Shown: positions 1-51,185 of the stretch, in pieces
Position numbering within the stretch: position 1 is the first letter of the stretch
Layout: each line of letters begins with the position of its first letter
Assembly (NCBI GenBank): GCA_033764315.1
Contig: JANRJA010000179.1
Span: 1-51,185, forward strand
Direction: 5' to 3'
Origin: Oculatellaceae cyanobacterium bins.114
GTDB taxonomy: Bacteria > Cyanobacteriota > Cyanobacteriia > Elainellales > Elainellaceae
Length of the DNA: 51,185 nt
Program-made: the position numbers and the translations under genes
The notes under the pieces: model-generated
Databases searched by the model: none
Seen by the model: the letters and a program-made list of their open reading frames with translations, nothing else
Told to the model about the DNA's origin: nothing

Positions 1-143
1 TCTGTTTGGCATTGGTCAACCTCAAGCGCATGAGTGGGTGCACAAACTCGGTCGAGTGCTGAACCAAGCCTTAGGGTATGAGAAACAGTTGCCAGAGCGA
101 GAGCCACATCGGTTAGAGGAAGTGCTCAACGAGTGCCCTAGTG
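1..143 (+). pseudogene. Truncated transposase fragment (HTH_Tnp_4/DDE_Tnp_4, IS5/ISL2-like)
   Basis: Frame 2 reads LFGIGQPQAHEWVHKLGRVLNQALGYEKQLPERE...ECPS, resembling the HTH region of this family. The expected following DGTE catalytic segment is absent. Runs off the left edge. Confidence 0.7.
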
Positions 144-315
144 CTGCTCTAAATTCTCATCAAACTGCTCTCCAGCAAACTGGTAGCTGTTCTCTGTGCT
201 GCCAGTCTGACCGCTGGTGCTACCGAACGCCGCATAAGTATAGTTGTGAGACCGAACAGTAGGACGGATGTAGTGTAAAGTCTCCCTGTAAACACTCGTT
301 CAGTCGAGGTGGGAG

Positions 316-1191
316 ATGGTTTGGAATGAAGAGAATGCGGATAGCGAGATTGCTAATGTAGAAAACGACGAGCAGCTAGTAGAGTTATGGCTGCATGACA
401 AGAGCCAGAATACACAGGATGCTTATCGGCGAGATTTAGCTCAGTTTTTCAGTATCACGGGTCAAAAGGAACTGAGACGGGTCACGCTCAATGACTTGCA
501 AGGTTTTGCTAAATCTCTAGTCGAACGAGGCTATGCCGTCTCCACGCAACAACGACGGCTCAACAGCTTAAAGTCCTTGCTGAGCTTTGGCTATAAACTG
601 GGAGTCTTGCCTGTTAACGTCAGCCAACTCCTGAAACCACCCCGTGCAAAAGATACTCTAGCCGAGCGCATCTTGAGTGAAGGGCAAGTTTTAAACTTAC
701 TCAATGCCACTGCCACCTTGCAAGAACACGCTTTATTACGTCTGCTGTATGCCACGGGTGCTCGGATTAGTGAACTGTGTGACGTGCGGTGGCGAGATTT
801 GCAAGGGGTACAACAGGGGCGAGGACAAGTCACGTTATTCGGCAAAGGAGGCAGAACCAGAGTGGTTGTATTCAGTGCTCAGACGTTGCAAGTGTTAGAG
901 AGCATTAAAGCAGAGGCGACTATCAACGACTTGATATTCCAAAATCGACGGGGTAGCAAGATCAACCGGAGTAGTGTTCGCCGCATGATTCGAGCCGCTT
1001 GCAAACGAGTTGGGATTGGAGAACGAGTTTCTCCCCACTGGTTTCGTCATGCCCATGCTTCTCATGCCTTGGAGCGGGGTGCTCCTGTTAACTTAGTTCA
1101 GATGACGTTAGGACACGCCAGTTTAGCCACAACTGGGCGTTACCTGCATGCTCGACCCCAAGATTCCAGCGGATTACGCCTAGCGGTATGA
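316..1191 (+). CDS. Tyrosine recombinase/integrase (XerC/XerD-like)
   Basis: N-terminal core-binding domain (NTQDAYRRDL); catalytic residues R (GARISE), K (GKGGR), HxxR (HWFRH), H (LGH), Y (RYLH). Confidence 0.95.
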   Translation: MVWNEENADSEIANVENDEQLVELWLHDKSQNTQDAYRRDLAQFFSITGQKELRRVTLNDLQGFAKSLVERGYAVSTQQRRLNSLKSLLSFGYKLGVLPVNVSQLLKPPRAKDTLAERILSEGQVLNLLNATATLQEHALLRLLYATGARISELCDVRWRDLQGVQQGRGQVTLFGKGGRTRVVVFSAQTLQVLESIKAEATINDLIFQNRRGSKINRSSVRRMIRAACKRVGIGERVSPHWFRHAHASHALERGAPVNLVQMTLGHASLATTGRYLHARPQDSSGLRLAV

Positions 1192-1296
1192 GGGTTAGAG
1201 AAGGCTTGTTCAGTGAACCTAACCTTTCCAGTCGCAAGTAACAGCATCAACAGTTATCGGATCGTAACTTGTTAGACGTGACTCATTTCCTTTTTC

Positions 1297-1332
1297 GGTA
1301 GTCCTCTAAAAGTAATGATTTTTGAGTAAGGA
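1297..1332 (+). repeat. 36-bp direct repeat, copy 1 (copy 2 at 12546-12581)
   Basis: GGTAGTCCTCTAAAAGTAATGATTTTTGAGTAAGGA is identical at both positions. Confidence 0.9.
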
Positions 1333-1362
1333 TATGTAGTGCTCCTCGCTGCATATCCTTTT
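1328..1362. terminator. Hairpin between the convergent integrase and MarR-GNAT genes
   Basis: AAGGATATGTAGTG-CTCCT-CGCTGCATATCCTT stem followed by Ts. Confidence 0.6.
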
Positions 1363-1382
1363 GTTTAAGACTACCAGCAAAT

Positions 1383-2333
1383 CTAGCCAACAAGCTTAAG
1401 TTCCATTTGAATATTGCAGCGTTCATAGGGCGAAGGGTGCCCAAGCACTCTCTGAAAACCTAATTTTTGATAGAGATTGATGGCTGGTTCTAAAACCGTA
1501 TTACTTTCTAGATGAATGACTTTTGCTCCTAAATCACGAGCTTTATTGATGGTCGCTTGCCCTAATAACCAGCCAACTCCTTTACCTCTTGCTTTTTCGG
1601 TTACGGCCATCTTTGCTAACTCATAAGTCTTGTGATCTACCTTAATTAAGGCACAAGTGCCAACGATTTCGTTGTTATAACGTGCTAGGTAGATATGACC
1701 TCCTGGTTGTAGGATTGTTATATCTGGATGATCAAGAGATTGATGATCTGAGTCCTCTAACTTAAAATATTTTTCAATCCATTCATAATTCAGTCGTTTA
1801 AAGTCCTGATGAAACTCAGGAGAGTAATCGATAATTTCAATCTGCTGACGTTCACGAGTTTTTTGGATGGCTTTAACTCGATCTAAAAAGCTCTGATTTG
1901 TTAGTAAAAATTCCACTTCTTCAAGTGCTTTCCATAAATCATGCTGTGTCTCTGACAAAAGAGCTTCGACAGCCTGGGCGACATCAATATACTGTTTTTC
2001 GAGCTTTGGAATCAGATGTCTTCCACTATCAGAAAGTCTCACAACATTAATTCTTGCATCTTGGCGATCTTTATCGGTTGTAACCAGTCCTTTTTTGCTC
2101 ATTTCTTTGACAATCTGGCTTACTGATGGATGGGAATGCCCAATCATTTGAGCAATCTCAGTGATAGATGCCTTTTCTTGATGAGACAGCACATAAAAGA
2201 CTGGAAACCACTTAGGGTCTAACGGAACGTCATAAAGAGCATAAACTTTTGCAGCATCTTCTGTCAGTTTGTCGCTCAAGCGGCGCAGGCGACTACCTAA
2301 CGCCAACTTACCCGTATGAGAGTAAAAATCCAT
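1383..2333 (-). CDS. MarR-type HTH / GNAT acetyltransferase fusion
   Basis: N-terminal wHTH (SITEIAQMIGHSHPSVSQIVKEM...DARI); C-terminal GNAT (ELAKMAV...RGKGVG, AINLYQKLGF). Confidence 0.92.
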   Translation of the reverse strand: MDFYSHTGKLALGSRLRRLSDKLTEDAAKVYALYDVPLDPKWFPVFYVLSHQEKASITEIAQMIGHSHPSVSQIVKEMSKKGLVTTDKDRQDARINVVRLSDSGRHLIPKLEKQYIDVAQAVEALLSETQHDLWKALEEVEFLLTNQSFLDRVKAIQKTRERQQIEIIDYSPEFHQDFKRLNYEWIEKYFKLEDSDHQSLDHPDITILQPGGHIYLARYNNEIVGTCALIKVDHKTYELAKMAVTEKARGKGVGWLLGQATINKARDLGAKVIHLESNTVLEPAINLYQKLGFQRVLGHPSPYERCNIQMELKLVG

Positions 2334-2338
2334 AAATG

Positions 2339-2364
2339 CGTAACTAGTTACGTAATTAGTTACG
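2339..2364. promoter_or_regulatory. Tandem palindromic operator upstream of MarR-GNAT
   Basis: Perfect 14-bp palindrome CGTAACTAGTTACG (2339-2352) overlapping a near copy CGTAATTAGTTACG (2351-2364), 5 bp from the start codon. Confidence 0.7.
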
Positions 2365-2688
2365 TAATACCATCAATCTCCTGAAATAGTTAAGAAACAC
2401 GAATTAAATAACATCGATTTTCTTCTTTAAAATGACCTCTCCCCCTGCCTTTCTCCGACTTGGAAAGGGGGGTGGAGGTGGAGTGAGGTTTCCAACGTTA
2501 TTTAATCTACGATCCTCAAGGGGAGACTTCTCTGCCCCCCTTTAGCAAAAAGCCCAAACCCCTACGTCGCATGGGCTAGTGCCTAGTTGCCGTTGCAGAT
2601 TGAGTGATCCCAGAGAAACTGGGATTGATGCCAACTGTGGATATTTTTGGGATGAATGTGTGTGAAGAGTGCCTTCTCACTCTGTAAG

Positions 2689-3684
2689 TTATGGAGGTGT
2701 GAGAAAGGACACCCCAACCCCACCTGTGAAAGGACTAGAAACAGCATTGTCGTCTAAAGTGGCATCACCTTGCCCAGAGAACAAGCGGTATAACCGAAAG
2801 CGATGATAATTGCTCACCAATTGGGGTAGCGGTAACAATCCTCCTCCTTGGTCGCTGTAGAGCTTTTGATGTAATTCGGGGAGTTCATGCCAGGGACAAC
2901 TCATGTTGTGATGATGAGCGTTGTGATAACCAAAGTTGAGAAAGAGTAGGTTGAGCCAGGGATATTTGACTGAAACCAAATTAGAAAACGTGTGTTCCTG
3001 CTCATAAAGGCGATCGCGTTTGGGGAACTCTTGTCCAACAATGGCGTAATCGTAGGTGTGGTGAAATGCGTCGGCAAATCGCATGACATTGACAAACGAA
3101 ATATAAGCTACACAGTAAAGCAATAATGCTTTCCAGGAGATCCAGGCGAGCACTGCAAAAGCAGTCATGCGATAAAGCATCAGAGCGATCGCCCGCCCTT
3201 GTAGCGATCGCTTATCTGCTTCTAGCCAGGGAGCCAAAATGACTCGCCAGCGTAATTCAAATTCAAAAATGGGGAAGTATAACCACTCCAACACTACATA
3301 AATAGAACGCAACCAGGGATTCATCATATTGAAGTATTTGAGAAAATCAAACCCAACAAAGTCAGCATGGTGCAAATGATGGTTGAAGTGATGTTCGACT
3401 AGGGCATCCCAGGTAGCGTAACATCCCCCGTTTAAGTGGGTCATTGCCTGCCCCCAAAAGGCATTTAACTGCCGATCTTTAAAGATATTGCCGTGAATAA
3501 ATTCATGGGTGAAGGTGGCAGACAACAGGAGGGCGTGCACCAGTAAAATAACACCCACAATATTCCATTGCCACGGTTGAACGGTGATCAGTAAAACCCC
3601 TAGAGCATACAAGGTGAAAGTATAGGCGATCGCTCCCAGATTTTTGACCAGGGGTGAGACAAGCAGGGGTGAAACGGTCATCAC
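2689..3684 (-). CDS. Membrane fatty acid desaturase-superfamily di-iron enzyme (paralog 1)
   Basis: His boxes HEFIH, HHFNHHLHH and HNAHH plus hydrophobic helices. Confidence 0.9.
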   Translation of the reverse strand: MMTVSPLLVSPLVKNLGAIAYTFTLYALGVLLITVQPWQWNIVGVILLVHALLLSATFTHEFIHGNIFKDRQLNAFWGQAMTHLNGGCYATWDALVEHHFNHHLHHADFVGFDFLKYFNMMNPWLRSIYVVLEWLYFPIFEFELRWRVILAPWLEADKRSLQGRAIALMLYRMTAFAVLAWISWKALLLYCVAYISFVNVMRFADAFHHTYDYAIVGQEFPKRDRLYEQEHTFSNLVSVKYPWLNLLFLNFGYHNAHHHNMSCPWHELPELHQKLYSDQGGGLLPLPQLVSNYHRFRLYRLFSGQGDATLDDNAVSSPFTGGVGVSFLTPP

Positions 3685-3687
3685 TCA

Positions 3688-4527
3688 CTAAACCTCCATA
3701 CTGGCTAAAGCAGCGGATCGACTGATTTGATATCGGGCAATTTCTTCGCAGGTCGTGAGCCATACTCCTTCGTGCGATCGAATATGGTCGATCAGTTGCT
3801 CCAACAACATCACCCGTGCCGGACGACCAATGATTTCAGGGTGCATCGTCAACACAAATGCGCCCCCATAGCGGTACATCCCATTAAACTCTTCTTTCCA
3901 AACCTGGAGTGCTTTTTCACAGCTTTCAATCACACCGCTGCCAACACGAGGTTCATACAAAAAGGCAAACTGTTCCCAATCATCATTAGTCCAGTGAACA
4001 GGAATCTGAACAAGATCACCTGCCGGGGTCGAGAAAGTGTAGGGGCGATCGTCATCCATTAATGAGGAATCGTAAATCAGTCCATGACGGGCTAAAATCT
4101 CAGCAGAGCAAGGGTTTACTTCCCACAGCGGGGCACGATAACCCACGGGTTTACGTCCTGTGATTTGCTCCAAAATAGTGCAGGTTCGCACCAAGGCCGC
4201 TTCTTCTTGAATTGGGTCGAGGGTAGATACGGGTTCATGTAAATAGCCATGTGCCCCAATTTCATGCCCCTCTTCATAAATTCGTTTGACCAGATCTGGA
4301 TAGAGTTCTGCGGTATAGCCTGGGACAAAGAAGGTTGCTTTTACCGCTTTGGCTCGAAGCATATCTAAGATTCGGGGGACGCCCACTCTGGGGCCATATC
4401 GTGCCCACGACATGACCGAGAGCCGATCTTTATTTCGAGGATCAGCCTGAAGCATTCCAGACTCGCCATCAACATCAAAGCTGAGTACAGCCGCACAACG
4501 AATATCCGCAGCCCAAGCAAACGGCAT
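3688..4527 (-). CDS. Polysaccharide deacetylase family protein (CE4, PuuE/HpPgdA-like amidohydrolase)
   Basis: SFDVD, HGYLHE, GYRAP, YDSS and LTMHP motifs; no signal peptide; 3 bp upstream of the desaturase. Confidence 0.9.
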   Translation of the reverse strand: MPFAWAADIRCAAVLSFDVDGESGMLQADPRNKDRLSVMSWARYGPRVGVPRILDMLRAKAVKATFFVPGYTAELYPDLVKRIYEEGHEIGAHGYLHEPVSTLDPIQEEAALVRTCTILEQITGRKPVGYRAPLWEVNPCSAEILARHGLIYDSSLMDDDRPYTFSTPAGDLVQIPVHWTNDDWEQFAFLYEPRVGSGVIESCEKALQVWKEEFNGMYRYGGAFVLTMHPEIIGRPARVMLLEQLIDHIRSHEGVWLTTCEEIARYQISRSAALASMEV

Positions 4528-4680
4528 AACTAACTCTCCTAATAGTGTTCAAATGGTGCTCAAAACTGGTGTAATACGGCAGTTAATGAACCGAGTAATC
4601 CGAAAAAGCCATGAATTGTAGTAGCGTGTTCAGTTAAAAAGGGGGGTGGAGTGCCAATGAAACCCAACACAAAATTTGTG

Positions 4681-4881
4681 TATATCAACTGTCAAAGACA
4701 GTGAATACGAGAGGGTATGGGGACTTCGCTCCCAACCAACTTTCGCCCTGATCGCTCAAGCCGAAGGGAGATGAAACCTTTACACCCTGTCCTAACCAAC
4801 TCTTGAGTTGGACGTTGCTGAGCCAATGTATGAACGTCTGTGAATCATACCTGTATTCAGCAATGCTCTTGAGTTGCGATA
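4681..4881. repeat. Dispersed repeat element (related copy at 27529-27634) hosting a nested MITE
   Basis: Shares CACCCTGT(C/T)CTAACC..TCTT(G/C)AGTTGC and ends resembling TA..CAACTG / (C/G)AGTTGC with the second copy. Confidence 0.55.
4811..4867. mobile_element. MITE-like element, copy 1
   Basis: Imperfect TIR GACGTTGCTGA...TCAGCAATGCT flanked by direct repeat CTTGAGTTG (4802-4810 and 4868-4876); related to 20798-20898. Confidence 0.7.
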
Positions 4882-4930
4882 GGTTGGGTTAGCCACGCTA
4901 CGCTGATCAGCGCAAATCGACACTGTTGCA

Positions 4931-4972
4931 AGGCTATTCAAGGCTGAAAAAATATTTCGTTACTTGTGCTAC
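4931..4972 (-). promoter_or_regulatory. NtcA-type promoter for the deacetylase-desaturase unit
   Basis: Minus strand GTAGCACAAGTAAC (GTA-N8-AAC), 22 nt spacer, then -10 TAGCCT. Confidence 0.55.
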
Positions 4973-5458
4973 AAACTAACCAACTCTTGAGCTATCTGCT
5001 AAATCCTCAACTTAGGGCTAAAACACTTGTTGTTTTAGGAATGGGATGCTGGTTCCATCTGAATTTATAGGATGAAGGCGTTTTGTGCAAAAGAATGTAT
5101 CTGCAATTATGGGACAAGGCATTCAGACAATAGTTTCTGGAGTCATTTCAGAATTAATCGATCGCCTATCTCATTTCTATTTTTTTAAGATCTAACTCTC
5201 TTACCCGGTTATCCCTTTCTTTAAAAATCGTGTGGCTTCATCATTCAATCTTAAATAGTAGAGCTAAACCCCTTGTCAGAGAAGCTTTACAGATAAAACC
5301 TGATTGACTAATTCAGTCAAATGTAAAGTTTCTTGAGTTAATCATTTCTGAACTAAAACATCATTTCAATCATGATTTATGAACTGGATTCAGAATTTAC
5401 TTAGAAAGCGCAAAGAGAATAACTTAGAATTGCGAATTTAGCAAAAAAATTGAAATAA

Positions 5459-5501
5459 TGTAGTTGCAATTACAATTTGTTCGTTTTTCCCGTTCTATGC
5501 T
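5459..5501 (+). promoter_or_regulatory. Canonical NtcA-activated promoter for the SDR-ABC operon
   Basis: TGTAGTTGCAATTACA (GTA-N8-TAC at 5460-5473), 22 nt spacer, then -10 TATGCT (5496-5501). Confidence 0.8.
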
Positions 5502-5547
5502 CATCCCTAAGACACACCATCTAAGACAAAACATCTGAGGCAAGACC

Positions 5548-6309
5548 GTGAGATTAAAGGACAGGGTTAGTCTCATTACTGGGGCTGGATCGGGAATTGG
5601 ACAAGCAACTGCGTTGAGGTTTGCGAGTGAAGGAGCGATCGTTGTAATTGCCGATCGCAACTTAGAAGCCGCTGAGAAAACTCAACACTTGATTGAACAA
5701 TCGGGCGGAACAGGTCACGCGATCGCCCTAGATGTGACTCAAGAACAACAGGTTGCAGAGGCGATCTCTACCACTGTTCAACAATTTGGACGGTTAGATG
5801 TTCTACACAACAATGCTGGAATATCTATCCTCAAACCCATTACCGAAACGACTGAAGCTGACTGGGATCAGTTGTTTAATGTCAATCTCAAAGGTGTATT
5901 CTTTGGCTGCAAGCATGCCATTCCAATCATGGTGCAACAAGGAGGCGGCGTGATTATCAACACAGCTTCTGAGTTGGCGATCGTAGGTCAGCCACTTTAT
6001 ACTGCCTACTGCGCCACCAAAGGAGGTGTATTAGCGTTTACTCGCGCCTTGTCAGTGGAATGGGCCGCCAAAGGAATTCGGATTAATGCAGTTTGCCCAG
6101 GGCCTGTTCAAACGCCGATGTTACAAGCTGAATTTGACTTAGCAAGCAATCCAACGGCTGAAGCGATCGCCACAATTCAGTCGATTCCAGTGGGGCGGTT
6201 GGGGGCACCCGACGACATTGCGCGTGTAGCTCTGTTTCTTGCGAGTGATGATGCTGTATTTGTGCATGGGGCAGCGATTGTAGCCGATGGTGGACGAACC
6301 ACTGTTTAG
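5548..6309 (+). CDS. Short-chain dehydrogenase/reductase (classical SDR)
   Basis: TGAGSGIG, NNAG, YCATK (YxxxK) and DGG motifs. Confidence 0.95.
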   Translation: MRLKDRVSLITGAGSGIGQATALRFASEGAIVVIADRNLEAAEKTQHLIEQSGGTGHAIALDVTQEQQVAEAISTTVQQFGRLDVLHNNAGISILKPITETTEADWDQLFNVNLKGVFFGCKHAIPIMVQQGGGVIINTASELAIVGQPLYTAYCATKGGVLAFTRALSVEWAAKGIRINAVCPGPVQTPMLQAEFDLASNPTAEAIATIQSIPVGRLGAPDDIARVALFLASDDAVFVHGAAIVADGGRTTV

Positions 6310-6352
6310 TAGAAGTATTTAGTAGAACTGCTTAGTAGAACTGTTTAGTAGA
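6301..6352 (+). repeat. 13-bp tandem repeat x4
   Basis: ACTGTTTAGTAGA / AGTATTTAGTAGA / ACTGCTTAGTAGA / ACTGTTTAGTAGA, starting over the SDR stop codon. Confidence 0.9.
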
Positions 6353-6487
6353 ACTCGATATAGGTTGAGCGATCAGTGTTGAGTGCTGCATTAAGCATGT
6401 AGCTTTATTTTCGTAATGCACTACTGTAATGCACTACTTGTTATTCATCCAGTCTTTTCAGTTTATTGTTGGAGGACTATCAATTCT

Positions 6488-7528
6488 ATGTCTTATACTT
6501 TTTCTCGTCGTTCGTTTATACGATCATCTGCATTAACAACGGCAACCACTCTCCTCACGATCGGTTGTAGTCGGCAGACCCACTCTCCACCCTTATCAGA
6601 AGCGTCAGATCAGCCGATTCGTTTAGGATTTAACCTGTGGCCCGGAGCAATTCCCTGGCAGATTGCTGAAGATCAGGACTTGTTTAAAGCAGCCGGAGTC
6701 AATGCTGAAATCACCTGGTTTCAGGTTCTTGGAGATCAGATTAATGCCTTTAATGCTGGCAAAATTGACATTGCCAATCTGACATTAAACGATCTGTTTA
6801 TGAGCAACTCCAACGGAGTGCTTTGTAAGGTAATTTTGATGCCAGATGTTTCTGCGGGTGCAGATGCGATCGTGGCGTCCAATTCCGTTACCTCCGTCCA
6901 AGATTTTGTTGGAAAACAAGCAGGGGTTGAAATTGCCACGATTGGGCATCTGCTATTTCTCCAAGCATTGGCTAAAAATGGCATCGATCCGCAGTCAGTG
7001 CCAATTGTTAACATGGCAGCCGATGCGGCTATTAGTGCCATCATTGCTGGCAAGTTAGATGTGGCTTATTCCTACGATCCCTTTATTACTCAGCTGCTGC
7101 ACAGTGGCAAAGGCAACGTTGTTTTCTCAAGCAAAGATGTTCCTGGATTAATAGCTGACACCGTTGTTGCCCATGACTCGCTCCTCAATAGCCGCACTGT
7201 CGAGGTGCAAAAGCTAGTGGATGTGTGGCATCAAGTTTTAGACTTCCGTAATCAAAATCAAAAGGATGCCTATGCGATTGAGGCAAAACGAGCAGGTGTA
7301 TCAGTAGAGGATTACGCTGCGTTGCAAAAAGGATTGGAATGGCTAACTCCGCAGCAAACTCTAGAGACCTTTCAACCCGGAAATACAACGCGATCGCTTC
7401 TTTATGCAGGCAAAGTCGTTGCCGATTTCATGTTAGAGCAACAGTTGCTACAAACTTCTCCTCCAGATACTGCAACGCTGATTAACGATCGCTTTATCAA
7501 AGATTACGTCTTGCGTCTCCCTGCTTAA
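6488..7528 (+). CDS. ABC transporter substrate-binding lipoprotein 1 (NitT/TauT, SsuA/NMT1-like)
   Basis: Start at 6488 after GGAGG; SRRSFI twin-Arg plus lipobox IGC; WPG..PW, GADAIV and YDPF motifs. Confidence 0.9.
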   Translation: MSYTFSRRSFIRSSALTTATTLLTIGCSRQTHSPPLSEASDQPIRLGFNLWPGAIPWQIAEDQDLFKAAGVNAEITWFQVLGDQINAFNAGKIDIANLTLNDLFMSNSNGVLCKVILMPDVSAGADAIVASNSVTSVQDFVGKQAGVEIATIGHLLFLQALAKNGIDPQSVPIVNMAADAAISAIIAGKLDVAYSYDPFITQLLHSGKGNVVFSSKDVPGLIADTVVAHDSLLNSRTVEVQKLVDVWHQVLDFRNQNQKDAYAIEAKRAGVSVEDYAALQKGLEWLTPQQTLETFQPGNTTRSLLYAGKVVADFMLEQQLLQTSPPDTATLINDRFIKDYVLRLPA

Positions 7529-7556
7529 TTGTCATCCCTCTCAAAAGGACAAATCT

Positions 7557-8603
7557 ATGACTGATCGGGTTCCCCTCTCGGTTCTTCTCTCTCGTCGATC
7601 GTTTTTGCGGTCTGCGGCTTTATCGACAGCAGCAGCGATCGCCACCGTCAGTTGCAGCGGAAAATCTGCCAGTACCTCTGGAACTTCCCAAAGCCGACCT
7701 TTACAGGTTGGCATGAATTTATGGGCAGGCTTTATGCCCTGGAAAGTTGCACAGGAAAAAGATTTTTTTACTGCTAATGGGGTCAATGTAGAAGTCACCT
7801 GGTTTCCTGTGTTATCGGATCAACTCACCGCATTTAATGCTGGGAAACTGGATGTTGCCGGAATGACCCTATCCGATATGTTGACGGGTTTAGCCGGTGG
7901 ATTGCAAACAAAGATCATCGCCATCACAGATGTCTCACTGGGTGCAGACGCCATTTTAGTCTCACCCGCGATCAACTCCATTCAAGATCTGATCGGGAAG
8001 CGAGCCTCGATCGAGCTTGGTACAGTCGGGCACATGCTCTTTTTGAAAGCCTTAGAGCAAGGGGGTGTGGCAGCAGATCAGGTTGAAGTCGTTAATCAAT
8101 CTGCCGATGCGGCGACGGCTGCATTGATCGCCGGAAAAACAGACTGTGTTTATTCCTATGAGCCGTTTGTCAGCCAAGCAGTACAGTCTGGTCGAGGGAA
8201 AGTGATTTTTTCGAGCAAAGATATCCCAGGCATTATTCCCGATCCCCTCGTGATTCATGATCGGGTGTTAACCGAGCAACCAGAAGCGGTGCAGGCATTA
8301 ATGACGGTTTGGTATAAAACCTTAGAATATCGAAAAGCTCATCTAGATGAGGTGTTATCGATTGAAGCAAAACAGGCAGGGGTCTCTCTAGAAGACTACA
8401 CCACTATCCTCAAGGGATTTTCATGGTTGACTCCCGAAGAGTGCCTCAAAACGTTTGAGCCAGGAGACAGTATGGAATCAGTGATTTATTCCTCGCAGGT
8501 CATTGGCGACTTCATGGTGGGACAAGACCTGATTACCAGTAAACCTGATTCGATTGAGCCGTATATCGATCGCCGCTTTGTTGAACAGTACTTAAAGGGA
8601 TAG
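7557..8603 (+). CDS. ABC transporter substrate-binding lipoprotein 2 (paralog)
   Basis: SRRSFL twin-Arg plus VSC lipobox; WAGFMPW, GADAIL and YEPF motifs. Confidence 0.9.
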   Translation: MTDRVPLSVLLSRRSFLRSAALSTAAAIATVSCSGKSASTSGTSQSRPLQVGMNLWAGFMPWKVAQEKDFFTANGVNVEVTWFPVLSDQLTAFNAGKLDVAGMTLSDMLTGLAGGLQTKIIAITDVSLGADAILVSPAINSIQDLIGKRASIELGTVGHMLFLKALEQGGVAADQVEVVNQSADAATAALIAGKTDCVYSYEPFVSQAVQSGRGKVIFSSKDIPGIIPDPLVIHDRVLTEQPEAVQALMTVWYKTLEYRKAHLDEVLSIEAKQAGVSLEDYTTILKGFSWLTPEECLKTFEPGDSMESVIYSSQVIGDFMVGQDLITSKPDSIEPYIDRRFVEQYLKG

Positions 8604-8614
8604 AAGGCTCTAGT

Positions 8615-9394
8615 ATGAACCGTTCTGAACTGGTGATTCGCAATCTCTACAAAAGCTTTCCTGGCAAACGAGGGGCGATCGTTGCGCTCAAAAATATCAA
8701 TCTCACGGTTTATCGCAATGAGTTTGTTTGTGTGGTGGGGGCATCGGGCTGTGGCAAGTCTACGTTGTTGAATTTGATTGCCGGATTAGAAGAACCAACC
8801 TCTGGTGAAATCTTGCTAGAGGGAAATCCAATTGATGGCCCTGGAGCTAACCGAGGTATGGTGTTTCAAAATTACACCCTTTATCCCTGGCTAACAGTGG
8901 CTCAAAATGTGGAATTTGGCATGAAGATGCAAAAAATCCCATTGGCGGAGCGTCAGCAACGGGTGGCTTATTATCTGGAAACGGTTGGCTTAACCCGATT
9001 TGCCGATGCGTTGCCAAGGGCACTGTCTGGGGGAATGAAACAACGAGTGGCGATCGCTCGTGCACTTGCCAATGAACCCGATATTTTGTTGATGGATGAA
9101 CCCTTTGGGGCATTGGATGCTCAAACTAAAGAGGTGTTGCAAGAGTTTATGTTGCGGCTCTGGCGACAAACTCACAAAACCATTTTTATGGTGACGCATG
9201 ATGTCGAAGAAGCGGTCTTTTTATCCCAACGCATTTATGTTTTGTCGTCTCGTCCTGGTGAAATTAAAGCCGAAGTACAGTTAGATTTTGATGATCATCG
9301 CGATCTATCGATCAAAGGAACTGAGCTATTTCAACGTAAACGGCAAGAGGTTTTGCAGTTAATTCGAGACGAAATTTTAGCAGCGGCTGGATAG
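8615..9394 (+). CDS. ABC transporter ATP-binding protein (NitT/TauT)
   Basis: Walker A GASGCGKS, signature LSGGMKQR, Walker B LLMDEPFGALD, VTHD. Confidence 0.96.
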   Translation: MNRSELVIRNLYKSFPGKRGAIVALKNINLTVYRNEFVCVVGASGCGKSTLLNLIAGLEEPTSGEILLEGNPIDGPGANRGMVFQNYTLYPWLTVAQNVEFGMKMQKIPLAERQQRVAYYLETVGLTRFADALPRALSGGMKQRVAIARALANEPDILLMDEPFGALDAQTKEVLQEFMLRLWRQTHKTIFMVTHDVEEAVFLSQRIYVLSSRPGEIKAEVQLDFDDHRDLSIKGTELFQRKRQEVLQLIRDEILAAAG

Positions 9395-9420
9395 TGTAAG
9401 TCCATTCATGGAAAATTTTT

Positions 9421-10287
9421 ATGAAAACTCAAATGCCGCCATCAATCTCGCTTGTGGAACCTGAACAACGACCCACCAAACCATCTCGTCAGCGACGATC
9501 CGTATTTTGGCGAATTCGGAACGACATCCCCAAACGACTCTATTACACCCTGATGGCACTTTCGCTCTTGGTGCCCGTGTTGGGCTGGGCCGTGTTGACC
9601 TACGGAGGTTTTGTAGAACCGTTGTTTTTGCCAACTCCAGGCGGGGTGATTCAACAAGCGATCGCCCTATTACAAAGTGGTGAATTGGTTCACCATGCTC
9701 TGACCAGTATTTCTAGAGTTGCCTGGGGCTTCCTATTTTCAGCATTGATCAGCGTTCCATTGGGGCTGTTGATTGGCACTTTCAAAAGTATGGAAGGACT
9801 ATTTGAGCCGATCGTTGCCCTGTTGCGATATATGCCTGCCGCTGCCTTTATTCCGTTGATTATTTTGTGGGTAGGCTTGGGAGAACCTTCAAAAGTGGTG
9901 ATTATCTTTTTGGGTAGTTTCTTCTACAACACCTTGATGATTGCCGATGCGGTTAAATTCATTCCAGATGACTTTCTTAAAGCTGCCTACACGATGGGAG
10001 TGAGCCGTCGAGATGTGTTTTTGCATGTCATTTTTCCGGCAACACTACCAAATATTATCGATACACTTCGCATTAACGTTGCTGGAGCTTGGAACTTTGT
10101 AGTCGTCGCTGAATTGGTTGGAGCCAACTCAGGATTAGGCAACATGATTATGATGGCTCAACGCTTTTTGAAAACAGATGAGATTTTTGTTGGCATTATT
10201 CTGATCGGCTTGATCGGGCTAGGCATTGACTTTATCTTTAAACTCATCTTTAAGCTGACCGTTCCTTGGGCGGTCAACAAAGGATAG
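9421..10287 (+). CDS. ABC transporter permease (NitT/TauT)
   Basis: Multiple TM helices; EAA-like loop KAAYTMG; VVAELVGANSGLG. Confidence 0.95.
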   Translation: MKTQMPPSISLVEPEQRPTKPSRQRRSVFWRIRNDIPKRLYYTLMALSLLVPVLGWAVLTYGGFVEPLFLPTPGGVIQQAIALLQSGELVHHALTSISRVAWGFLFSALISVPLGLLIGTFKSMEGLFEPIVALLRYMPAAAFIPLIILWVGLGEPSKVVIIFLGSFFYNTLMIADAVKFIPDDFLKAAYTMGVSRRDVFLHVIFPATLPNIIDTLRINVAGAWNFVVVAELVGANSGLGNMIMMAQRFLKTDEIFVGIILIGLIGLGIDFIFKLIFKLTVPWAVNKG

Positions 10288-10297
10288 ACCGCAACTC

Positions 10298-11164
10298 ATG
10301 GACTTATTGCTATTACGCACCGTATGGTCGGGTTCCAGCCATCTAGATGAGTTAGTAGAACAAACTGTTGCGGCGGGCTTCAACGGCATTGAAGGCCCCA
10401 TTCCCAAAGATGACTCGCAACGGCAGGTCTTGCGCCAATTCTTGAGCGATCGCCAACTTGCCTTTATTGCTGAAGCGACCACAGGGACTGATTTTGATAG
10501 TGAACGAGATTGGTGGATACCCAAGAGCGATCGCACCCTTGACGATCATCTCAACGACCTGAAGTGGACGGTCGATCATGCGGCTGAGATGGGTGCACTC
10601 TTTGTATCAACGATGTGTGGCTACGATGCCTGGTCATGGCAGCAAAATGTTGACTTTTTTGGGCGTGCCTTAGAACTAGAACACGCATCTGGTATGACTA
10701 TTAGCTTTGAAACCCATCGCAGTCGATCGCTGTTTAACCCCTGGATCACTCGCGATCTGCTGCTGCACTTTCCTAAGATGAAGTTAACCTGTGACTTTAG
10801 CCACTGGTGTGTCGTGTGTGAGCGGTTGATTGATTCTGAGTGGTCAATTTTAGAACTGTGCGCTCAGCGAGCCATGCACATTCACTGTCGTGTTGGCTAT
10901 GCTCAGCATGCCCAGGTAACTGATCCGCGTGCTCCAGAATATGCAACGGCTCTAGCGGCTCACGAGCGTTGGTGGAACCTGATTTGGCAGGCACAGGCGC
11001 AACGTGGTATGGCTCAAGTAACCATGACTCCAGAATTTTTGTGGGACGGCTATATGCAAACGTTACCCTTTACCAAACAGCCTATTGCAGATGTGTGGGA
11101 AATTACTTGCTGGGTAGCAGAACGGCAGCGACAGCAGTTTGGTCACTGTTTTTCTGGGGTTTAA
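10298..11164 (+). CDS. Sugar phosphate isomerase/epimerase-like TIM-barrel protein (AP endonuclease 2 fold)
   Basis: GFNGIE, FETHR, TCDFSHW, HIHCRVG and TPEF metal-ligand motifs. Confidence 0.8.
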   Translation: MDLLLLRTVWSGSSHLDELVEQTVAAGFNGIEGPIPKDDSQRQVLRQFLSDRQLAFIAEATTGTDFDSERDWWIPKSDRTLDDHLNDLKWTVDHAAEMGALFVSTMCGYDAWSWQQNVDFFGRALELEHASGMTISFETHRSRSLFNPWITRDLLLHFPKMKLTCDFSHWCVVCERLIDSEWSILELCAQRAMHIHCRVGYAQHAQVTDPRAPEYATALAAHERWWNLIWQAQAQRGMAQVTMTPEFLWDGYMQTLPFTKQPIADVWEITCWVAERQRQQFGHCFSGV

Positions 11165-11451
11165 TGAGTCGGTTCTTGCCAAGTGTTAAGCGATCGCGGA
11201 AACTGTTTCTCTGGAAACAGTTTCTCTATCGTCTTTTTGCGCAATGTCGATCAGAGGCAGAAGACCAATAGCTACGAAGTCTGGGTAGCAAAGTACTTCT
11301 GCCATTAGCCCTGAAATTTATTTCGGGACAAGTCAGCAATGAAGCAATCAACCTTGTCTCCCAGGACATGAGTTTCCTGGCTCAAAGCCAACATCCTCTC
11401 AAGAAAACTAGACTTGTTTTTGTAGTCACGATTTTAACGGCTAAAAACTTC

Positions 11452-12507
11452 TCAGACATTACCTGAAACATTGAGCTTTAGCCAATCAAGCGGTTCTCTG
11501 AGGATCAGAAAAGAAACCCCCACTCCCCCAGCAAACTGATCCAAATTCAAGCCATCGTTGGTATCAATCACCGTTCCTCCGCCTCGAAACAAACGATGAA
11601 TGCGAAACTGATGATAGTTTTTTATCAAACGATCGAGCGTTATATGCTGGCGATCGCCCGGTAAATAGAGTTCAGCATCCAGTTGAGGCAACAAATACCA
11701 GGGACAGTGAATAACGCGATGATGGGCATTGTGATAGCCAAAATTGAGAAACAGCAGGTTTAACCAACGCCAGCGACCCAATATCACATTGGAATAGGTA
11801 TTTGCTTCTTCATACTCCAAACTATATTGAGGTAGGGATTGCCCCAATTGAAATACCGCGTAGGTATGTTGAAAGCAATCCATGAATCGCAAGATGTTAA
11901 TGAAACAGATGTAAGCCAAGAAATATAGCAAGAGCGATCGCCAGGAATAGTATCCTAAAGCAACAAAAAGACTTCCTCTGACCAAAAGCAATCCTAACGT
12001 TCGCTGACGCTCACTCCGACGGGCTTGACCTAAAAAAGGAGCTACGATGCAAAGCCAGCGCAAGATCAAATTAACAGCTGGAAAATACAGCCACTCCAAA
12101 ACAACAATTAACTGCATCAATGGCTTTGGCAGCGATCGAAGAAAACCAGTAATTGAGAATGCAGAAAAGTCAGCTCGGTTTTTATGATGGGCTAAATGAT
12201 TGCGAGCTAAATCTTGAAACCGACAATAGCATGAGCCTATCAGAAACAGCATAATATTGCCAAATAAAACGTTCATATAAGGCTGCCGAAAAACAATGCC
12301 ATGAGCCAACTCATGTACAAAATAAGCTGCCCAAATTAACGTATGAATCAGCAGAAAAACACCTAGAACATTAATTGTTAAAGATTTAGAGCTAATACAG
12401 ATCAGGGCAAAGACATAGCCAATGAGAACGTAGGACAACGCTAACCTATTGATTCCATAGGAGCGATTACTAATCCTGGACATTAGATCGGAAGAAACAG
12501 GAGACAT
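11452..12507 (-). CDS. Membrane fatty acid desaturase-superfamily di-iron enzyme (paralog 2)
   Basis: HELAH, HLAHH and HNAHH boxes; shares LEWLYFP, NLLFLNFGYHNAHH and GGVGVSFL with paralog 1. Confidence 0.9.
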   Translation of the reverse strand: MSPVSSDLMSRISNRSYGINRLALSYVLIGYVFALICISSKSLTINVLGVFLLIHTLIWAAYFVHELAHGIVFRQPYMNVLFGNIMLFLIGSCYCRFQDLARNHLAHHKNRADFSAFSITGFLRSLPKPLMQLIVVLEWLYFPAVNLILRWLCIVAPFLGQARRSERQRTLGLLLVRGSLFVALGYYSWRSLLLYFLAYICFINILRFMDCFQHTYAVFQLGQSLPQYSLEYEEANTYSNVILGRWRWLNLLFLNFGYHNAHHRVIHCPWYLLPQLDAELYLPGDRQHITLDRLIKNYHQFRIHRLFRGGGTVIDTNDGLNLDQFAGGVGVSFLILREPLDWLKLNVSGNV

Positions 12508-12545
12508 TCAATACTCCAGCTATGAAAGTAATCTCTTCAAAAATT

Positions 12546-12586
12546 GGTAGTCCTCTAAAAGTAATGATTTTTGAGTAAGGACTACC
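12546..12586 (+). repeat. Imperfect palindromic repeat, copy 2
   Basis: GGTAGTCCT...AGGACTACC; first 36 bp identical to 1297-1332. Confidence 0.9.
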
Positions 12587-12607
12587 CAAGAATTCAACAT
12601 AAAAGCC

Positions 12608-12651
12608 AAGCTAAATGAATTCCCGAATATCAAACTGTTACTTTTAATACA
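12608..12651 (-). promoter_or_regulatory. NtcA-type promoter for desaturase paralog 2
   Basis: Minus strand TGTATTAAAAGTAACA (GTA-N8-AAC, 12637-12650), 23 nt spacer, then -10 TAGCTT. Confidence 0.55.
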
Positions 12652-12727
12652 AAAGTAAACAAGTAAAAAATGCCTGCTAAAATCTGAAAACACAGGCTAA
12701 AAACTTACTATTTCCTGGAGAGGTTTA

Positions 12728-13219
12728 GTGCAGCCAGAATCTACCCCAAATCCAATTTCAACGCTGGATGAGATTGATCAAGACATCATTAACTTGCTCC
12801 GCATTGATGGACGCATGTCATTCACTGAAATTGGCAAGCGATTAAATATGCCAGAAGCAACGGCACGTTATCGAGTCCAGCGACTCCTGCAATCTGGAAT
12901 TGTTCAAGTTTTGGCATGGCCCAACCTCGAAAAACTAGGCACTCCTCATGTAGTGATTGTTTCTTTAGTCGTTGAAAACAGTCATATCGATTCTGTGGCA
13001 AAAGCTTTAGAACAAATGGTAGAAGTACGTTTTGTTGCCATTACCACAGGTCACTATGACATCATTGCCGATGTTTTCTTTGGCAATTATGCCGAAGTCA
13101 CACTCTTCTTTGAAAAGATGAAACAGATTCCTGGAATTATTCGGCAGGACTCACACTTCATTTTAAAGTTATTGAAAGCTGAGTACAAGTACACCTTCTC
13201 TCGAGGAGAAGACAAGTGA
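12728..13219 (+). CDS. Lrp/AsnC family transcriptional regulator
   Basis: LDEIDQDIINLLRIDGRMSFTEIG HTH; C-terminal TGHYD ligand-binding domain. Confidence 0.95.
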   Translation: MQPESTPNPISTLDEIDQDIINLLRIDGRMSFTEIGKRLNMPEATARYRVQRLLQSGIVQVLAWPNLEKLGTPHVVIVSLVVENSHIDSVAKALEQMVEVRFVAITTGHYDIIADVFFGNYAEVTLFFEKMKQIPGIIRQDSHFILKLLKAEYKYTFSRGEDK

Positions 13220-13529
13220 TCTAAACTCTAAAGCATGATAAGCAGTCTCACAACAAGCAGGCTACCAAGAAGCGGGTTAACAATCTTGTCAATTCTGCTT
13301 ACCTTCTTGCCAAAAAAGTATGCTAAAAAGCGTTTCAAGTGTTTTAAACGTCGAGTTTTCAAAAAAACTTCTTTCCAAAATTTTGTAAATTCAGGAAATC
13401 TGAATTCGCTGAGTTATAACTTCATAAATTATGATTGAACGGTTTTACTGGAAAATGACTTGTCAGGGTGTCCCAATAGGTGACCTATTTCAGAAACTAT
13501 TTGAATAATACAAGACTAATAATTCAAGA

Positions 13530-13826
13530 CTAATGATGTGAGACGCTATGGGAACTTGCATCAACACAGTGTCCTACGCTATGGCTGGCACAATGACTTG
13601 CCTCACTTGTCGCATGACCCACATGATGGCTCCCATAGCTAGCGATCGAGTCAGCAGCTTGCAGATTATCATGTCCGTCTGACGCTGTCGAGGTATCGGA
13701 TGCCATCAAATCAACTTGTGGATTGGGTCTAGTCAATAGTCTGTGCCGATTACGATACAAATCCAAACAAAAACAACCAATACCTACAACCATCAAGGAG
13801 CCAATCAGCAGTGGAATCAGTTGCAT
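13530..13826 (-). CDS. Small membrane-anchored protein with His/Ser-rich tail
   Basis: N-terminal hydrophobic helix from MQLIPLLIG; tail SHHVGHATSEASHCASHSVGHCVDASSHSVSHH. Confidence 0.6.
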   Translation of the reverse strand: MQLIPLLIGSLMVVGIGCFCLDLYRNRHRLLTRPNPQVDLMASDTSTASDGHDNLQAADSIASYGSHHVGHATSEASHCASHSVGHCVDASSHSVSHH

Positions 13827-13891
13827 AAGGCTAGACTCAATGCAGTTTGACCCATTATAACCTCGCCTGAAATGATGTCTAGTCGTGTTGC

Positions 13892-14517
13892 TCAACCACC
13901 ACAGCGTCTCACTTGGGCAGCACTGAGCACAATTTGATCAATAGCTTGTGTCATCACCGCCCCTGATTGTCTGGGTTGGTTGACTACAATGCTAAAGGCG
14001 ATCGCTCCACAAGAGGAATTCTCTAAATTGCCAGACAACGCTCTGACCCCTTGCAGGGTGCCAGTTTTCGCGTGAATCCTTCCTTGGACTGGCGTATTCC
14101 GAAAGTGATTTCGCCAAGTTCCATTCACCCTTGCCACGGCCAAAGAACGATAAAATAATCCCGGGTATACATGCCTTTGAGCAATGCCACAAAGGTAGAC
14201 GGTTTGGCCCGATTGTGGCGCGATCGCCCTGACCCGTCTACTTGAGCATAACTATCAGGATTAACCCTCAACACAGTCAACACTTGCCTAACAACTGTTT
14301 GTCTCCCAATGCGTCTCAAAAAATTATTAGCAGAGGCATTATTGCTATCTCGATTGACAACTGTGAGCCATGCTTTTAAAGAATTTAACCATTGAGGCGT
14401 GCGATCGCTTATCACCTGCAACGCAGCAACTGTAGTCAGAAGTTTGATGTTTGAGGCTGGACTAAAAGAAACATCTGAGTTGTGGTGATAGAGCACGGTT
14501 GACTCTGAAACAGGTTC
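13892..14517 (-). pseudogene. dacB: D-alanyl-D-alanine carboxypeptidase (peptidase S13) pseudogene
   Basis: ASNIK (SxxK), SNN and DGSG in one frame; AKTGT in another; frameshift near 14152; N-terminus and signal peptide missing. Confidence 0.85.
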
Positions 14518-14551
14518 TTATCAGGCTCTTTTTAAATCTCTACCTCCAGGT

Positions 14552-14572
14552 AGTGACAGGCGGTATGTCACT
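14552..14572. promoter_or_regulatory. Inverted-repeat operator upstream of the XRE gene
   Basis: AGTGACA-N7-TGTCACT. Confidence 0.55.
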
Positions 14573-14637
14573 TGTCCTACTTTTTGGGGTATGCCTGTGG
14601 CGTTATGCCATGACAAAAAGATCCTCTATCAATCTCG

Positions 14638-14889
14638 TTGGTGATGTCATTAGAAATTGCTGATTTAATTCGAGAGCTTCGACAACAACTTGGCCTCTCT
14701 CAAGAAAAGTTGGCTGCTAAATTAGGGGTTTCATTCCGCACCGTCAATCGTTGGGAAAACAGGCATTCTGTGCCTTCCTCACTGGCTCTAAAGCAGGTTG
14801 AGGGATTGCTGCACCAGATGAGTTGCTCATCGAAGGTGACCGTCAGTGAACGTAGCAAGGATTTGCTAGCTAAGTATTTTTCAGAATAA
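14638..14889 (+). CDS. XRE/Cro-C1 HTH transcriptional regulator
   Basis: IRELRQQLGLSQEKLAAKLGVSFRTVNRWEN. Confidence 0.92.
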   Translation: MVMSLEIADLIRELRQQLGLSQEKLAAKLGVSFRTVNRWENRHSVPSSLALKQVEGLLHQMSCSSKVTVSERSKDLLAKYFSE

Positions 14890-14901
14890 GGGGTAGAAAC
14901 G

Positions 14902-17900
14902 GTGACGCAGGACGCAGAAACGACAGTTGCTGAAACCCTTTTTATTGGTGGTGGCGAAATGGGGGCGTTGATGCGCTCTTATGATTGGTCAAAAACCCCG
15001 TTTGGAGCCGTTGAACAGTGGCCTCAAAGCTTGCGATCGGCCCTCAGTATTTGTCTAAATTCACGCTTCCCGATCGCCATCTATTGGGGTTCAAGCTGTT
15101 TGTTACTCTACAACGATGCGTGGCGACCGATTGTTGGTGACAAACACCCCTGGTCACTGGGTCGCCCTGGGCAGGAGGTCTGGTCTGAGATTTGGGACGA
15201 TATTGGACCAGAGTTTGCCAGTGTTTTAGCAACCGGGGAAGGCATCTTTCACAATGATGAACTGTTGGCAATGCATCGGTTTGGCTATACCGAAGAGTGC
15301 TTCTTTGACTACACCTTCAGCCCTATTCAAGGGGAAGGGGGCACCATAGATGGAGTTTTTAACGTTGTTAGTGAGACGACCTATCGGGTTTTAAGCGATC
15401 GCCGGACTCAATTTTTGCGTGAGATGGCATCTAAAACCGGAACTGCAAAGACGGTTGAAGAGACCTGTAGGTTAATGACAGAGGCACTTAAAACCGATCC
15501 AACTGACATTCCGATCGCGCTAATCTATCTGATTGACGCCGATGGCAACTATGCTCGCCTATGCAACACCCCTGAGGTTACATTAGACAGCTCTGTAGCC
15601 CCCAGGGCGATCGCTCTAACAGAGGAGAGTCAGGATAGTTGGCTCGTTGCTCTCACGGCTCAGACGGCTCAAGCTCAAGTAGTCGATGACTTAGAGAGAC
15701 GATTTGGAAAACTGTCGGGTAGCCCCTGGTCAGAGCCACCTCAAGAGGCAATGGTGTTACCCATCTCTGGATCTGGACAAGCTAAGCTGTCGGGGGTGTT
15801 GGTTGCGGTGGCCAGTCCACGCCGCCGATTGGACGATCACTACCGCGATTTCTTAGGACAAGTTGCTAGACAAATTGCAACGGCGATCGCCAATGCCCGT
15901 TCCTATGAAGAAGAGCGGCAGCGAGCAGAGCAATTGGCCGAACTTGATCGAGCAAAAACCCTGTTTTTCTCAAACATCAGTCATGAGTTTCGCACTCCCC
16001 TGACTTTGATGCTGGGGCCAGCAGAGGATGCGTTGCAAGATGCCCAAGATGCAGAACAGCGCGATCGCCTGGAACTGATTCATCGAAACGCTCTGCGCTT
16101 GCAAAAGCTAGTCAACACGCTACTTGATTTCTCACGGATTGAAGCCGGACGAATTGAAGCAACTTATCAGCTAACCGATCTGGCAACATTGACCGCTGAT
16201 TTGGCAGGAGTCTTTCGCGCTGGCATTGAACGCGCCGGGATGCGCTTACAGGTAGACTGTCCCCCCTTACCTGAACCCGTGTATGTCGATCGCGACATGT
16301 GGGAAAAGATTGTTCTAAATTTGCTCTCTAATGCCTTCAAATTTACCTTTGAGGGAGAGATTAGAGTGCGTTTACACTGGGGAGATAGGGCAAGCATTTC
16401 CCCCCATGATTCAGCCTCTTCCTACGGCGCGATACTTGAAGTGTGTGACACAGGAGCAGGAATTCCGCCTCATGAAGTGCCTCATATTTTTGAACGGTTT
16501 CATCGGGTGCAAGGAGCCAGGGGACGGACTTACGAAGGCTCAGGAATTGGGCTGTCGTTGGTGCAAGAATTGGTCAAACTACACGGTGGCACAATTCAGG
16601 TTCACAGTGTGGTTGAACAGGGAACATGCTTCACCGTAACCATTCCGGCTGGGTCAGATCATCTGCCAAGTCACCGCATTGAAGCCCCTCACACGGCTGC
16701 ATCAACCGCTATTGGAGCAGCCCCTTACATTGAAGAAGCATTACGCTGGCTCCCAGAGCAAGAGCGTGAGGGTGAGGGTGAGGGTGGGTGGATCGGTGAA
16801 GAACTGGCTCAAACGCCTCAATCCATGCCCTCATCGGCTCATCGACCCAGGCTTCTCTTAGCGGATGACAACGCCGACATGCGCGACTATTTGAAGCGGT
16901 TATTGAGTCAGCACTATGACGTAGAAGCGATCGCTGACGGAGTTGCGGTACTCGCTGCCATTCGTCAACAGATGCCTGATCTGCTCTTAACCGATGTTAT
17001 GATGCCGGGATTAAACGGGTTTGAGTTATTGCGATCGCTCCGGGCTGATCAAGCGACTCAAGACCTTCCTATCATCTTGTTGTCAGCCCGTGCGGGTGAA
17101 GAAGCGCGAATCGAAGGATTGGCAGCCGGAGCCGATGATTATCTGACAAAGCCATTTTCAGCACGTGAATTGTTGGCACGGGTAGAAGCCACGTTGAAGC
17201 TATCGCATCTGCGGCACGAGGTCAATGCTGCTATTCAACGCAGTGAGGAGCGATCGCGGTTGGCGATTCAGATTGCTCAATTGGGCACCTGGCGTTACGA
17301 CCCCAAGACTCAGCTTGTCGAGTTAGACAAACGCATGTGTGAGATTTGGGGTGAGCCAGTGGATGCAGCCGTGTTGCCACTCTCACAAGTGATGCAGCGG
17401 ATTCACCCAGACGATCGCACCCTGGTAGCCCATACTGTCGGTGCTGCGCTTGATCCGAGTTCTTCGGGGATGTATGAGATTGACTATCGAATTGTGTGGA
17501 ATGACGGCACTGAACGGTGGATATTAGCGAATGGGCAGGCCCTGTTTGTTGGAGAAGGAGAAAATCGCCAAGTCATTGAGTTTTTGGGAACGGCCCTCGA
17601 CATTAGCGATCGCAAACAAGCCGAAACGGCCCTCAAGGAAAGCCAAGCCTTATTTGAGGCATTTATGCGCTATTCTCCTGCAACTGCCTTTATTAAAGAC
17701 GAGACAGGGCGATATCTCTATGTCAATCCGTTAAACGAACGCCTCTGCAATCGTCCTTTAGCAGATTGGGTGGGCAAAACTGATTTTGATTTATTTCCAG
17801 CCGACGAAGCTCAGCAATGGCATCATAATGACTTAGCCGCATTGGCATCAGAACAAGCGATCGAGATTGCCGAAACGCGATCGCTTGCGGATGGCGAACA

Positions 17901-20496
17901 TCATTTCATCTCCTATAAATTTCCTATTCCCCAGACTTCTGAGAAAAAGCTGCTGGGAGGCATGTCCTTAGATGTGACAGCACGCTATCACACTGAAATG
18001 GCTCTGCGAGAAAGTGAAGAACGGCTACGGCTCGCTTCAGAGGGTGCCAACCTGGGCATGTGGTATTGGGATGTGGAAGCCGATACGTGGATCTGGACAG
18101 ACCGTGCCAAAGCCATGTTTGGGTTACCGATTGACACACAAATCTCCATGCAGGTGTTTTTAGAAGCCGTGCATCCTGACGATCGCGCCTATGTGCAAAC
18201 GATTGTCACTGATTTGAAAGTAGGTCAGGTTCATACCGAAGGGGAATATCGCACCCAGTGGGCAGATGGCACTGTCCGCTGGATTTTAGCTAGAGGAGAT
18301 TACTCCTATAGTGCTGATGGAACGCTAACCTCGACTCGGGGTGTCTTTATGGATATCACTGAACGCAAGCGCATGGAGCAGGCATTGCGCGACAGTGAAG
18401 CAAGTTTTCGTTTGATTGTCGAGAGTGCTAAAGATTATGCCATCTTTACCCAGGATTTAGACGGCTACATCACTCGTTGGAACTCTGGTGCAGAGCGATT
18501 GTTGGGTTACACCGAAGCAGACATTGTCGGACAGTTGGGGCATGTCATTTTCACCCCCGAAGACCGCGATCGCCAGCAACCTGAACAAGAGATGTATCTC
18601 GCCCTGACCCAAGAACGAGCCGAAAATGAACGATGGTATGTGCGACAAGATGGCAGTCGTTTTTTGGGCAGTGGTTTGATGATGCCCTTGCGGGATGAAG
18701 TCAATTGCATTCAAGGGTTCCTCAAAATTATGCAAGACAAAACCGCAGAGCGACAGGCAGCACAAGCCCTGCAAGAAGGGAGCGATCGCCTGCGACTGCT
18801 ATATGAAACGGTGAGTGACTTGCTGTCTACAGAAGAGCCGATGACCTTGATGAACACGCTCTATCACAAGCTCTCCGCTCAAATGGATTTAGACTGTTAT
18901 TACCATTTCATGTTGACCGAACATCAGGGTCAACAAATGCTGCATCTCAAGCACTCCAACGGAATTTCGGATGCCGATGCTAAAGCATTAGCGTGGATTG
19001 AGTTAGGTCAAGCCCTCTGTGGCTTGGTGGCTCTAGAACGTCGCCAAATTACTCTCAATCAAGCTCAAATATTCACCCATCCTAACGCTCAAGGAATCTG
19101 CTCAATGGGTGCAACTGCCTATGCAGGTCAGCCTTTAATTGCTCAAGGACGATTGTTAGGCACCCTATCTTTTATCAGTCGTCGCCGCACTCAATTTACC
19201 ACTGAAGAAATTAACCTACTGCAAGCCATCTCAGATCAAGTCGCTGTTGCCCTCGATCGCGCTGCCCTGGTGGACTCCTTGCAACAACAGAGAGAGCAGT
19301 TAATTCAGGCAAACCGAATTAAAGATGAATTTCTCGCAGTGGTGTCTCATGAACTGCGATCGCCCCTCAACCCCATCTTGGGTTGGTCAAGGCTCCTTCA
19401 AACTCAACAGTTTGATCAAGCTAAAACGGCTCAAGCCCTCAGCATTATCGAACGCAATGCTAAGTTGCAGGCTGAACTGATCAATGATCTGCTCGATGTC
19501 TCGCGCATTTTACAAGGCAAACTCAGCCTTAATACTCACCCAGTCGATCTGGCTTCTACAATTCAAGCTGCTTTAGAAACGGTACGTCTAGCCGCTGAGA
19601 CAAAGTCGATTCAACTAGAAACTCGGTTTGCACCTAATGTTGGGTTTGTTGCAGGAGATGCCAGTCGATTACAGCAAATCGTTTGGAATCTCCTCTCAAA
19701 TGCAGTCAAATTCACGCCTGACGGTGGACGAGTAGAGGTGAAATTAGAGAGTTACGAGGTTTCAGCATTGAACTCTTCGTTAAAAGCCGTCACTCCACCC
19801 TCCAACCCCAAAACTCAAACATTACAAAGATATGCCCAAATCACTGTCACCGATACAGGTAAGGGAATTCCGCCTGAGTTCTTGCCCCACGTGTTTGAGT
19901 ACTTCCGACAAGCGGATGCCACAACCACTCGAAAATTGGGTGGATTGGGATTAGGATTGGCGATTGTCCGCTATTTAGCAGAACTGCATGGCGGGACAGT
20001 CCAGGCAGAAAGCTCTGGTGAAAACCAAGGAGCGACTTTTACGGTCAAACTGCCGCTGATGTCATTGCAACCCGCACCAACCGCAGACACAAGTTCGTCC
20101 GATCAACCGCTCGATTTACATGACATCCGGGTTTTAGTCGTGGATGACGATGACAGTACCCGTGAGTTTATTGCCTTTTTGTTAAATCTGCGTGGAGCAA
20201 CCGTGACAGCCGTTGCATCTGCTAGTGATGCGATCGCCGCTCTCGTTCAAGTTAAGCCCGATGTGTTGTTGAGTGACATCGGTATGCCAGAGATGGATGG
20301 GTATATGTTGATGCGGCAGGTGAGAACTTTATCCTCCGAGCAGGGAGGGCAGGTTCCTGCCATTGCTCTGACTGCCTATGCTGGGGAAATTAACCATCAA
20401 CAGGCGATCGCAGCGGGTTTTCAAAAACATATTTCAAAACCAGTTGAACCTGAGCAATTGATTGAGGCGATCGCTAGCTTAGTTCGCCCATGTTGA
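14902..20496 (+). CDS. Double hybrid sensor histidine kinase (PAS-GAF-HK-REC-4xPAS-GAF-HK-REC)
   Basis: Two H-boxes (SHEFRTPL, SHELRSPL), two HATPase domains (NLLSNA, GxGxGL), two REC domains (LLTDVMMP, LLSDIGMP), HPDD PAS/PAC repeats. Confidence 0.95.
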   Translation: MTQDAETTVAETLFIGGGEMGALMRSYDWSKTPFGAVEQWPQSLRSALSICLNSRFPIAIYWGSSCLLLYNDAWRPIVGDKHPWSLGRPGQEVWSEIWDDIGPEFASVLATGEGIFHNDELLAMHRFGYTEECFFDYTFSPIQGEGGTIDGVFNVVSETTYRVLSDRRTQFLREMASKTGTAKTVEETCRLMTEALKTDPTDIPIALIYLIDADGNYARLCNTPEVTLDSSVAPRAIALTEESQDSWLVALTAQTAQAQVVDDLERRFGKLSGSPWSEPPQEAMVLPISGSGQAKLSGVLVAVASPRRRLDDHYRDFLGQVARQIATAIANARSYEEERQRAEQLAELDRAKTLFFSNISHEFRTPLTLMLGPAEDALQDAQDAEQRDRLELIHRNALRLQKLVNTLLDFSRIEAGRIEATYQLTDLATLTADLAGVFRAGIERAGMRLQVDCPPLPEPVYVDRDMWEKIVLNLLSNAFKFTFEGEIRVRLHWGDRASISPHDSASSYGAILEVCDTGAGIPPHEVPHIFERFHRVQGARGRTYEGSGIGLSLVQELVKLHGGTIQVHSVVEQGTCFTVTIPAGSDHLPSHRIEAPHTAASTAIGAAPYIEEALRWLPEQEREGEGEGGWIGEELAQTPQSMPSSAHRPRLLLADDNADMRDYLKRLLSQHYDVEAIADGVAVLAAIRQQMPDLLLTDVMMPGLNGFELLRSLRADQATQDLPIILLSARAGEEARIEGLAAGADDYLTKPFSARELLARVEATLKLSHLRHEVNAAIQRSEERSRLAIQIAQLGTWRYDPKTQLVELDKRMCEIWGEPVDAAVLPLSQVMQRIHPDDRTLVAHTVGAALDPSSSGMYEIDYRIVWNDGTERWILANGQALFVGEGENRQVIEFLGTALDISDRKQAETALKESQALFEAFMRYSPATAFIKDETGRYLYVNPLNERLCNRPLADWVGKTDFDLFPADEAQQWHHNDLAALASEQAIEIAETRSLADGEHHFISYKFPIPQTSEKKLLGGMSLDVTARYHTEMALRESEERLRLASEGANLGMWYWDVEADTWIWTDRAKAMFGLPIDTQISMQVFLEAVHPDDRAYVQTIVTDLKVGQVHTEGEYRTQWADGTVRWILARGDYSYSADGTLTSTRGVFMDITERKRMEQALRDSEASFRLIVESAKDYAIFTQDLDGYITRWNSGAERLLGYTEADIVGQLGHVIFTPEDRDRQQPEQEMYLALTQERAENERWYVRQDGSRFLGSGLMMPLRDEVNCIQGFLKIMQDKTAERQAAQALQEGSDRLRLLYETVSDLLSTEEPMTLMNTLYHKLSAQMDLDCYYHFMLTEHQGQQMLHLKHSNGISDADAKALAWIELGQALCGLVALERRQITLNQAQIFTHPNAQGICSMGATAYAGQPLIAQGRLLGTLSFISRRRTQFTTEEINLLQAISDQVAVALDRAALVDSLQQQREQLIQANRIKDEFLAVVSHELRSPLNPILGWSRLLQTQQFDQAKTAQALSIIERNAKLQAELINDLLDVSRILQGKLSLNTHPVDLASTIQAALETVRLAAETKSIQLETRFAPNVGFVAGDASRLQQIVWNLLSNAVKFTPDGGRVEVKLESYEVSALNSSLKAVTPPSNPKTQTLQRYAQITVTDTGKGIPPEFLPHVFEYFRQADATTTRKLGGLGLGLAIVRYLAELHGGTVQAESSGENQGATFTVKLPLMSLQPAPTADTSSSDQPLDLHDIRVLVVDDDDSTREFIAFLLNLRGATVTAVASASDAIAALVQVKPDVLLSDIGMPEMDGYMLMRQVRTLSSEQGGQVPAIALTAYAGEINHQQAIAAGFQKHISKPVEPEQLIEAIASLVRPC

Positions 20497-20797
20497 TCAA
20501 TGAGTCAGCACAGCAGTCAAAAAGCAGTCAAAAAGCACTAATTTTTTGTCTACGGGTAAAGCACTTGGCAGAGATATTACCCAGTTTCCATTGCAATCTC
20601 ACTGGCGGGCGAAGAACATGGAGAGAAAGTTCTCATCATGAGAATTGCTGCTTTGAGGGGCGATCGCTCTCCTCAGATAGACTAATGGGATAGGATGTGG
20701 ATTGGTGAAAGAGTGAACTGTGTTGATAGAGTCAGAGTTAGCAAAAGCAAGTCGCTGAAGGAGGAGAGGAAAGCGCATCCTTGCTCCACACTGTAAA

Positions 20798-20898
20798 GGC
20801 ATTGCTGATCGAATGTATAAATTTCGTAAGGGCATTTCGCGAAACGCCCCTGCTATCAGGATCAACGTTTGTGAATCATACCCACATTCAGCAACGCC
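20798..20898. mobile_element. MITE-like element, copy 2, containing a REP-like palindrome
   Basis: TIR GGCATTGCTGA...TCAGCAACGCC flanked by CTGTAAA (20791-20797 and 20899-20905); internal GTAAGGGCATTTCGCGAAACGCCCCTGC. Confidence 0.75.
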
Positions 20899-20925
20899 CT
20901 GTAAATCACTGATCACGGCAAATCT

Positions 20926-23900
20926 ATGAAGCTACACCCTGGTTCACTCTGGTTTATCAGTTGCATGATTTTACAGGGCTGGCTATCGCCTAAACTCGTG
21001 CTGGCACAAGTCATTCCCGATGGCACAACACCTACCATTGCAGGTGCTTGTGGAACCGTTTGTACGATTACCGGAGGCACAGCCAGAGGGGCAAATCTGT
21101 TTCATAGCTTTCAAGACCTCAATGTCAATGAGGGGCAGCAAGTTCGCTTTGCCAATCCGGTTGGTGTTGCTAACATTCTGAGCCGCGTAACGGGTAACAA
21201 TCCCTCTAGCATCTTGGGAACGCTGGGGGTTAATGGGGCCGCCAACTTATTTTTGCTCAACCCTAATGGCATTATTTTTGGCCCCAATGCTCGACTAGAT
21301 ATTCGCGGATCATTTTTGGCAAGTACCGCAGACCGTTTTGTGTTTACCGATGGCAGTGACTTCAGTGCGGTGAACCCTCAAGCACCGCCGCTATTAGCCA
21401 TTAATGTGCCCGTCGGCTTGCAATATGGCACCGAAACCCCAGGAGTGATTCGCAGTCAAGCAACACTCAGAGTTGATCCAGGACAGAATTTGACCCTGGC
21501 CGGTGGAGCGATTCAGTTAGAGGGGGGTCGCTTGTTTGCACCAGGAGGACGGATTGAATTGGGAGCAGTTGCAGGAACCGGAACCGTTGTCCTGAGGGAT
21601 GGTTTTGACTTAAGTGCACTACCGTCATTGACACAAACCGATATTACATTGACCAATGCAGCGGAGGTGAATGTACGAGCTGACACCGGGGGTGATATTG
21701 CGATCGCCACCCATAATCTTGATCTGTTAGACAGCAGTCGAATTCGGGCAGGCATTGAAGGAACAGGCTTTGTCGGCAGTCAGGCGGGCGATATTCACAT
21801 CAATGCAACTGGGTCTGTGCGACTTGGTGGAGCCAGTGGGATCTCTAATGCAGTGCTAGATTTTGCCACTGGAAATGGGGGAGATATCTGGATTACGGCT
21901 GATTCACTCACCCTCAATGACAACTCGTTTGTAAATGCGACCGTCTTAGACTTTGCTCAAGGGAATGTGGGCGATGTTGTGATTGACACCAACTCTCTTG
22001 CAGTCGCCCGTGACTCTCTAATTGCGGCAAGTGCCTTTGGCTCTCAAGGAAATGGGGGAAATGTTGCTATCACTACAGGTTCATTGGTCATTGCCGATCG
22101 GTCTTTTGTCAGCGCAGATGCCTTCCCCAATGAGGCTGAAGCCTTTCCTAATCCTAAGAGCGCAGGAACGGTGACGATTCGAGCGACAGATGCAGTTACC
22201 CTGCTTAACCAAAGTGAGATCTCTGCCTTTTCTAATCTCGGCAATGGTGGAGATGTCTTGATTGAAGCTGGAGAGTTCTTTGCTAATACCAGCAGTATCA
22301 ACAGTTATGGTATTGGTGGAGATGCAGGCGATGTCACGATTCGAGCCACAGACTCCGTTACCTTAATCGACCCACGTGCTCTTCCTGTGGGAGGAGCCAG
22401 GATTGGGGCGTTTACCCGCGAGTCAGTGGGGCAAGCTGGTCAGATTGTCATTGAAACGGGTGATCTAACGCTGCAAAATTACAATATCATCGCAACATCG
22501 GGCATTGCCGGATTTGCAGGGGCGCGATCGGGGGCAATTGTAGTCAGGGCGACCGGGGCAATTGATTTGAATAACAGTGATCTCTCGGTCGTATCTCTAA
22601 CCGATGGCACAGGAGGTCGTATCTCTATTGAATCTGACAGTCTTATGGTGCGAAATCTCTCACTGGTTGGGGCTAGCGGTATTGAGACGGGTAGCTCTGG
22701 CAATATAGAGATCACAACAGGGCAGTTGAGTGTCCTGTCTGGGGGGCAAATCACGGCTCAGACAGCATCCGCCAACCGAGGTGGAGATTTAACCATTCGA
22801 GCCAGCGATTTTGTAGAGGTGGTCGGCAGTGGCATTGAAACCGCTACTGAGCTTGTAGATCAACCCACAACCTTTTTAAGTAGGATTGGCACGGATAGCA
22901 TTGGCACGGGTAACGCAGGCAATTTAAACATTGATACTCGGCGGTTGTTCATTCGCGATGGGGGGCAAGTGGGTGCTTCTGCCTTTAGGGCAGGTCGAGG
23001 TGGAACGATCACGGTGAATGCTTCTGAATGGGTGGACGTGAGCGGAGTGGCTGAATTATCTGGGATTGAATCAAGCAATTACCTTCCTAGTACTCTGAGT
23101 ACGCTTGCTAGTGAATCTGGAGGTGCCGGAGATGTGTTTATTAATACAGGACGGTTGACCCTGCGAGACGGAGGATTGGTGCTGGCAAGGACGTTTGGTG
23201 CAGGTCACGGTGGACAGATGATCATCAATGCCTCTAACACTGTAGCGATCGTCGGTTTTTCTTCACAGACAGGGATAGCCAGTAGTTTGTTAGTGGATAC
23301 CAGTGGCAGCGGTAATGCTGGGGCATTGGCCATCAACACAGAACGCCTCAGCATTCGAGACGGAGGTGCGATTTTTGCTCAAACCTTTAATGCAGGACGG
23401 GGCGGCAGGGTCAACCTTGCTGTCTCTGATTTAGTTGAGGTGGTTGGCACTTCTAGCAATGGTTTGGCTCGCAGCATAATTAATGTTGGGACAGATCGTG
23501 GAACTGGAGCAGGGGGCAGTTTAGCGATCGCCACGGGTCGTTTAAGCGTGCGCGATGGCGGTCTAATTACCGTTAGCACCGCTGGCGCAGGCAACGCTGG
23601 AGAACTCATGATTAATGCGAATGCAGTAGACGTGGTTGGCACTTCGGCTAATGGTCGATCTCTGAGTGCGATTGTTGCTGAAGTAGGCGCAAATGCGACC
23701 GGAAACGGGGGAGATGTGGCGATCGCCACGGGTCGTTTAAGCATCCGCGATGGCGGTGTTCTTGCCGTCAGCACTTTTGGGGCAGGTGATGCTGGAGAAC
23801 TCGCCATTCAGTCAGACGCCTCTATAGACGTGGTTGGCACTTCGGCTAATGGCAGAACTCGTAGTGCTATTGGTGCTTCAGTAGGTCGGAATGCGACCGG

Positions 23901-24972
23901 AAACGGGGGAGATGTGGCGATCGCCACGGGTCGTTTAAGCGTCCGCAATGGGGGTCTCATTTCGGTCAGCACCTCTGGTAGAGGGAATGCAGGCGAGCTA
24001 ACTATCACAGCAGATGAAGCCGTTGAAGTGGTGGGACGCTCTGCCAATGGTAGGCTTGCGAGTGAGATTGGGGCAGGTACAGGCAGAAATGTCAGGGGTC
24101 GGGGTGGAGACTTGTTGATTAGAACGGGGCAGTTAACCGTTGAAGACAATGCCGAAGTGACAGTCAGCAGTCCAGATGGACAAGCCGGAAACTTAACCAT
24201 CACCGCTAATTCCGTTCGATTAAATCAGGGCAGACTTACGGCTGAGACTGGACGCAGTGGCAATGTAGCCGCCGCCAATCTTGCCTTGCAAGGGGTTGAT
24301 TTGCTGGTGGTGGGCGATCGCAGTCGTATCTCAGCTGAAGCCAATGGGACTGCTAACGGCGGCAACATTACCATTACGGCTCCCAATGGATTTATCATTG
24401 CCACTCCGGGCGCATCTCCAGGAAGCGACATTATCGCCAACGCTGATCGCGGCAATGGCGGCACTATCACCATTGCAACCCAACGATTATTTGGGATTGA
24501 GTTTCGCGATCGCCTCACCCCTGACAATGACATCACAGCAAGTTCTCGCGTTGGCTTAGCCGGAACAGTCGCCATCACAACTCCAGATATTGATCCGAGT
24601 CGGGGTTTAACGCCACTACCCACTAACCTGGTGGATGCTTCCACTCAAATCACTCAAGGATGCAGTGCCAGTGCCATTACAGACGATACCTTGGGGAGTT
24701 TTATCGTCACTGGGCGAGGGGGGTTGCCACAAAATCCTAACGACAGTTTAGAGAGCGAAGATGTCTTAGTCGAGTGGGTCAATAGCAACGAGACAGAGGA
24801 AGGGGCAAGCAGGGACGTTGAAGCGAGGGATGTCGCCCTTCCCTCACCGCCAGTTGTCGAGGCGCAAGGATGGGCGATCGCAAACACTGGGCAAGTGATG
24901 CTCACCGCTCAAGCATCAAACTCCACAACCGATCGTTCCTGGCAAGGCTTGCCCGCTTGCCCTGCCCCATAA
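20926..24972 (+). CDS. Filamentous haemagglutinin-family (TpsA-like) exoprotein
   Basis: Signal peptide ending LAQ; TPS domain NLFHSF...NPNGIIFG; Gly/Asn beta-helix repeats; cyanobacterial C-terminus TGRGGLP...EAQGW. Confidence 0.93.
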   Translation: MKLHPGSLWFISCMILQGWLSPKLVLAQVIPDGTTPTIAGACGTVCTITGGTARGANLFHSFQDLNVNEGQQVRFANPVGVANILSRVTGNNPSSILGTLGVNGAANLFLLNPNGIIFGPNARLDIRGSFLASTADRFVFTDGSDFSAVNPQAPPLLAINVPVGLQYGTETPGVIRSQATLRVDPGQNLTLAGGAIQLEGGRLFAPGGRIELGAVAGTGTVVLRDGFDLSALPSLTQTDITLTNAAEVNVRADTGGDIAIATHNLDLLDSSRIRAGIEGTGFVGSQAGDIHINATGSVRLGGASGISNAVLDFATGNGGDIWITADSLTLNDNSFVNATVLDFAQGNVGDVVIDTNSLAVARDSLIAASAFGSQGNGGNVAITTGSLVIADRSFVSADAFPNEAEAFPNPKSAGTVTIRATDAVTLLNQSEISAFSNLGNGGDVLIEAGEFFANTSSINSYGIGGDAGDVTIRATDSVTLIDPRALPVGGARIGAFTRESVGQAGQIVIETGDLTLQNYNIIATSGIAGFAGARSGAIVVRATGAIDLNNSDLSVVSLTDGTGGRISIESDSLMVRNLSLVGASGIETGSSGNIEITTGQLSVLSGGQITAQTASANRGGDLTIRASDFVEVVGSGIETATELVDQPTTFLSRIGTDSIGTGNAGNLNIDTRRLFIRDGGQVGASAFRAGRGGTITVNASEWVDVSGVAELSGIESSNYLPSTLSTLASESGGAGDVFINTGRLTLRDGGLVLARTFGAGHGGQMIINASNTVAIVGFSSQTGIASSLLVDTSGSGNAGALAINTERLSIRDGGAIFAQTFNAGRGGRVNLAVSDLVEVVGTSSNGLARSIINVGTDRGTGAGGSLAIATGRLSVRDGGLITVSTAGAGNAGELMINANAVDVVGTSANGRSLSAIVAEVGANATGNGGDVAIATGRLSIRDGGVLAVSTFGAGDAGELAIQSDASIDVVGTSANGRTRSAIGASVGRNATGNGGDVAIATGRLSVRNGGLISVSTSGRGNAGELTITADEAVEVVGRSANGRLASEIGAGTGRNVRGRGGDLLIRTGQLTVEDNAEVTVSSPDGQAGNLTITANSVRLNQGRLTAETGRSGNVAAANLALQGVDLLVVGDRSRISAEANGTANGGNITITAPNGFIIATPGASPGSDIIANADRGNGGTITIATQRLFGIEFRDRLTPDNDITASSRVGLAGTVAITTPDIDPSRGLTPLPTNLVDASTQITQGCSASAITDDTLGSFIVTGRGGLPQNPNDSLESEDVLVEWVNSNETEEGASRDVEARDVALPSPPVVEAQGWAIANTGQVMLTAQASNSTTDRSWQGLPACPAP

Positions 24973-24997
24973 CCCTCGCCCATCTAACCTTAGGGAC

Positions 24998-25150
24998 ATG
25001 CAAACCAAGTCCTTTGCAAGTTGTCGCGCATATGGCTTGTTGATCGCGTTTGGGGTAGATAAGATCGACACTGAATACGCACGACTACCAATTGAGTATA
25101 AAGATAGCGACTTGGGACTAGAAGCGACTCAATGGGCTGAACTATGCTGA
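24998..25150 (+). pseudogene. Possible VOC/glyoxalase gene remnant
   Basis: 50-codon frame containing GLLIAFGVDKIDTEYARL, resembling the second half of VOC proteins. Confidence 0.4.
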
Positions 25151-25179
25151 GTTGACGTGCAAATCTTGAGGAGTCATCT

Positions 25180-26361
25180 ATGAAACCCCAATCATCTCCT
25201 GCCTGGATTGGCGTCGCTCTCGCCTTTTATGCGTTCATTGCGATCGGCATTGCCGAGGGCGGTTTGGGGGTGTTGTTACCCTCCATTTTGGTCATATATC
25301 ACTTGACTCCAGCAACCGTGACAGCTTTGTTGGTCAGCCAAATCAGCGGGTATGTGGTGGCAGCTCTGACTAGTAGCCTGTTAAGCCACCGTATTGGGCT
25401 GGCTCGGATGATTTTATTGGCAGCCATAAGCGTGACTAGTGCGCTCTGCATCTATGCGTCAACGACCCATTGGGTTGTTATGGTACTTACCGGAATCCTG
25501 TTGGGCATGGGTATTGGACTGATTGACGCAGGCATTAATACCTTTATGGCACACGATCAGCGCAACGCCAACCTAATGGGATTCTTGCATGCTTTTTATG
25601 GCATTGGGGCATTGTTAGGGCCAGCGATCGCCACGACCTTGCTTACAGTGGGTGTCAATTGGCGATCGATCTATTGGGTCTTTGCTGGGGTGACGGTGGT
25701 GTTAGTAGTGGGAATGATCTGGGCGGTACTCAATTGCTATCCAGGCATGAGAGCATCGGCATTTGTCTCTAATCAGAGTGCCGCCGCTAATTTACGATGG
25801 GTTCTGCAAACTCCAACTGTTTTTGTAGCGGGTTTGTTACTTCTGGTTTACGTAGGCACCGAAGCATCTCTGGGCAATTGGGCGTATGCTGTGCAAACTC
25901 TCGGTCGAGACACCCCTGTGGCAGAGGCAGGCTATAGCGTCATGGCGTATTGGTTGGGATTGACGCTAGGACGATTGAGCATGGGGCAACTGATGAAACC
26001 GATCGGGGCAACTCGCATGATGAATTATTCGTTGGCTTTGTTGACAGTGGGTTTGATGATTTGGTGGTGGTTGCCAAACCAATTGTGGAGTTTACCGTTG
26101 ATTGGATTTTCCCTGGCGGCAATTTTTCCTGTGACCATTTGGCTGATGCCCCGTCGAGTGCCATCAACTATGGTTCCAGCGGCGATCGGGTTTTTAACTA
26201 GCGTGGGCAGTGTGGGTGCAGTGAGCATTCCCACAGCTGTTGGCTGGATCGCAGATAAAGTGGGTCTGGAAACGATTCCAATGTTGATGTTGCCGCTTGC
26301 CATTGTGATGGTGATTTTGCATCGTTGGTTAGAGAAACACGACCGAGTCAATGCCCAGTAG
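25180..26361 (+). CDS. MFS transporter
   Basis: About 12 TM helices; GLIDAGIN, LHAFYGIGALLGP and YVGTE motifs. Confidence 0.92.
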   Translation: MKPQSSPAWIGVALAFYAFIAIGIAEGGLGVLLPSILVIYHLTPATVTALLVSQISGYVVAALTSSLLSHRIGLARMILLAAISVTSALCIYASTTHWVVMVLTGILLGMGIGLIDAGINTFMAHDQRNANLMGFLHAFYGIGALLGPAIATTLLTVGVNWRSIYWVFAGVTVVLVVGMIWAVLNCYPGMRASAFVSNQSAAANLRWVLQTPTVFVAGLLLLVYVGTEASLGNWAYAVQTLGRDTPVAEAGYSVMAYWLGLTLGRLSMGQLMKPIGATRMMNYSLALLTVGLMIWWWLPNQLWSLPLIGFSLAAIFPVTIWLMPRRVPSTMVPAAIGFLTSVGSVGAVSIPTAVGWIADKVGLETIPMLMLPLAIVMVILHRWLEKHDRVNAQ

Positions 26362-26399
26362 GGTCTTCTATCTGATACTGATACTATTTTATTTTTAGG

Positions 26400-27047
26400 A
26401 TGTTCAAGCTAATGAGTGTTCAAGATGCTTATAATCATTGGTCAACTACCTACGATACAGACATTAATCTGACCCGCGACTTAGACCAAGCCGTTACTCG
26501 AAAAACGCTATCAGACTCCAGATTTCAGTCTGTTATAGAACTGGGTTGTGGCACCGGGAAGAACACTCTTTTTCTTGCAGAAATTGCTGAAACAGTTCAC
26601 GCGATGGATTTCTCAGCCAACATGCTTCAGAGAGCAAGAGAAAAAATAGAGTCAACCCTGGAGACGAACAACGTTGTCTTCTCAGTAGCAGATATTACAC
26701 AGTCCTGGGCTTACGACGATCAATCCATTGATCTGATTGTTTGTAATTTAGTACTTGAGCATATCGAAGATCTGTCTTTTATCTTTTCTGAAGCAACTCG
26801 TTGTTTAGTGAAAGGGGGGCGATTCTTTGTGTGTGAGCTTCATCCCTTTAGACAATATCAAGGCAAAAAAGCCAACTTTCAAAAAGGACAAGAAACAGTT
26901 GAGATTTCAGCTTTTGTACATCATATTTCAGACTTTTTTAATGCGGGACAACAGAACGGATTGCAGCTCAATCAATTAAAAGAATGGTGGCACACTCACG
27001 ATCACAATAGTTTGCCAAGACTCATATCGTTTGTGTTTGAGAAATAG
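26400..27047 (+). CDS. Class I SAM-dependent methyltransferase
   Basis: ELGCGTG, MDFSANML, DLIVCNLVLEH and ELHPF motifs. Confidence 0.92.
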   Translation: MFKLMSVQDAYNHWSTTYDTDINLTRDLDQAVTRKTLSDSRFQSVIELGCGTGKNTLFLAEIAETVHAMDFSANMLQRAREKIESTLETNNVVFSVADITQSWAYDDQSIDLIVCNLVLEHIEDLSFIFSEATRCLVKGGRFFVCELHPFRQYQGKKANFQKGQETVEISAFVHHISDFFNAGQQNGLQLNQLKEWWHTHDHNSLPRLISFVFEK

Positions 27048-27096
27048 TGGGTGACAGTACTGACAGGTCACCCTGAAATGGATAGCGATCGCCCAT

Positions 27097-27501
27097 TCAC
27101 GTTGTCACACTGGGATATAGTGTTGCCATTCCTTGAGGTTCGTGGCTGTATTTGCCACTGTGCTGGGGTTGATACGTCTCATTATATAAACAGAGACTAT
27201 CGGGATGTTGCATGACAAATTGCATCATTTGCCGATGGGGTTCCCCACGAAAGAACTGTTTCAGAGCTTGTTCGGAACGCCAATAACTCACCATCACCAC
27301 TTCGTTGGGACCACAAATTCCTGCTTTGACCTGCACACACCCATCAGCATTAGCCGTGGCATTTCTGATCCACGACAAGTTTTTCCACATCCAGAAAAAT
27401 CCGGCGCGATCGCGGGTAACAAAGCCATTGATAAAAACAACCGCATCCAAATGTTCCGACAAATCAATTTGGTAAATCGAATAGCGTTTTGCACTTACCA
27501 T
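27097..27501 (-). CDS. DUF4188-like / ABM-type dimeric alpha-beta barrel protein
   Basis: VVFING, VMVSYWRSEQAL, H..MM and LYNETY pattern; start placed at 27501 because the upstream extension is repeat DNA. Confidence 0.65.
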   Translation of the reverse strand: MVSAKRYSIYQIDLSEHLDAVVFINGFVTRDRAGFFWMWKNLSWIRNATANADGCVQVKAGICGPNEVVMVSYWRSEQALKQFFRGEPHRQMMQFVMQHPDSLCLYNETYQPQHSGKYSHEPQGMATLYPSVTT

Positions 27502-27528
27502 CTCTAGACTCCTTTGCAGCTTTATGCG

Positions 27529-27634
27529 TACAGCAACTGCCCAAATAGTTGGTTTAAAGGGATTTAGGGGCTTTGTCCCCAAGCTAAGGACGGAACTCCT
27601 GCACCCTGTTCTAACCCATTCTTCAGTTGCCAGA
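27529..27634. repeat. Dispersed repeat element related to 4681-4881
   Basis: GCAACTG...CAGTTGC ends and shared CACCCTGTTCTAACC core. Confidence 0.55.
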
Positions 27635-27657
27635 GGGATATTAATCTTGGCGAACTT

Positions 27658-27722
27658 TATTCAACTAAAAGATTATTCGCTTAGTTGAATATAAGCTAGG
27701 GTATAGTCAATTTAGTGACTAT
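27658..27722. promoter_or_regulatory. Two inverted repeats in the divergent intergenic region
   Basis: TATTCAACTAA-N12-TTAGTTGAATA (27658-27691) and ATAGTCA-N6-TGACTAT (27703-27722). Confidence 0.5.
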
Positions 27723-27821
27723 GTCAAGCCCTCGGTCAACGATTAACGACCCATAGCATCCTCATTTGAGCGATGATAGCTATCAGTATCAGCAGCAACG
27801 ATTTTGATGGTGTGGAGGCAG

Positions 27822-28079
27822 ATGATGGGTGAGCAATGGCGGGGCATTTTGAGTAAAGTGAGTCATCACAGCATCCTTAGCATTGGTAGCACAGGCAGTA
27901 TTTTGAGCATCGGTAGTGCTGGGAGCATCCTCAGCATTGGTAGTGCTGGCAGTATTTTGAGTTTTGGTAGTGCCGGAAGTATTTTGAGTGTTTTCAGCAC
28001 AGGGAGTGTTTTGTCTGTGTTGAGTGCTGGCAGTATGTTGAGTGCGCTGCAATTTCTTGCAGGCTGGCACATTCGATAA
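27822..28079 (+). CDS. Small protein of 9-residue (SILSIGSAG) repeats
   Basis: GGAGG before ATG; about 6 repeats conserved in protein but varying at synonymous positions. Confidence 0.75.
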   Translation: MMGEQWRGILSKVSHHSILSIGSTGSILSIGSAGSILSIGSAGSILSFGSAGSILSVFSTGSVLSVLSAGSMLSALQFLAGWHIR

Positions 28080-28176
28080 TCAATGCCCAAGTGAGTGCGA
28101 ATTCATGTGCCAGCAACAGAAACGGAGCATCCAGGTTTTCACAATTTTTGTCAGTTCACTAGCTCGATTTGTCCTC

Positions 28177-29007
28177 CTATTCCCTCATGTAACCGAGCAG
28201 TTTCCCAGTCGGTTCTCTTTCATCTGGTTGCTTTTTTAGGCTTTTTAGATTTGACTCTGCCTCTAACAACCGAATTGATAGCAATATCTCTGCCAAAACT
28301 CGCTGAAAGGCATAGTAACAACCAACCCAACCATCTAACAATCCCTGGTGCAACACCAAACAATAAACCAGAACGGCAAAGGGAGCAATAAACTTATAAC
28401 GACGCAAGCGATCGCCCCAACTCAGTTCTTGAACGGGTGTCTTTAATAGTTTTTGAACTTCGAGCAACGCATAGCGATCTTGTGCCCAGAGCCAGCGATT
28501 AAGAGATTTGCGATCGTCGTGGTAAATCGGGGAATGCAATGTTTTAGACAATCCATCAACCTGTAATAACTGCGTGTGTCCATCATCGATGTAAACCGCT
28601 TGCTCACGCCGAAATAGAGCTTCTCTGGGAGGAAGTAAAGTGCCACGTAGAGGTTGACCAAACACACAATACTTAAATGGAATGAAATAACTACTAATGT
28701 CAGAGTGAGCATCTAGAGTAGTGATCTCAGCGATTAATTCACGACTTAAACAGTAGTCTGCATCTAGTGAAAGCACCCACTCGGTTTGAACCTGTTGCAG
28801 TCCAAAATTCCATTGATTGGCGTGAGTATCAAACACTCGTTGAAACACCTCTACGTGAGGATAGTGTTGTAAGATTTGCAATGTTTCATCGGTGCTATAG
28901 CTGTCAATTACGACAATTCGAGACGCCCAACTCAACCGTTGCAGCGATCGCTCAATATTAGATGCTTCGTTGTACGTGAGGATAAGAGGAGTAATTGTAT
29001 TTAGCAT
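28177..29007 (-). CDS. Glycosyltransferase family 2
   Basis: ILTYNE, IDSYSTDET, LSLDAD; likely start MLNTITP. Confidence 0.92.
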   Translation of the reverse strand: MLNTITPLILTYNEASNIERSLQRLSWASRIVVIDSYSTDETLQILQHYPHVEVFQRVFDTHANQWNFGLQQVQTEWVLSLDADYCLSRELIAEITTLDAHSDISSYFIPFKYCVFGQPLRGTLLPPREALFRREQAVYIDDGHTQLLQVDGLSKTLHSPIYHDDRKSLNRWLWAQDRYALLEVQKLLKTPVQELSWGDRLRRYKFIAPFAVLVYCLVLHQGLLDGWVGCYYAFQRVLAEILLSIRLLEAESNLKSLKKQPDEREPTGKLLGYMRE

Positions 29008-29044
29008 AGGACGAAAAAGAAAATGAGAAATAAGTGCTGAAGAC

Positions 29045-30313
29045 TCACTGGCTACTAACGATTGAAGAGTGCCCATTGAAGAGCGACCATTGACGATTCA
29101 CTGTTGACCACTGAGCCGTCTCATACTGATGGATTAAATCTTGAGCAATTTTGTCCCAAGTAAATTGCTGCTGCACCATTTGTCGAGCGCGATCGCGTTT
29201 GGTAGCCAGTTGTTCAGGATGCTGGAGAGTTTGTTCAATAGCATGGGCGATCGCTTGAGGACATTGATCCACAACCCAACCCAGATTATGTTGTTGCACA
29301 ACCGTTGATAACGCTACTCCAGGGGTGGTTAAGACGGGCAATCCGGACGCCAGAGCTTCTAAAACAGCAATGCCAAAGTTTTCTGAGTGAGAGGTTAAGG
29401 CAAACAAATCAGACCCTTGCAAGAGTAGATCTTTTTGTTCACCCTCGACAAATCCAATCCGATGAGTTCTCGTCTGCAAGCCTGATTGGGTTAACAAGCG
29501 ATCGATCTCGGTTTCATAGTCGGGGGTTCCTGTTCCAGCTATGACAAACTGAAATGAATTCGTTTTGAGCATAGCCAATGCTGTAATTAAAGTATCCAAT
29601 CCTTTTTTAGGATGTAAGCGTGAGAGGAAAGTGATGATGGGTTGATCGGGTGCAATGACTGGGTTAGAGGCACTGCTTTGCGTTGCTAATTGTTTACACA
29701 GCTTTTGTCGCGCATTGGGGATAATGGCTGGCAAATCTAACCCATGAGGCACAACAAACCCGTTAAAAGCCATCTCTAACTGGTTTGCCTCGGCTTGTTC
29801 TTGAGTTGAGGTAAAGTGTAAGGCTGCACTTCCTTTTAAGTTGGCGCGTTCAATCAGGCTCAGATACAGTTGCTTTTTCAGCGAACCCTGTTGCAATGAC
29901 CAATGACAAAGTTGTCCTAAGGGACGCACGATATAAGGAATCTGCCGCGATCGCGCCATTGTCATTGCCACGGTGGATGGGTAAGAAAAAATGGCATGAA
30001 TGTGAACCAAATCGTAATGGTTGATGTGTTGCCCCAACCAATCAGTCAATGGGGAGGAAAAGGCAAATTCTCGTAGAGGGGCGATCGTTGGCGAAAACCG
30101 ATGAAAAAACCGAATTGGCACCGTTCCTGGATGAACAGGATACTCAGTTAGATGATTCAGAGGAACATCTAACAATTTAGCTCCGTTATCATTTGTGGTG
30201 GCAATCTCAGCATCAACGCCTTGTCCTCGTAATGCTTTTACCATCTGCAACACAGCTTGACTGGGGCCTCCTCGCACAGCAGCGATGGAAGGAATCACAT
30301 GAAGAACTTTCAT
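29045..30313 (-). CDS. Glycosyltransferase family 4
   Basis: GGPSQ, SRLHPKKG, SENFGIAVLEALASG (EX7E). Confidence 0.93.
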   Translation of the reverse strand: MKVLHVIPSIAAVRGGPSQAVLQMVKALRGQGVDAEIATTNDNGAKLLDVPLNHLTEYPVHPGTVPIRFFHRFSPTIAPLREFAFSSPLTDWLGQHINHYDLVHIHAIFSYPSTVAMTMARSRQIPYIVRPLGQLCHWSLQQGSLKKQLYLSLIERANLKGSAALHFTSTQEQAEANQLEMAFNGFVVPHGLDLPAIIPNARQKLCKQLATQSSASNPVIAPDQPIITFLSRLHPKKGLDTLITALAMLKTNSFQFVIAGTGTPDYETEIDRLLTQSGLQTRTHRIGFVEGEQKDLLLQGSDLFALTSHSENFGIAVLEALASGLPVLTTPGVALSTVVQQHNLGWVVDQCPQAIAHAIEQTLQHPEQLATKRDRARQMVQQQFTWDKIAQDLIHQYETAQWSTVNRQWSLFNGHSSIVSSQ

Positions 30314-30373
30314 AGGAAAGAACAACTAAGATGAGATGGACTGACTAAGAACCGCAGATAAATTCACTGACCA

Positions 30374-31435
30374 TCAAGTCGCTGATACTTTTTTGAGAAG
30401 CAGTATTTGACTGAATTGCTGCCAGAGGCGCAAGTTGCTTAGGCTAAGAATTAACAAAACACCGCCGATGCCAATCCAACCGAATGGAGTTACAACTAGG
30501 GCGATCGCTCCCACACCCGCCAGCAAGGTTAAACCATATATCGACCAGACCACCATTTGGCGAGAAAATCCCAATTGCAACAACCGATGATGTAAATGGC
30601 GTTGATCTGGAAAGAAGGGAGATTTTTTATCCAGTAAGCGCGACACAATCACAAAGGTCATATCAATTACTGGAACAGCTAACACCACAAAAGGGAGCAG
30701 GTTCATAACAAATACCTGTTCTTGCATTAAACCTGCCACACCAGCGGCTGCTAGCATAAAGCCGATAAAGTAAGATCCTCCATCTCCCATAAAAATCTTG
30801 GCAGGAGCCGCGTTATAGCGCAAAAATCCAAATGTTGCACCTGCCAGTGCTAACACCATGAGAGCGATCGCAGGATGATGGGATTGCAAACAAATAACCG
30901 CTAATGCCAACGAGGTGAGCATGGCAATTCCAGTGGCTAAACCGTCCATCCCATCCAACCAGTTAATCGCATTTGCCACCCCTGCCAACCACAAAAACGT
31001 GATCGGCAAGCTCATAAACCCTGTAGACAGTGCTCCCAAAAACGGGATCGGCAAGTATCTGACTTGAATGCCTAACGACCAAACCAATCCCGTTGTTATA
31101 GCTTGCAACCCCAATCGAACCAGCGGATGCAAATTCAACAAGTCGTCGGCTAAACCAATCGCAAAAAAGCTAATTCCACCCAACACAATGCCAACGAGAG
31201 GTGACACTTCACGGAGGGATAGAGCGTGAAATTCGTTGATTTGTGCCAGTGCAAACAAAGCCACCAGTGTCCCTGCACAGATGGCAATTCCCCCAACACG
31301 CACCATCGGTTGACGATGTAATTTGCGTTCTCCAGGATGGTCTACCCAATCAAAACGCAAACCCAACCAATGTACAATCGGAGTAGTGAGTAATACAGTA
31401 AATAGAGACAAAGCAAATGTGATCAGTGCGATCAT
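30374..31435 (-). CDS. MraY/WecA-family undecaprenyl-phosphate HexNAc-1-P transferase
   Basis: RKLH, GLADD, NAINWLDGMDGLA, IFMGDGGS and HLHHRL motifs; polytopic. Confidence 0.94.
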   Translation of the reverse strand: MIALITFALSLFTVLLTTPIVHWLGLRFDWVDHPGERKLHRQPMVRVGGIAICAGTLVALFALAQINEFHALSLREVSPLVGIVLGGISFFAIGLADDLLNLHPLVRLGLQAITTGLVWSLGIQVRYLPIPFLGALSTGFMSLPITFLWLAGVANAINWLDGMDGLATGIAMLTSLALAVICLQSHHPAIALMVLALAGATFGFLRYNAAPAKIFMGDGGSYFIGFMLAAAGVAGLMQEQVFVMNLLPFVVLAVPVIDMTFVIVSRLLDKKSPFFPDQRHLHHRLLQLGFSRQMVVWSIYGLTLLAGVGAIALVVTPFGWIGIGGVLLILSLSNLRLWQQFSQILLLKKVSAT

Positions 31436-31547
31436 GATTACCTTTCTGGCTGAATATCGTAATGTATTCAGTGTGATAACTAAATGTAAGCGATCGCGTT
31501 TTTTGAAGTGTTTGATTACTGTATACGTTTTAATCAGAGGAGCTTAA

Positions 31548-32714
31548 TTATTGAGTAACAGCCGTCAACGCTCGACACAATCCTTCCGTAGTTTGTTGAT
31601 AACTGTAATGTTGAATCTTTTGATAACTGTTGTGTCCCCAAATTTGCAACCGTTGGCGATCGCTCAATGCATGTTTGAGACATTCTGCCAGAGCCGTAAC
31701 GTTTCCGGCAGGAAATACCAATCCGTTATATTCTGATTCAACTAGATCAGCAGCACAACCCACATGGTCACTGACGATTATGGGTTTCGACAAACACATT
31801 GCTTCATTAATCGCGAGTCCCCAGGTTTCACCAGAACCATAACTAGGTAACACAAACAGGTCAGCGATCGCATAGGTGCGCGGCATCAAACTCTGATTTT
31901 GGAAGGGTACAAAATGGACATGGGAATGGTTGTTTGCTTGCTGTCGCAACTGTTTTTCTAACGCGCCAGAGCCAACAAACAACAGCGACACATCAGGCAG
32001 ATTTGCCTGAAGAAATGCCTGGAGTAAATCGAGTGGACGTTTTTTAGCAATCAATTTACCCGCAAACCCAATCACTGCATGATGAGCTGGAATTTTCAAG
32101 GCCTCTTTCCACTGGGTTGCCTGCCCTGCCGCATTCGTAGATGCAGCAAAGAAACGATCATTCTCAATCGCGTGGGGTGCGAAAAACAAGCGATCGGGTT
32201 CGACTCCGTGATATTGAAAGTAGTGATAGTTTGCTTTACCTACATACAGACAGGCTGCAAAGCGGTGATAGAGAGCGGTGATCCATTGGCGTCTTGCCCA
32301 CGCTTTAACCCCTGTTTCAGCAAAGAGCCGATGAGAATCACCCCGAAATAAAATAGGAGTTTGCCGCCACTGCCACAGAAATTGATACAGCGTTGCGTAA
32401 TTGTAATTCATCAACAACACTGCATCAGGTGCATACGCTTTGACTTGAGTCATCAAAGATGGATTCTGCAATCCCCAAAAATGATGGGTTCCCGGTTGTT
32501 GACTAACATTAGTAACAAACTCAAAATCGTAACCCGACAACAGAGGAATATCCCACTGAATCGACTGTTGAAAACCGCGATCGGCTTGCTGAGTTACACC
32601 AAAATCCCACAAATAAAAAACACGAATTTGTAAATGGTTTAAACTCGCCAAATAGCGAAACCACGGTGCATAATATTGAATCGGATGAGACGTAATAATA
32701 GCTAACTTTTGCAT
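31548..32714 (-). CDS. Glycosyltransferase family 4
   Basis: SHPIQY, GKLIAKKRP, ETWGLAINEAM. Confidence 0.92.
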   Translation of the reverse strand: MQKLAIITSHPIQYYAPWFRYLASLNHLQIRVFYLWDFGVTQQADRGFQQSIQWDIPLLSGYDFEFVTNVSQQPGTHHFWGLQNPSLMTQVKAYAPDAVLLMNYNYATLYQFLWQWRQTPILFRGDSHRLFAETGVKAWARRQWITALYHRFAACLYVGKANYHYFQYHGVEPDRLFFAPHAIENDRFFAASTNAAGQATQWKEALKIPAHHAVIGFAGKLIAKKRPLDLLQAFLQANLPDVSLLFVGSGALEKQLRQQANNHSHVHFVPFQNQSLMPRTYAIADLFVLPSYGSGETWGLAINEAMCLSKPIIVSDHVGCAADLVESEYNGLVFPAGNVTALAECLKHALSDRQRLQIWGHNSYQKIQHYSYQQTTEGLCRALTAVTQ

Positions 32715-32717
32715 AAA

Positions 32718-34169
32718 TTACACATTATTTTGAACAAGTTCTCTGAGGGTACGACGATACTTGTAGATTTTCATGAAAACATATTTCATACCAACAATTG
32801 GAACTGATGATTGAAAAAGCGTTGCAACATACACCCCTGCTGTCCATTCGGTTGAGGCTAGAGCCAAACTGAGAATCAAAACACCAAATAGCGATCGCGC
32901 CGAGAAGGTCGGAACCCCAATCCCTATGCGCGTAATGTATCCATAGAATGCCCCTAAAAACATACCTACTCCCGCACAGCCAAATAGCCCAAAGTTAGCA
33001 TAAGCTTCTGGTAATAATCCCCAAGCGATCGTGGTTCGCAACGTGTCTTGATAAGTTTGTCGCCCAATGTGAATATTGAGCATATGAGTCCCTTCATGAC
33101 TCCGAATTTTGTTGGGATTAATAAAACGAGGCATAAATAACTGTGGAATAATGGCATAGGTTTTTCCTTCCATATAAGGGTAGATCGCAGGAATTTTTTC
33201 CTGTGCCATCATCAACATATGAATAATGCTCGACCGCTCAACAAATGATTCTCGTTTTTCCTCAGGTGGGTCATATCGGGCAGGCTTATGGGTAAAGTGC
33301 TCGACTGAATGACTTGCCCATTCTTGAAACCACGCTGGATATTGCCAGGGCTGAACGTAATGAGTAGGCCCTTCCCAGTAGATCGCTCTCATGGGGTGCT
33401 TGCCGTAATGGAGGGGTAATAGACAAATTAAGCCAAACACAAGTGCCAGAACTGGAACTTTGCGGCCACCCACCACATACGCCACGATAGAAAGCATAAA
33501 TACCGTGAGTGCAGTTTTGAGAATGAGCGTTGCAGCACTCGTTAGAATGTAAGCACTGACCAAAACAAATAATAGACGCGATCGAAATGGTGTCATCTGC
33601 CCTGCACCACAGCGATAACACAGCACAAAGAATCCCAACAAGCTCAAGCCAATAATAATTCCCCGAATCAGTGCTAACAGCCCGCCACTAATACTGAACC
33701 ATCCTCCCAAAAGGTACATGTTCAGCAACACCCCTGCTCCTAAGACAAAAAAGAAGAAGGTTTCTGCTTTTTGAGTTTGTAAAGCGCGATAGGGTTTAGA
33801 AGAAGCTTTAGGAGACTTAACAAATTGCCACCAAACAAACGTTCCAGATCCTAAGAACAACACTGTAGATAATGCGGCATACAAGTGGGCAGAGGATGAA
33901 TACTTCAAAACATTTGGGTTTTCACTCAATAAGGGCAGTGCAAATGTCCACAGATAAGTGAGTGCAAAAAATGGAAAAATTGGAATCCCCTTGACTTTTC
34001 CTGAACACCAGAGATACATCGGAAACATACAAGCCATTCCAATTAACACTGCACCGACTGCTGTTCCTTCCGCCACTGTTTTTAAGCCACTCAGGTTTGC
34101 CAATAGCAACAAACCTGAGCCAATCCAAAATACCTGCGTGAGTTGTTGATCTTGAGTTTTTTTAGCCAT
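32718..34169 (-). CDS. Polytopic membrane protein, Wzy polymerase / O-oligosaccharyltransferase-like
   Basis: About 11 TM segments with a large extracytoplasmic loop ending LPEAYANFG; embedded in the GT cluster. Confidence 0.6.
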   Translation of the reverse strand: MAKKTQDQQLTQVFWIGSGLLLLANLSGLKTVAEGTAVGAVLIGMACMFPMYLWCSGKVKGIPIFPFFALTYLWTFALPLLSENPNVLKYSSSAHLYAALSTVLFLGSGTFVWWQFVKSPKASSKPYRALQTQKAETFFFFVLGAGVLLNMYLLGGWFSISGGLLALIRGIIIGLSLLGFFVLCYRCGAGQMTPFRSRLLFVLVSAYILTSAATLILKTALTVFMLSIVAYVVGGRKVPVLALVFGLICLLPLHYGKHPMRAIYWEGPTHYVQPWQYPAWFQEWASHSVEHFTHKPARYDPPEEKRESFVERSSIIHMLMMAQEKIPAIYPYMEGKTYAIIPQLFMPRFINPNKIRSHEGTHMLNIHIGRQTYQDTLRTTIAWGLLPEAYANFGLFGCAGVGMFLGAFYGYITRIGIGVPTFSARSLFGVLILSLALASTEWTAGVYVATLFQSSVPIVGMKYVFMKIYKYRRTLRELVQNNV

Positions 34170-35559
34170 GATTGACAAAACTCCGATCGAAGACAGCACA
34201 GAGTTTGCGAGTCATTTCACGAGCGGTGTAGGGTTGAAAAGCATCCCAATTCGTTTGGGGTTGCATTTCAGGTGAAATAGCCAGCGTTTGAATGTGGGGT
34301 AGTAGCGATCGCACCAGATGATCTGTACCTGTGGTTGTGTTAAACGTAATGACCTGTCCTGCTTGACAATGGCGCATAATATCCACGACTGAACTCTGCT
34401 CATGCACCACTGCCAAAATTGGTTTTTGTGCCAGAATGCAGGGATAGAGTTTTGATGCGGTGTAACTCGGATCATCAGAACCAATCAGTAAAATAGCATC
34501 GCTATCCACTAACACCTGCTGTGCTTCAAAGTAGGGGATGCGAGAGGGATGTTCTGTCACGAGATCAGCAATGCCACAATCATGGGCGATCGGCTCAATC
34601 GTTTTAACAGTCAAGTGAGGAGGAGCATAGCTGGTACCGACAAAATGCAGGTGAATGATCTGCCTCAGGTTAGGGTGACACTCACACACTTGTCGAATGG
34701 CCAAGAACAAAGCTCGTAGGGCGATCGCCATATCACTGCCACCTCGACCCACATAGACCCAATGACGTTTTCCATCCTTGGGGTTGAATAGCGTTTGCTG
34801 AATGTTGAGGCTAGCAAGCTGCCGAAAGTCTGATTCGGGTGCGCCAAATGGCAACACTGTAAATTGTTCATCTTGGAGCCAGGGATAGTGACTTTGCAAC
34901 GTTCTGGGGTATGCCGGAGAAACACTGATAACCTGATCGACCCGTCGCATTGCTCGCGGTTCACAAATGTTTGCCAACAGTTGTGTCATACGATATTTCA
35001 GCTGTCCTCCGGGTGGTTGAGTGCCCAATTTATGTTGGTAATCACTGCGCCAGGGATCTTGAAAATCAAGCACATAGGGAATACCAAAACGGTGCAGCCA
35101 ACGCCGTCCTAATGTCATTACTGGAAAGATCGTTGTTGAGAAAAAGACTAAATCAAACCCTCCCTGTGCTAATAAGCGATCGCCTGCTTTAGCAAAATAG
35201 GGCAAACATCGCCAACCCACATTACCTAACCCAAATCGCTGTGTGTAACGGGCTGGCAATGCCGGGGTGCGAGTCACAGGAACATGAGCAGGCAAGAGCT
35301 TTGCTAGATTGGGATCTTGGGGATGGGGCACTTGGTCAGGGTGCACTGCCAAAATGTGTGTTTCCCAGCCAAACTCTTGTAAATAGGGCAACGCTGTCCG
35401 AATGCGCTGGTGATCCGGTGCATTGACAGGTGGAAAGTGGGGACTGACCACCAAAACACGGTGTAAAGTTTTGGGCGATCGCCCAAAATCCGTTTGATGT
35501 GGGTTAAGAGATTTCATCCCTGAGTGGATTGTGGGGTACCATTTTACTATCAGAGACAA
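34162..35559 (-). CDS. GT-B fold glycosyltransferase (GT4-like)
   Basis: VSPHFPP, LDFQDPW and YTASKLYP motifs; true start may be 35517. Confidence 0.82.
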   Translation of the reverse strand: MSLIVKWYPTIHSGMKSLNPHQTDFGRSPKTLHRVLVVSPHFPPVNAPDHQRIRTALPYLQEFGWETHILAVHPDQVPHPQDPNLAKLLPAHVPVTRTPALPARYTQRFGLGNVGWRCLPYFAKAGDRLLAQGGFDLVFFSTTIFPVMTLGRRWLHRFGIPYVLDFQDPWRSDYQHKLGTQPPGGQLKYRMTQLLANICEPRAMRRVDQVISVSPAYPRTLQSHYPWLQDEQFTVLPFGAPESDFRQLASLNIQQTLFNPKDGKRHWVYVGRGGSDMAIALRALFLAIRQVCECHPNLRQIIHLHFVGTSYAPPHLTVKTIEPIAHDCGIADLVTEHPSRIPYFEAQQVLVDSDAILLIGSDDPSYTASKLYPCILAQKPILAVVHEQSSVVDIMRHCQAGQVITFNTTTGTDHLVRSLLPHIQTLAISPEMQPQTNWDAFQPYTAREMTRKLCAVFDRSFVNHG

Positions 35560-35587
35560 GCGTTTGCGATCGCGTATACGCCATTGT

Positions 35588-36631
35588 TCAATTTAATCGG
35601 TTGTCAATTAAGGTTTGATACAAGTTCTCATATTGAGTGGCGATCGCCTCAGCCGAAAAATGGTGTTCAACCCGTTGACGACAGTGCAACCGATCGATCG
35701 TAGAAAGTTGGGCGATCGCATCTACGGCCTGATCCACTGAATTCACCCAAAATCCATCAATCTTATCTCGCACAATTTCAGGCACTGCTCCTCTGGGGCA
35801 AGCAATTACCGGAGTGCCACAGGCGAGGGATTCAGCAAATACAATACCAAACGGCTCCTCCCATTCGATCGGTACAATCATCGCGGCTGCCTGACCTAAA
35901 AGCTGATTCTTTTGCACGTCATCAACGGGACCAACATACTCAATGCCGTCTTGGTTGAGATAGGGTGCAATTTCGCTTTGCCAATATGCCTCACCCTCAG
36001 GACTGGTAACTCGATTGCCCGCAATTAATAACCGCCTTCCGGCTTTGCGAGCAGCGGCGATCGCTGTGTGAACGCCTTTAATGCGTTCCAGGCGACTGAG
36101 AAACACGAGAGGTGCATCCATTGCCACGGTTGGCTGAACGGTGTACTTGTCTAATTCCACAAAATTGTAGATGGTTTGCCAGTGTCCTCCTGCGACTTGA
36201 CCGGCTCGACTAATATGCTGACTACATCCCGCAAAAACCAGAGAACTTCCTGCCATCCGGGCTGCCCACTGCACCGGTCGAGGAGTGGGTTGCCGCCCGT
36301 AGGACATAACCTTGGGCAAAGAAGACGACAGCAGGGGCAATAAATAAATCAACCGCGAGAAACTGTGGATGACATCGGGTTGAAACTGCTTGACGGCTTG
36401 CCACAGCGCGATCGTATTTCGTACCGTATGTTGTTTTCGTTGTGACTCCAGCCCAGGTAGGGAAAAGAACCGATCAACCGGAGAGGTAGACTCGGGGTGG
36501 GCAACCAATCCGACTGTATGACCTTTGGATTGCAACAAAACCGCCAGGGTATCCACTAACCGCTGCACCCCTCCATAGAGCGGAGGGGGAACGGGAATTT
36601 CAGGGTCAGCCGTGAGTAAAATACGCATCAC
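35588..36631 (-). CDS. Glycosyltransferase family 4
   Basis: VPPPLYGG, SRLERIKG, EEPFGIVFAESLACGTP. Confidence 0.93.
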   Translation of the reverse strand: MMRILLTADPEIPVPPPLYGGVQRLVDTLAVLLQSKGHTVGLVAHPESTSPVDRFFSLPGLESQRKQHTVRNTIALWQAVKQFQPDVIHSFSRLIYLLPLLSSSLPKVMSYGRQPTPRPVQWAARMAGSSLVFAGCSQHISRAGQVAGGHWQTIYNFVELDKYTVQPTVAMDAPLVFLSRLERIKGVHTAIAAARKAGRRLLIAGNRVTSPEGEAYWQSEIAPYLNQDGIEYVGPVDDVQKNQLLGQAAAMIVPIEWEEPFGIVFAESLACGTPVIACPRGAVPEIVRDKIDGFWVNSVDQAVDAIAQLSTIDRLHCRQRVEHHFSAEAIATQYENLYQTLIDNRLN

Positions 36632-37845
36632 AGTTCCTTTGCCAATGCTAATTGAGTGATATGCCGTAATTGATGGTGTTGTTTTTCCCAGTTATAGATT
36701 TCCTGAGCGGCTTGTTGAGCGATCGCTTTTGCCGTTGAGAGTTTCACCGGATCAGACAACAGATAATTGATGGCGGCAGCCAGTTCCACAGCATCTCCAG
36801 ACGGCACGAGGGCACCGATCGCTGGATATTGAGACAACACTTCTCGCTGTCCAGCGGTATCAGTTGCCACGATCGCCAGCCCTGCCTGGAGATACTGAAA
36901 TAGTTTGTTAGTAATTGTCAAATTGCGGCTGGGTGGACTGGTTTGCTCTAACGCTAAACCAATATCATGCTCGGCAATGCAATGGTGCAATTGGTCAGCA
37001 GGTACGGTTGGATGCAAAAATACACGCGATCGCCAGTCCAGGGGGATAAGTGACTCCAACCAAGTTTGGGTTGCAGCAGAACAAGTTCCCCGCAAATGCA
37101 ATTCCACAGGATATTGAATCAGAGGAAGAGCTTGAAACAAAGTCTCTAGACCGCGTCCTTTACCAATCGTTTGAGAAAACCAGTGCAGTGATGGCAAGGG
37201 TTTAGAGGGCACAACCGCTGGAAATTTTGTTTGAGGAAACACATTGTAAATCACCGTAGGAGTAGAAGCCTGGTAGACCTGCGCTAGAGCCTTTGCTAGA
37301 GCGTGAGAGGTGGTCAGGCAATAGGTACACCGTTGGATCAGGCGTTCTTCTAACGCTTTAATCCGCTGCACAGGACGGATAGACAAGGCTTCGGGTAACA
37401 AATCCTGGGAGAACCAATCCTCAAAATCGACTCCTACTCGAAATCCCTGTTGCATTAAGCGATCGCCCACCCATAATCCTGCTTCTGAGTGAACGATTGT
37501 TAGATCAGCTTTTTCCTGTAATGCAGCCTGCAACATAGCTTTGGCTCCATAGCCTAATAATGCAGGCGTAAATTGTCCTATTTTTTGAAATATTAGACGC
37601 GCTAAACGAGCTTGGAGCCTGACCCCCAATCGGCTCAATCGTCCTGGTTGAAAATCCAGCACGGGCTGGAAACGGTAAGGCTGGTGTGCCATCAATTGGC
37701 GATCGCGCTCCACCAGGGTTGGATCAAACCAAACACCCCGGACAATGACATCATGCCCTTCCTGCGCCAGGGTGAGAGCCTCCTTTTGAGGACGTGGTGC
37801 AGTACAGAGGTGTGCCCCAATTAAAATCAAGATTTTAGCCATCAC
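36628..37845 (-). CDS. GT-B fold glycosyltransferase (GT4-like)
   Basis: GKGRGLE, NKLFQYLQAGL, YNWE. Confidence 0.85.
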   Translation of the reverse strand: MMAKILILIGAHLCTAPRPQKEALTLAQEGHDVIVRGVWFDPTLVERDRQLMAHQPYRFQPVLDFQPGRLSRLGVRLQARLARLIFQKIGQFTPALLGYGAKAMLQAALQEKADLTIVHSEAGLWVGDRLMQQGFRVGVDFEDWFSQDLLPEALSIRPVQRIKALEERLIQRCTYCLTTSHALAKALAQVYQASTPTVIYNVFPQTKFPAVVPSKPLPSLHWFSQTIGKGRGLETLFQALPLIQYPVELHLRGTCSAATQTWLESLIPLDWRSRVFLHPTVPADQLHHCIAEHDIGLALEQTSPPSRNLTITNKLFQYLQAGLAIVATDTAGQREVLSQYPAIGALVPSGDAVELAAAINYLLSDPVKLSTAKAIAQQAAQEIYNWEKQHHQLRHITQLALAKEL

Positions 37846-38809
37846 TTTGTCTCATCTGTTGCACCAAGTCCACATACTGTTGGGCTGATTTTTCTAGAGT
37901 CAAATTCTCTAAAACATAGTCTCTGGGAACAAACCCAGATTGTCGATCTAAGAAGGCATCTAACTGCTCCGCGAACTCTTCTACAGTGGCAAATTTAAGA
38001 CCGCAGCGATCGTCCCAATATGGCACCGAACTGACCCCCGCAAACTGAACCCGTTCTGGAAAATACATGGGGTCTTGCCAAAAGCCTCCCCGATCCCAGA
38101 CAAGAATGGGTACGTTACAGGATAAAGCTTGTTGGTAGGCGATTCCCTGCGTCTCATGTTCACACAGGAAGATCATGGCTCGGCTTTTTTGCAGCAGTGT
38201 ATGGAATTCTGCTTCTTCATAGGCTCCATAGCGGAGAGTCACCACCTTTAAGCCCAATTGTTGTAGACGAAAATGAATGGGGGTGATCAATTCAGATTCA
38301 TATTTGTCACGACACCAGCGCACCTTGTCGTATACCAAAATATCAATTTCTTTTTCAGGATTAGGAGTCCAGAGATCTGTATCAATCCCAACGGGCCAAG
38401 CTTTAATGCGATCGCCCCAATACGGTTGCCACAACTGTCGTACCCATTCTCCAGGCACCACTATCTGCTTTACAGGCAAACGCTGCATCAACTGGGGGTC
38501 ATCGGTAGGGTGGGAAAAAATGGCTGGGCCTAACAATATCGGATGAGTCCAGGAGCGTTGTAGCAGGTGATCTTTACCCAGCACACAGGCGATCTCCTGG
38601 GGATCGTGTTGCAAAGAGCGGTAGTCATTCACTCGATAGGGAATCTTGAGACGGTCTAACCCAGCGCAGAGATTGAGAAACACACGCTGATGTCCGCTAA
38701 TTCGAGCTGGCCCCCGGATCAAGCGACGAATCCAACGACGAGGATAGCGATCGCCCAGCAACCAGCGATCAGGATCGGGTTCAGCGTAAAAAAGGTGAAG
38801 GGGGTTCAT
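37835..38809 (-). CDS. Putative glycosyltransferase (GT-B)
   Basis: WPVGIDT, HETQGIAYQQALSCNVP (degenerate EX7E). Confidence 0.75.
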   Translation of the reverse strand: MNPLHLFYAEPDPDRWLLGDRYPRRWIRRLIRGPARISGHQRVFLNLCAGLDRLKIPYRVNDYRSLQHDPQEIACVLGKDHLLQRSWTHPILLGPAIFSHPTDDPQLMQRLPVKQIVVPGEWVRQLWQPYWGDRIKAWPVGIDTDLWTPNPEKEIDILVYDKVRWCRDKYESELITPIHFRLQQLGLKVVTLRYGAYEEAEFHTLLQKSRAMIFLCEHETQGIAYQQALSCNVPILVWDRGGFWQDPMYFPERVQFAGVSSVPYWDDRCGLKFATVEEFAEQLDAFLDRQSGFVPRDYVLENLTLEKSAQQYVDLVQQMRQSDG

Positions 38810-38829
38810 GGTGCCATCCTAATCGTGAA

Positions 38830-39801
38830 TTACGTTGGAAAGTGCAGCAGGGTGGACGACGTAACTGCCTGAAAGGGACGGAGTAAGGTTCGACGATAAC
38901 GGAGAATCTGTTCTGTCATCGTAAACCCCAGAAATCGGTAGAACTTGCCCAAAAGCCCAGACTCTGGAGGTTGAAACTCAGGAGCCAGACAGTAAATCCA
39001 ATCCACAACAGCCTGCGCTTCGGCCGGATGGGTATACGCAATCCAGTGGGCTAAAGACCAGAGGACGTTACAGGCCGCTCTAGCTCGTCGTGGGGTCAAG
39101 TCTCCCCGATCTGACAATTCTCCTAAAATCTTTTGATATAGAGTCAAATGTTGCCAGTTAGCAACCACCGATTGTAGCCCGCGATAATTTGCCTGCATTT
39201 GCTGCTCATGCCTCACCCAATATCCGGCACAACCTGGAACATGAGTAAGTTGAGGATTTAACAAACCGATTTCCAGGAGAAACAGGCGATCGTCACGATA
39301 TGCAAAATCGGGGCGATGGGGCACCTGCTCTACCAACTCGCGCCGAAACAACATTCCCAAAAAGTGGCTACCATCCCCCTCACCCAATTGCACAGCCAAA
39401 AAGTCATCCCATAGGGGCAACTCCGGATGCTCAATGATGTGCCCCGTTGCTTTCTCCAAAGCATTGACCTGAGAATAGACTAGATCAGCATTTGTGGCGA
39501 TCGCAGCATTAAACTGACGGTCAATCGTTCCAGGACATAACAGATCATCAGAATCCAGAATCCGAATATAGCGTCCTTGAGCCAACTGCATTGCTCGGTT
39601 TACTCCCCAAGGCTTACCCTGGTGAGATTGATACAACGAGACCACATCTGGTCGGGTTTGCAGCCATTCCCAGGTGCCATCGGTGCTGCCATCATCCACC
39701 ACAATAATTTCTGTTTGGCACTGCGTTGGACGACAAGACGCGATCGCCTCTGGTAAACACCAGAGTCTGTTATAGGTTGGAATGATGACAGAAACATCCA
39801 T
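38830..39801 (-). CDS. Glycosyltransferase family 2
   Basis: VSVIIPTYN, VDDGSTD, LDSDD. Confidence 0.94.
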   Translation of the reverse strand: MDVSVIIPTYNRLWCLPEAIASCRPTQCQTEIIVVDDGSTDGTWEWLQTRPDVVSLYQSHQGKPWGVNRAMQLAQGRYIRILDSDDLLCPGTIDRQFNAAIATNADLVYSQVNALEKATGHIIEHPELPLWDDFLAVQLGEGDGSHFLGMLFRRELVEQVPHRPDFAYRDDRLFLLEIGLLNPQLTHVPGCAGYWVRHEQQMQANYRGLQSVVANWQHLTLYQKILGELSDRGDLTPRRARAACNVLWSLAHWIAYTHPAEAQAVVDWIYCLAPEFQPPESGLLGKFYRFLGFTMTEQILRYRRTLLRPFQAVTSSTLLHFPT

Positions 39802-39932
39802 AAGCTTGGCAGAATTGTAAGAGTGATATAGGTTTGCCTGGTTAGTAAGAACAGTAAGTATAGAGACGATATTCCAGAGGTCTAGCCTTTTACTCTGTCT
39901 TCATTTCTAGTTTTCATAACCAATGTTTGCGA

Positions 39933-40901
39933 TCATGTTTTTGATGACGCATAACAACTCATTTTTGGCTGTATGAGTGTGTTAATCTTTGCTTGACAAC
40001 GTTGCCATATAAACTGCAATTGAACTTGCCAACAACTCCAAGCCGTACGTTTCAAATAGTGAAAAAATAAATATTTTTCTGGGTGTTGAAATCCGGGAGT
40101 CCAGGGTTTACCACTTTCCACAAAATGAATGATATAGGGTTGGGTCAGCAGTTGTTCATAGACAAATTGATTGTAAGGACTGTCTTGCCAGGAAGCATAA
40201 CGATGTAAGGTGCTGGCTCGGTTCCATTGCGGGTTAAGATCTCCCCAGTGACCCGCAAACATAGCATTCAATCCATCTTGATCATGCCAGCGAACATAGT
40301 GAGGATTGTCTCGAATATAGGCGATCGTGCGTTGGGCAATCTTGGTTCGTCGCCACTGTTCTAAATTGATCACCAAAACACCCGCATTAAAGTATCCCGT
40401 ATCAGATGGAATTCCTAGTTCCTGATAATTTAAGAGTCCATGCTTAGAGGAAACGATTTGAGTATTGATGTCTCGAACGGCTAGAGCAAAATAATCTCCC
40501 ACAGGCTGATTCCACAAATCAGCCAGATTCCCCTGAACAATCAAATCACTGTCCAGGTAAATTACTTTTGTGATCGAGTGGGGTAAAAGTTCAGGAATTA
40601 ACAAGCGATAATAAGTGGCACTCGTGAGATGACCACTCACATGCAGAGACTGGACTTGAGAACCAGGTGTCAACCAGGTCAATTCAGCTTGAGAACCACA
40701 GGTTTGCTCAAGCCGTCGTCGATTAACAGGTGAAATTCCCCCATCAATCACAAAAAGTTGGATCGGATAGGGGTGTTTTAGATTCGCTAGAGCTGAAGCT
40801 ACCGTTACACCCAACCCCATTGCGTAGTTATCATCAGCTGCACAAACTAAGACAATCGGATCTTGATCTGGATGGGGCCGTTTTGAGTGAACTTGCAGCA
40901 T
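39933..40901 (-). CDS. Glycosyltransferase family 8
   Basis: AADDNY, YYRLLIP, IYLDSD, FNAGV, DQDGLN, IIHF..GKPW; start uncertain (40901 or 40955). Confidence 0.93.
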   Translation of the reverse strand: MLQVHSKRPHPDQDPIVLVCAADDNYAMGLGVTVASALANLKHPYPIQLFVIDGGISPVNRRRLEQTCGSQAELTWLTPGSQVQSLHVSGHLTSATYYRLLIPELLPHSITKVIYLDSDLIVQGNLADLWNQPVGDYFALAVRDINTQIVSSKHGLLNYQELGIPSDTGYFNAGVLVINLEQWRRTKIAQRTIAYIRDNPHYVRWHDQDGLNAMFAGHWGDLNPQWNRASTLHRYASWQDSPYNQFVYEQLLTQPYIIHFVESGKPWTPGFQHPEKYLFFHYLKRTAWSCWQVQLQFIWQRCQAKINTLIQPKMSCYASSKT

Positions 40902-41085
40902 GGTATTGCGATTGATAGACAACAATGAACAGGAAAAATGGATTATGTAGGTCAATAACTGATTTGGTCAAAGAAGTGCGAGTGTCTCCCTCGCGGGCAT
41001 CTTGCCCGGACTACGGAATGGCTGAATTATTTCCTTAACTCTCATGTAACAGAGCCGCGATCGCTTGATGAAGCTGAGTGGCTAC

Positions 41086-42072
41086 TTAGTGGCTGGAAAT
41101 ACGGTTGTGATACGCTAGGCTTAGCCGTTTAGCTACTTTCCAACCGAACAGAGACCGTAGCAATTTTGCTCGCCAACCTCCCGCAGCAGGCAGATTAGGT
41201 TTAACTCCAAGCGATTTAATATGAGACAGTGCGGCTTCCACAATCGTTAAATGGGTTGGATACGCTTGAACGGCCAGTTCCATATAGCAGCGAGCAATGG
41301 CTCTTCGGGCCTGAAGCGATCGCGTGTGCTGAAACAAGTGACAAGCTTTGAGATCGATCGCCCGCAATGCAGAACTCTGATGAGTCAATGAGTTAGATCC
41401 GCTGAGACTTTGAGCATTTCGATACTTACGATAGTAGGTACACCCTATGGGACTGTAGCAAAGACCTGTACTATTTAAGACAATTCGCGCAAAATATTCG
41501 CCATCATCATCTAAAGACAGGGATGCATCCCAAAAACCAACGGCTTCTGAGACAGAGCGAGGAATCAACCATGCGGCAGGATGAACCATTGCTCCTTGAC
41601 CATCACCCCCTAACAATTGCACCAACCACTCAACAGGATGTTTACTATCAGCAAAAAACCGTCCGCCCGTTTCTCGCTTACCCTGTTGCGGGTCTTCACC
41701 ATCCCAAAAATGGACGGTACTACAGAGAGATACAGTTTTAGCAGGGTGTTGTTGCAACAATTGTAGTTGTGCCTCAATCTTGTCAGGACTCAACAGATCA
41801 TCTGCATCGAGATATTGAATCCACTCTCCCTGAGCTATCTCAAGGGCACGATTGCGGGCACTACTGGCTCCTTGATTAGCTTGCTGAATCACCTGAACTT
41901 TTGTAGACACAAAGCTATGGACAATCTCCAGGCTGCGATCGCAAGAGCCATCATCCACTACAATCACTTCCAGGTTTTGCCAGGTCTGATTTAGTGCAGA
42001 CTTCAGGGTAGTAACCAGCCATCGCTCAGCGTTATAGCAGGGGATCAGAATCGATACTAATGGTGTTGTCAT
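41086..42072 (-). CDS. Glycosyltransferase family 2
   Basis: VSILIPCYN, VDDGS, YLDADD, DDGEY. Confidence 0.93.
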   Translation of the reverse strand: MTTPLVSILIPCYNAERWLVTTLKSALNQTWQNLEVIVVDDGSCDRSLEIVHSFVSTKVQVIQQANQGASSARNRALEIAQGEWIQYLDADDLLSPDKIEAQLQLLQQHPAKTVSLCSTVHFWDGEDPQQGKRETGGRFFADSKHPVEWLVQLLGGDGQGAMVHPAAWLIPRSVSEAVGFWDASLSLDDDGEYFARIVLNSTGLCYSPIGCTYYRKYRNAQSLSGSNSLTHQSSALRAIDLKACHLFQHTRSLQARRAIARCYMELAVQAYPTHLTIVEAALSHIKSLGVKPNLPAAGGWRAKLLRSLFGWKVAKRLSLAYHNRISSH

Positions 42073-42089
42073 GTTCGGCTTCACTCCTC

Positions 42090-43043
42090 TCATTCCAAAT
42101 GCATGACATGCTGCCAGCCATAGCGAAAATACCAGGGCTTAGAGTCGGCCACGTAATGGTGAAGAACCGCTTTAGGTTGTTGAGCTTCTTGGCGCGTAGG
42201 AAGAACAATATAGTCGCTGGCAGAGGCGATTGCCCTGGGAGCGCGGGCCATGAGCATGGCAATCATGGCCTGCTCCTGGTAGTAGTTGGTGCATTCCCGC
42301 TCAATCAGGGTTTTGCACCAATATTCCAGTTCGTCCCAGTCTAGGGAATCACTCTGTAAACCACAAATACCCACATTAATCTGATTCGGAATGGGCGTTC
42401 CTGCAAGTTCACGCATTAAGGCAGCGGAATATCCATAAGCATTGTCTATATCGACCATATGGCAAGGGGATTGGGGCGATCGCAACCACTCCAGCAAGAA
42501 AGTGGGTTTGCGAAAAAACACCATATCTGAGTCCAACACGAGTTTCCAACCCGATGAGTTGATGTGAATATCCGTCAGTTTTCGCAGGTTGGGATAATTT
42601 AGGCGACGCGATCGCAACCAGGGAAATCGGGTAGATGGCAAATGCTGATCTAACTGCTGGTTGATAGTGTCATAACTGACGATGCGAACATCTGGAAAAA
42701 TGCGCGAAATGGCATTTCGATGAATGGCCTCTAACGTTCCGTCATCATAGATCACAGGACGCAAATAGACTTGTGCTTGCTGGATCATGGAATAAGCACA
42801 AAAACAGGTTTGATACCAAAAACGGGCACCACTCAAAAAGTAAATCTCAAAGGGGCGATCGCCCGGATCGAGGGTGATGGGTGGCAACTGATAGGCCGCT
42901 TGTTCCATCTGAATGCGTGCCTGCTCGTCGATTGCTCGTCGAACGGGATCTCGCTGGATGTATTTACGGAGCAGTCCTTTTGGCACGTAATAGCCCCAAT
43001 ATAGGGCACGACCGAGATGAAGCCTTTGGGTCAGGGAAGTCAT
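42090..43043 (-). CDS. Putative GT-A fold glycosyltransferase
   Basis: YDDG, LRKLTD, VLDSDM, QEQA and HHYV motifs. Confidence 0.7.
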   Translation of the reverse strand: MTSLTQRLHLGRALYWGYYVPKGLLRKYIQRDPVRRAIDEQARIQMEQAAYQLPPITLDPGDRPFEIYFLSGARFWYQTCFCAYSMIQQAQVYLRPVIYDDGTLEAIHRNAISRIFPDVRIVSYDTINQQLDQHLPSTRFPWLRSRRLNYPNLRKLTDIHINSSGWKLVLDSDMVFFRKPTFLLEWLRSPQSPCHMVDIDNAYGYSAALMRELAGTPIPNQINVGICGLQSDSLDWDELEYWCKTLIERECTNYYQEQAMIAMLMARAPRAIASASDYIVLPTRQEAQQPKAVLHHYVADSKPWYFRYGWQHVMHLE

Positions 43044-43993
43044 GCCATTCTCCTGTGCAATTTAGCCAGTCCTTCAAAGGTGCCACAAGCCCCACGCCAA
43101 CGAATGTAGGATGCTGCATCTTTCCAGGCTTGATAGGTGATAAACGCTTTGATCTGTCGGGGTAGCACCGTCCAGGGAGCAATCGCTTGCCAGATCTGAA
43201 TGCCATGCACGGCCAACACCTGCACCCAAGAACAACAGGTTGCGCGGTTGAGGCGTGCCAAATAGCCTTGTTGAAGGCGAGTTTCTGGAATCAGGTGGGT
43301 CAGTTGCAGTTGGGGAAAGTAACCCACATCCCATCCAGCATTTAGCAGCGTCAGAATGATGTCGTTGTCTTCACCAGAGGTTAACTGCTTACCCGTGCGT
43401 CCAAAGGATAGATGCGTGCGATCGCTTGAAGCCCGCTGAACATAGGATAAAAACGCTTGTCGTCGCAAACTTAAGCCAATGCCCGCAGGGGCAAACTCAG
43501 GGTAGGGTTGATGCATCACGTTGCCCAACCGTTCTGAACAGATCAAAGGGGCATCACCAAAATCGCGTAATGCCAAAATGGTTGAAAATTCTTGAATCCA
43601 GGGAGCAGGCTCTCGTTCAAATTGAGGCACCGATCGTCCGGCGATCGCTCCTAATCCACCATACTCTGCAAAGATTTGAGAGACATGAGCAAGATAGCGT
43701 GAATCTAACACATTGTCGTCATCTACATAGACTAAGAGATTGCCCTGTGACTCTTGATAGCCACGTAATCGAGCATTGGTTAAGCCCAGTTGTTTTTCGT
43801 AAACGATACGGGCTTGAGGATGCCAGGTTAGATCCAAAAGAGTTGCAAGCGACTGTTGACTGGCATTGTCAATCACAAGTAGTTCCCAATGGGTGAACGC
43901 TAATGTTTGCGATCGCAACGCATCTAAAACGGTGATCAGATAGTCAATTCGGGGATTGTGAGTGCAGATAATGACACTAATTTCAGGTGACAT
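43040..43993 (-). CDS. Glycosyltransferase family 2
   Basis: ISVIICTHNP, IDNAS, VDDDN, SGED. Confidence 0.93.
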   Translation of the reverse strand: MSPEISVIICTHNPRIDYLITVLDALRSQTLAFTHWELLVIDNASQQSLATLLDLTWHPQARIVYEKQLGLTNARLRGYQESQGNLLVYVDDDNVLDSRYLAHVSQIFAEYGGLGAIAGRSVPQFEREPAPWIQEFSTILALRDFGDAPLICSERLGNVMHQPYPEFAPAGIGLSLRRQAFLSYVQRASSDRTHLSFGRTGKQLTSGEDNDIILTLLNAGWDVGYFPQLQLTHLIPETRLQQGYLARLNRATCCSWVQVLAVHGIQIWQAIAPWTVLPRQIKAFITYQAWKDAASYIRWRGACGTFEGLAKLHRRMA

Positions 43994-44084
43994 AGAGATA
44001 ACAGAAATACAAGTTTGTTCTAGATTTCGTAGACGGGTTATGGTACTGCTAATGCATCTTTTTATTTCGATGCGTTACGCAAAC

Positions 44085-46634
44085 CTATTGCAAAAATTGA
44101 CGTAACCGTTGACGCAACACAGCCCAATTAATGGGTTTCGTAATGTAGTCCGTTGCTCCGGCAGCAAAAGCTTTTTCGACCGATTCAGTATCTTCCAATG
44201 CTGTGATCATCAGAATGGGAGGACGATTTTGAGTGATGACTGTTGTTCCAGCAATTGCTTCTAACACGCTCTCTGCATCCGCTTCCAAGGAGGGGGGTTC
44301 AAGCGATTGGAGGTGAGCACAACAAGCAAAACCGTCCATTTCAGGCATCATGGCATCCAGTAAAATCAAGTCGGGATGCAGTTCATGATACAAGGCGATC
44401 GCTTGTTGACCATTCTTGGCTTCTACAACACGATAACCTTCTTTAGAAATCGCAATTTTGAGGATAGTTCGCATTGAGCGATCATCATCCACAATTAAAA
44501 CCAACGGGGTATGAGCGGATTCTAAATCCTGTTTTGATTGAGAAAAGTTAATATCTAAATCCACAAAATTGACCTGTTCTTGATGCTTTAACAAACCTGC
44601 GATCGCGTGAGCATTTAGGGGTTTAGAAAACAAATAACCTTGCCCATAACTAAACCCTAGTTCTTTAACCCGTCGCAGTTGTTCTGGGGTTTCAATGCCT
44701 TCAGCAATCGGCTCCATACCCAAATCACGAGCAAGAATTAAAACTGTTTCAATCAGTTTCACCGTGTCATTATCCACCCCAATCCGGCTCGTTAAAGTGC
44801 GATCGATTTTTAAGATACCCACCGGAAAATGGTGGAGATAATCTAACGCCTGGTAGCTGACTCCAAAGTCATCAATGCACACTTGAATGCCACGAGTTTG
44901 TAGTTGAAAGAGAATTGCAGTTGTTGCAGCCGCATCTTCCATCACCATGCGGTCTTTAATTTCTAACACCAAAGAACGACCTGTCAATTGATAACGTTCT
45001 AGTAATTGATCGATATGGGGAATTAAATCAGGATGGAAAAACTGTTGGCTTGACAGATTAATACACACTCTGAAAACCGAGTCAGGGAAACAATCTTGCC
45101 ATTGTTGAAGTTGCCGAGTTACTTCGTCTAACAACCACCACCCTAGCAGCACAACCAATCCTGTTTCTTCTGCCGCTGCCATAAACTCAGCCGGACAAAT
45201 TAAGCCACGCATGGGGTGATGCCAGCGCACCAATGCTTCAAACGCAGTGACTTTACCCGTTGCCAGCGATACAATCGGCTGATAATACACTTCAAACTGC
45301 TGTTGATCGACCGCATGGTATAGATCGGCATGCTTTAACACAGCTCGCTGCAAAATTTTGAAATATTGTTTGCCGATGCGTTGCGGGGTGAAATAGTCAT
45401 GGATATAACGGTGTCCGGCTTTGCCAAGTCGTTCTGTCATATCTGGATCTTTTGCTAAATATCGAATAAAACCTGCCAATCCTTTACTGTCACCGTTATT
45501 AAATGCAGCACCACAATTAGCGTCAGACACGAGCGATCGCAAATAGGAGTGTTTTTCGCAAATAACGGCGACGGGTCGCCCTGACGACAACGCCGAATAA
45601 AACTTACTGGGAGCCACTAAGCCTTCCATACCGACATCTACACTGACCAGTGAGAGGTCACATGCCGTTAGAGATTGGGGTAATAGGGCTTTATCTTGAT
45701 AGGGCAAAAACTGGCAATTGGTCAGCTGCATTTCTCGAACGCGATCGACACAGGCATCTCGTTTAGGCCCAGCCCCAATAAAGACAAACCGCACCGATTC
45801 ATGGCGCAACTCCCACGCCGCATTCAAGATGGTATCCATATCGTGACACCGTCCCATATTGCCCGAATAGAGAACGGTAAAAGGTTCCACTAGATTGTGG
45901 GTGTGGGCAAACAGGTTGTCTTGCTTCATCAAAGGCTTAATCCAGTTTGGATCAGCCCAGTTGTGAATCACAGTGATCTTGTCAGCCACTTCCGGTACTT
46001 TCGCCACAATCCGATCTTTCATCGTCTGGCAGGGCACGATAATTGACTCAGCCGCATTCCACACCAAGCGATTGACCCAATCCCAAAAGCGTACCAAAGC
46101 GTGCTGTTTAGCAACCACCTTCAATTCAACAGCCACTTCTGGATAGAGGTCATACACCAAGCAAGCGTAGGGCGTTTGAAACAGGAGTTTGATGATGTAT
46201 CCTACCACTTGCAAAAACGGAGGTTCACTCGTAAACAGTAAAATGTCTCCTCGATACTCCCGTTTTAAGAGATGCAGAATGGTGTGCCAACAAAATGCCA
46301 GACTGCTCAGGGTGCGACCTGCCATTTTGCGAGACCGAGAGCGTAATAGGTGCGATCGCTGGACTCGCACCTGTCCCATCATTTCTACCTCTGGAGCATG
46401 CTCATGCTCGGTGTCAAACGCATAACTGGGTTGTCCTGTGAAGACCTGCACATCCATATTTTGGTGTGACAACTGTTGTGCTAGCTCATCGACAAATTGC
46501 CCCGTTGCTGCAAAATCAGGCGGGTAGAATTGAGTAACAATGGAGATCTGCACGTTAGATTGCAGCAGATTGTGTTCTGTTGAAGGGGTTGTCGTAAAAA
46601 ATTTGGTAAGGTAGGACTTCAAACGTTGGAGCAT
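44085..46634 (-). CDS. GT4 (WcaI-like) glycosyltransferase - EAL domain - receiver domain fusion
   Basis: QFYPPD, YSGNMG, APSKFY (GT4); YYQP, FEALVRW, INLS, DDFG, KIDR, EGIE, QGY (EAL); IVDDD, LLDAMMP, TKP (REC); single 849-aa frame. Confidence 0.9.
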   Translation of the reverse strand: MLQRLKSYLTKFFTTTPSTEHNLLQSNVQISIVTQFYPPDFAATGQFVDELAQQLSHQNMDVQVFTGQPSYAFDTEHEHAPEVEMMGQVRVQRSHLLRSRSRKMAGRTLSSLAFCWHTILHLLKREYRGDILLFTSEPPFLQVVGYIIKLLFQTPYACLVYDLYPEVAVELKVVAKQHALVRFWDWVNRLVWNAAESIIVPCQTMKDRIVAKVPEVADKITVIHNWADPNWIKPLMKQDNLFAHTHNLVEPFTVLYSGNMGRCHDMDTILNAAWELRHESVRFVFIGAGPKRDACVDRVREMQLTNCQFLPYQDKALLPQSLTACDLSLVSVDVGMEGLVAPSKFYSALSSGRPVAVICEKHSYLRSLVSDANCGAAFNNGDSKGLAGFIRYLAKDPDMTERLGKAGHRYIHDYFTPQRIGKQYFKILQRAVLKHADLYHAVDQQQFEVYYQPIVSLATGKVTAFEALVRWHHPMRGLICPAEFMAAAEETGLVVLLGWWLLDEVTRQLQQWQDCFPDSVFRVCINLSSQQFFHPDLIPHIDQLLERYQLTGRSLVLEIKDRMVMEDAAATTAILFQLQTRGIQVCIDDFGVSYQALDYLHHFPVGILKIDRTLTSRIGVDNDTVKLIETVLILARDLGMEPIAEGIETPEQLRRVKELGFSYGQGYLFSKPLNAHAIAGLLKHQEQVNFVDLDINFSQSKQDLESAHTPLVLIVDDDRSMRTILKIAISKEGYRVVEAKNGQQAIALYHELHPDLILLDAMMPEMDGFACCAHLQSLEPPSLEADAESVLEAIAGTTVITQNRPPILMITALEDTESVEKAFAAGATDYITKPINWAVLRQRLRQFLQ

Positions 46635-46665
46635 GATTAATTCGCTTCAGTGTTGATGACAGGGG

Positions 46666-47466
46666 TTACTCTGGGATGATTTCCAGTGTTGCGTTGAGGG
46701 TGTTGCGATCGCGCTTTCGTTGCGTCTGCGTTGACGTATATTGTCTGTATAATTTCTTGCTTAACAAGAATGAAAAAATCAACAATCCCAGTGTGGTGTT
46801 GATATCAAACGGGACAGGAACCACCTCTGTTGTAGAGATTGGCGTTCCGGGGGTTATGCCAGGAGTCGTACCAGGAGTCGTACCGGGTGTAAGACTGGGC
46901 GGTGAGATTAGAGTTGAAGTAGGAGGAAACAACGTCTCAGGGGTTTCAGAGGTGGTCGTTGTTTGGGGCGGGTCAGAATTGGGATAAGCTGTGGAAAACA
47001 GGGGGCTACCTGAACTGGTAGAGGAGATAGGATTACTAGGACTTATCATCTGAATCACAGTGATCGTTGACTGCCCAGAAGAGGTAGTCAGGGTAGACCC
47101 ATCTGAGTCAATCTCACCGTTAATCCCAGAGAATGTGACATTTCCTCCTGTTTCTACGGGCAGAGTCGTGGTTGTGATTGAAGATTCAGGTGTGTAGCTT
47201 CCCCCTACTTGAGACAAAGTTAAGTCTGGGCTGGCGATCGCCGAAATTTGTACTGGAGACTCATACAATTGACCTTCACCGGGTAGGACAATCGGAGGTT
47301 GAGCACTATCTTGAAAATTGAGTTGGCTTTTATCGACCAACCACAAATTACTAGCGGTCAAGTTAACAGAAACTTGCTCTTGAACGCCCAAATCAGAATA
47401 TTGTGTCAAGTCAAACCAGCTTGATCCTGGAATATAACTTTCAATGGGACCAACTGATAAATCCAT
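46666..47466 (-). CDS. PFE-CTERM-like (VPFD) sorted surface protein, Ser/Thr/Pro-rich
   Basis: C-terminal VPVPFDINTTLGLLIFSFLL followed by a basic tail; TPGT repeats; N-terminus paralogous to the next gene. Confidence 0.75.
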   Translation of the reverse strand: MDLSVGPIESYIPGSSWFDLTQYSDLGVQEQVSVNLTASNLWLVDKSQLNFQDSAQPPIVLPGEGQLYESPVQISAIASPDLTLSQVGGSYTPESSITTTTLPVETGGNVTFSGINGEIDSDGSTLTTSSGQSTITVIQMISPSNPISSTSSGSPLFSTAYPNSDPPQTTTTSETPETLFPPTSTLISPPSLTPGTTPGTTPGITPGTPISTTEVVPVPFDINTTLGLLIFSFLLSKKLYRQYTSTQTQRKRDRNTLNATLEIIPE

Positions 47467-47566
47467 AGGAGTTAAAGAAGAATGAGAAAGAACAATTAGC
47501 CCTATTTGTCGTAGCGCATCCAGCCCAAAATTAAGTTGAATGGACTACTACGATCGCTCGACTTTG

Positions 47567-48343
47567 TTAATCAACCTGCTTTGATCGAGTTTGTTTAGAC
47601 ACGATTTTCTTGCCTACTATTAAGGTGGCGATCGCCAGTCCTAAGGCTGAGTTGAGTTCAAAAGGAACAGAAACAGGCTGTGCCTCCCTTAAGTTAACAG
47701 AGGCATCTTGACCCAAATTCGCTTGAGTCAAGATAGCTCGAAAGTTATCAGGCCCAACATCTAATGCTAAAATGCCGTCGTTGAAGTCATTGTCGCTACT
47801 CCGACCCCAAATATCTTCATACCCCAAAATAATCAGAGGACGAGTAGCGGATGGATCGGCATAGGCTGTCCAAAAAACAGGACTATTGGGATTATAGACA
47901 CTGACCGGATTTAAAGATGGATCAGTACTGAGGGGTGTATTTTTGGGTTGAGATACACCGTTTGGAATCACTGAAAGATTGAGCTGTGTACCCGCTTGAA
48001 TAGTCGAGATTTGCACCCAATCTCCTAACTTCAACGGGGCATTGGCACTGGGAAGAATACTATTAGAACCGGAGAGGTTTTGAAAAACAGTAGCTCCCCC
48101 ATTGGTAGCACCTGTGGCTGTTAATTTGACAGGTGATTGATACCCGGCCCCTTCATTTAGAAAGGCAATTCGAGGTGCATAGGTATTGTTGAGAAACAGA
48201 TGGCTGCTATCAATTAACCAGAGATTGCTAGAACTCAGATTAATTGAAACCCGTTCTTGAACAGCAAGATTTTGATAACGACTGAGATCAAACCAGGTTT
48301 GACCTGGGGCATAGTTTTGAATGGAGCCAACAGTAATTGTCAT
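47567..48343 (-). CDS. DUF4114-like domain protein with PFE-CTERM sorting signal
   Basis: GYEDIWGRSSDNDFND motif; C-terminal VPFELNSALGLAIATLIVGKK. Confidence 0.8.
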   Translation of the reverse strand: MTITVGSIQNYAPGQTWFDLSRYQNLAVQERVSINLSSSNLWLIDSSHLFLNNTYAPRIAFLNEGAGYQSPVKLTATGATNGGATVFQNLSGSNSILPSANAPLKLGDWVQISTIQAGTQLNLSVIPNGVSQPKNTPLSTDPSLNPVSVYNPNSPVFWTAYADPSATRPLIILGYEDIWGRSSDNDFNDGILALDVGPDNFRAILTQANLGQDASVNLREAQPVSVPFELNSALGLAIATLIVGKKIVSKQTRSKQVD

Positions 48344-48382
48344 CGCAGTTATAGAAAAAAGAGGGACTATACAACCAAGTTT

Positions 48383-49009
48383 TTATCGAAATGTGGCTGC
48401 CCATGATTGAGAACGCAAACTGGCTCCGGTTCGTTGGGTAAACAACCAGACAATCGACCGACCGACATCTCGCAAAATATGAACCTTGGACTCAGGAGGA
48501 ACACGGGATGGAACAATCACAGGAGTCGTTATGATGCCTCGGCTGCCAAAGACAATGGCCGCGATCGCCCTGGCACGCGCCATATGAAAATCAGAGGTAA
48601 TTAGATAAACATGGTGTATTTGAAGGCGATCGAACTCATTAACTAAGGTGGTGAAATTGGTGACGGTATCGGTTGCCCGAAAATCAAAGGTGATTCGCCT
48701 TAAATCGACCCCTACCAGTGCAAAAAAAGGTTGCGCCTTGGCAGGATTCATGCCCGATGAAATCCAAATGTTTAAATCTGGATGAGATTGGGCAAATTCT
48801 GCGGTAAATGCCTCCCGTGCTGGACGACCCCCTAAAGTCAAAATCGCCTGAGGTTGAGGAAATTGAATACTGGTCAGTACCAGTCGCATTGGAATATAAC
48901 TCAACAACACGATCAGCAATGTCACTAAGGCAAGCTTATAAGGCGTGTAACGACGATAATATCGCCACCGAGAAAAGTTAGAGATCGATCGCAAAGACTG
49001 AGACACCAT
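48383..49009 (-). CDS. YdcF/DUF218 family protein
   Basis: ILTLGG, ATDTVTNF, ITSDFHMARA; N-terminal TM helix. Confidence 0.9.
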   Translation of the reverse strand: MVSQSLRSISNFSRWRYYRRYTPYKLALVTLLIVLLSYIPMRLVLTSIQFPQPQAILTLGGRPAREAFTAEFAQSHPDLNIWISSGMNPAKAQPFFALVGVDLRRITFDFRATDTVTNFTTLVNEFDRLQIHHVYLITSDFHMARARAIAAIVFGSRGIITTPVIVPSRVPPESKVHILRDVGRSIVWLFTQRTGASLRSQSWAATFR

Positions 49010-49293
49010 CGTTGATTTTGGCTGAGATAGGAAACTGTTTTATTGCAGCTTAATCTCAGTGTCAAAAATAGATGATTGCGATCGCGTTTGTCTAAAAAAA
49101 GACTACTGTATATCTTTTGAGTTCTATTTATAGTGTGTTTATCTACCTGTAGAATGCCGTCAGCAAAGCGTAATGCAGAGGAAATTGCTAATTTACTCAA
49201 CATCTGTATAGGTAATGCTACACATTCATAAAATAAACCCGATAACAAACACTAGCTATTTAAGCTAAGAGCAATTCTACAGCACTTACCGTC

Positions 49294-50145
49294 ATGACTC
49301 TTTCCAGCGATAGCTCACCCGATCCTCAATTGTCAACTTTCACCAATACTCCGCTACAACGCAACCTTGCCATCTTTCGCAGCATTGGTTATGGATTATT
49401 AGGATTGTCATTTGTCGATTTATTATACGTGCTGCTGCCTCCAGACTTTACCAATCCCGTGTGGGAATATCAGACTATTGGCGATCTGGTTCGATTGATT
49501 CCAGTGCCTTTACTAGCTTTGCTTCTGGTGTTTTATGGAGAGTCCATCACCCGCAAAACAATCGAGCATCGCGTTTTGTGGTTACTGTCCTGGTTAACGC
49601 TACTGATTGGAATTATCTTCTTCTTACTCATTCCATTAACCATCACTGATACGGTTCGCATTAGCCGATTTAATAACGAGCAGATCAGCAACCAGGTCAA
49701 CCAACAAAAATTACAACTAGATGCCACTCGGCAACAGTTAGAACAAGCAACTCCTGAACAATTGCAAAGCCTGATTCCAGCTCCTGATGAAAATGGCAAT
49801 TTGCCAGATGCTCCTGCTACACCAGACCAAGCAAAATCTCAAGTTTTAGCCAATTTGCAACAAGCGCAAGAACAAGCTGAAAGTCAGGCGACTCAGGCAC
49901 GCAATAATTTGCGCCAAAACTTGCTAAAAAACACACTGAAGCTCACTGTAGAGCTATTGATTGGTGGGTTCACTTATCTCTACCTCTGGTCAGTCACCCG
50001 TTGGGCGCGTCACTTTAAGGTTCAAAAAAACTATAGCCAAGATTTTTCTCGTCCGTCCCGATCCAGTGCAGCCCAACGTTGGCTCCAGGGTCTAACCCGC
50101 TCTATGCAGCGATCGCTCCGCTCAGTTCGGCGTCAACGAGGATAA
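49294..50145 (+). CDS. HpsJ-like exosortase-associated membrane protein
   Basis: Three TM helices with PPDFTNPVWE, a Gln-rich coiled coil and a fourth TM helix; directly upstream of the exosortase. Confidence 0.75.
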   Translation: MTLSSDSSPDPQLSTFTNTPLQRNLAIFRSIGYGLLGLSFVDLLYVLLPPDFTNPVWEYQTIGDLVRLIPVPLLALLLVFYGESITRKTIEHRVLWLLSWLTLLIGIIFFLLIPLTITDTVRISRFNNEQISNQVNQQKLQLDATRQQLEQATPEQLQSLIPAPDENGNLPDAPATPDQAKSQVLANLQQAQEQAESQATQARNNLRQNLLKNTLKLTVELLIGGFTYLYLWSVTRWARHFKVQKNYSQDFSRPSRSSAAQRWLQGLTRSMQRSLRSVRRQRG

Positions 50146-50147
50146 TC

Positions 50148-50969
50148 ATGGTTGTATATCAGGGCAAAGAGTCCCAGGTCTGGCTGAGTATCGTTGGAGT
50201 GGGAATCGTTGCCCTACACTTGGTCTTGACATGGAGACTATTAGGACAAACGGATCAACTCGTCTTGAATCTACTGCTTTGGGGGGCGATCGCATCGCTG
50301 CTCTGGCAACGCAGGTCCACTCTAATTCTAAAGAGCGATCGCTGGGCAACTCTAATCGGTTTGATGTTGTTTACCCTGCTGTTGTGCAAAAGTTTGTCTC
50401 TCTTTTGGTTTGAGTCAGCATTTGTACGAGTTTTTCCAGGATTGGCGACACTCGGTTGGGCATTGCTAGCCTCTGGATTTCGGCTTCAACAATATGGGCG
50501 TGAGTTTTGCATTGTTTTCACCTTAATGTTGCCCCAAGGTTTATTGGCAGAGATCATGCATCAACAGATCGGCTCTTATGTGCAAGTGTGGATTGCTCAA
50601 ATTGCCACTTTTTTGCTGCATTATGGCGGTGTTGATGTCGTGCGTCATGGGGTAGAAGTGGTATTAGGGCAAAAGGCAGTTGCGGTTGAATACGCTTGTA
50701 CAGGAATGCCTATGTTGATTTTACTTTTACAGCTTTCAGTTGTTTTGCTTCTCGTATTTCCTATCTCTCTATGGAAGCAAGTTTTATTGGTTGTGATTGC
50801 CATCGTCACTGCTTTTAGCCTCAGCAGTATTCGAGTGGCAGTTATGGCATTAGTTGTTAATCATCCCTCCACCTTTGATTACTGGCATGGAGTTCAGGGA
50901 TCGCAGATCTTTACCACCCTGGCGATTGGATTATTTATTTTAAGTCACCATTATTTTGTTGAATCATGA
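50148..50969 (+). CDS. crtA: Cyanoexosortase A
   Basis: About 8 TM helices; Cys-Arg-His triad in YACTG, SIRV and DYWHG. Confidence 0.82.
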   Translation: MVVYQGKESQVWLSIVGVGIVALHLVLTWRLLGQTDQLVLNLLLWGAIASLLWQRRSTLILKSDRWATLIGLMLFTLLLCKSLSLFWFESAFVRVFPGLATLGWALLASGFRLQQYGREFCIVFTLMLPQGLLAEIMHQQIGSYVQVWIAQIATFLLHYGGVDVVRHGVEVVLGQKAVAVEYACTGMPMLILLLQLSVVLLLVFPISLWKQVLLVVIAIVTAFSLSSIRVAVMALVVNHPSTFDYWHGVQGSQIFTTLAIGLFILSHHYFVES

Positions 50970-51097
50970 AAGTGCGATCGCGCCAGTTTTGGCTTGGCAT
51001 GGTTGGGTTTGGTCTGGTCTTGACCGCTGGAAAGTGGGCGATCGCGCCTATTCATCGTTCTTATCCCTCTTTGGTCACATTAATGAGAGGAATTTAG
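50966..51097 (+). pseudogene. 5' stub of a probable cyanoexosortase A system-associated gene, interrupted by an IS
   Basis: ATGA overlap with the exosortase stop; 43 aa MKVRSRQFWLGMVGFGLVLTAGKWAIAP..., running into the IS end. Confidence 0.55.
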
Positions 51098-51185
51098 AAT
51101 AGGGATAGACCATTTGAGAGGGTGCCAGGAATCCTATGCCTGCGTCAAGAGAGGCTCGACCAACGATTCGCTTTGTCGATGAGTA
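51064..51185 (+). mobile_element. IS701-family element, left end and start of transposase (partial)
   Basis: ATG at 51136 reads MPASREARPTIRFVDE, like the N-terminus of cyanobacterial IS701 transposases; CTCTTTGGTCAC resembles their terminal repeat; exact end approximate. Confidence 0.7.

What the first reader, a model, noticed from the sequence alone, without database searches (positions are those of the whole stretch)
2689..13219. Candidate undescribed nitrogen-scavenging pathway built around two desaturase-like di-iron enzymes
Seen: two desaturase-superfamily paralogs bracket a cytoplasmic CE4 deacetylase, an SDR, a NitT/TauT ABC importer with two binding proteins and a metal TIM-barrel protein, with an Lrp/AsnC regulator at the end. 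All three enzyme/transporter units have NtcA-type promoters. Known: NtcA activates nitrogen-assimilation genes; PuuE-like CE4 proteins hydrolyse small amides; Lrp/AsnC proteins sense amino acids or amines. Inference: the cluster imports and oxidatively degrades an unknown small N-containing compound, and the desaturase-like enzymes act on it rather than on membrane lipid. I know of no characterised pathway with this gene set.
Basis: partly seen in the sequence, partly recalled or inferred. Interest (0 to 1): 0.88.

Follow-up and report, generated by a model that had tools for sequence, protein, structure and literature searches.

The report
Desaturase-like enzymes for nitrogen scavenging
A cyanobacterium carries a ten-gene cluster that probably imports a small nitrogen-rich molecule when nitrogen is short and uses two enzymes that look like fatty-acid desaturases to strip a methyl group from its nitrogen, a job not yet described for that enzyme fold.

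Summary
The ten genes are as described. The same set recurs with other flanks in G001 and, with an inserted nucleoside-type ABC and two amidohydrolases, in G032. All three NtcA-type promoters have cross-genome support; one is perfect, two are GTA-N8-AAC variants. The desaturase-like proteins keep nine metal-type histidines but form a separate family. Relatives sit directly under guanidine-I riboswitches with creatininase in L036 and L115, and under one in L050. The TIM barrel lies beside a different Fe oxygenase (2OG, PhyH, Rieske) in 6 of 7 other loci examined, twice at guanidine-catabolic operons. Best reading: an NtcA/Lrp-controlled pathway that imports an N-methylated amidine- or guanidine-type compound and demethylates it oxidatively, the membrane di-iron enzymes standing where 2OG or Rieske demethylases stand elsewhere. 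The substrate is not identified. The window lacks a riboswitch, creatininase and the MgdL-like gene, its binding proteins are distant from the riboswitch-linked ones, and des2 may belong to a second, nucleobase-type module. Seven full-text searches found no description. No activity or expression was tested.

The parts
2689..3684 (-). des1: membrane di-iron (desaturase-fold) enzyme; proposed N-alkyl hydroxylase
   Evidence: PF00487 E 7e-25; H60,H64,H99,H102,H103,H209,H254,H257 invariant and H258 nearly so in 29 sequences; model pLDDT 87, best folds two desaturase-sized chains of the Ycf2/Orf2971-FtsHi complex entries and AlkB, all E > 0.001
3688..4527 (-). single-domain CE4 amidohydrolase, 3 nt upstream of des1; proposed deformylase or ring/ureide hydrolase
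   Evidence: PF01522 (4); closest structure 3RXZ E 4e-73, PuuE 3CL6 E 3e-28 (19); below the PuuE cut-off, 100 vs 425 bits; the protein starts almost directly with the catalytic motif, no leader seen
4931..4972 (-). NtcA-type promoter of CE4-des1 (GTA-N8-AAC, -10 TAGCCT at 22 nt)
   Evidence: conserved block with G001 (76)
5460..5501 (+). perfect NtcA-type promoter of the SDR-ABC-TIM operon
   Evidence: -10 and 5 of 6 box bases kept in G001 (76)
5548..6309 (+). classical SDR; proposed to oxidise the hydroxylated intermediate
   Evidence: PF00106/PF13561 (4); best NCBIfam PRK06138 298 vs cut-off 312 (5); relatives 64-72% identical beside des in L002, L018, L020, L021, L068, L069 (16)
6488..7528 (+). 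NitT/TauT-type binding protein 1
   Evidence: NMT1 (4); below TIGR01728 cut-off
7557..8603 (+). NitT/TauT-type binding protein 2
   Evidence: NMT1 (4); passes the broad TIGR01728 SsuA-family cut-off, 169.6 vs 163.5 (5); nearest solved structure TauA at only E 1e-12 (20)
8615..9394 (+). ABC ATPase, TauB/NrtD type
9421..10287 (+). ABC permease, TauC type
10298..11164 (+). metal TIM-barrel (xylose-isomerase-like) protein that pairs with Fe oxygenases; proposed to act on the hydroxylated product
   Evidence: PF01261 (4); E138, D166, H169, H194, R198, E246 invariant in 23 sequences; model pLDDT 93 matches ketose 3-epimerases at 12-16% identity; neighbours
11452..12507 (-). des2: second desaturase-fold enzyme
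   Evidence: PF00487 E 3e-25 (4); 41% to des1 (10); 40% to the riboswitch-linked member in L115 (113)
12608..12650 (-). NtcA-type promoter of des2 (GTA-N8-AAC, -10 at 22-23 nt)
   Evidence: box ends invariant in 7 of 7 regions
12728..13219 (+). Lrp/AsnC regulator, divergent from des2
   Evidence: relatives in 10 of 80 des loci; a 37% relative flanks TIM-Rieske-ABC in L103 (141)

Best explanation
A nitrogen-scavenging unit switched on by NtcA (and tuned by the Lrp when the substrate is present). The ABC system imports one or two small N-methylated amidine- or guanidine-type compounds (candidates: methylguanidine or creatine-related compounds, methylated nucleobases or their ring-opened products). 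The desaturase-fold enzymes use O2 and host ferredoxin to hydroxylate the N-methyl (or other N-alkyl) carbon rather than a lipid. Such hemiaminals can be long-lived (shown for N-(hydroxymethyl)guanidine in PMC12508155), so further enzymes finish the job: most likely the SDR oxidises N-CH2OH to N-formyl and the CE4 removes formate, and/or the metal TIM barrel cleaves or rearranges the hydroxylated product. The freed base goes to general routes such as the guanidine-riboswitch ureohydrolase operon elsewhere in this genome (L087). Shown: genes, motifs, conserved promoters, conserved neighbourhoods. Inferred: every reaction, the substrate class, the electron donor and the order of steps.
For: Cluster kept whole with different flanks in G001 (72) and G032. 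Three conserved NtcA-type promoters. Family members directly behind guanidine-I riboswitches: L036 (SBP-des-SBP-creatininase; creatininase passes TIGR04448, 368 vs 235; GlnT and CgdAB-type genes nearby), L050, and L115, a high-GC locus reached independently through an HRI1-like query (SBP-des-creatininase-MBL-HRI1-like). des2 relatives at 62-66% sit with an HRI1-like protein in L025-L028 and with creatininase in L025-L027; that family has an invariant D38-x-R40 (92), the spacing of the catalytic D49/R51 of the hemiaminal lyase MgdL, and in L112 it shares a locus with a 364-aa 2OG dioxygenase and a urea/guanidine carboxylase. TIM relatives adjoin a 2OG dioxygenase (L082, with three guanidine riboswitches and the carboxylase pathway; L083), a PhyH dioxygenase (L084) or a Rieske oxygenase (L102, L103, L104; the last at the end of an operon whose ureohydrolase is 83% identical to the riboswitch-controlled one of this genome): 6 of 7 loci examined. 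Of 8 TIM-positive genomes among 101, 4 had no des match, and the 3 of those examined have a Rieske oxygenase beside TIM. CE4, SDR and des share a locus in L002, L018, L020, L021, L069 (16).
Against: No guanidine riboswitch in the window, in L099 or L100, and in only 2 of 41 des loci scanned; none in the des2-closest loci. The window has no creatininase, MBL, isochorismatase or HRI1-like gene, and PF16815 was not found in this 91%-complete genome. The window's binding proteins are only 27-32% identical to those in the riboswitch loci. Seven close des2 loci have a nucleoside-type (Bmp) binding protein next to des2 instead. One clade of the family lies in terpenoid biosynthesis clusters (L040-L042, L049, L077), so the family is not confined to N catabolism. 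TIM was found in only 1 of 80 des loci and stands alone in L101. The identity of the HRI1-like family with MgdL rests on a motif and context; the MgdL sequence was not seen. The TIM fold's solved relatives are sugar epimerases. No reductase or ferredoxin gene is in the cluster.
Confidence: 0.5

Rival explanations
1. Nitrogen scavenging, but the oxygenases attack a carbon other than an N-methyl group (hydroxylation next to nitrogen in a longer chain, as in arginine C5 hydroxylation, or desaturation of a ring), with the TIM barrel acting as an epimerase or isomerase on a polyhydroxylated amine or nucleoside fragment.
For: TIM model matches ketose epimerases and keeps their metal-type residues; L083 has aldolase II and glyoxylate reductase beside TIM and the dioxygenase, L084 has a sugar ABC; Bmp-type ABC and deaminase-like amidohydrolases accompany des2.
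Against: Creatininase, GlnT and GbcA-like Rieske neighbours point to N-methyl chemistry; no kinase, aldolase or sugar gene in the window.
Confidence: 0.22
2. Two separate N-scavenging modules lie side by side: CE4-des1 with the SDR-ABC-TIM operon, and Lrp-des2, a methylated-nucleobase module that has lost its own nucleoside transporter here. They share regulation, not a substrate. Compatible with the demethylase chemistry above but not with a single linear pathway.
For: des2 is followed by a Bmp ABC in L001/L100, L003, L004, L006, L007, L011, L022 (16); des1 relatives occur with CE4, Lrp and ABC without a second des (L069, 16); three promoters, two binding proteins.
Against: CE4, SDR and Lrp relatives accompany both des1- and des2-type genes; the ten-gene order is kept in G001 and G032.
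Confidence: 0.15
3. Sulfur scavenging (sulfonate or methyl-sulfur compound), as the SsuA-family label suggests.
For: SBP2 passes TIGR01728 (5); nearest solved structures are TauA and SsuA.
Against: Matches are weak (E 1e-12 or worse); conserved NtcA-type promoters; neighbours across genomes are N-catabolic; no SsuD/TauD-type gene among the ten.
Confidence: 0.05
4. The desaturases modify lipids or a secondary metabolite and are only co-regulated with the transporter.
For: Pfam label; a clade in terpenoid clusters; L081 member beside halogenase and HpaB; four paralogs in this genome.
Against: No NCBIfam desaturase model passes; patchy distribution, 33 of 101 relatives; direct riboswitch control in relatives; operonic with amidohydrolases and importers.
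Confidence: 0.08

Closest known systems
MgdH/MgdL methylguanidine demethylation (Vreelandella boliviensis; PMC12508155, main text parts 1-4 of 7 read)
   Same: Oxygenase plus a follow-up enzyme for a stable hemiaminal, linked to ABC import and guanidine catabolism; relatives of this cluster's genes occur in such riboswitch-controlled operons.
   Different: MgdH is a soluble 2OG/Fe dioxygenase, MgdL a beta-barrel. The window has membrane di-iron enzymes, a TIM barrel, an SDR and a CE4, under NtcA-type and Lrp control without a riboswitch.
Rhizopine oxygenase MocD/MocE/MocF with MocC (recalled, no call)
   Same: Desaturase-fold oxygenase proposed to demethylate an imported small molecule, with a xylose-isomerase-like TIM barrel, a dehydrogenase and an ABC binding protein nearby.
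   Different: Proposed O-demethylation of a methyl-inosamine; has its own ferredoxin and reductase; sugar-type transporter. Sequence relation to MocD was not tested.
Guanidine hydrolase GdmH operon of cyanobacteria (passage read in PMC12186494)
   Same: NitT/TauT-type import of a guanidine compound for nitrogen; a similar operon lies on contig C251 of this genome.
   Different: Hydrolytic, riboswitch-controlled, no oxygenase; the window's binding proteins are 35-37% identical to that locus's.
Acyl-lipid desaturases, CrtW/CrtR, AlkB (membrane di-iron superfamily; roles recalled)
   Same: Fold and histidine boxes.
   Different: No curated model passed; family-specific RFxDxFxHT, LEWxY and C-terminal GVSFL motifs; operonic with importers and amidohydrolases.
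Rieske N-demethylases of the GbcA type
   Same: Proposed chemistry; GbcA-like Rieske genes take the place of des beside TIM, ABC and Lrp in L103.
   Different: Unrelated fold and cofactor.

Membership tests
Membrane di-iron (desaturase/hydroxylase) superfamily | Histidine boxes HxxxH, HxxHH, HxxHH plus an extra His | tested here: met
Membrane di-iron (desaturase/hydroxylase) superfamily | Helical membrane fold like desaturases/AlkB | tested here: inconclusive
   Best Foldseek rows TM 0.58-0.60 and AlkB 0.48, probability 1.0 but E > 0.001 (138); Atlas structure match to PF00487 clusters
Characterised acyl-lipid desaturases or carotenoid ketolases | Curated family model passed | tested here: not met
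   Only CrtW at 19-29 bits vs cut-off 350 (5)
Characterised acyl-lipid desaturases or carotenoid ketolases | Activity on acyl lipid or carotenoid | not testable with these tools
   needs lipidomics
MgdH/MgdL system | 2OG/Fe dioxygenase | tested here: not met
   none among the ten genes
MgdH/MgdL system | Beta-barrel lyase with D-x-R | tested here: not met
   absent from the window; PF16815 not found in G000 (94); a candidate lies beside des relatives elsewhere
MgdH/MgdL system | Guanidine riboswitch and carboxylase operon | tested here: not met
   no Rfam hit in the window
PuuE allantoinase | TIGR03212 cut-off | tested here: not met
   100 vs 425 bits; keeps HGYLH metal motif; that PuuE lacks it is recalled
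NtcA class II promoters | GTA-N8-TAC (or variant) about 22 nt before TAN3T, conserved | tested here: met
   consensus recalled
NtcA class II promoters | NtcA binding and N-dependent transcription | not testable with these tools
   no reads were laid; no binding data
Sulfonate/taurine ABC (Ssu/Tau) | Equivalog cut-off and a desulfonating enzyme | tested here: not met
   TauA models 66-81 vs 304; only the broad subfamily passed by SBP2 (5)
Rhizopine oxygenase MocD | Sequence clade and MocE/MocF partners | not tested
   no ferredoxin or reductase among the ten genes; no direct comparison with MocD run

The most novel reading that the evidence does not exclude
This widespread desaturase-fold family (396 representatives at E <= 0.001; cyanobacteria and proteobacteria) is a class of membrane di-iron N-demethylases that replaces 2OG and Rieske demethylases, and the TIM-barrel family is an undescribed metal-dependent enzyme that finishes demethylation after any of four oxygenase chemistries. 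Together they would reveal a pool of methylated guanidines or nucleobases used as nitrogen by cyanobacteria.
Probability: 0.35. Interest if true: 0.85.

Novelty: new variant of a known kind. Interest (0 to 1): 0.7.

Why it matters
It would give a new reaction (N-demethylation of a small soluble molecule) to the membrane desaturase fold and correct the 'fatty acid desaturase' label on a large family. It also gives testable handles (two binding proteins, an Lrp, riboswitch-linked sister operons) on an open question stated in PMC12508155: which methylated guanidine-type compounds occur in nature and feed microbes.

Tried and rejected
TIM barrel as MgdL: rejected, MgdL is described as a beta-barrel with D49/R51. 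NtcA boxes by window statistics alone: at chance level, so conservation was used. The one-mismatch site nearest CE4 (4618-4631) has no -10 (9) and is not conserved. Solved-structure sequence searches gave nothing for TIM, des1 or the HRI1-like protein. Plasmid search with the HRI1-like protein: no match. NCBIfam has no model for TIM or the HRI1-like protein. The L104 oxygenase is not a 2OG enzyme but a Rieske. The 2OG dioxygenase after CE4 in L022 is only 28% identical to that of L112, so it was not used as guanidine evidence. Earlier findings of this scan: none. Full-text searches returned no paper; others returned papers whose listings or passages do not treat this family; one found the MgdH/MgdL paper. 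The paper's alignment supplement could not be read, which leaves the HRI1-like = MgdL link open. No tree was built, so clades are judged by identity only. L105 and plasmid hits H3, H6-H11 were not examined for neighbours; 39 of the 80 des loci were not scanned for riboswitches. No expression data were sought.
Full report
Anatomy. They form three units: CE4-des1 on the minus strand (3-nt gap), SDR-SBP1-SBP2-ATPase-permease-TIM on the plus strand, and des2 divergent from Lrp. No curated model of known function is passed by des1, des2, CE4 or TIM; SBP2 passes only the broad SsuA-family model. Both desaturase-like proteins keep the histidine boxes, which are invariant or nearly so in 29 diverse members, with family-specific RFxDxFxHT and LEWxY motifs. 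The des1 model (pLDDT 87) finds desaturase-sized chains and AlkB as best folds, none at E <= 0.001. The TIM model (pLDDT 93) matches ketose 3-epimerases at 12-16% identity and keeps E138, D166, H169, H194, R198 and E246; that these form the metal site is recalled. CE4 is closest to 3RXZ and only distantly to PuuE.

Promoters. A perfect NtcA-type box with a -10 at 22 nt precedes the SDR operon; the genome has 54 such box-plus--10 arrangements. The other two are GTA-N8-AAC variants that chance alone could give (14% of shuffles for des2), but the des2 box ends are invariant in 7 of 7 upstream regions and the CE4/des1 box at 4959-4972 lies in the best-conserved block of an otherwise diverged spacer shared with G001. 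The NtcA consensus is recalled; binding was not tested.

Conservation. G001, same genus, has the ten genes in the same order with other flanks, which fixes the unit's limits. G032 has them with a nucleoside-type ABC and two amidohydrolases inserted between TIM and des2 and a DUF1989 gene next to Lrp (L001 and L100 give the same proteins and count once; the CE4, SDR and binding-protein genes of L100 were assigned by size and position). Among the best 80 of 520 des loci (many cut short by contig ends), neighbours were: NitT-type permease 20, EamA 16, isochorismatase family 14, CE4 13, SDR cluster 13, Lrp 10, metallo-beta-lactamase 10, Bmp binding protein 7, creatininase 5, HRI1-like 4, TIM 1. 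The family was found in 33 of 101 related genomes, TIM in 8 of 101. It has four paralogs here and members named from Trinickia, Paraburkholderia and a gammaproteobacterium.

What the neighbours say. Guanidine-I riboswitches lie directly before SBP-des-SBP-creatininase in L036 and before des-SBP in L050: 2 of 41 des loci scanned. A search with an HRI1-like neighbour, not with des, returned 16 metagenome loci; of 15 HRI1-like loci scanned, 3 carry the riboswitch (L110 and L111 look like one organism), and L115 again reads riboswitch-SBP-des-creatininase-MBL-HRI1-like. The HRI1-like family has an invariant D-x-R near its N-terminus. In PMC12508155 (parts 1-4 of 7 read) methylguanidine is hydroxylated by a 2OG dioxygenase and the stable hemiaminal is cleaved by MgdL, a beta-barrel with catalytic D49 and R51. 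The match is suggestive, supported by L112 where the HRI1-like gene shares a locus with a 2OG dioxygenase and a carboxylase, but MgdL's sequence was not seen because the supplement could not be read.

The TIM barrel gives a second line. Outside this cluster it adjoins an iron oxygenase in 6 of 7 loci examined: 2OG dioxygenase in L082 (43% to that of L112; three guanidine riboswitches and the carboxylase pathway) and L083, PhyH in L084, Rieske in L102, L103 and L104; it stands alone in L101. L103 reads Lrp, TIM, Rieske, NitT ABC, the window's layout with another oxygenase. L104 places Rieske and TIM at the end of an operon whose ureohydrolase is 83% identical to the riboswitch-controlled one in this genome, though L104 itself gave no riboswitch hit. 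Four of the 8 TIM genomes had no des match; the three examined have Rieske beside TIM. These are few, partly related genomes, so this is a pattern, not a statistic.

Mechanism. The simplest reading is that des occupies the oxygenase slot of an N-dealkylation route. I propose import, N-methyl hydroxylation, then either SDR oxidation to N-formyl and CE4 deformylation (CE4, SDR and des share 5 of 80 loci plus G001 and G032) or cleavage by TIM. All reactions are inferred. The substrate is probably not methylguanidine itself: the window has no riboswitch, creatininase or HRI1-like gene, and its binding proteins are 27-32% identical to the riboswitch-linked ones. des2's frequent pairing with a nucleoside-type ABC and deaminase-like amidohydrolases points to methylated nucleobases, and may mean two modules. 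A clade in terpenoid clusters shows the family can serve biosynthesis, still on a small molecule.

Novelty. Searches gave no paper; others gave none on this family by listing or passages (90, 91); the library lacks most subscription journals. Earlier findings of this scan: none. The logic is known from MgdH/MgdL and, as recalled, MocD; a desaturase-fold N-demethylase and this TIM family's role were not found described. Verdict: real, conserved, undescribed cluster; new variant of a known kind; interest 0.7.

Noticed in passing
window 316-2333: Tyrosine integrase and a MarR-GNAT fusion flank the cluster; G001 has other flanks.
   Followed up: partly
window 4690-4990 and 6309-6360: The CE4-SDR spacer has about 300 bp that G001 lacks, with three copies of a short CTCTTGAG element; short TAGTAGAAC repeats follow the SDR.
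   Followed up: no
window 13892-14496: Two short ORFs that look like pieces of a D-Ala-D-Ala carboxypeptidase (motifs recalled), followed by an XRE-type gene and a 1864-aa hybrid kinase.
   Followed up: no
L087:3548-9347 (G000:C251): Guanidine-I riboswitch, ureohydrolase, HypA, HypB and NitT ABC: a GdmH-type guanidine operon in this genome.
   Followed up: partly
L086:8347-14423 (G000:C96): Another des paralog with class II aldolase, a DUF1989/Tdm-like protein, GntR, 2-hydroxyacid dehydrogenase and a GbcA-like Rieske.
   Followed up: partly
L088:5247-11128 (G000:C49): Type III glutamate-ammonia ligase, GbcA-like Rieske and NitT ABC parts; a likely methylamine-type module.
   Followed up: no
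L085:8926-10621 (G000:C214): An NsiR1 Rfam match about 600 bp upstream of the fourth des paralog.
   Followed up: no
L040, L041, L042, L049, L077: des-family gene inside terpenoid clusters with DXS, IspG, IspH, GGPP synthase, Pyr4-type cyclase and a Rieske protein.
   Followed up: partly
L031, L033, L035, L047, L060: des-EamA pair followed by 6S RNA.
   Followed up: no
L081:9875-16186: des member in a run with an ectoine-synthase-labelled gene, GNAT, halogenase and HpaB on a Gloeothece plasmid.
   Followed up: no
L109-L124, P0241: Bacterial HRI1-like proteins recur with isochorismatase, MBL, arginase-family genes and guanidine riboswitches; a candidate MgdL-type lyase family and a lead for the function of PF16815.
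   Followed up: partly

Follow-up and report, generated by a model that had tools for sequence, protein, structure and literature searches.

Introduction

Downstream targets of c-di-GMP are poorly known in cyanobacteria, according to two reviews (PMC10124867, PMC12448109), and loss of the cyclase Dgc2 in Leptolyngbya boryana turns on EPS secretion and gliding, as reported in a preprint (bioRxiv 10.1101/2022.01.10.475764). Direct action of c-di-GMP on a glycan-making enzyme via a fused domain has a cyanobacterial precedent in the cellulose synthase BcsA/Thermosynechococcus XcsA (PMC10124867). E. coli NfrB contains a glycosyltransferase (GT) and a c-di-GMP-sensing domain in one polypeptide and has a surface glycan as its product (PMC8669469). 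In the PdeB-GtsAB system of Lactobacillus acidophilus, a degenerate, c-di-GMP-binding EAL is encoded with a GT, for which allosteric regulation is proposed (PMC6123363), and in FimX and LapD a catalytically impaired EAL serves as a c-di-GMP receptor (PMC12943098, PMC12448109), as we propose below for a cyanobacterial protein. Finally, an exosortase and PEP-CTERM system (CrtB/PEP-CTERM/HPS) of Nostoc punctiforme has been tied to extracellular polysaccharide and adhesion (bioRxiv 10.1101/2024.12.02.626408).

Results

A GT4-EAL-REC fusion in a single reading frame

We analyzed a stretch of 51,185 nucleotides (contig JANRJA010000179.1 of Oculatellaceae cyanobacterium bins.114), hereafter the window. 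On its minus strand, an uninterrupted frame of 849 aa encodes a WcaI-like GT4 followed by an EAL domain and then a receiver (REC) domain:

44085..46634, minus strand: GT4-EAL-REC fusion gene, 849 aa (ORF, Pfam/NCBIfam matches, family)
45339..46553, minus strand: WcaI-like GT4 domain, GT-B fold, residues 28-432 (Pfam, NCBIfam, structure match)
45312..45425, minus strand: GT-EAL junction, G404-A441 (AlphaFold2 model, family alignment)
44589..45335, minus strand: EAL domain, residues 434-682 (Pfam, residue alignment, structure match)
44892..44936, minus strand: EAL helix D567-R581, candidate new interface (family-specific conservation)
44847..44873, minus strand: loop 6, DDFGVSYQA, residues 588-596 (sequence, family alignment)
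44088..44507, minus strand: receiver domain, residues 710-849 (Pfam, residue alignment)

The original prediction of one 849-aa GT4-EAL-REC frame was borne out by the ORF and by Pfam, which placed the GT4 N-terminal domain at residues 45-230, the GT1/GT4 C-terminal domain at 249-408, EAL (PF00563, E 8.5e-70) at 437-672 and REC (PF00072, E 3.1e-27) from 712. The motifs that it quoted are present in the EAL domain (FEAL with E466, N526, LEIKD, loop 6, K609, AEGIE with E645, and Q665; in LEIKD, E558 is kept and D561 replaces the second E) and in the REC domain (D716/D717, D760, T811 and K833). All three domains are folded in the AlphaFold2 model, with a mean pLDDT of 88.3. The prediction knew of no characterised example of this architecture, and our literature search likewise found no paper describing it, although domain tables in supplements, and subscription papers, could still contain the protein; a word search of census and review papers found no relevant mention of glycosyl- or glyco-. 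A scan of 43500-49400 for promoters and terminators gave hit numbers close to chance expectation (9 vs 9.9; 6 vs 5.2), and no site resembling a terminator separates the fusion gene from the next gene.

The fusion is old and arose once

The full-length fusion was found in 82 sequence clusters at 40-89% identity and in at least 24 other GTDB species genomes, all named ones being cyanobacterial. Fused copies come from cultured strains and multi-megabase contigs, and L. boryana CZ1 encodes one (P0011). These 82 clusters refute the idea that the frame reflects an assembly artefact or a strain-specific loss of a stop codon, to which we assign a negligible probability; the fusion is real and old. The GT and EAL trees are congruent and indicate that one ancient fusion event is behind all fused copies, although the branch to the distant outgroup (6.4) is too long for rooting the GT tree. 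Unfused relatives greatly outnumber fused ones, making up 56 of the best 80 loci. A separate phylum sample scored no more than 4 candidates in each genome, and absences in it were not counted. The same genome as the window encodes an unfused paralogue with 55% identity, and regulation of the GT step is therefore not obligatory.

In a sister clade, this GT carries MshEN-like C-terminal repeats in place of EAL-REC. All eight PDB matches of this module (8/8) were PilF/MshE proteins of the MshEN type, while Pfam did not detect MshEN in the tail; the module is missing two elements of the published motif, its first Arg and its second LxxxLxxQ, and thus may not bind c-di-GMP. A CdgR-like identity for this tail was rejected, since CdgR belongs to the ComFB proteins and the matches of the tail are to MshEN proteins.

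The glycosyltransferase and its fixed junction to EAL

Two Rossmann domains and Pfam GT4 models above cut-off place the N-terminal part in the GT4 family with a GT-B fold, and this part of the AlphaFold2 model superimposed on GT-B enzymes with Z 39.2 and rmsd 2.9 over 380 aligned residues. No close solved structure was found for it (best E 2.4e-4). The best NCBIfam match was the WcaI family (NF007640), which covered profile positions 3-405 of 411 at 135.8 bits, below the cut-off of 276; an unfused relative scored 142.9. The motifs YDLYP, HNW, YSGNMGRCH and EGLVAPSKFY are almost invariant across the family, and R102, R107 and E137 in the GT N-domain are clade-specific invariant residues.

In the model, the final GT helix continues into the first EAL helix, and the junction is 38 residues long in all 82 family members. 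The EAL-REC span, in contrast, varies from 44 to 83 residues, and its linker is of low confidence in the model. These observations bear on the possibility that the domains are joined but uncoupled, such that EAL-REC signals elsewhere or only localises the enzyme while the GT is constitutive. The variable linker and the core GT motifs that the fused family shares with the abundant unfused relatives are consistent with such an arrangement, but the fixed junction, the congruent trees and purifying selection on all three domains favour physical coupling, and we consider uncoupled domains quite improbable. Across 31 pairs, dN/dS was 0.06-0.17 for EAL vs 0.01-0.13 for the GT.

Across the family, the EAL domain keeps a pocket and mostly loses catalytic residues

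The EAL fold was confirmed by a match of the model to the BifA EAL (Z 35.3, rmsd 1.6, 254 aligned residues). To score catalysis, we used the eight metal and catalytic positions of an active EAL (E, N, E, D, D, K, E, Q). The window copy keeps 8/8, as do only P0002 and P0007, and the other 79 of the 82 members miss at least one. The losses fall mostly on D589 (kept in 16/82), E645 (35/82) and K609 (48/82), which occur together in 4/82, and they were reached by different routes in different clades (three changes on the EAL tree for D589, three for E645 and one for K609). Substrate-pocket residues, on the other hand, are mostly kept: Q452 in 80/82, E466 in 80/82, N526 in 77/82 and R470 in 66/82. 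Down-weighting into 28 groups gave 0.95, 0.99, 0.89 and 0.74 for these four, and 0.23, 0.44 and 0.57 for D589, E645 and K609. R470 is replaced in 16/82, and the pocket set of Q452, E466, R470, N526 and E/D558 is complete in only 61/82, so that some clades show erosion of the pocket as well; the window copy retains its substrate-contact residues (YQP, ExLxR, N).

Loop 6 and the glutamate equivalent to E352/E703 are essential for EAL activity, and YQP and R179 bind substrate, according to one source (PMC12943098). Canonical loop 6, which the same source gives as DFG(T/A)GYSS, was found in 0/82 family members, and the window copy has DFGVSYQA together with LEIKD in place of LEITE. As a control, we scored the 8 other EAL domains of this genome: 7 have the full set of eight positions, and DDFGTGYSS is present in 6. 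Because no family member has the canonical loop, the window EAL is probably impaired as a phosphodiesterase, as the original prediction suggested from loop 6, although the intact catalytic set of this copy speaks against it. The window copy is among the least degenerate, and the case for a dead enzyme therefore rests on its relatives and not on its own sequence.

Alternatively, at least in this lineage, the EAL domain might be a working phosphodiesterase under REC control, acting by local lowering of c-di-GMP where the glycan is made or as a trigger enzyme, in which case control of the GT would run through catalysis or be absent. The three complete copies would fit this, as would the nearest solved relatives of the window EAL, which are phosphodiesterases with 37-38% identity. 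However, most members have lost this function, which therefore cannot account for retention of the fusion, and together with the absence of canonical loop 6 this makes an active enzyme improbable.

The receiver domain and a possible kinase

As originally predicted, the REC domain is intact, with its DD pair, phospho-Asp, T and K. In the family, the two residues of DD are each kept in 78, D760 in 80, T/S811 in 80 and K833 in 78 of 82; REC motifs are also lost in P0081 and P0082, the two most distant members with an altered REC. The domain is C-terminal in the chain, with no output domain after it, and contains an internal insertion of ~30 aa (about 780-803), unmentioned before, which is variable in length and of low confidence in the model. 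A related stand-alone REC is present in the locus of 6/25 fused copies and a hybrid kinase of the GAF-PAS type in that of 4/25, compared to 0/58 unfused loci; such neighbourhood counts are not independent since all fused copies stem from one event. A complex prediction for REC (706-849) with GT-EAL (28-690) scored 0.00 against a mark of 0.32, which is evidence neither way.

These results raise the possibility that the EAL domain is a pseudo-enzyme blind to its ligand. It would serve as a rigid spacer, or as a surface for docking, through which REC phosphorylation or a partner protein acts on the GT, making the protein in effect a response regulator with a GT output. This would agree with REC functional positions (D760, K833) that are better kept than the EAL pocket, with the frequent loss of R470, and with the REC and kinase genes near fused copies. 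It would also agree with the helix at 567-581, which lies outside the canonical catalytic set and is variable in the ordinary EALs of this genome, while D567 is conserved in 82/82, A570 in 79/82 and R581 in 78/82. However, Q452, E466 and N526 persist while adjacent catalytic residues drift freely, and no such kinase adjoins the fusion gene in the window. We regard a ligand-blind EAL as possible but unlikely.

The fusion lies beside a CrtA/PFE-CTERM module

The fusion gene belongs to a series of 18 genes that all point the same way (49009 to 28177), and its surroundings contain the following features:

46666..47466, minus strand: Ser/Thr-rich (30%) PFE-CTERM protein, candidate glycan acceptor (20.5 bits, below cut-off 24)
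47567..48343, minus strand: DUF4114 PFE-CTERM protein (Pfam; 17.9 bits, below cut-off 24)
48383..49009, minus strand: DUF218 (YdcF-like) protein, part of the conserved module (Pfam, neighbourhood)
49294..50145, plus strand: HpsJ-like protein, cyanoexosortase A-associated (NF050013, above cut-off)
50079..50969, plus strand: cyanoexosortase A, CrtA (TIGR03763, above cut-off)
28177..43993, minus strand: downstream glycan cluster, 14 genes, loosely linked to the fusion (Pfam/NCBIfam, neighbourhood)

Both PFE-CTERM scores come from profile NF050011 and fall just below its cut-off, and both proteins have a visible tail consisting of a C-terminal motif, TM helix and basic tail; the window thus holds an exosortase and tailed targets, as in an exosortase/PEP-CTERM system. 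A hydropathy screen, which is not a signal-peptide predictor, found no hydrophobic N-terminal signal in either protein (12-residue maxima in the first 56 aa of 0.82 and 0.95; at most 1.42 in 30/31 rows), whereas such a signal is described for PEP-CTERM targets (bioRxiv 10.1101/2024.12.02.626408; CrtA and PFE have 0 occurrences in the passages found there).

The conserved neighbourhood of the fusion is this upstream module of crtA, hpsJ-like, DUF218 and PFE-CTERM genes. The original prediction placed the gene at the head of a glycan cluster, and it does precede one in the window, encoding GT2, GT8, GT4, an MraY/WecA-like initiating transferase and, as a lead, a Wzy-like membrane protein. However, only 1 of the 23 other fused loci with downstream sequence has a homologue of these genes within three genes downstream, and the cluster was rejected as conserved context. 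A WcaF-like neighbour was found in 12/25 fused and 17/58 unfused loci, and none in the module of the window.

Discussion

The sequences show the architecture, the family, the pattern of losses, the purifying selection, the length of the junction and the neighbourhood. From these we tentatively propose, with a likelihood just short of even, that the fusion is a c-di-GMP-sensing, phosphorylation-tuned glycosyltransferase of an early step. WcaI transfers fucose to Und-PP-glucose. By family and neighbours, the WcaI-like GT would add an early sugar, plausibly fucose, to a lipid-linked glycan, and it would serve a surface-glycan module centred on cyanoexosortase A with its PFE-CTERM proteins. After the single fusion, the EAL domain may have turned into a sensor that kept the c-di-GMP pocket while hydrolysis became weak or absent. 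The helix of fixed length would transmit ligand occupancy to the hinge of the GT-B fold, and a histidine kinase would phosphorylate the terminal REC and so tune the EAL or the oligomer state; we infer the ligand binding, the allostery and its direction, the acceptor and the kinase.

The sensor reading is favoured by the pocket kept and catalysis lost across the 82 members, the separate origins of the losses, the low dN/dS of the EAL, the contrast with other EALs of the genome, the fixed junction, the clade-specific residues and the MshEN-like sister clade. Against it, folding alone could account for the retention of positions such as E466 and N526, the window copy with its full catalytic set could be an active enzyme, and pocket erosion, the non-independence of the neighbourhood counts, REC loss in P0081 and P0082, the gaps in the MshEN-like motif and the unfused paralogue all have to be weighed.

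If the sensor reading holds, an EAL domain would have been converted to regulate a biosynthetic enzyme from within the same chain, and the family offers a natural series from a near-intact EAL (the window copy) to fully degenerate ones. The position beside genes for surface-anchored proteins suggests that the fusion may let two signals control one cell-surface glycan step, and the family would provide the first functional handle on the uncharacterised CrtA/PFE-CTERM module. Furthermore, the link of Dgc2 to EPS and the fusion in L. boryana CZ1 make this family a specific receptor candidate in a genus amenable to genetics. More speculatively, and rather doubtfully, it may represent a new class of cyanobacterial c-di-GMP receptor, a single-step GT-B enzyme gated by both c-di-GMP and phosphorelay that licenses glycosylation of CrtA-sorted proteins without signal peptides, at a step that gained a c-di-GMP sensor twice (EAL and MshEN-like). 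Two such gains would single out the step as a general control point for surface glycan, mat formation or gliding in cyanobacteria.

Among known systems, RocR and PvrR likewise link a receiver to an EAL within a single polypeptide, but with the order of REC and EAL reversed, no GT and canonical catalytic sets. The outputs of FimX and LapD are protein partners and not a fused enzyme, and in the PDB the window EAL matched these two at E 1e-15 to 1e-16 vs 1e-53 for active EALs. The GT of NfrB belongs to family GT2. The colanic acid WcaI/WcaF step (NF007640, NF007797; PMC6801904) resembles the fusion in GT family and in the frequent WcaF-like neighbour, whereas the fusion scores under the WcaI cut-off and adds signalling domains. 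PdeB-GtsAB differs in being separate, non-cyanobacterial proteins with a GT2 and no receiver domain (PMC6123363). BcsA and XcsA are processive synthases with PilZ, whereas the window fusion joins a single-step GT-B enzyme to EAL and REC (PMC10124867). Finally, the sensor of NfrB is an MshEN domain with demonstrated binding (PMC8669469), whereas the fusion carries an EAL as candidate sensor and a REC on a GT4.

The GT4-EAL-REC fusion is a conserved cyanobacterial architecture

The gene and the domains of its product (residues by Pfam) are as follows:

44085-46634, minus strand: GT4-EAL-REC gene, a single 849-aa frame
Residues 45-408: GT4 domain
Residues 437-672: EAL domain
From residue 712: receiver (REC) domain

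Every motif cited in the original prediction was recovered within this frame. The top NCBIfam match of the glycosyltransferase (GT) was the WcaI family, at a score under the cut-off, which leaves the window protein outside that family by score; databases annotate proteins of the fusion family merely as 'EAL domain-containing protein'. Among the best 120 matches listed to the window protein, 83 carried the GT, EAL and REC Pfam domains, and the 82 sequences of our family alignment were 40-89% identical to it (sequence clusters P0079 and P0084 were excluded as N-terminally short, P0072 and P0083 as having no REC, and P0087 as having EAL and REC only). When long relatives of the GT alone were retrieved, 83 of 85 proteins carried an EAL. 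With 82 aligned three-domain sequences at such identities, the fusion is real, and the assembly artefact that had been raised as a possible refutation is vanishingly improbable.

In GTDB species genomes, 555 stretches encoded a relative, and 24 of the best 80 spanned all three domains; the named genomes among these were cyanobacterial (Alkalinema, Leptolyngbya, Nodosilinea, Elainella, Pantanalinema, Lyngbya confervoides and others). The distribution is patchy: a junction-spanning match was found in 4 of 30 relatives of the source genome, in 3 of 18 within the same family, and, with this query, not in the one same-genus genome. The source genome also has an unfused paralogue (55% identity). In a GT-domain tree of 25 fused and 58 unfused rows (the latter comprising 56 from the best 80 loci plus L081 and L083, with L082 removed as a duplicate of L020), a branch with SH-aLRT support of 99 divided fused from unfused rows, the root being unreliable. 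In the EAL tree, the 25 fused rows made up one side, opposite 10 ordinary EAL domains (80/99), and fell into the same subclades as in the GT tree. This pattern fits a single fusion event, after which GT and EAL may have been inherited jointly. Altogether, GT4-EAL-REC is a real, conserved cyanobacterial architecture and apparently uncharacterised so far, as no description of it was found in a search of the accessible main-text literature.

Catalytic residues are mostly lost from the family's EAL domain and pocket residues mostly retained

Across the 82 sequences, Q452 was conserved in 80, E466 in 80, R470 in 66, N526 in 77, Q665 in 70, E558 in 66 (with Asp in 12 more), D588 in 60, K609 in 48, E645 in 35 and D589 in 16, and the pattern was unchanged once sequences were weighted into 28 groups. 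We take the first metal to be bound by E466, N526, E558 and D588 and the second by D589 and E645; on this split, the family would have kept the substrate-holding site and dropped the cleaving site. D589, K609 and E645 co-occurred in 4/82 members, and all eight catalytic positions (E466, N526, E558, D588, D589, K609, E645 and Q665) were intact in only three: the window copy and clusters P0002 and P0007. The canonical phosphodiesterase loop 6, DFG(T/A)GYSS, occurred in 0/82; the window protein has DDFGVSYQA (residues 588-596), as noticed earlier. Eight other EAL domains of the source genome served as a control: seven had every catalytic position intact, and six carried the canonical loop. A second degenerate EAL in that genome, stand-alone and with 5/8 catalytic positions, lies at G000:C248:2538-3365, minus strand.

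According to PMC12943098, loop 6 is essential, the first ExxE glutamate is required, and substrate contacts come from YQP and R179; the family equivalents are E645 for the glutamate and Q452 and R470 for the contacts. Losses were clade-specific, a 9-row group having lost K609 and kept E645 and most of a 16-row clade showing the opposite, with 3, 1 and 3 changes inferred on the EAL tree for D589, K609 and E645, respectively (outgroup rows all scored canonical). dN/dS was 0.06-0.17 for EAL, 0.01-0.13 for GT and 0.03-0.17 for REC in 31 non-saturated, non-independent pairs drawn from relatives of the window copy. Judged from sequence, the EAL appears to be decaying as an enzyme yet retained. That it is an active local phosphodiesterase is improbable overall and most plausible for the window copy itself, with its eight intact positions.

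A fixed junction joins GT and EAL

An AlphaFold2 model built from the family alignment (mean pLDDT 88.3, pTM 0.74) placed the GT's final helix (417-433) nearly continuous with the EAL's first helix (436-443), with low confidence in the linker ahead of REC (694-705). In a structural search, residues 27-435 matched GT-B enzymes and 433-687 EAL phosphodiesterases, and no single listed structure spanned both parts. The G404-A441 junction was 38 residues long in 82/82; the EAL-REC span varied from 44 to 83. Within REC, residues ~780-803 (window ~44225-44297) form a variable-length, low-confidence insertion, the surrounding C772-T811 span being mostly 18-40 residues across the family.

Family-invariant positions included D567, A570 and R581, on one helix, and G660 in the EAL, all variable in ordinary EAL domains, and R102, R107, E137, S136, P290 and F345 in the GT, where most unfused relatives (58 in all) carry other residues. 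These could mark a GT-EAL interface or a new acceptor. That the domains are joined and uncoupled is quite improbable, set against this constant junction.

The REC phosphorylation set was intact in 78-80/82. A related stand-alone REC lay near the gene in 6/25 fused loci, and in 4/25 there was a GAF-PAS hybrid kinase carrying Hpt; unfused loci had neither (0/58), nor does either adjoin the window gene. A hybrid kinase of 1864 aa, 24 kb from the fusion (14902-20496, plus strand), combines PAS and GAF domains with a pair of kinase cores and a pair of receivers; nothing observed connects it with the REC. The five-residue pocket set (Q452, E466, R470, N526, E/D558) was complete in only 61/82, which counts against a universal sensor. 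An EAL blind to ligand that relays phosphorylation is rather unlikely, with Q452 and E466 each kept in 80/82.

The fusion lies beside cyanoexosortase A and PFE-CTERM genes

The conserved unit is upstream and runs from divergent crtA (cyanoexosortase A) and hpsJ-like-A through DUF218, often followed by a WcaF-like acetyltransferase gene, and a single PFE-CTERM gene or a pair of them (encoding presumed CrtA-sorted surface proteins) to the fusion. Of 19 other fused loci whose upstream sequence reached 5 kb or more, 15 had crtA, 16 hpsJ-like-A, 14 DUF218 and 10 the WcaF-like gene. By HMM, a PFE-CTERM tail lay within 3 kb upstream in 24/25 fused and 0/58 unfused loci (53 of them with at least 1.5 kb upstream), a circular count since the HMM was derived from those fused loci; a stricter pattern gave 17/25 and 0/58. 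With a single fusion origin, these neighbourhood counts amount to one event. Across the source genome (91% complete), the two window proteins were the HMM's sole matches; a second exosortase lies on contig C8.

The PFE-CTERM proteins were of two types, DUF4114 and Ser/Thr-rich (about 30%), and a hydrophobic N-terminal signal was absent from both in the window and related loci, in contrast to the CrtB targets, for which an N-terminal signal is described (bioRxiv 10.1101/2024.12.02.626408). Those of the window (46666-47466 and 47567-48343) have a common conserved polar N-terminus.

The fusion had been placed at the head of a glycan cluster. Such a cluster does lie downstream in the window; this arrangement is not conserved, as the window's first eight genes downstream had homologues near 7/24 other fused loci and 1/58 unfused loci, and directly downstream in only 1/23 other fused loci (flanks of at most 10 kb, many contigs being short). 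A NACHT-domain family with a conserved N-terminus (clusters 24 and 69, with a Pfam basis for cluster 24 only) occurs a few genes downstream of the fusion at loci L002, L003, L004, L005, L008 and L022.

Further genes of the window were as follows:

316-1191, plus strand: tyrosine recombinase at the contig start
2689-3684 and 11452-12507, both minus strand: two fatty-acid-desaturase-like genes enclosing an SDR gene and those of an ABC transporter and its pair of NMT1-like binding proteins
20926-24972, plus strand: 1348-aa secreted filamentous haemagglutinin-like (TPS domain) protein, the 3' part G-rich and of higher GC
32718-34199, minus strand: multi-pass membrane protein of 493 aa, unmatched in Pfam and NCBIfam; similar atlas proteins come from Cyanobacteria and Verrucomicrobia, and in one cluster 11% of members carry Wzy polymerase
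42090-43043, minus strand, in the glycan cluster: 317 aa, no Pfam or NCBIfam match; homologues near 4 other fused loci

A sister GT carries an MshEN-like module

A C-terminal tandem-repeat module was found on WcaI-like GTs of the unfused clade at locus L083 (5440-7203, minus strand) and in 11 clusters among 68 matches (P0121-P0129, P0132 and P0133). Its PDB sequence matches were PilF or MshE proteins in 8/8 (best E 2.3e-6), and it keeps the spacing of the published MshEN motif, but that motif's initial Arg and second LxxxLxxQ are missing. The same module was found on cyanobacterial WecB/TagA glycosyltransferases. Several conserved GT motifs are altered in the L083 copy. These sequence matches support, without proving, the idea that early glycan steps in these cyanobacteria are targets of nucleotide signalling.

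Proposed mechanism and comparison with known systems

We tentatively favor a mechanism in which c-di-GMP would bind the impaired EAL, the ligand-bound EAL would shift the GT through the fixed-length helix, REC phosphorylation would tune the c-di-GMP response, and the GT would act early in building a glycan destined for CrtA-sorted proteins or displayed alongside them. EPS secretion in L. boryana was reported to be switched on when a cyclase is lost (bioRxiv 10.1101/2022.01.10.475764), which makes inhibition by c-di-GMP as plausible as activation. The family offers a clear, testable regulatory hypothesis. If our reading holds, the fusion would work similarly to NfrB (PMC8669469), XcsA/BcsA (PMC10124867) and PdeB-GtsAB (PMC6123363); it differs from each in sensor type, GT family and the added receiver, and is outside these classes.
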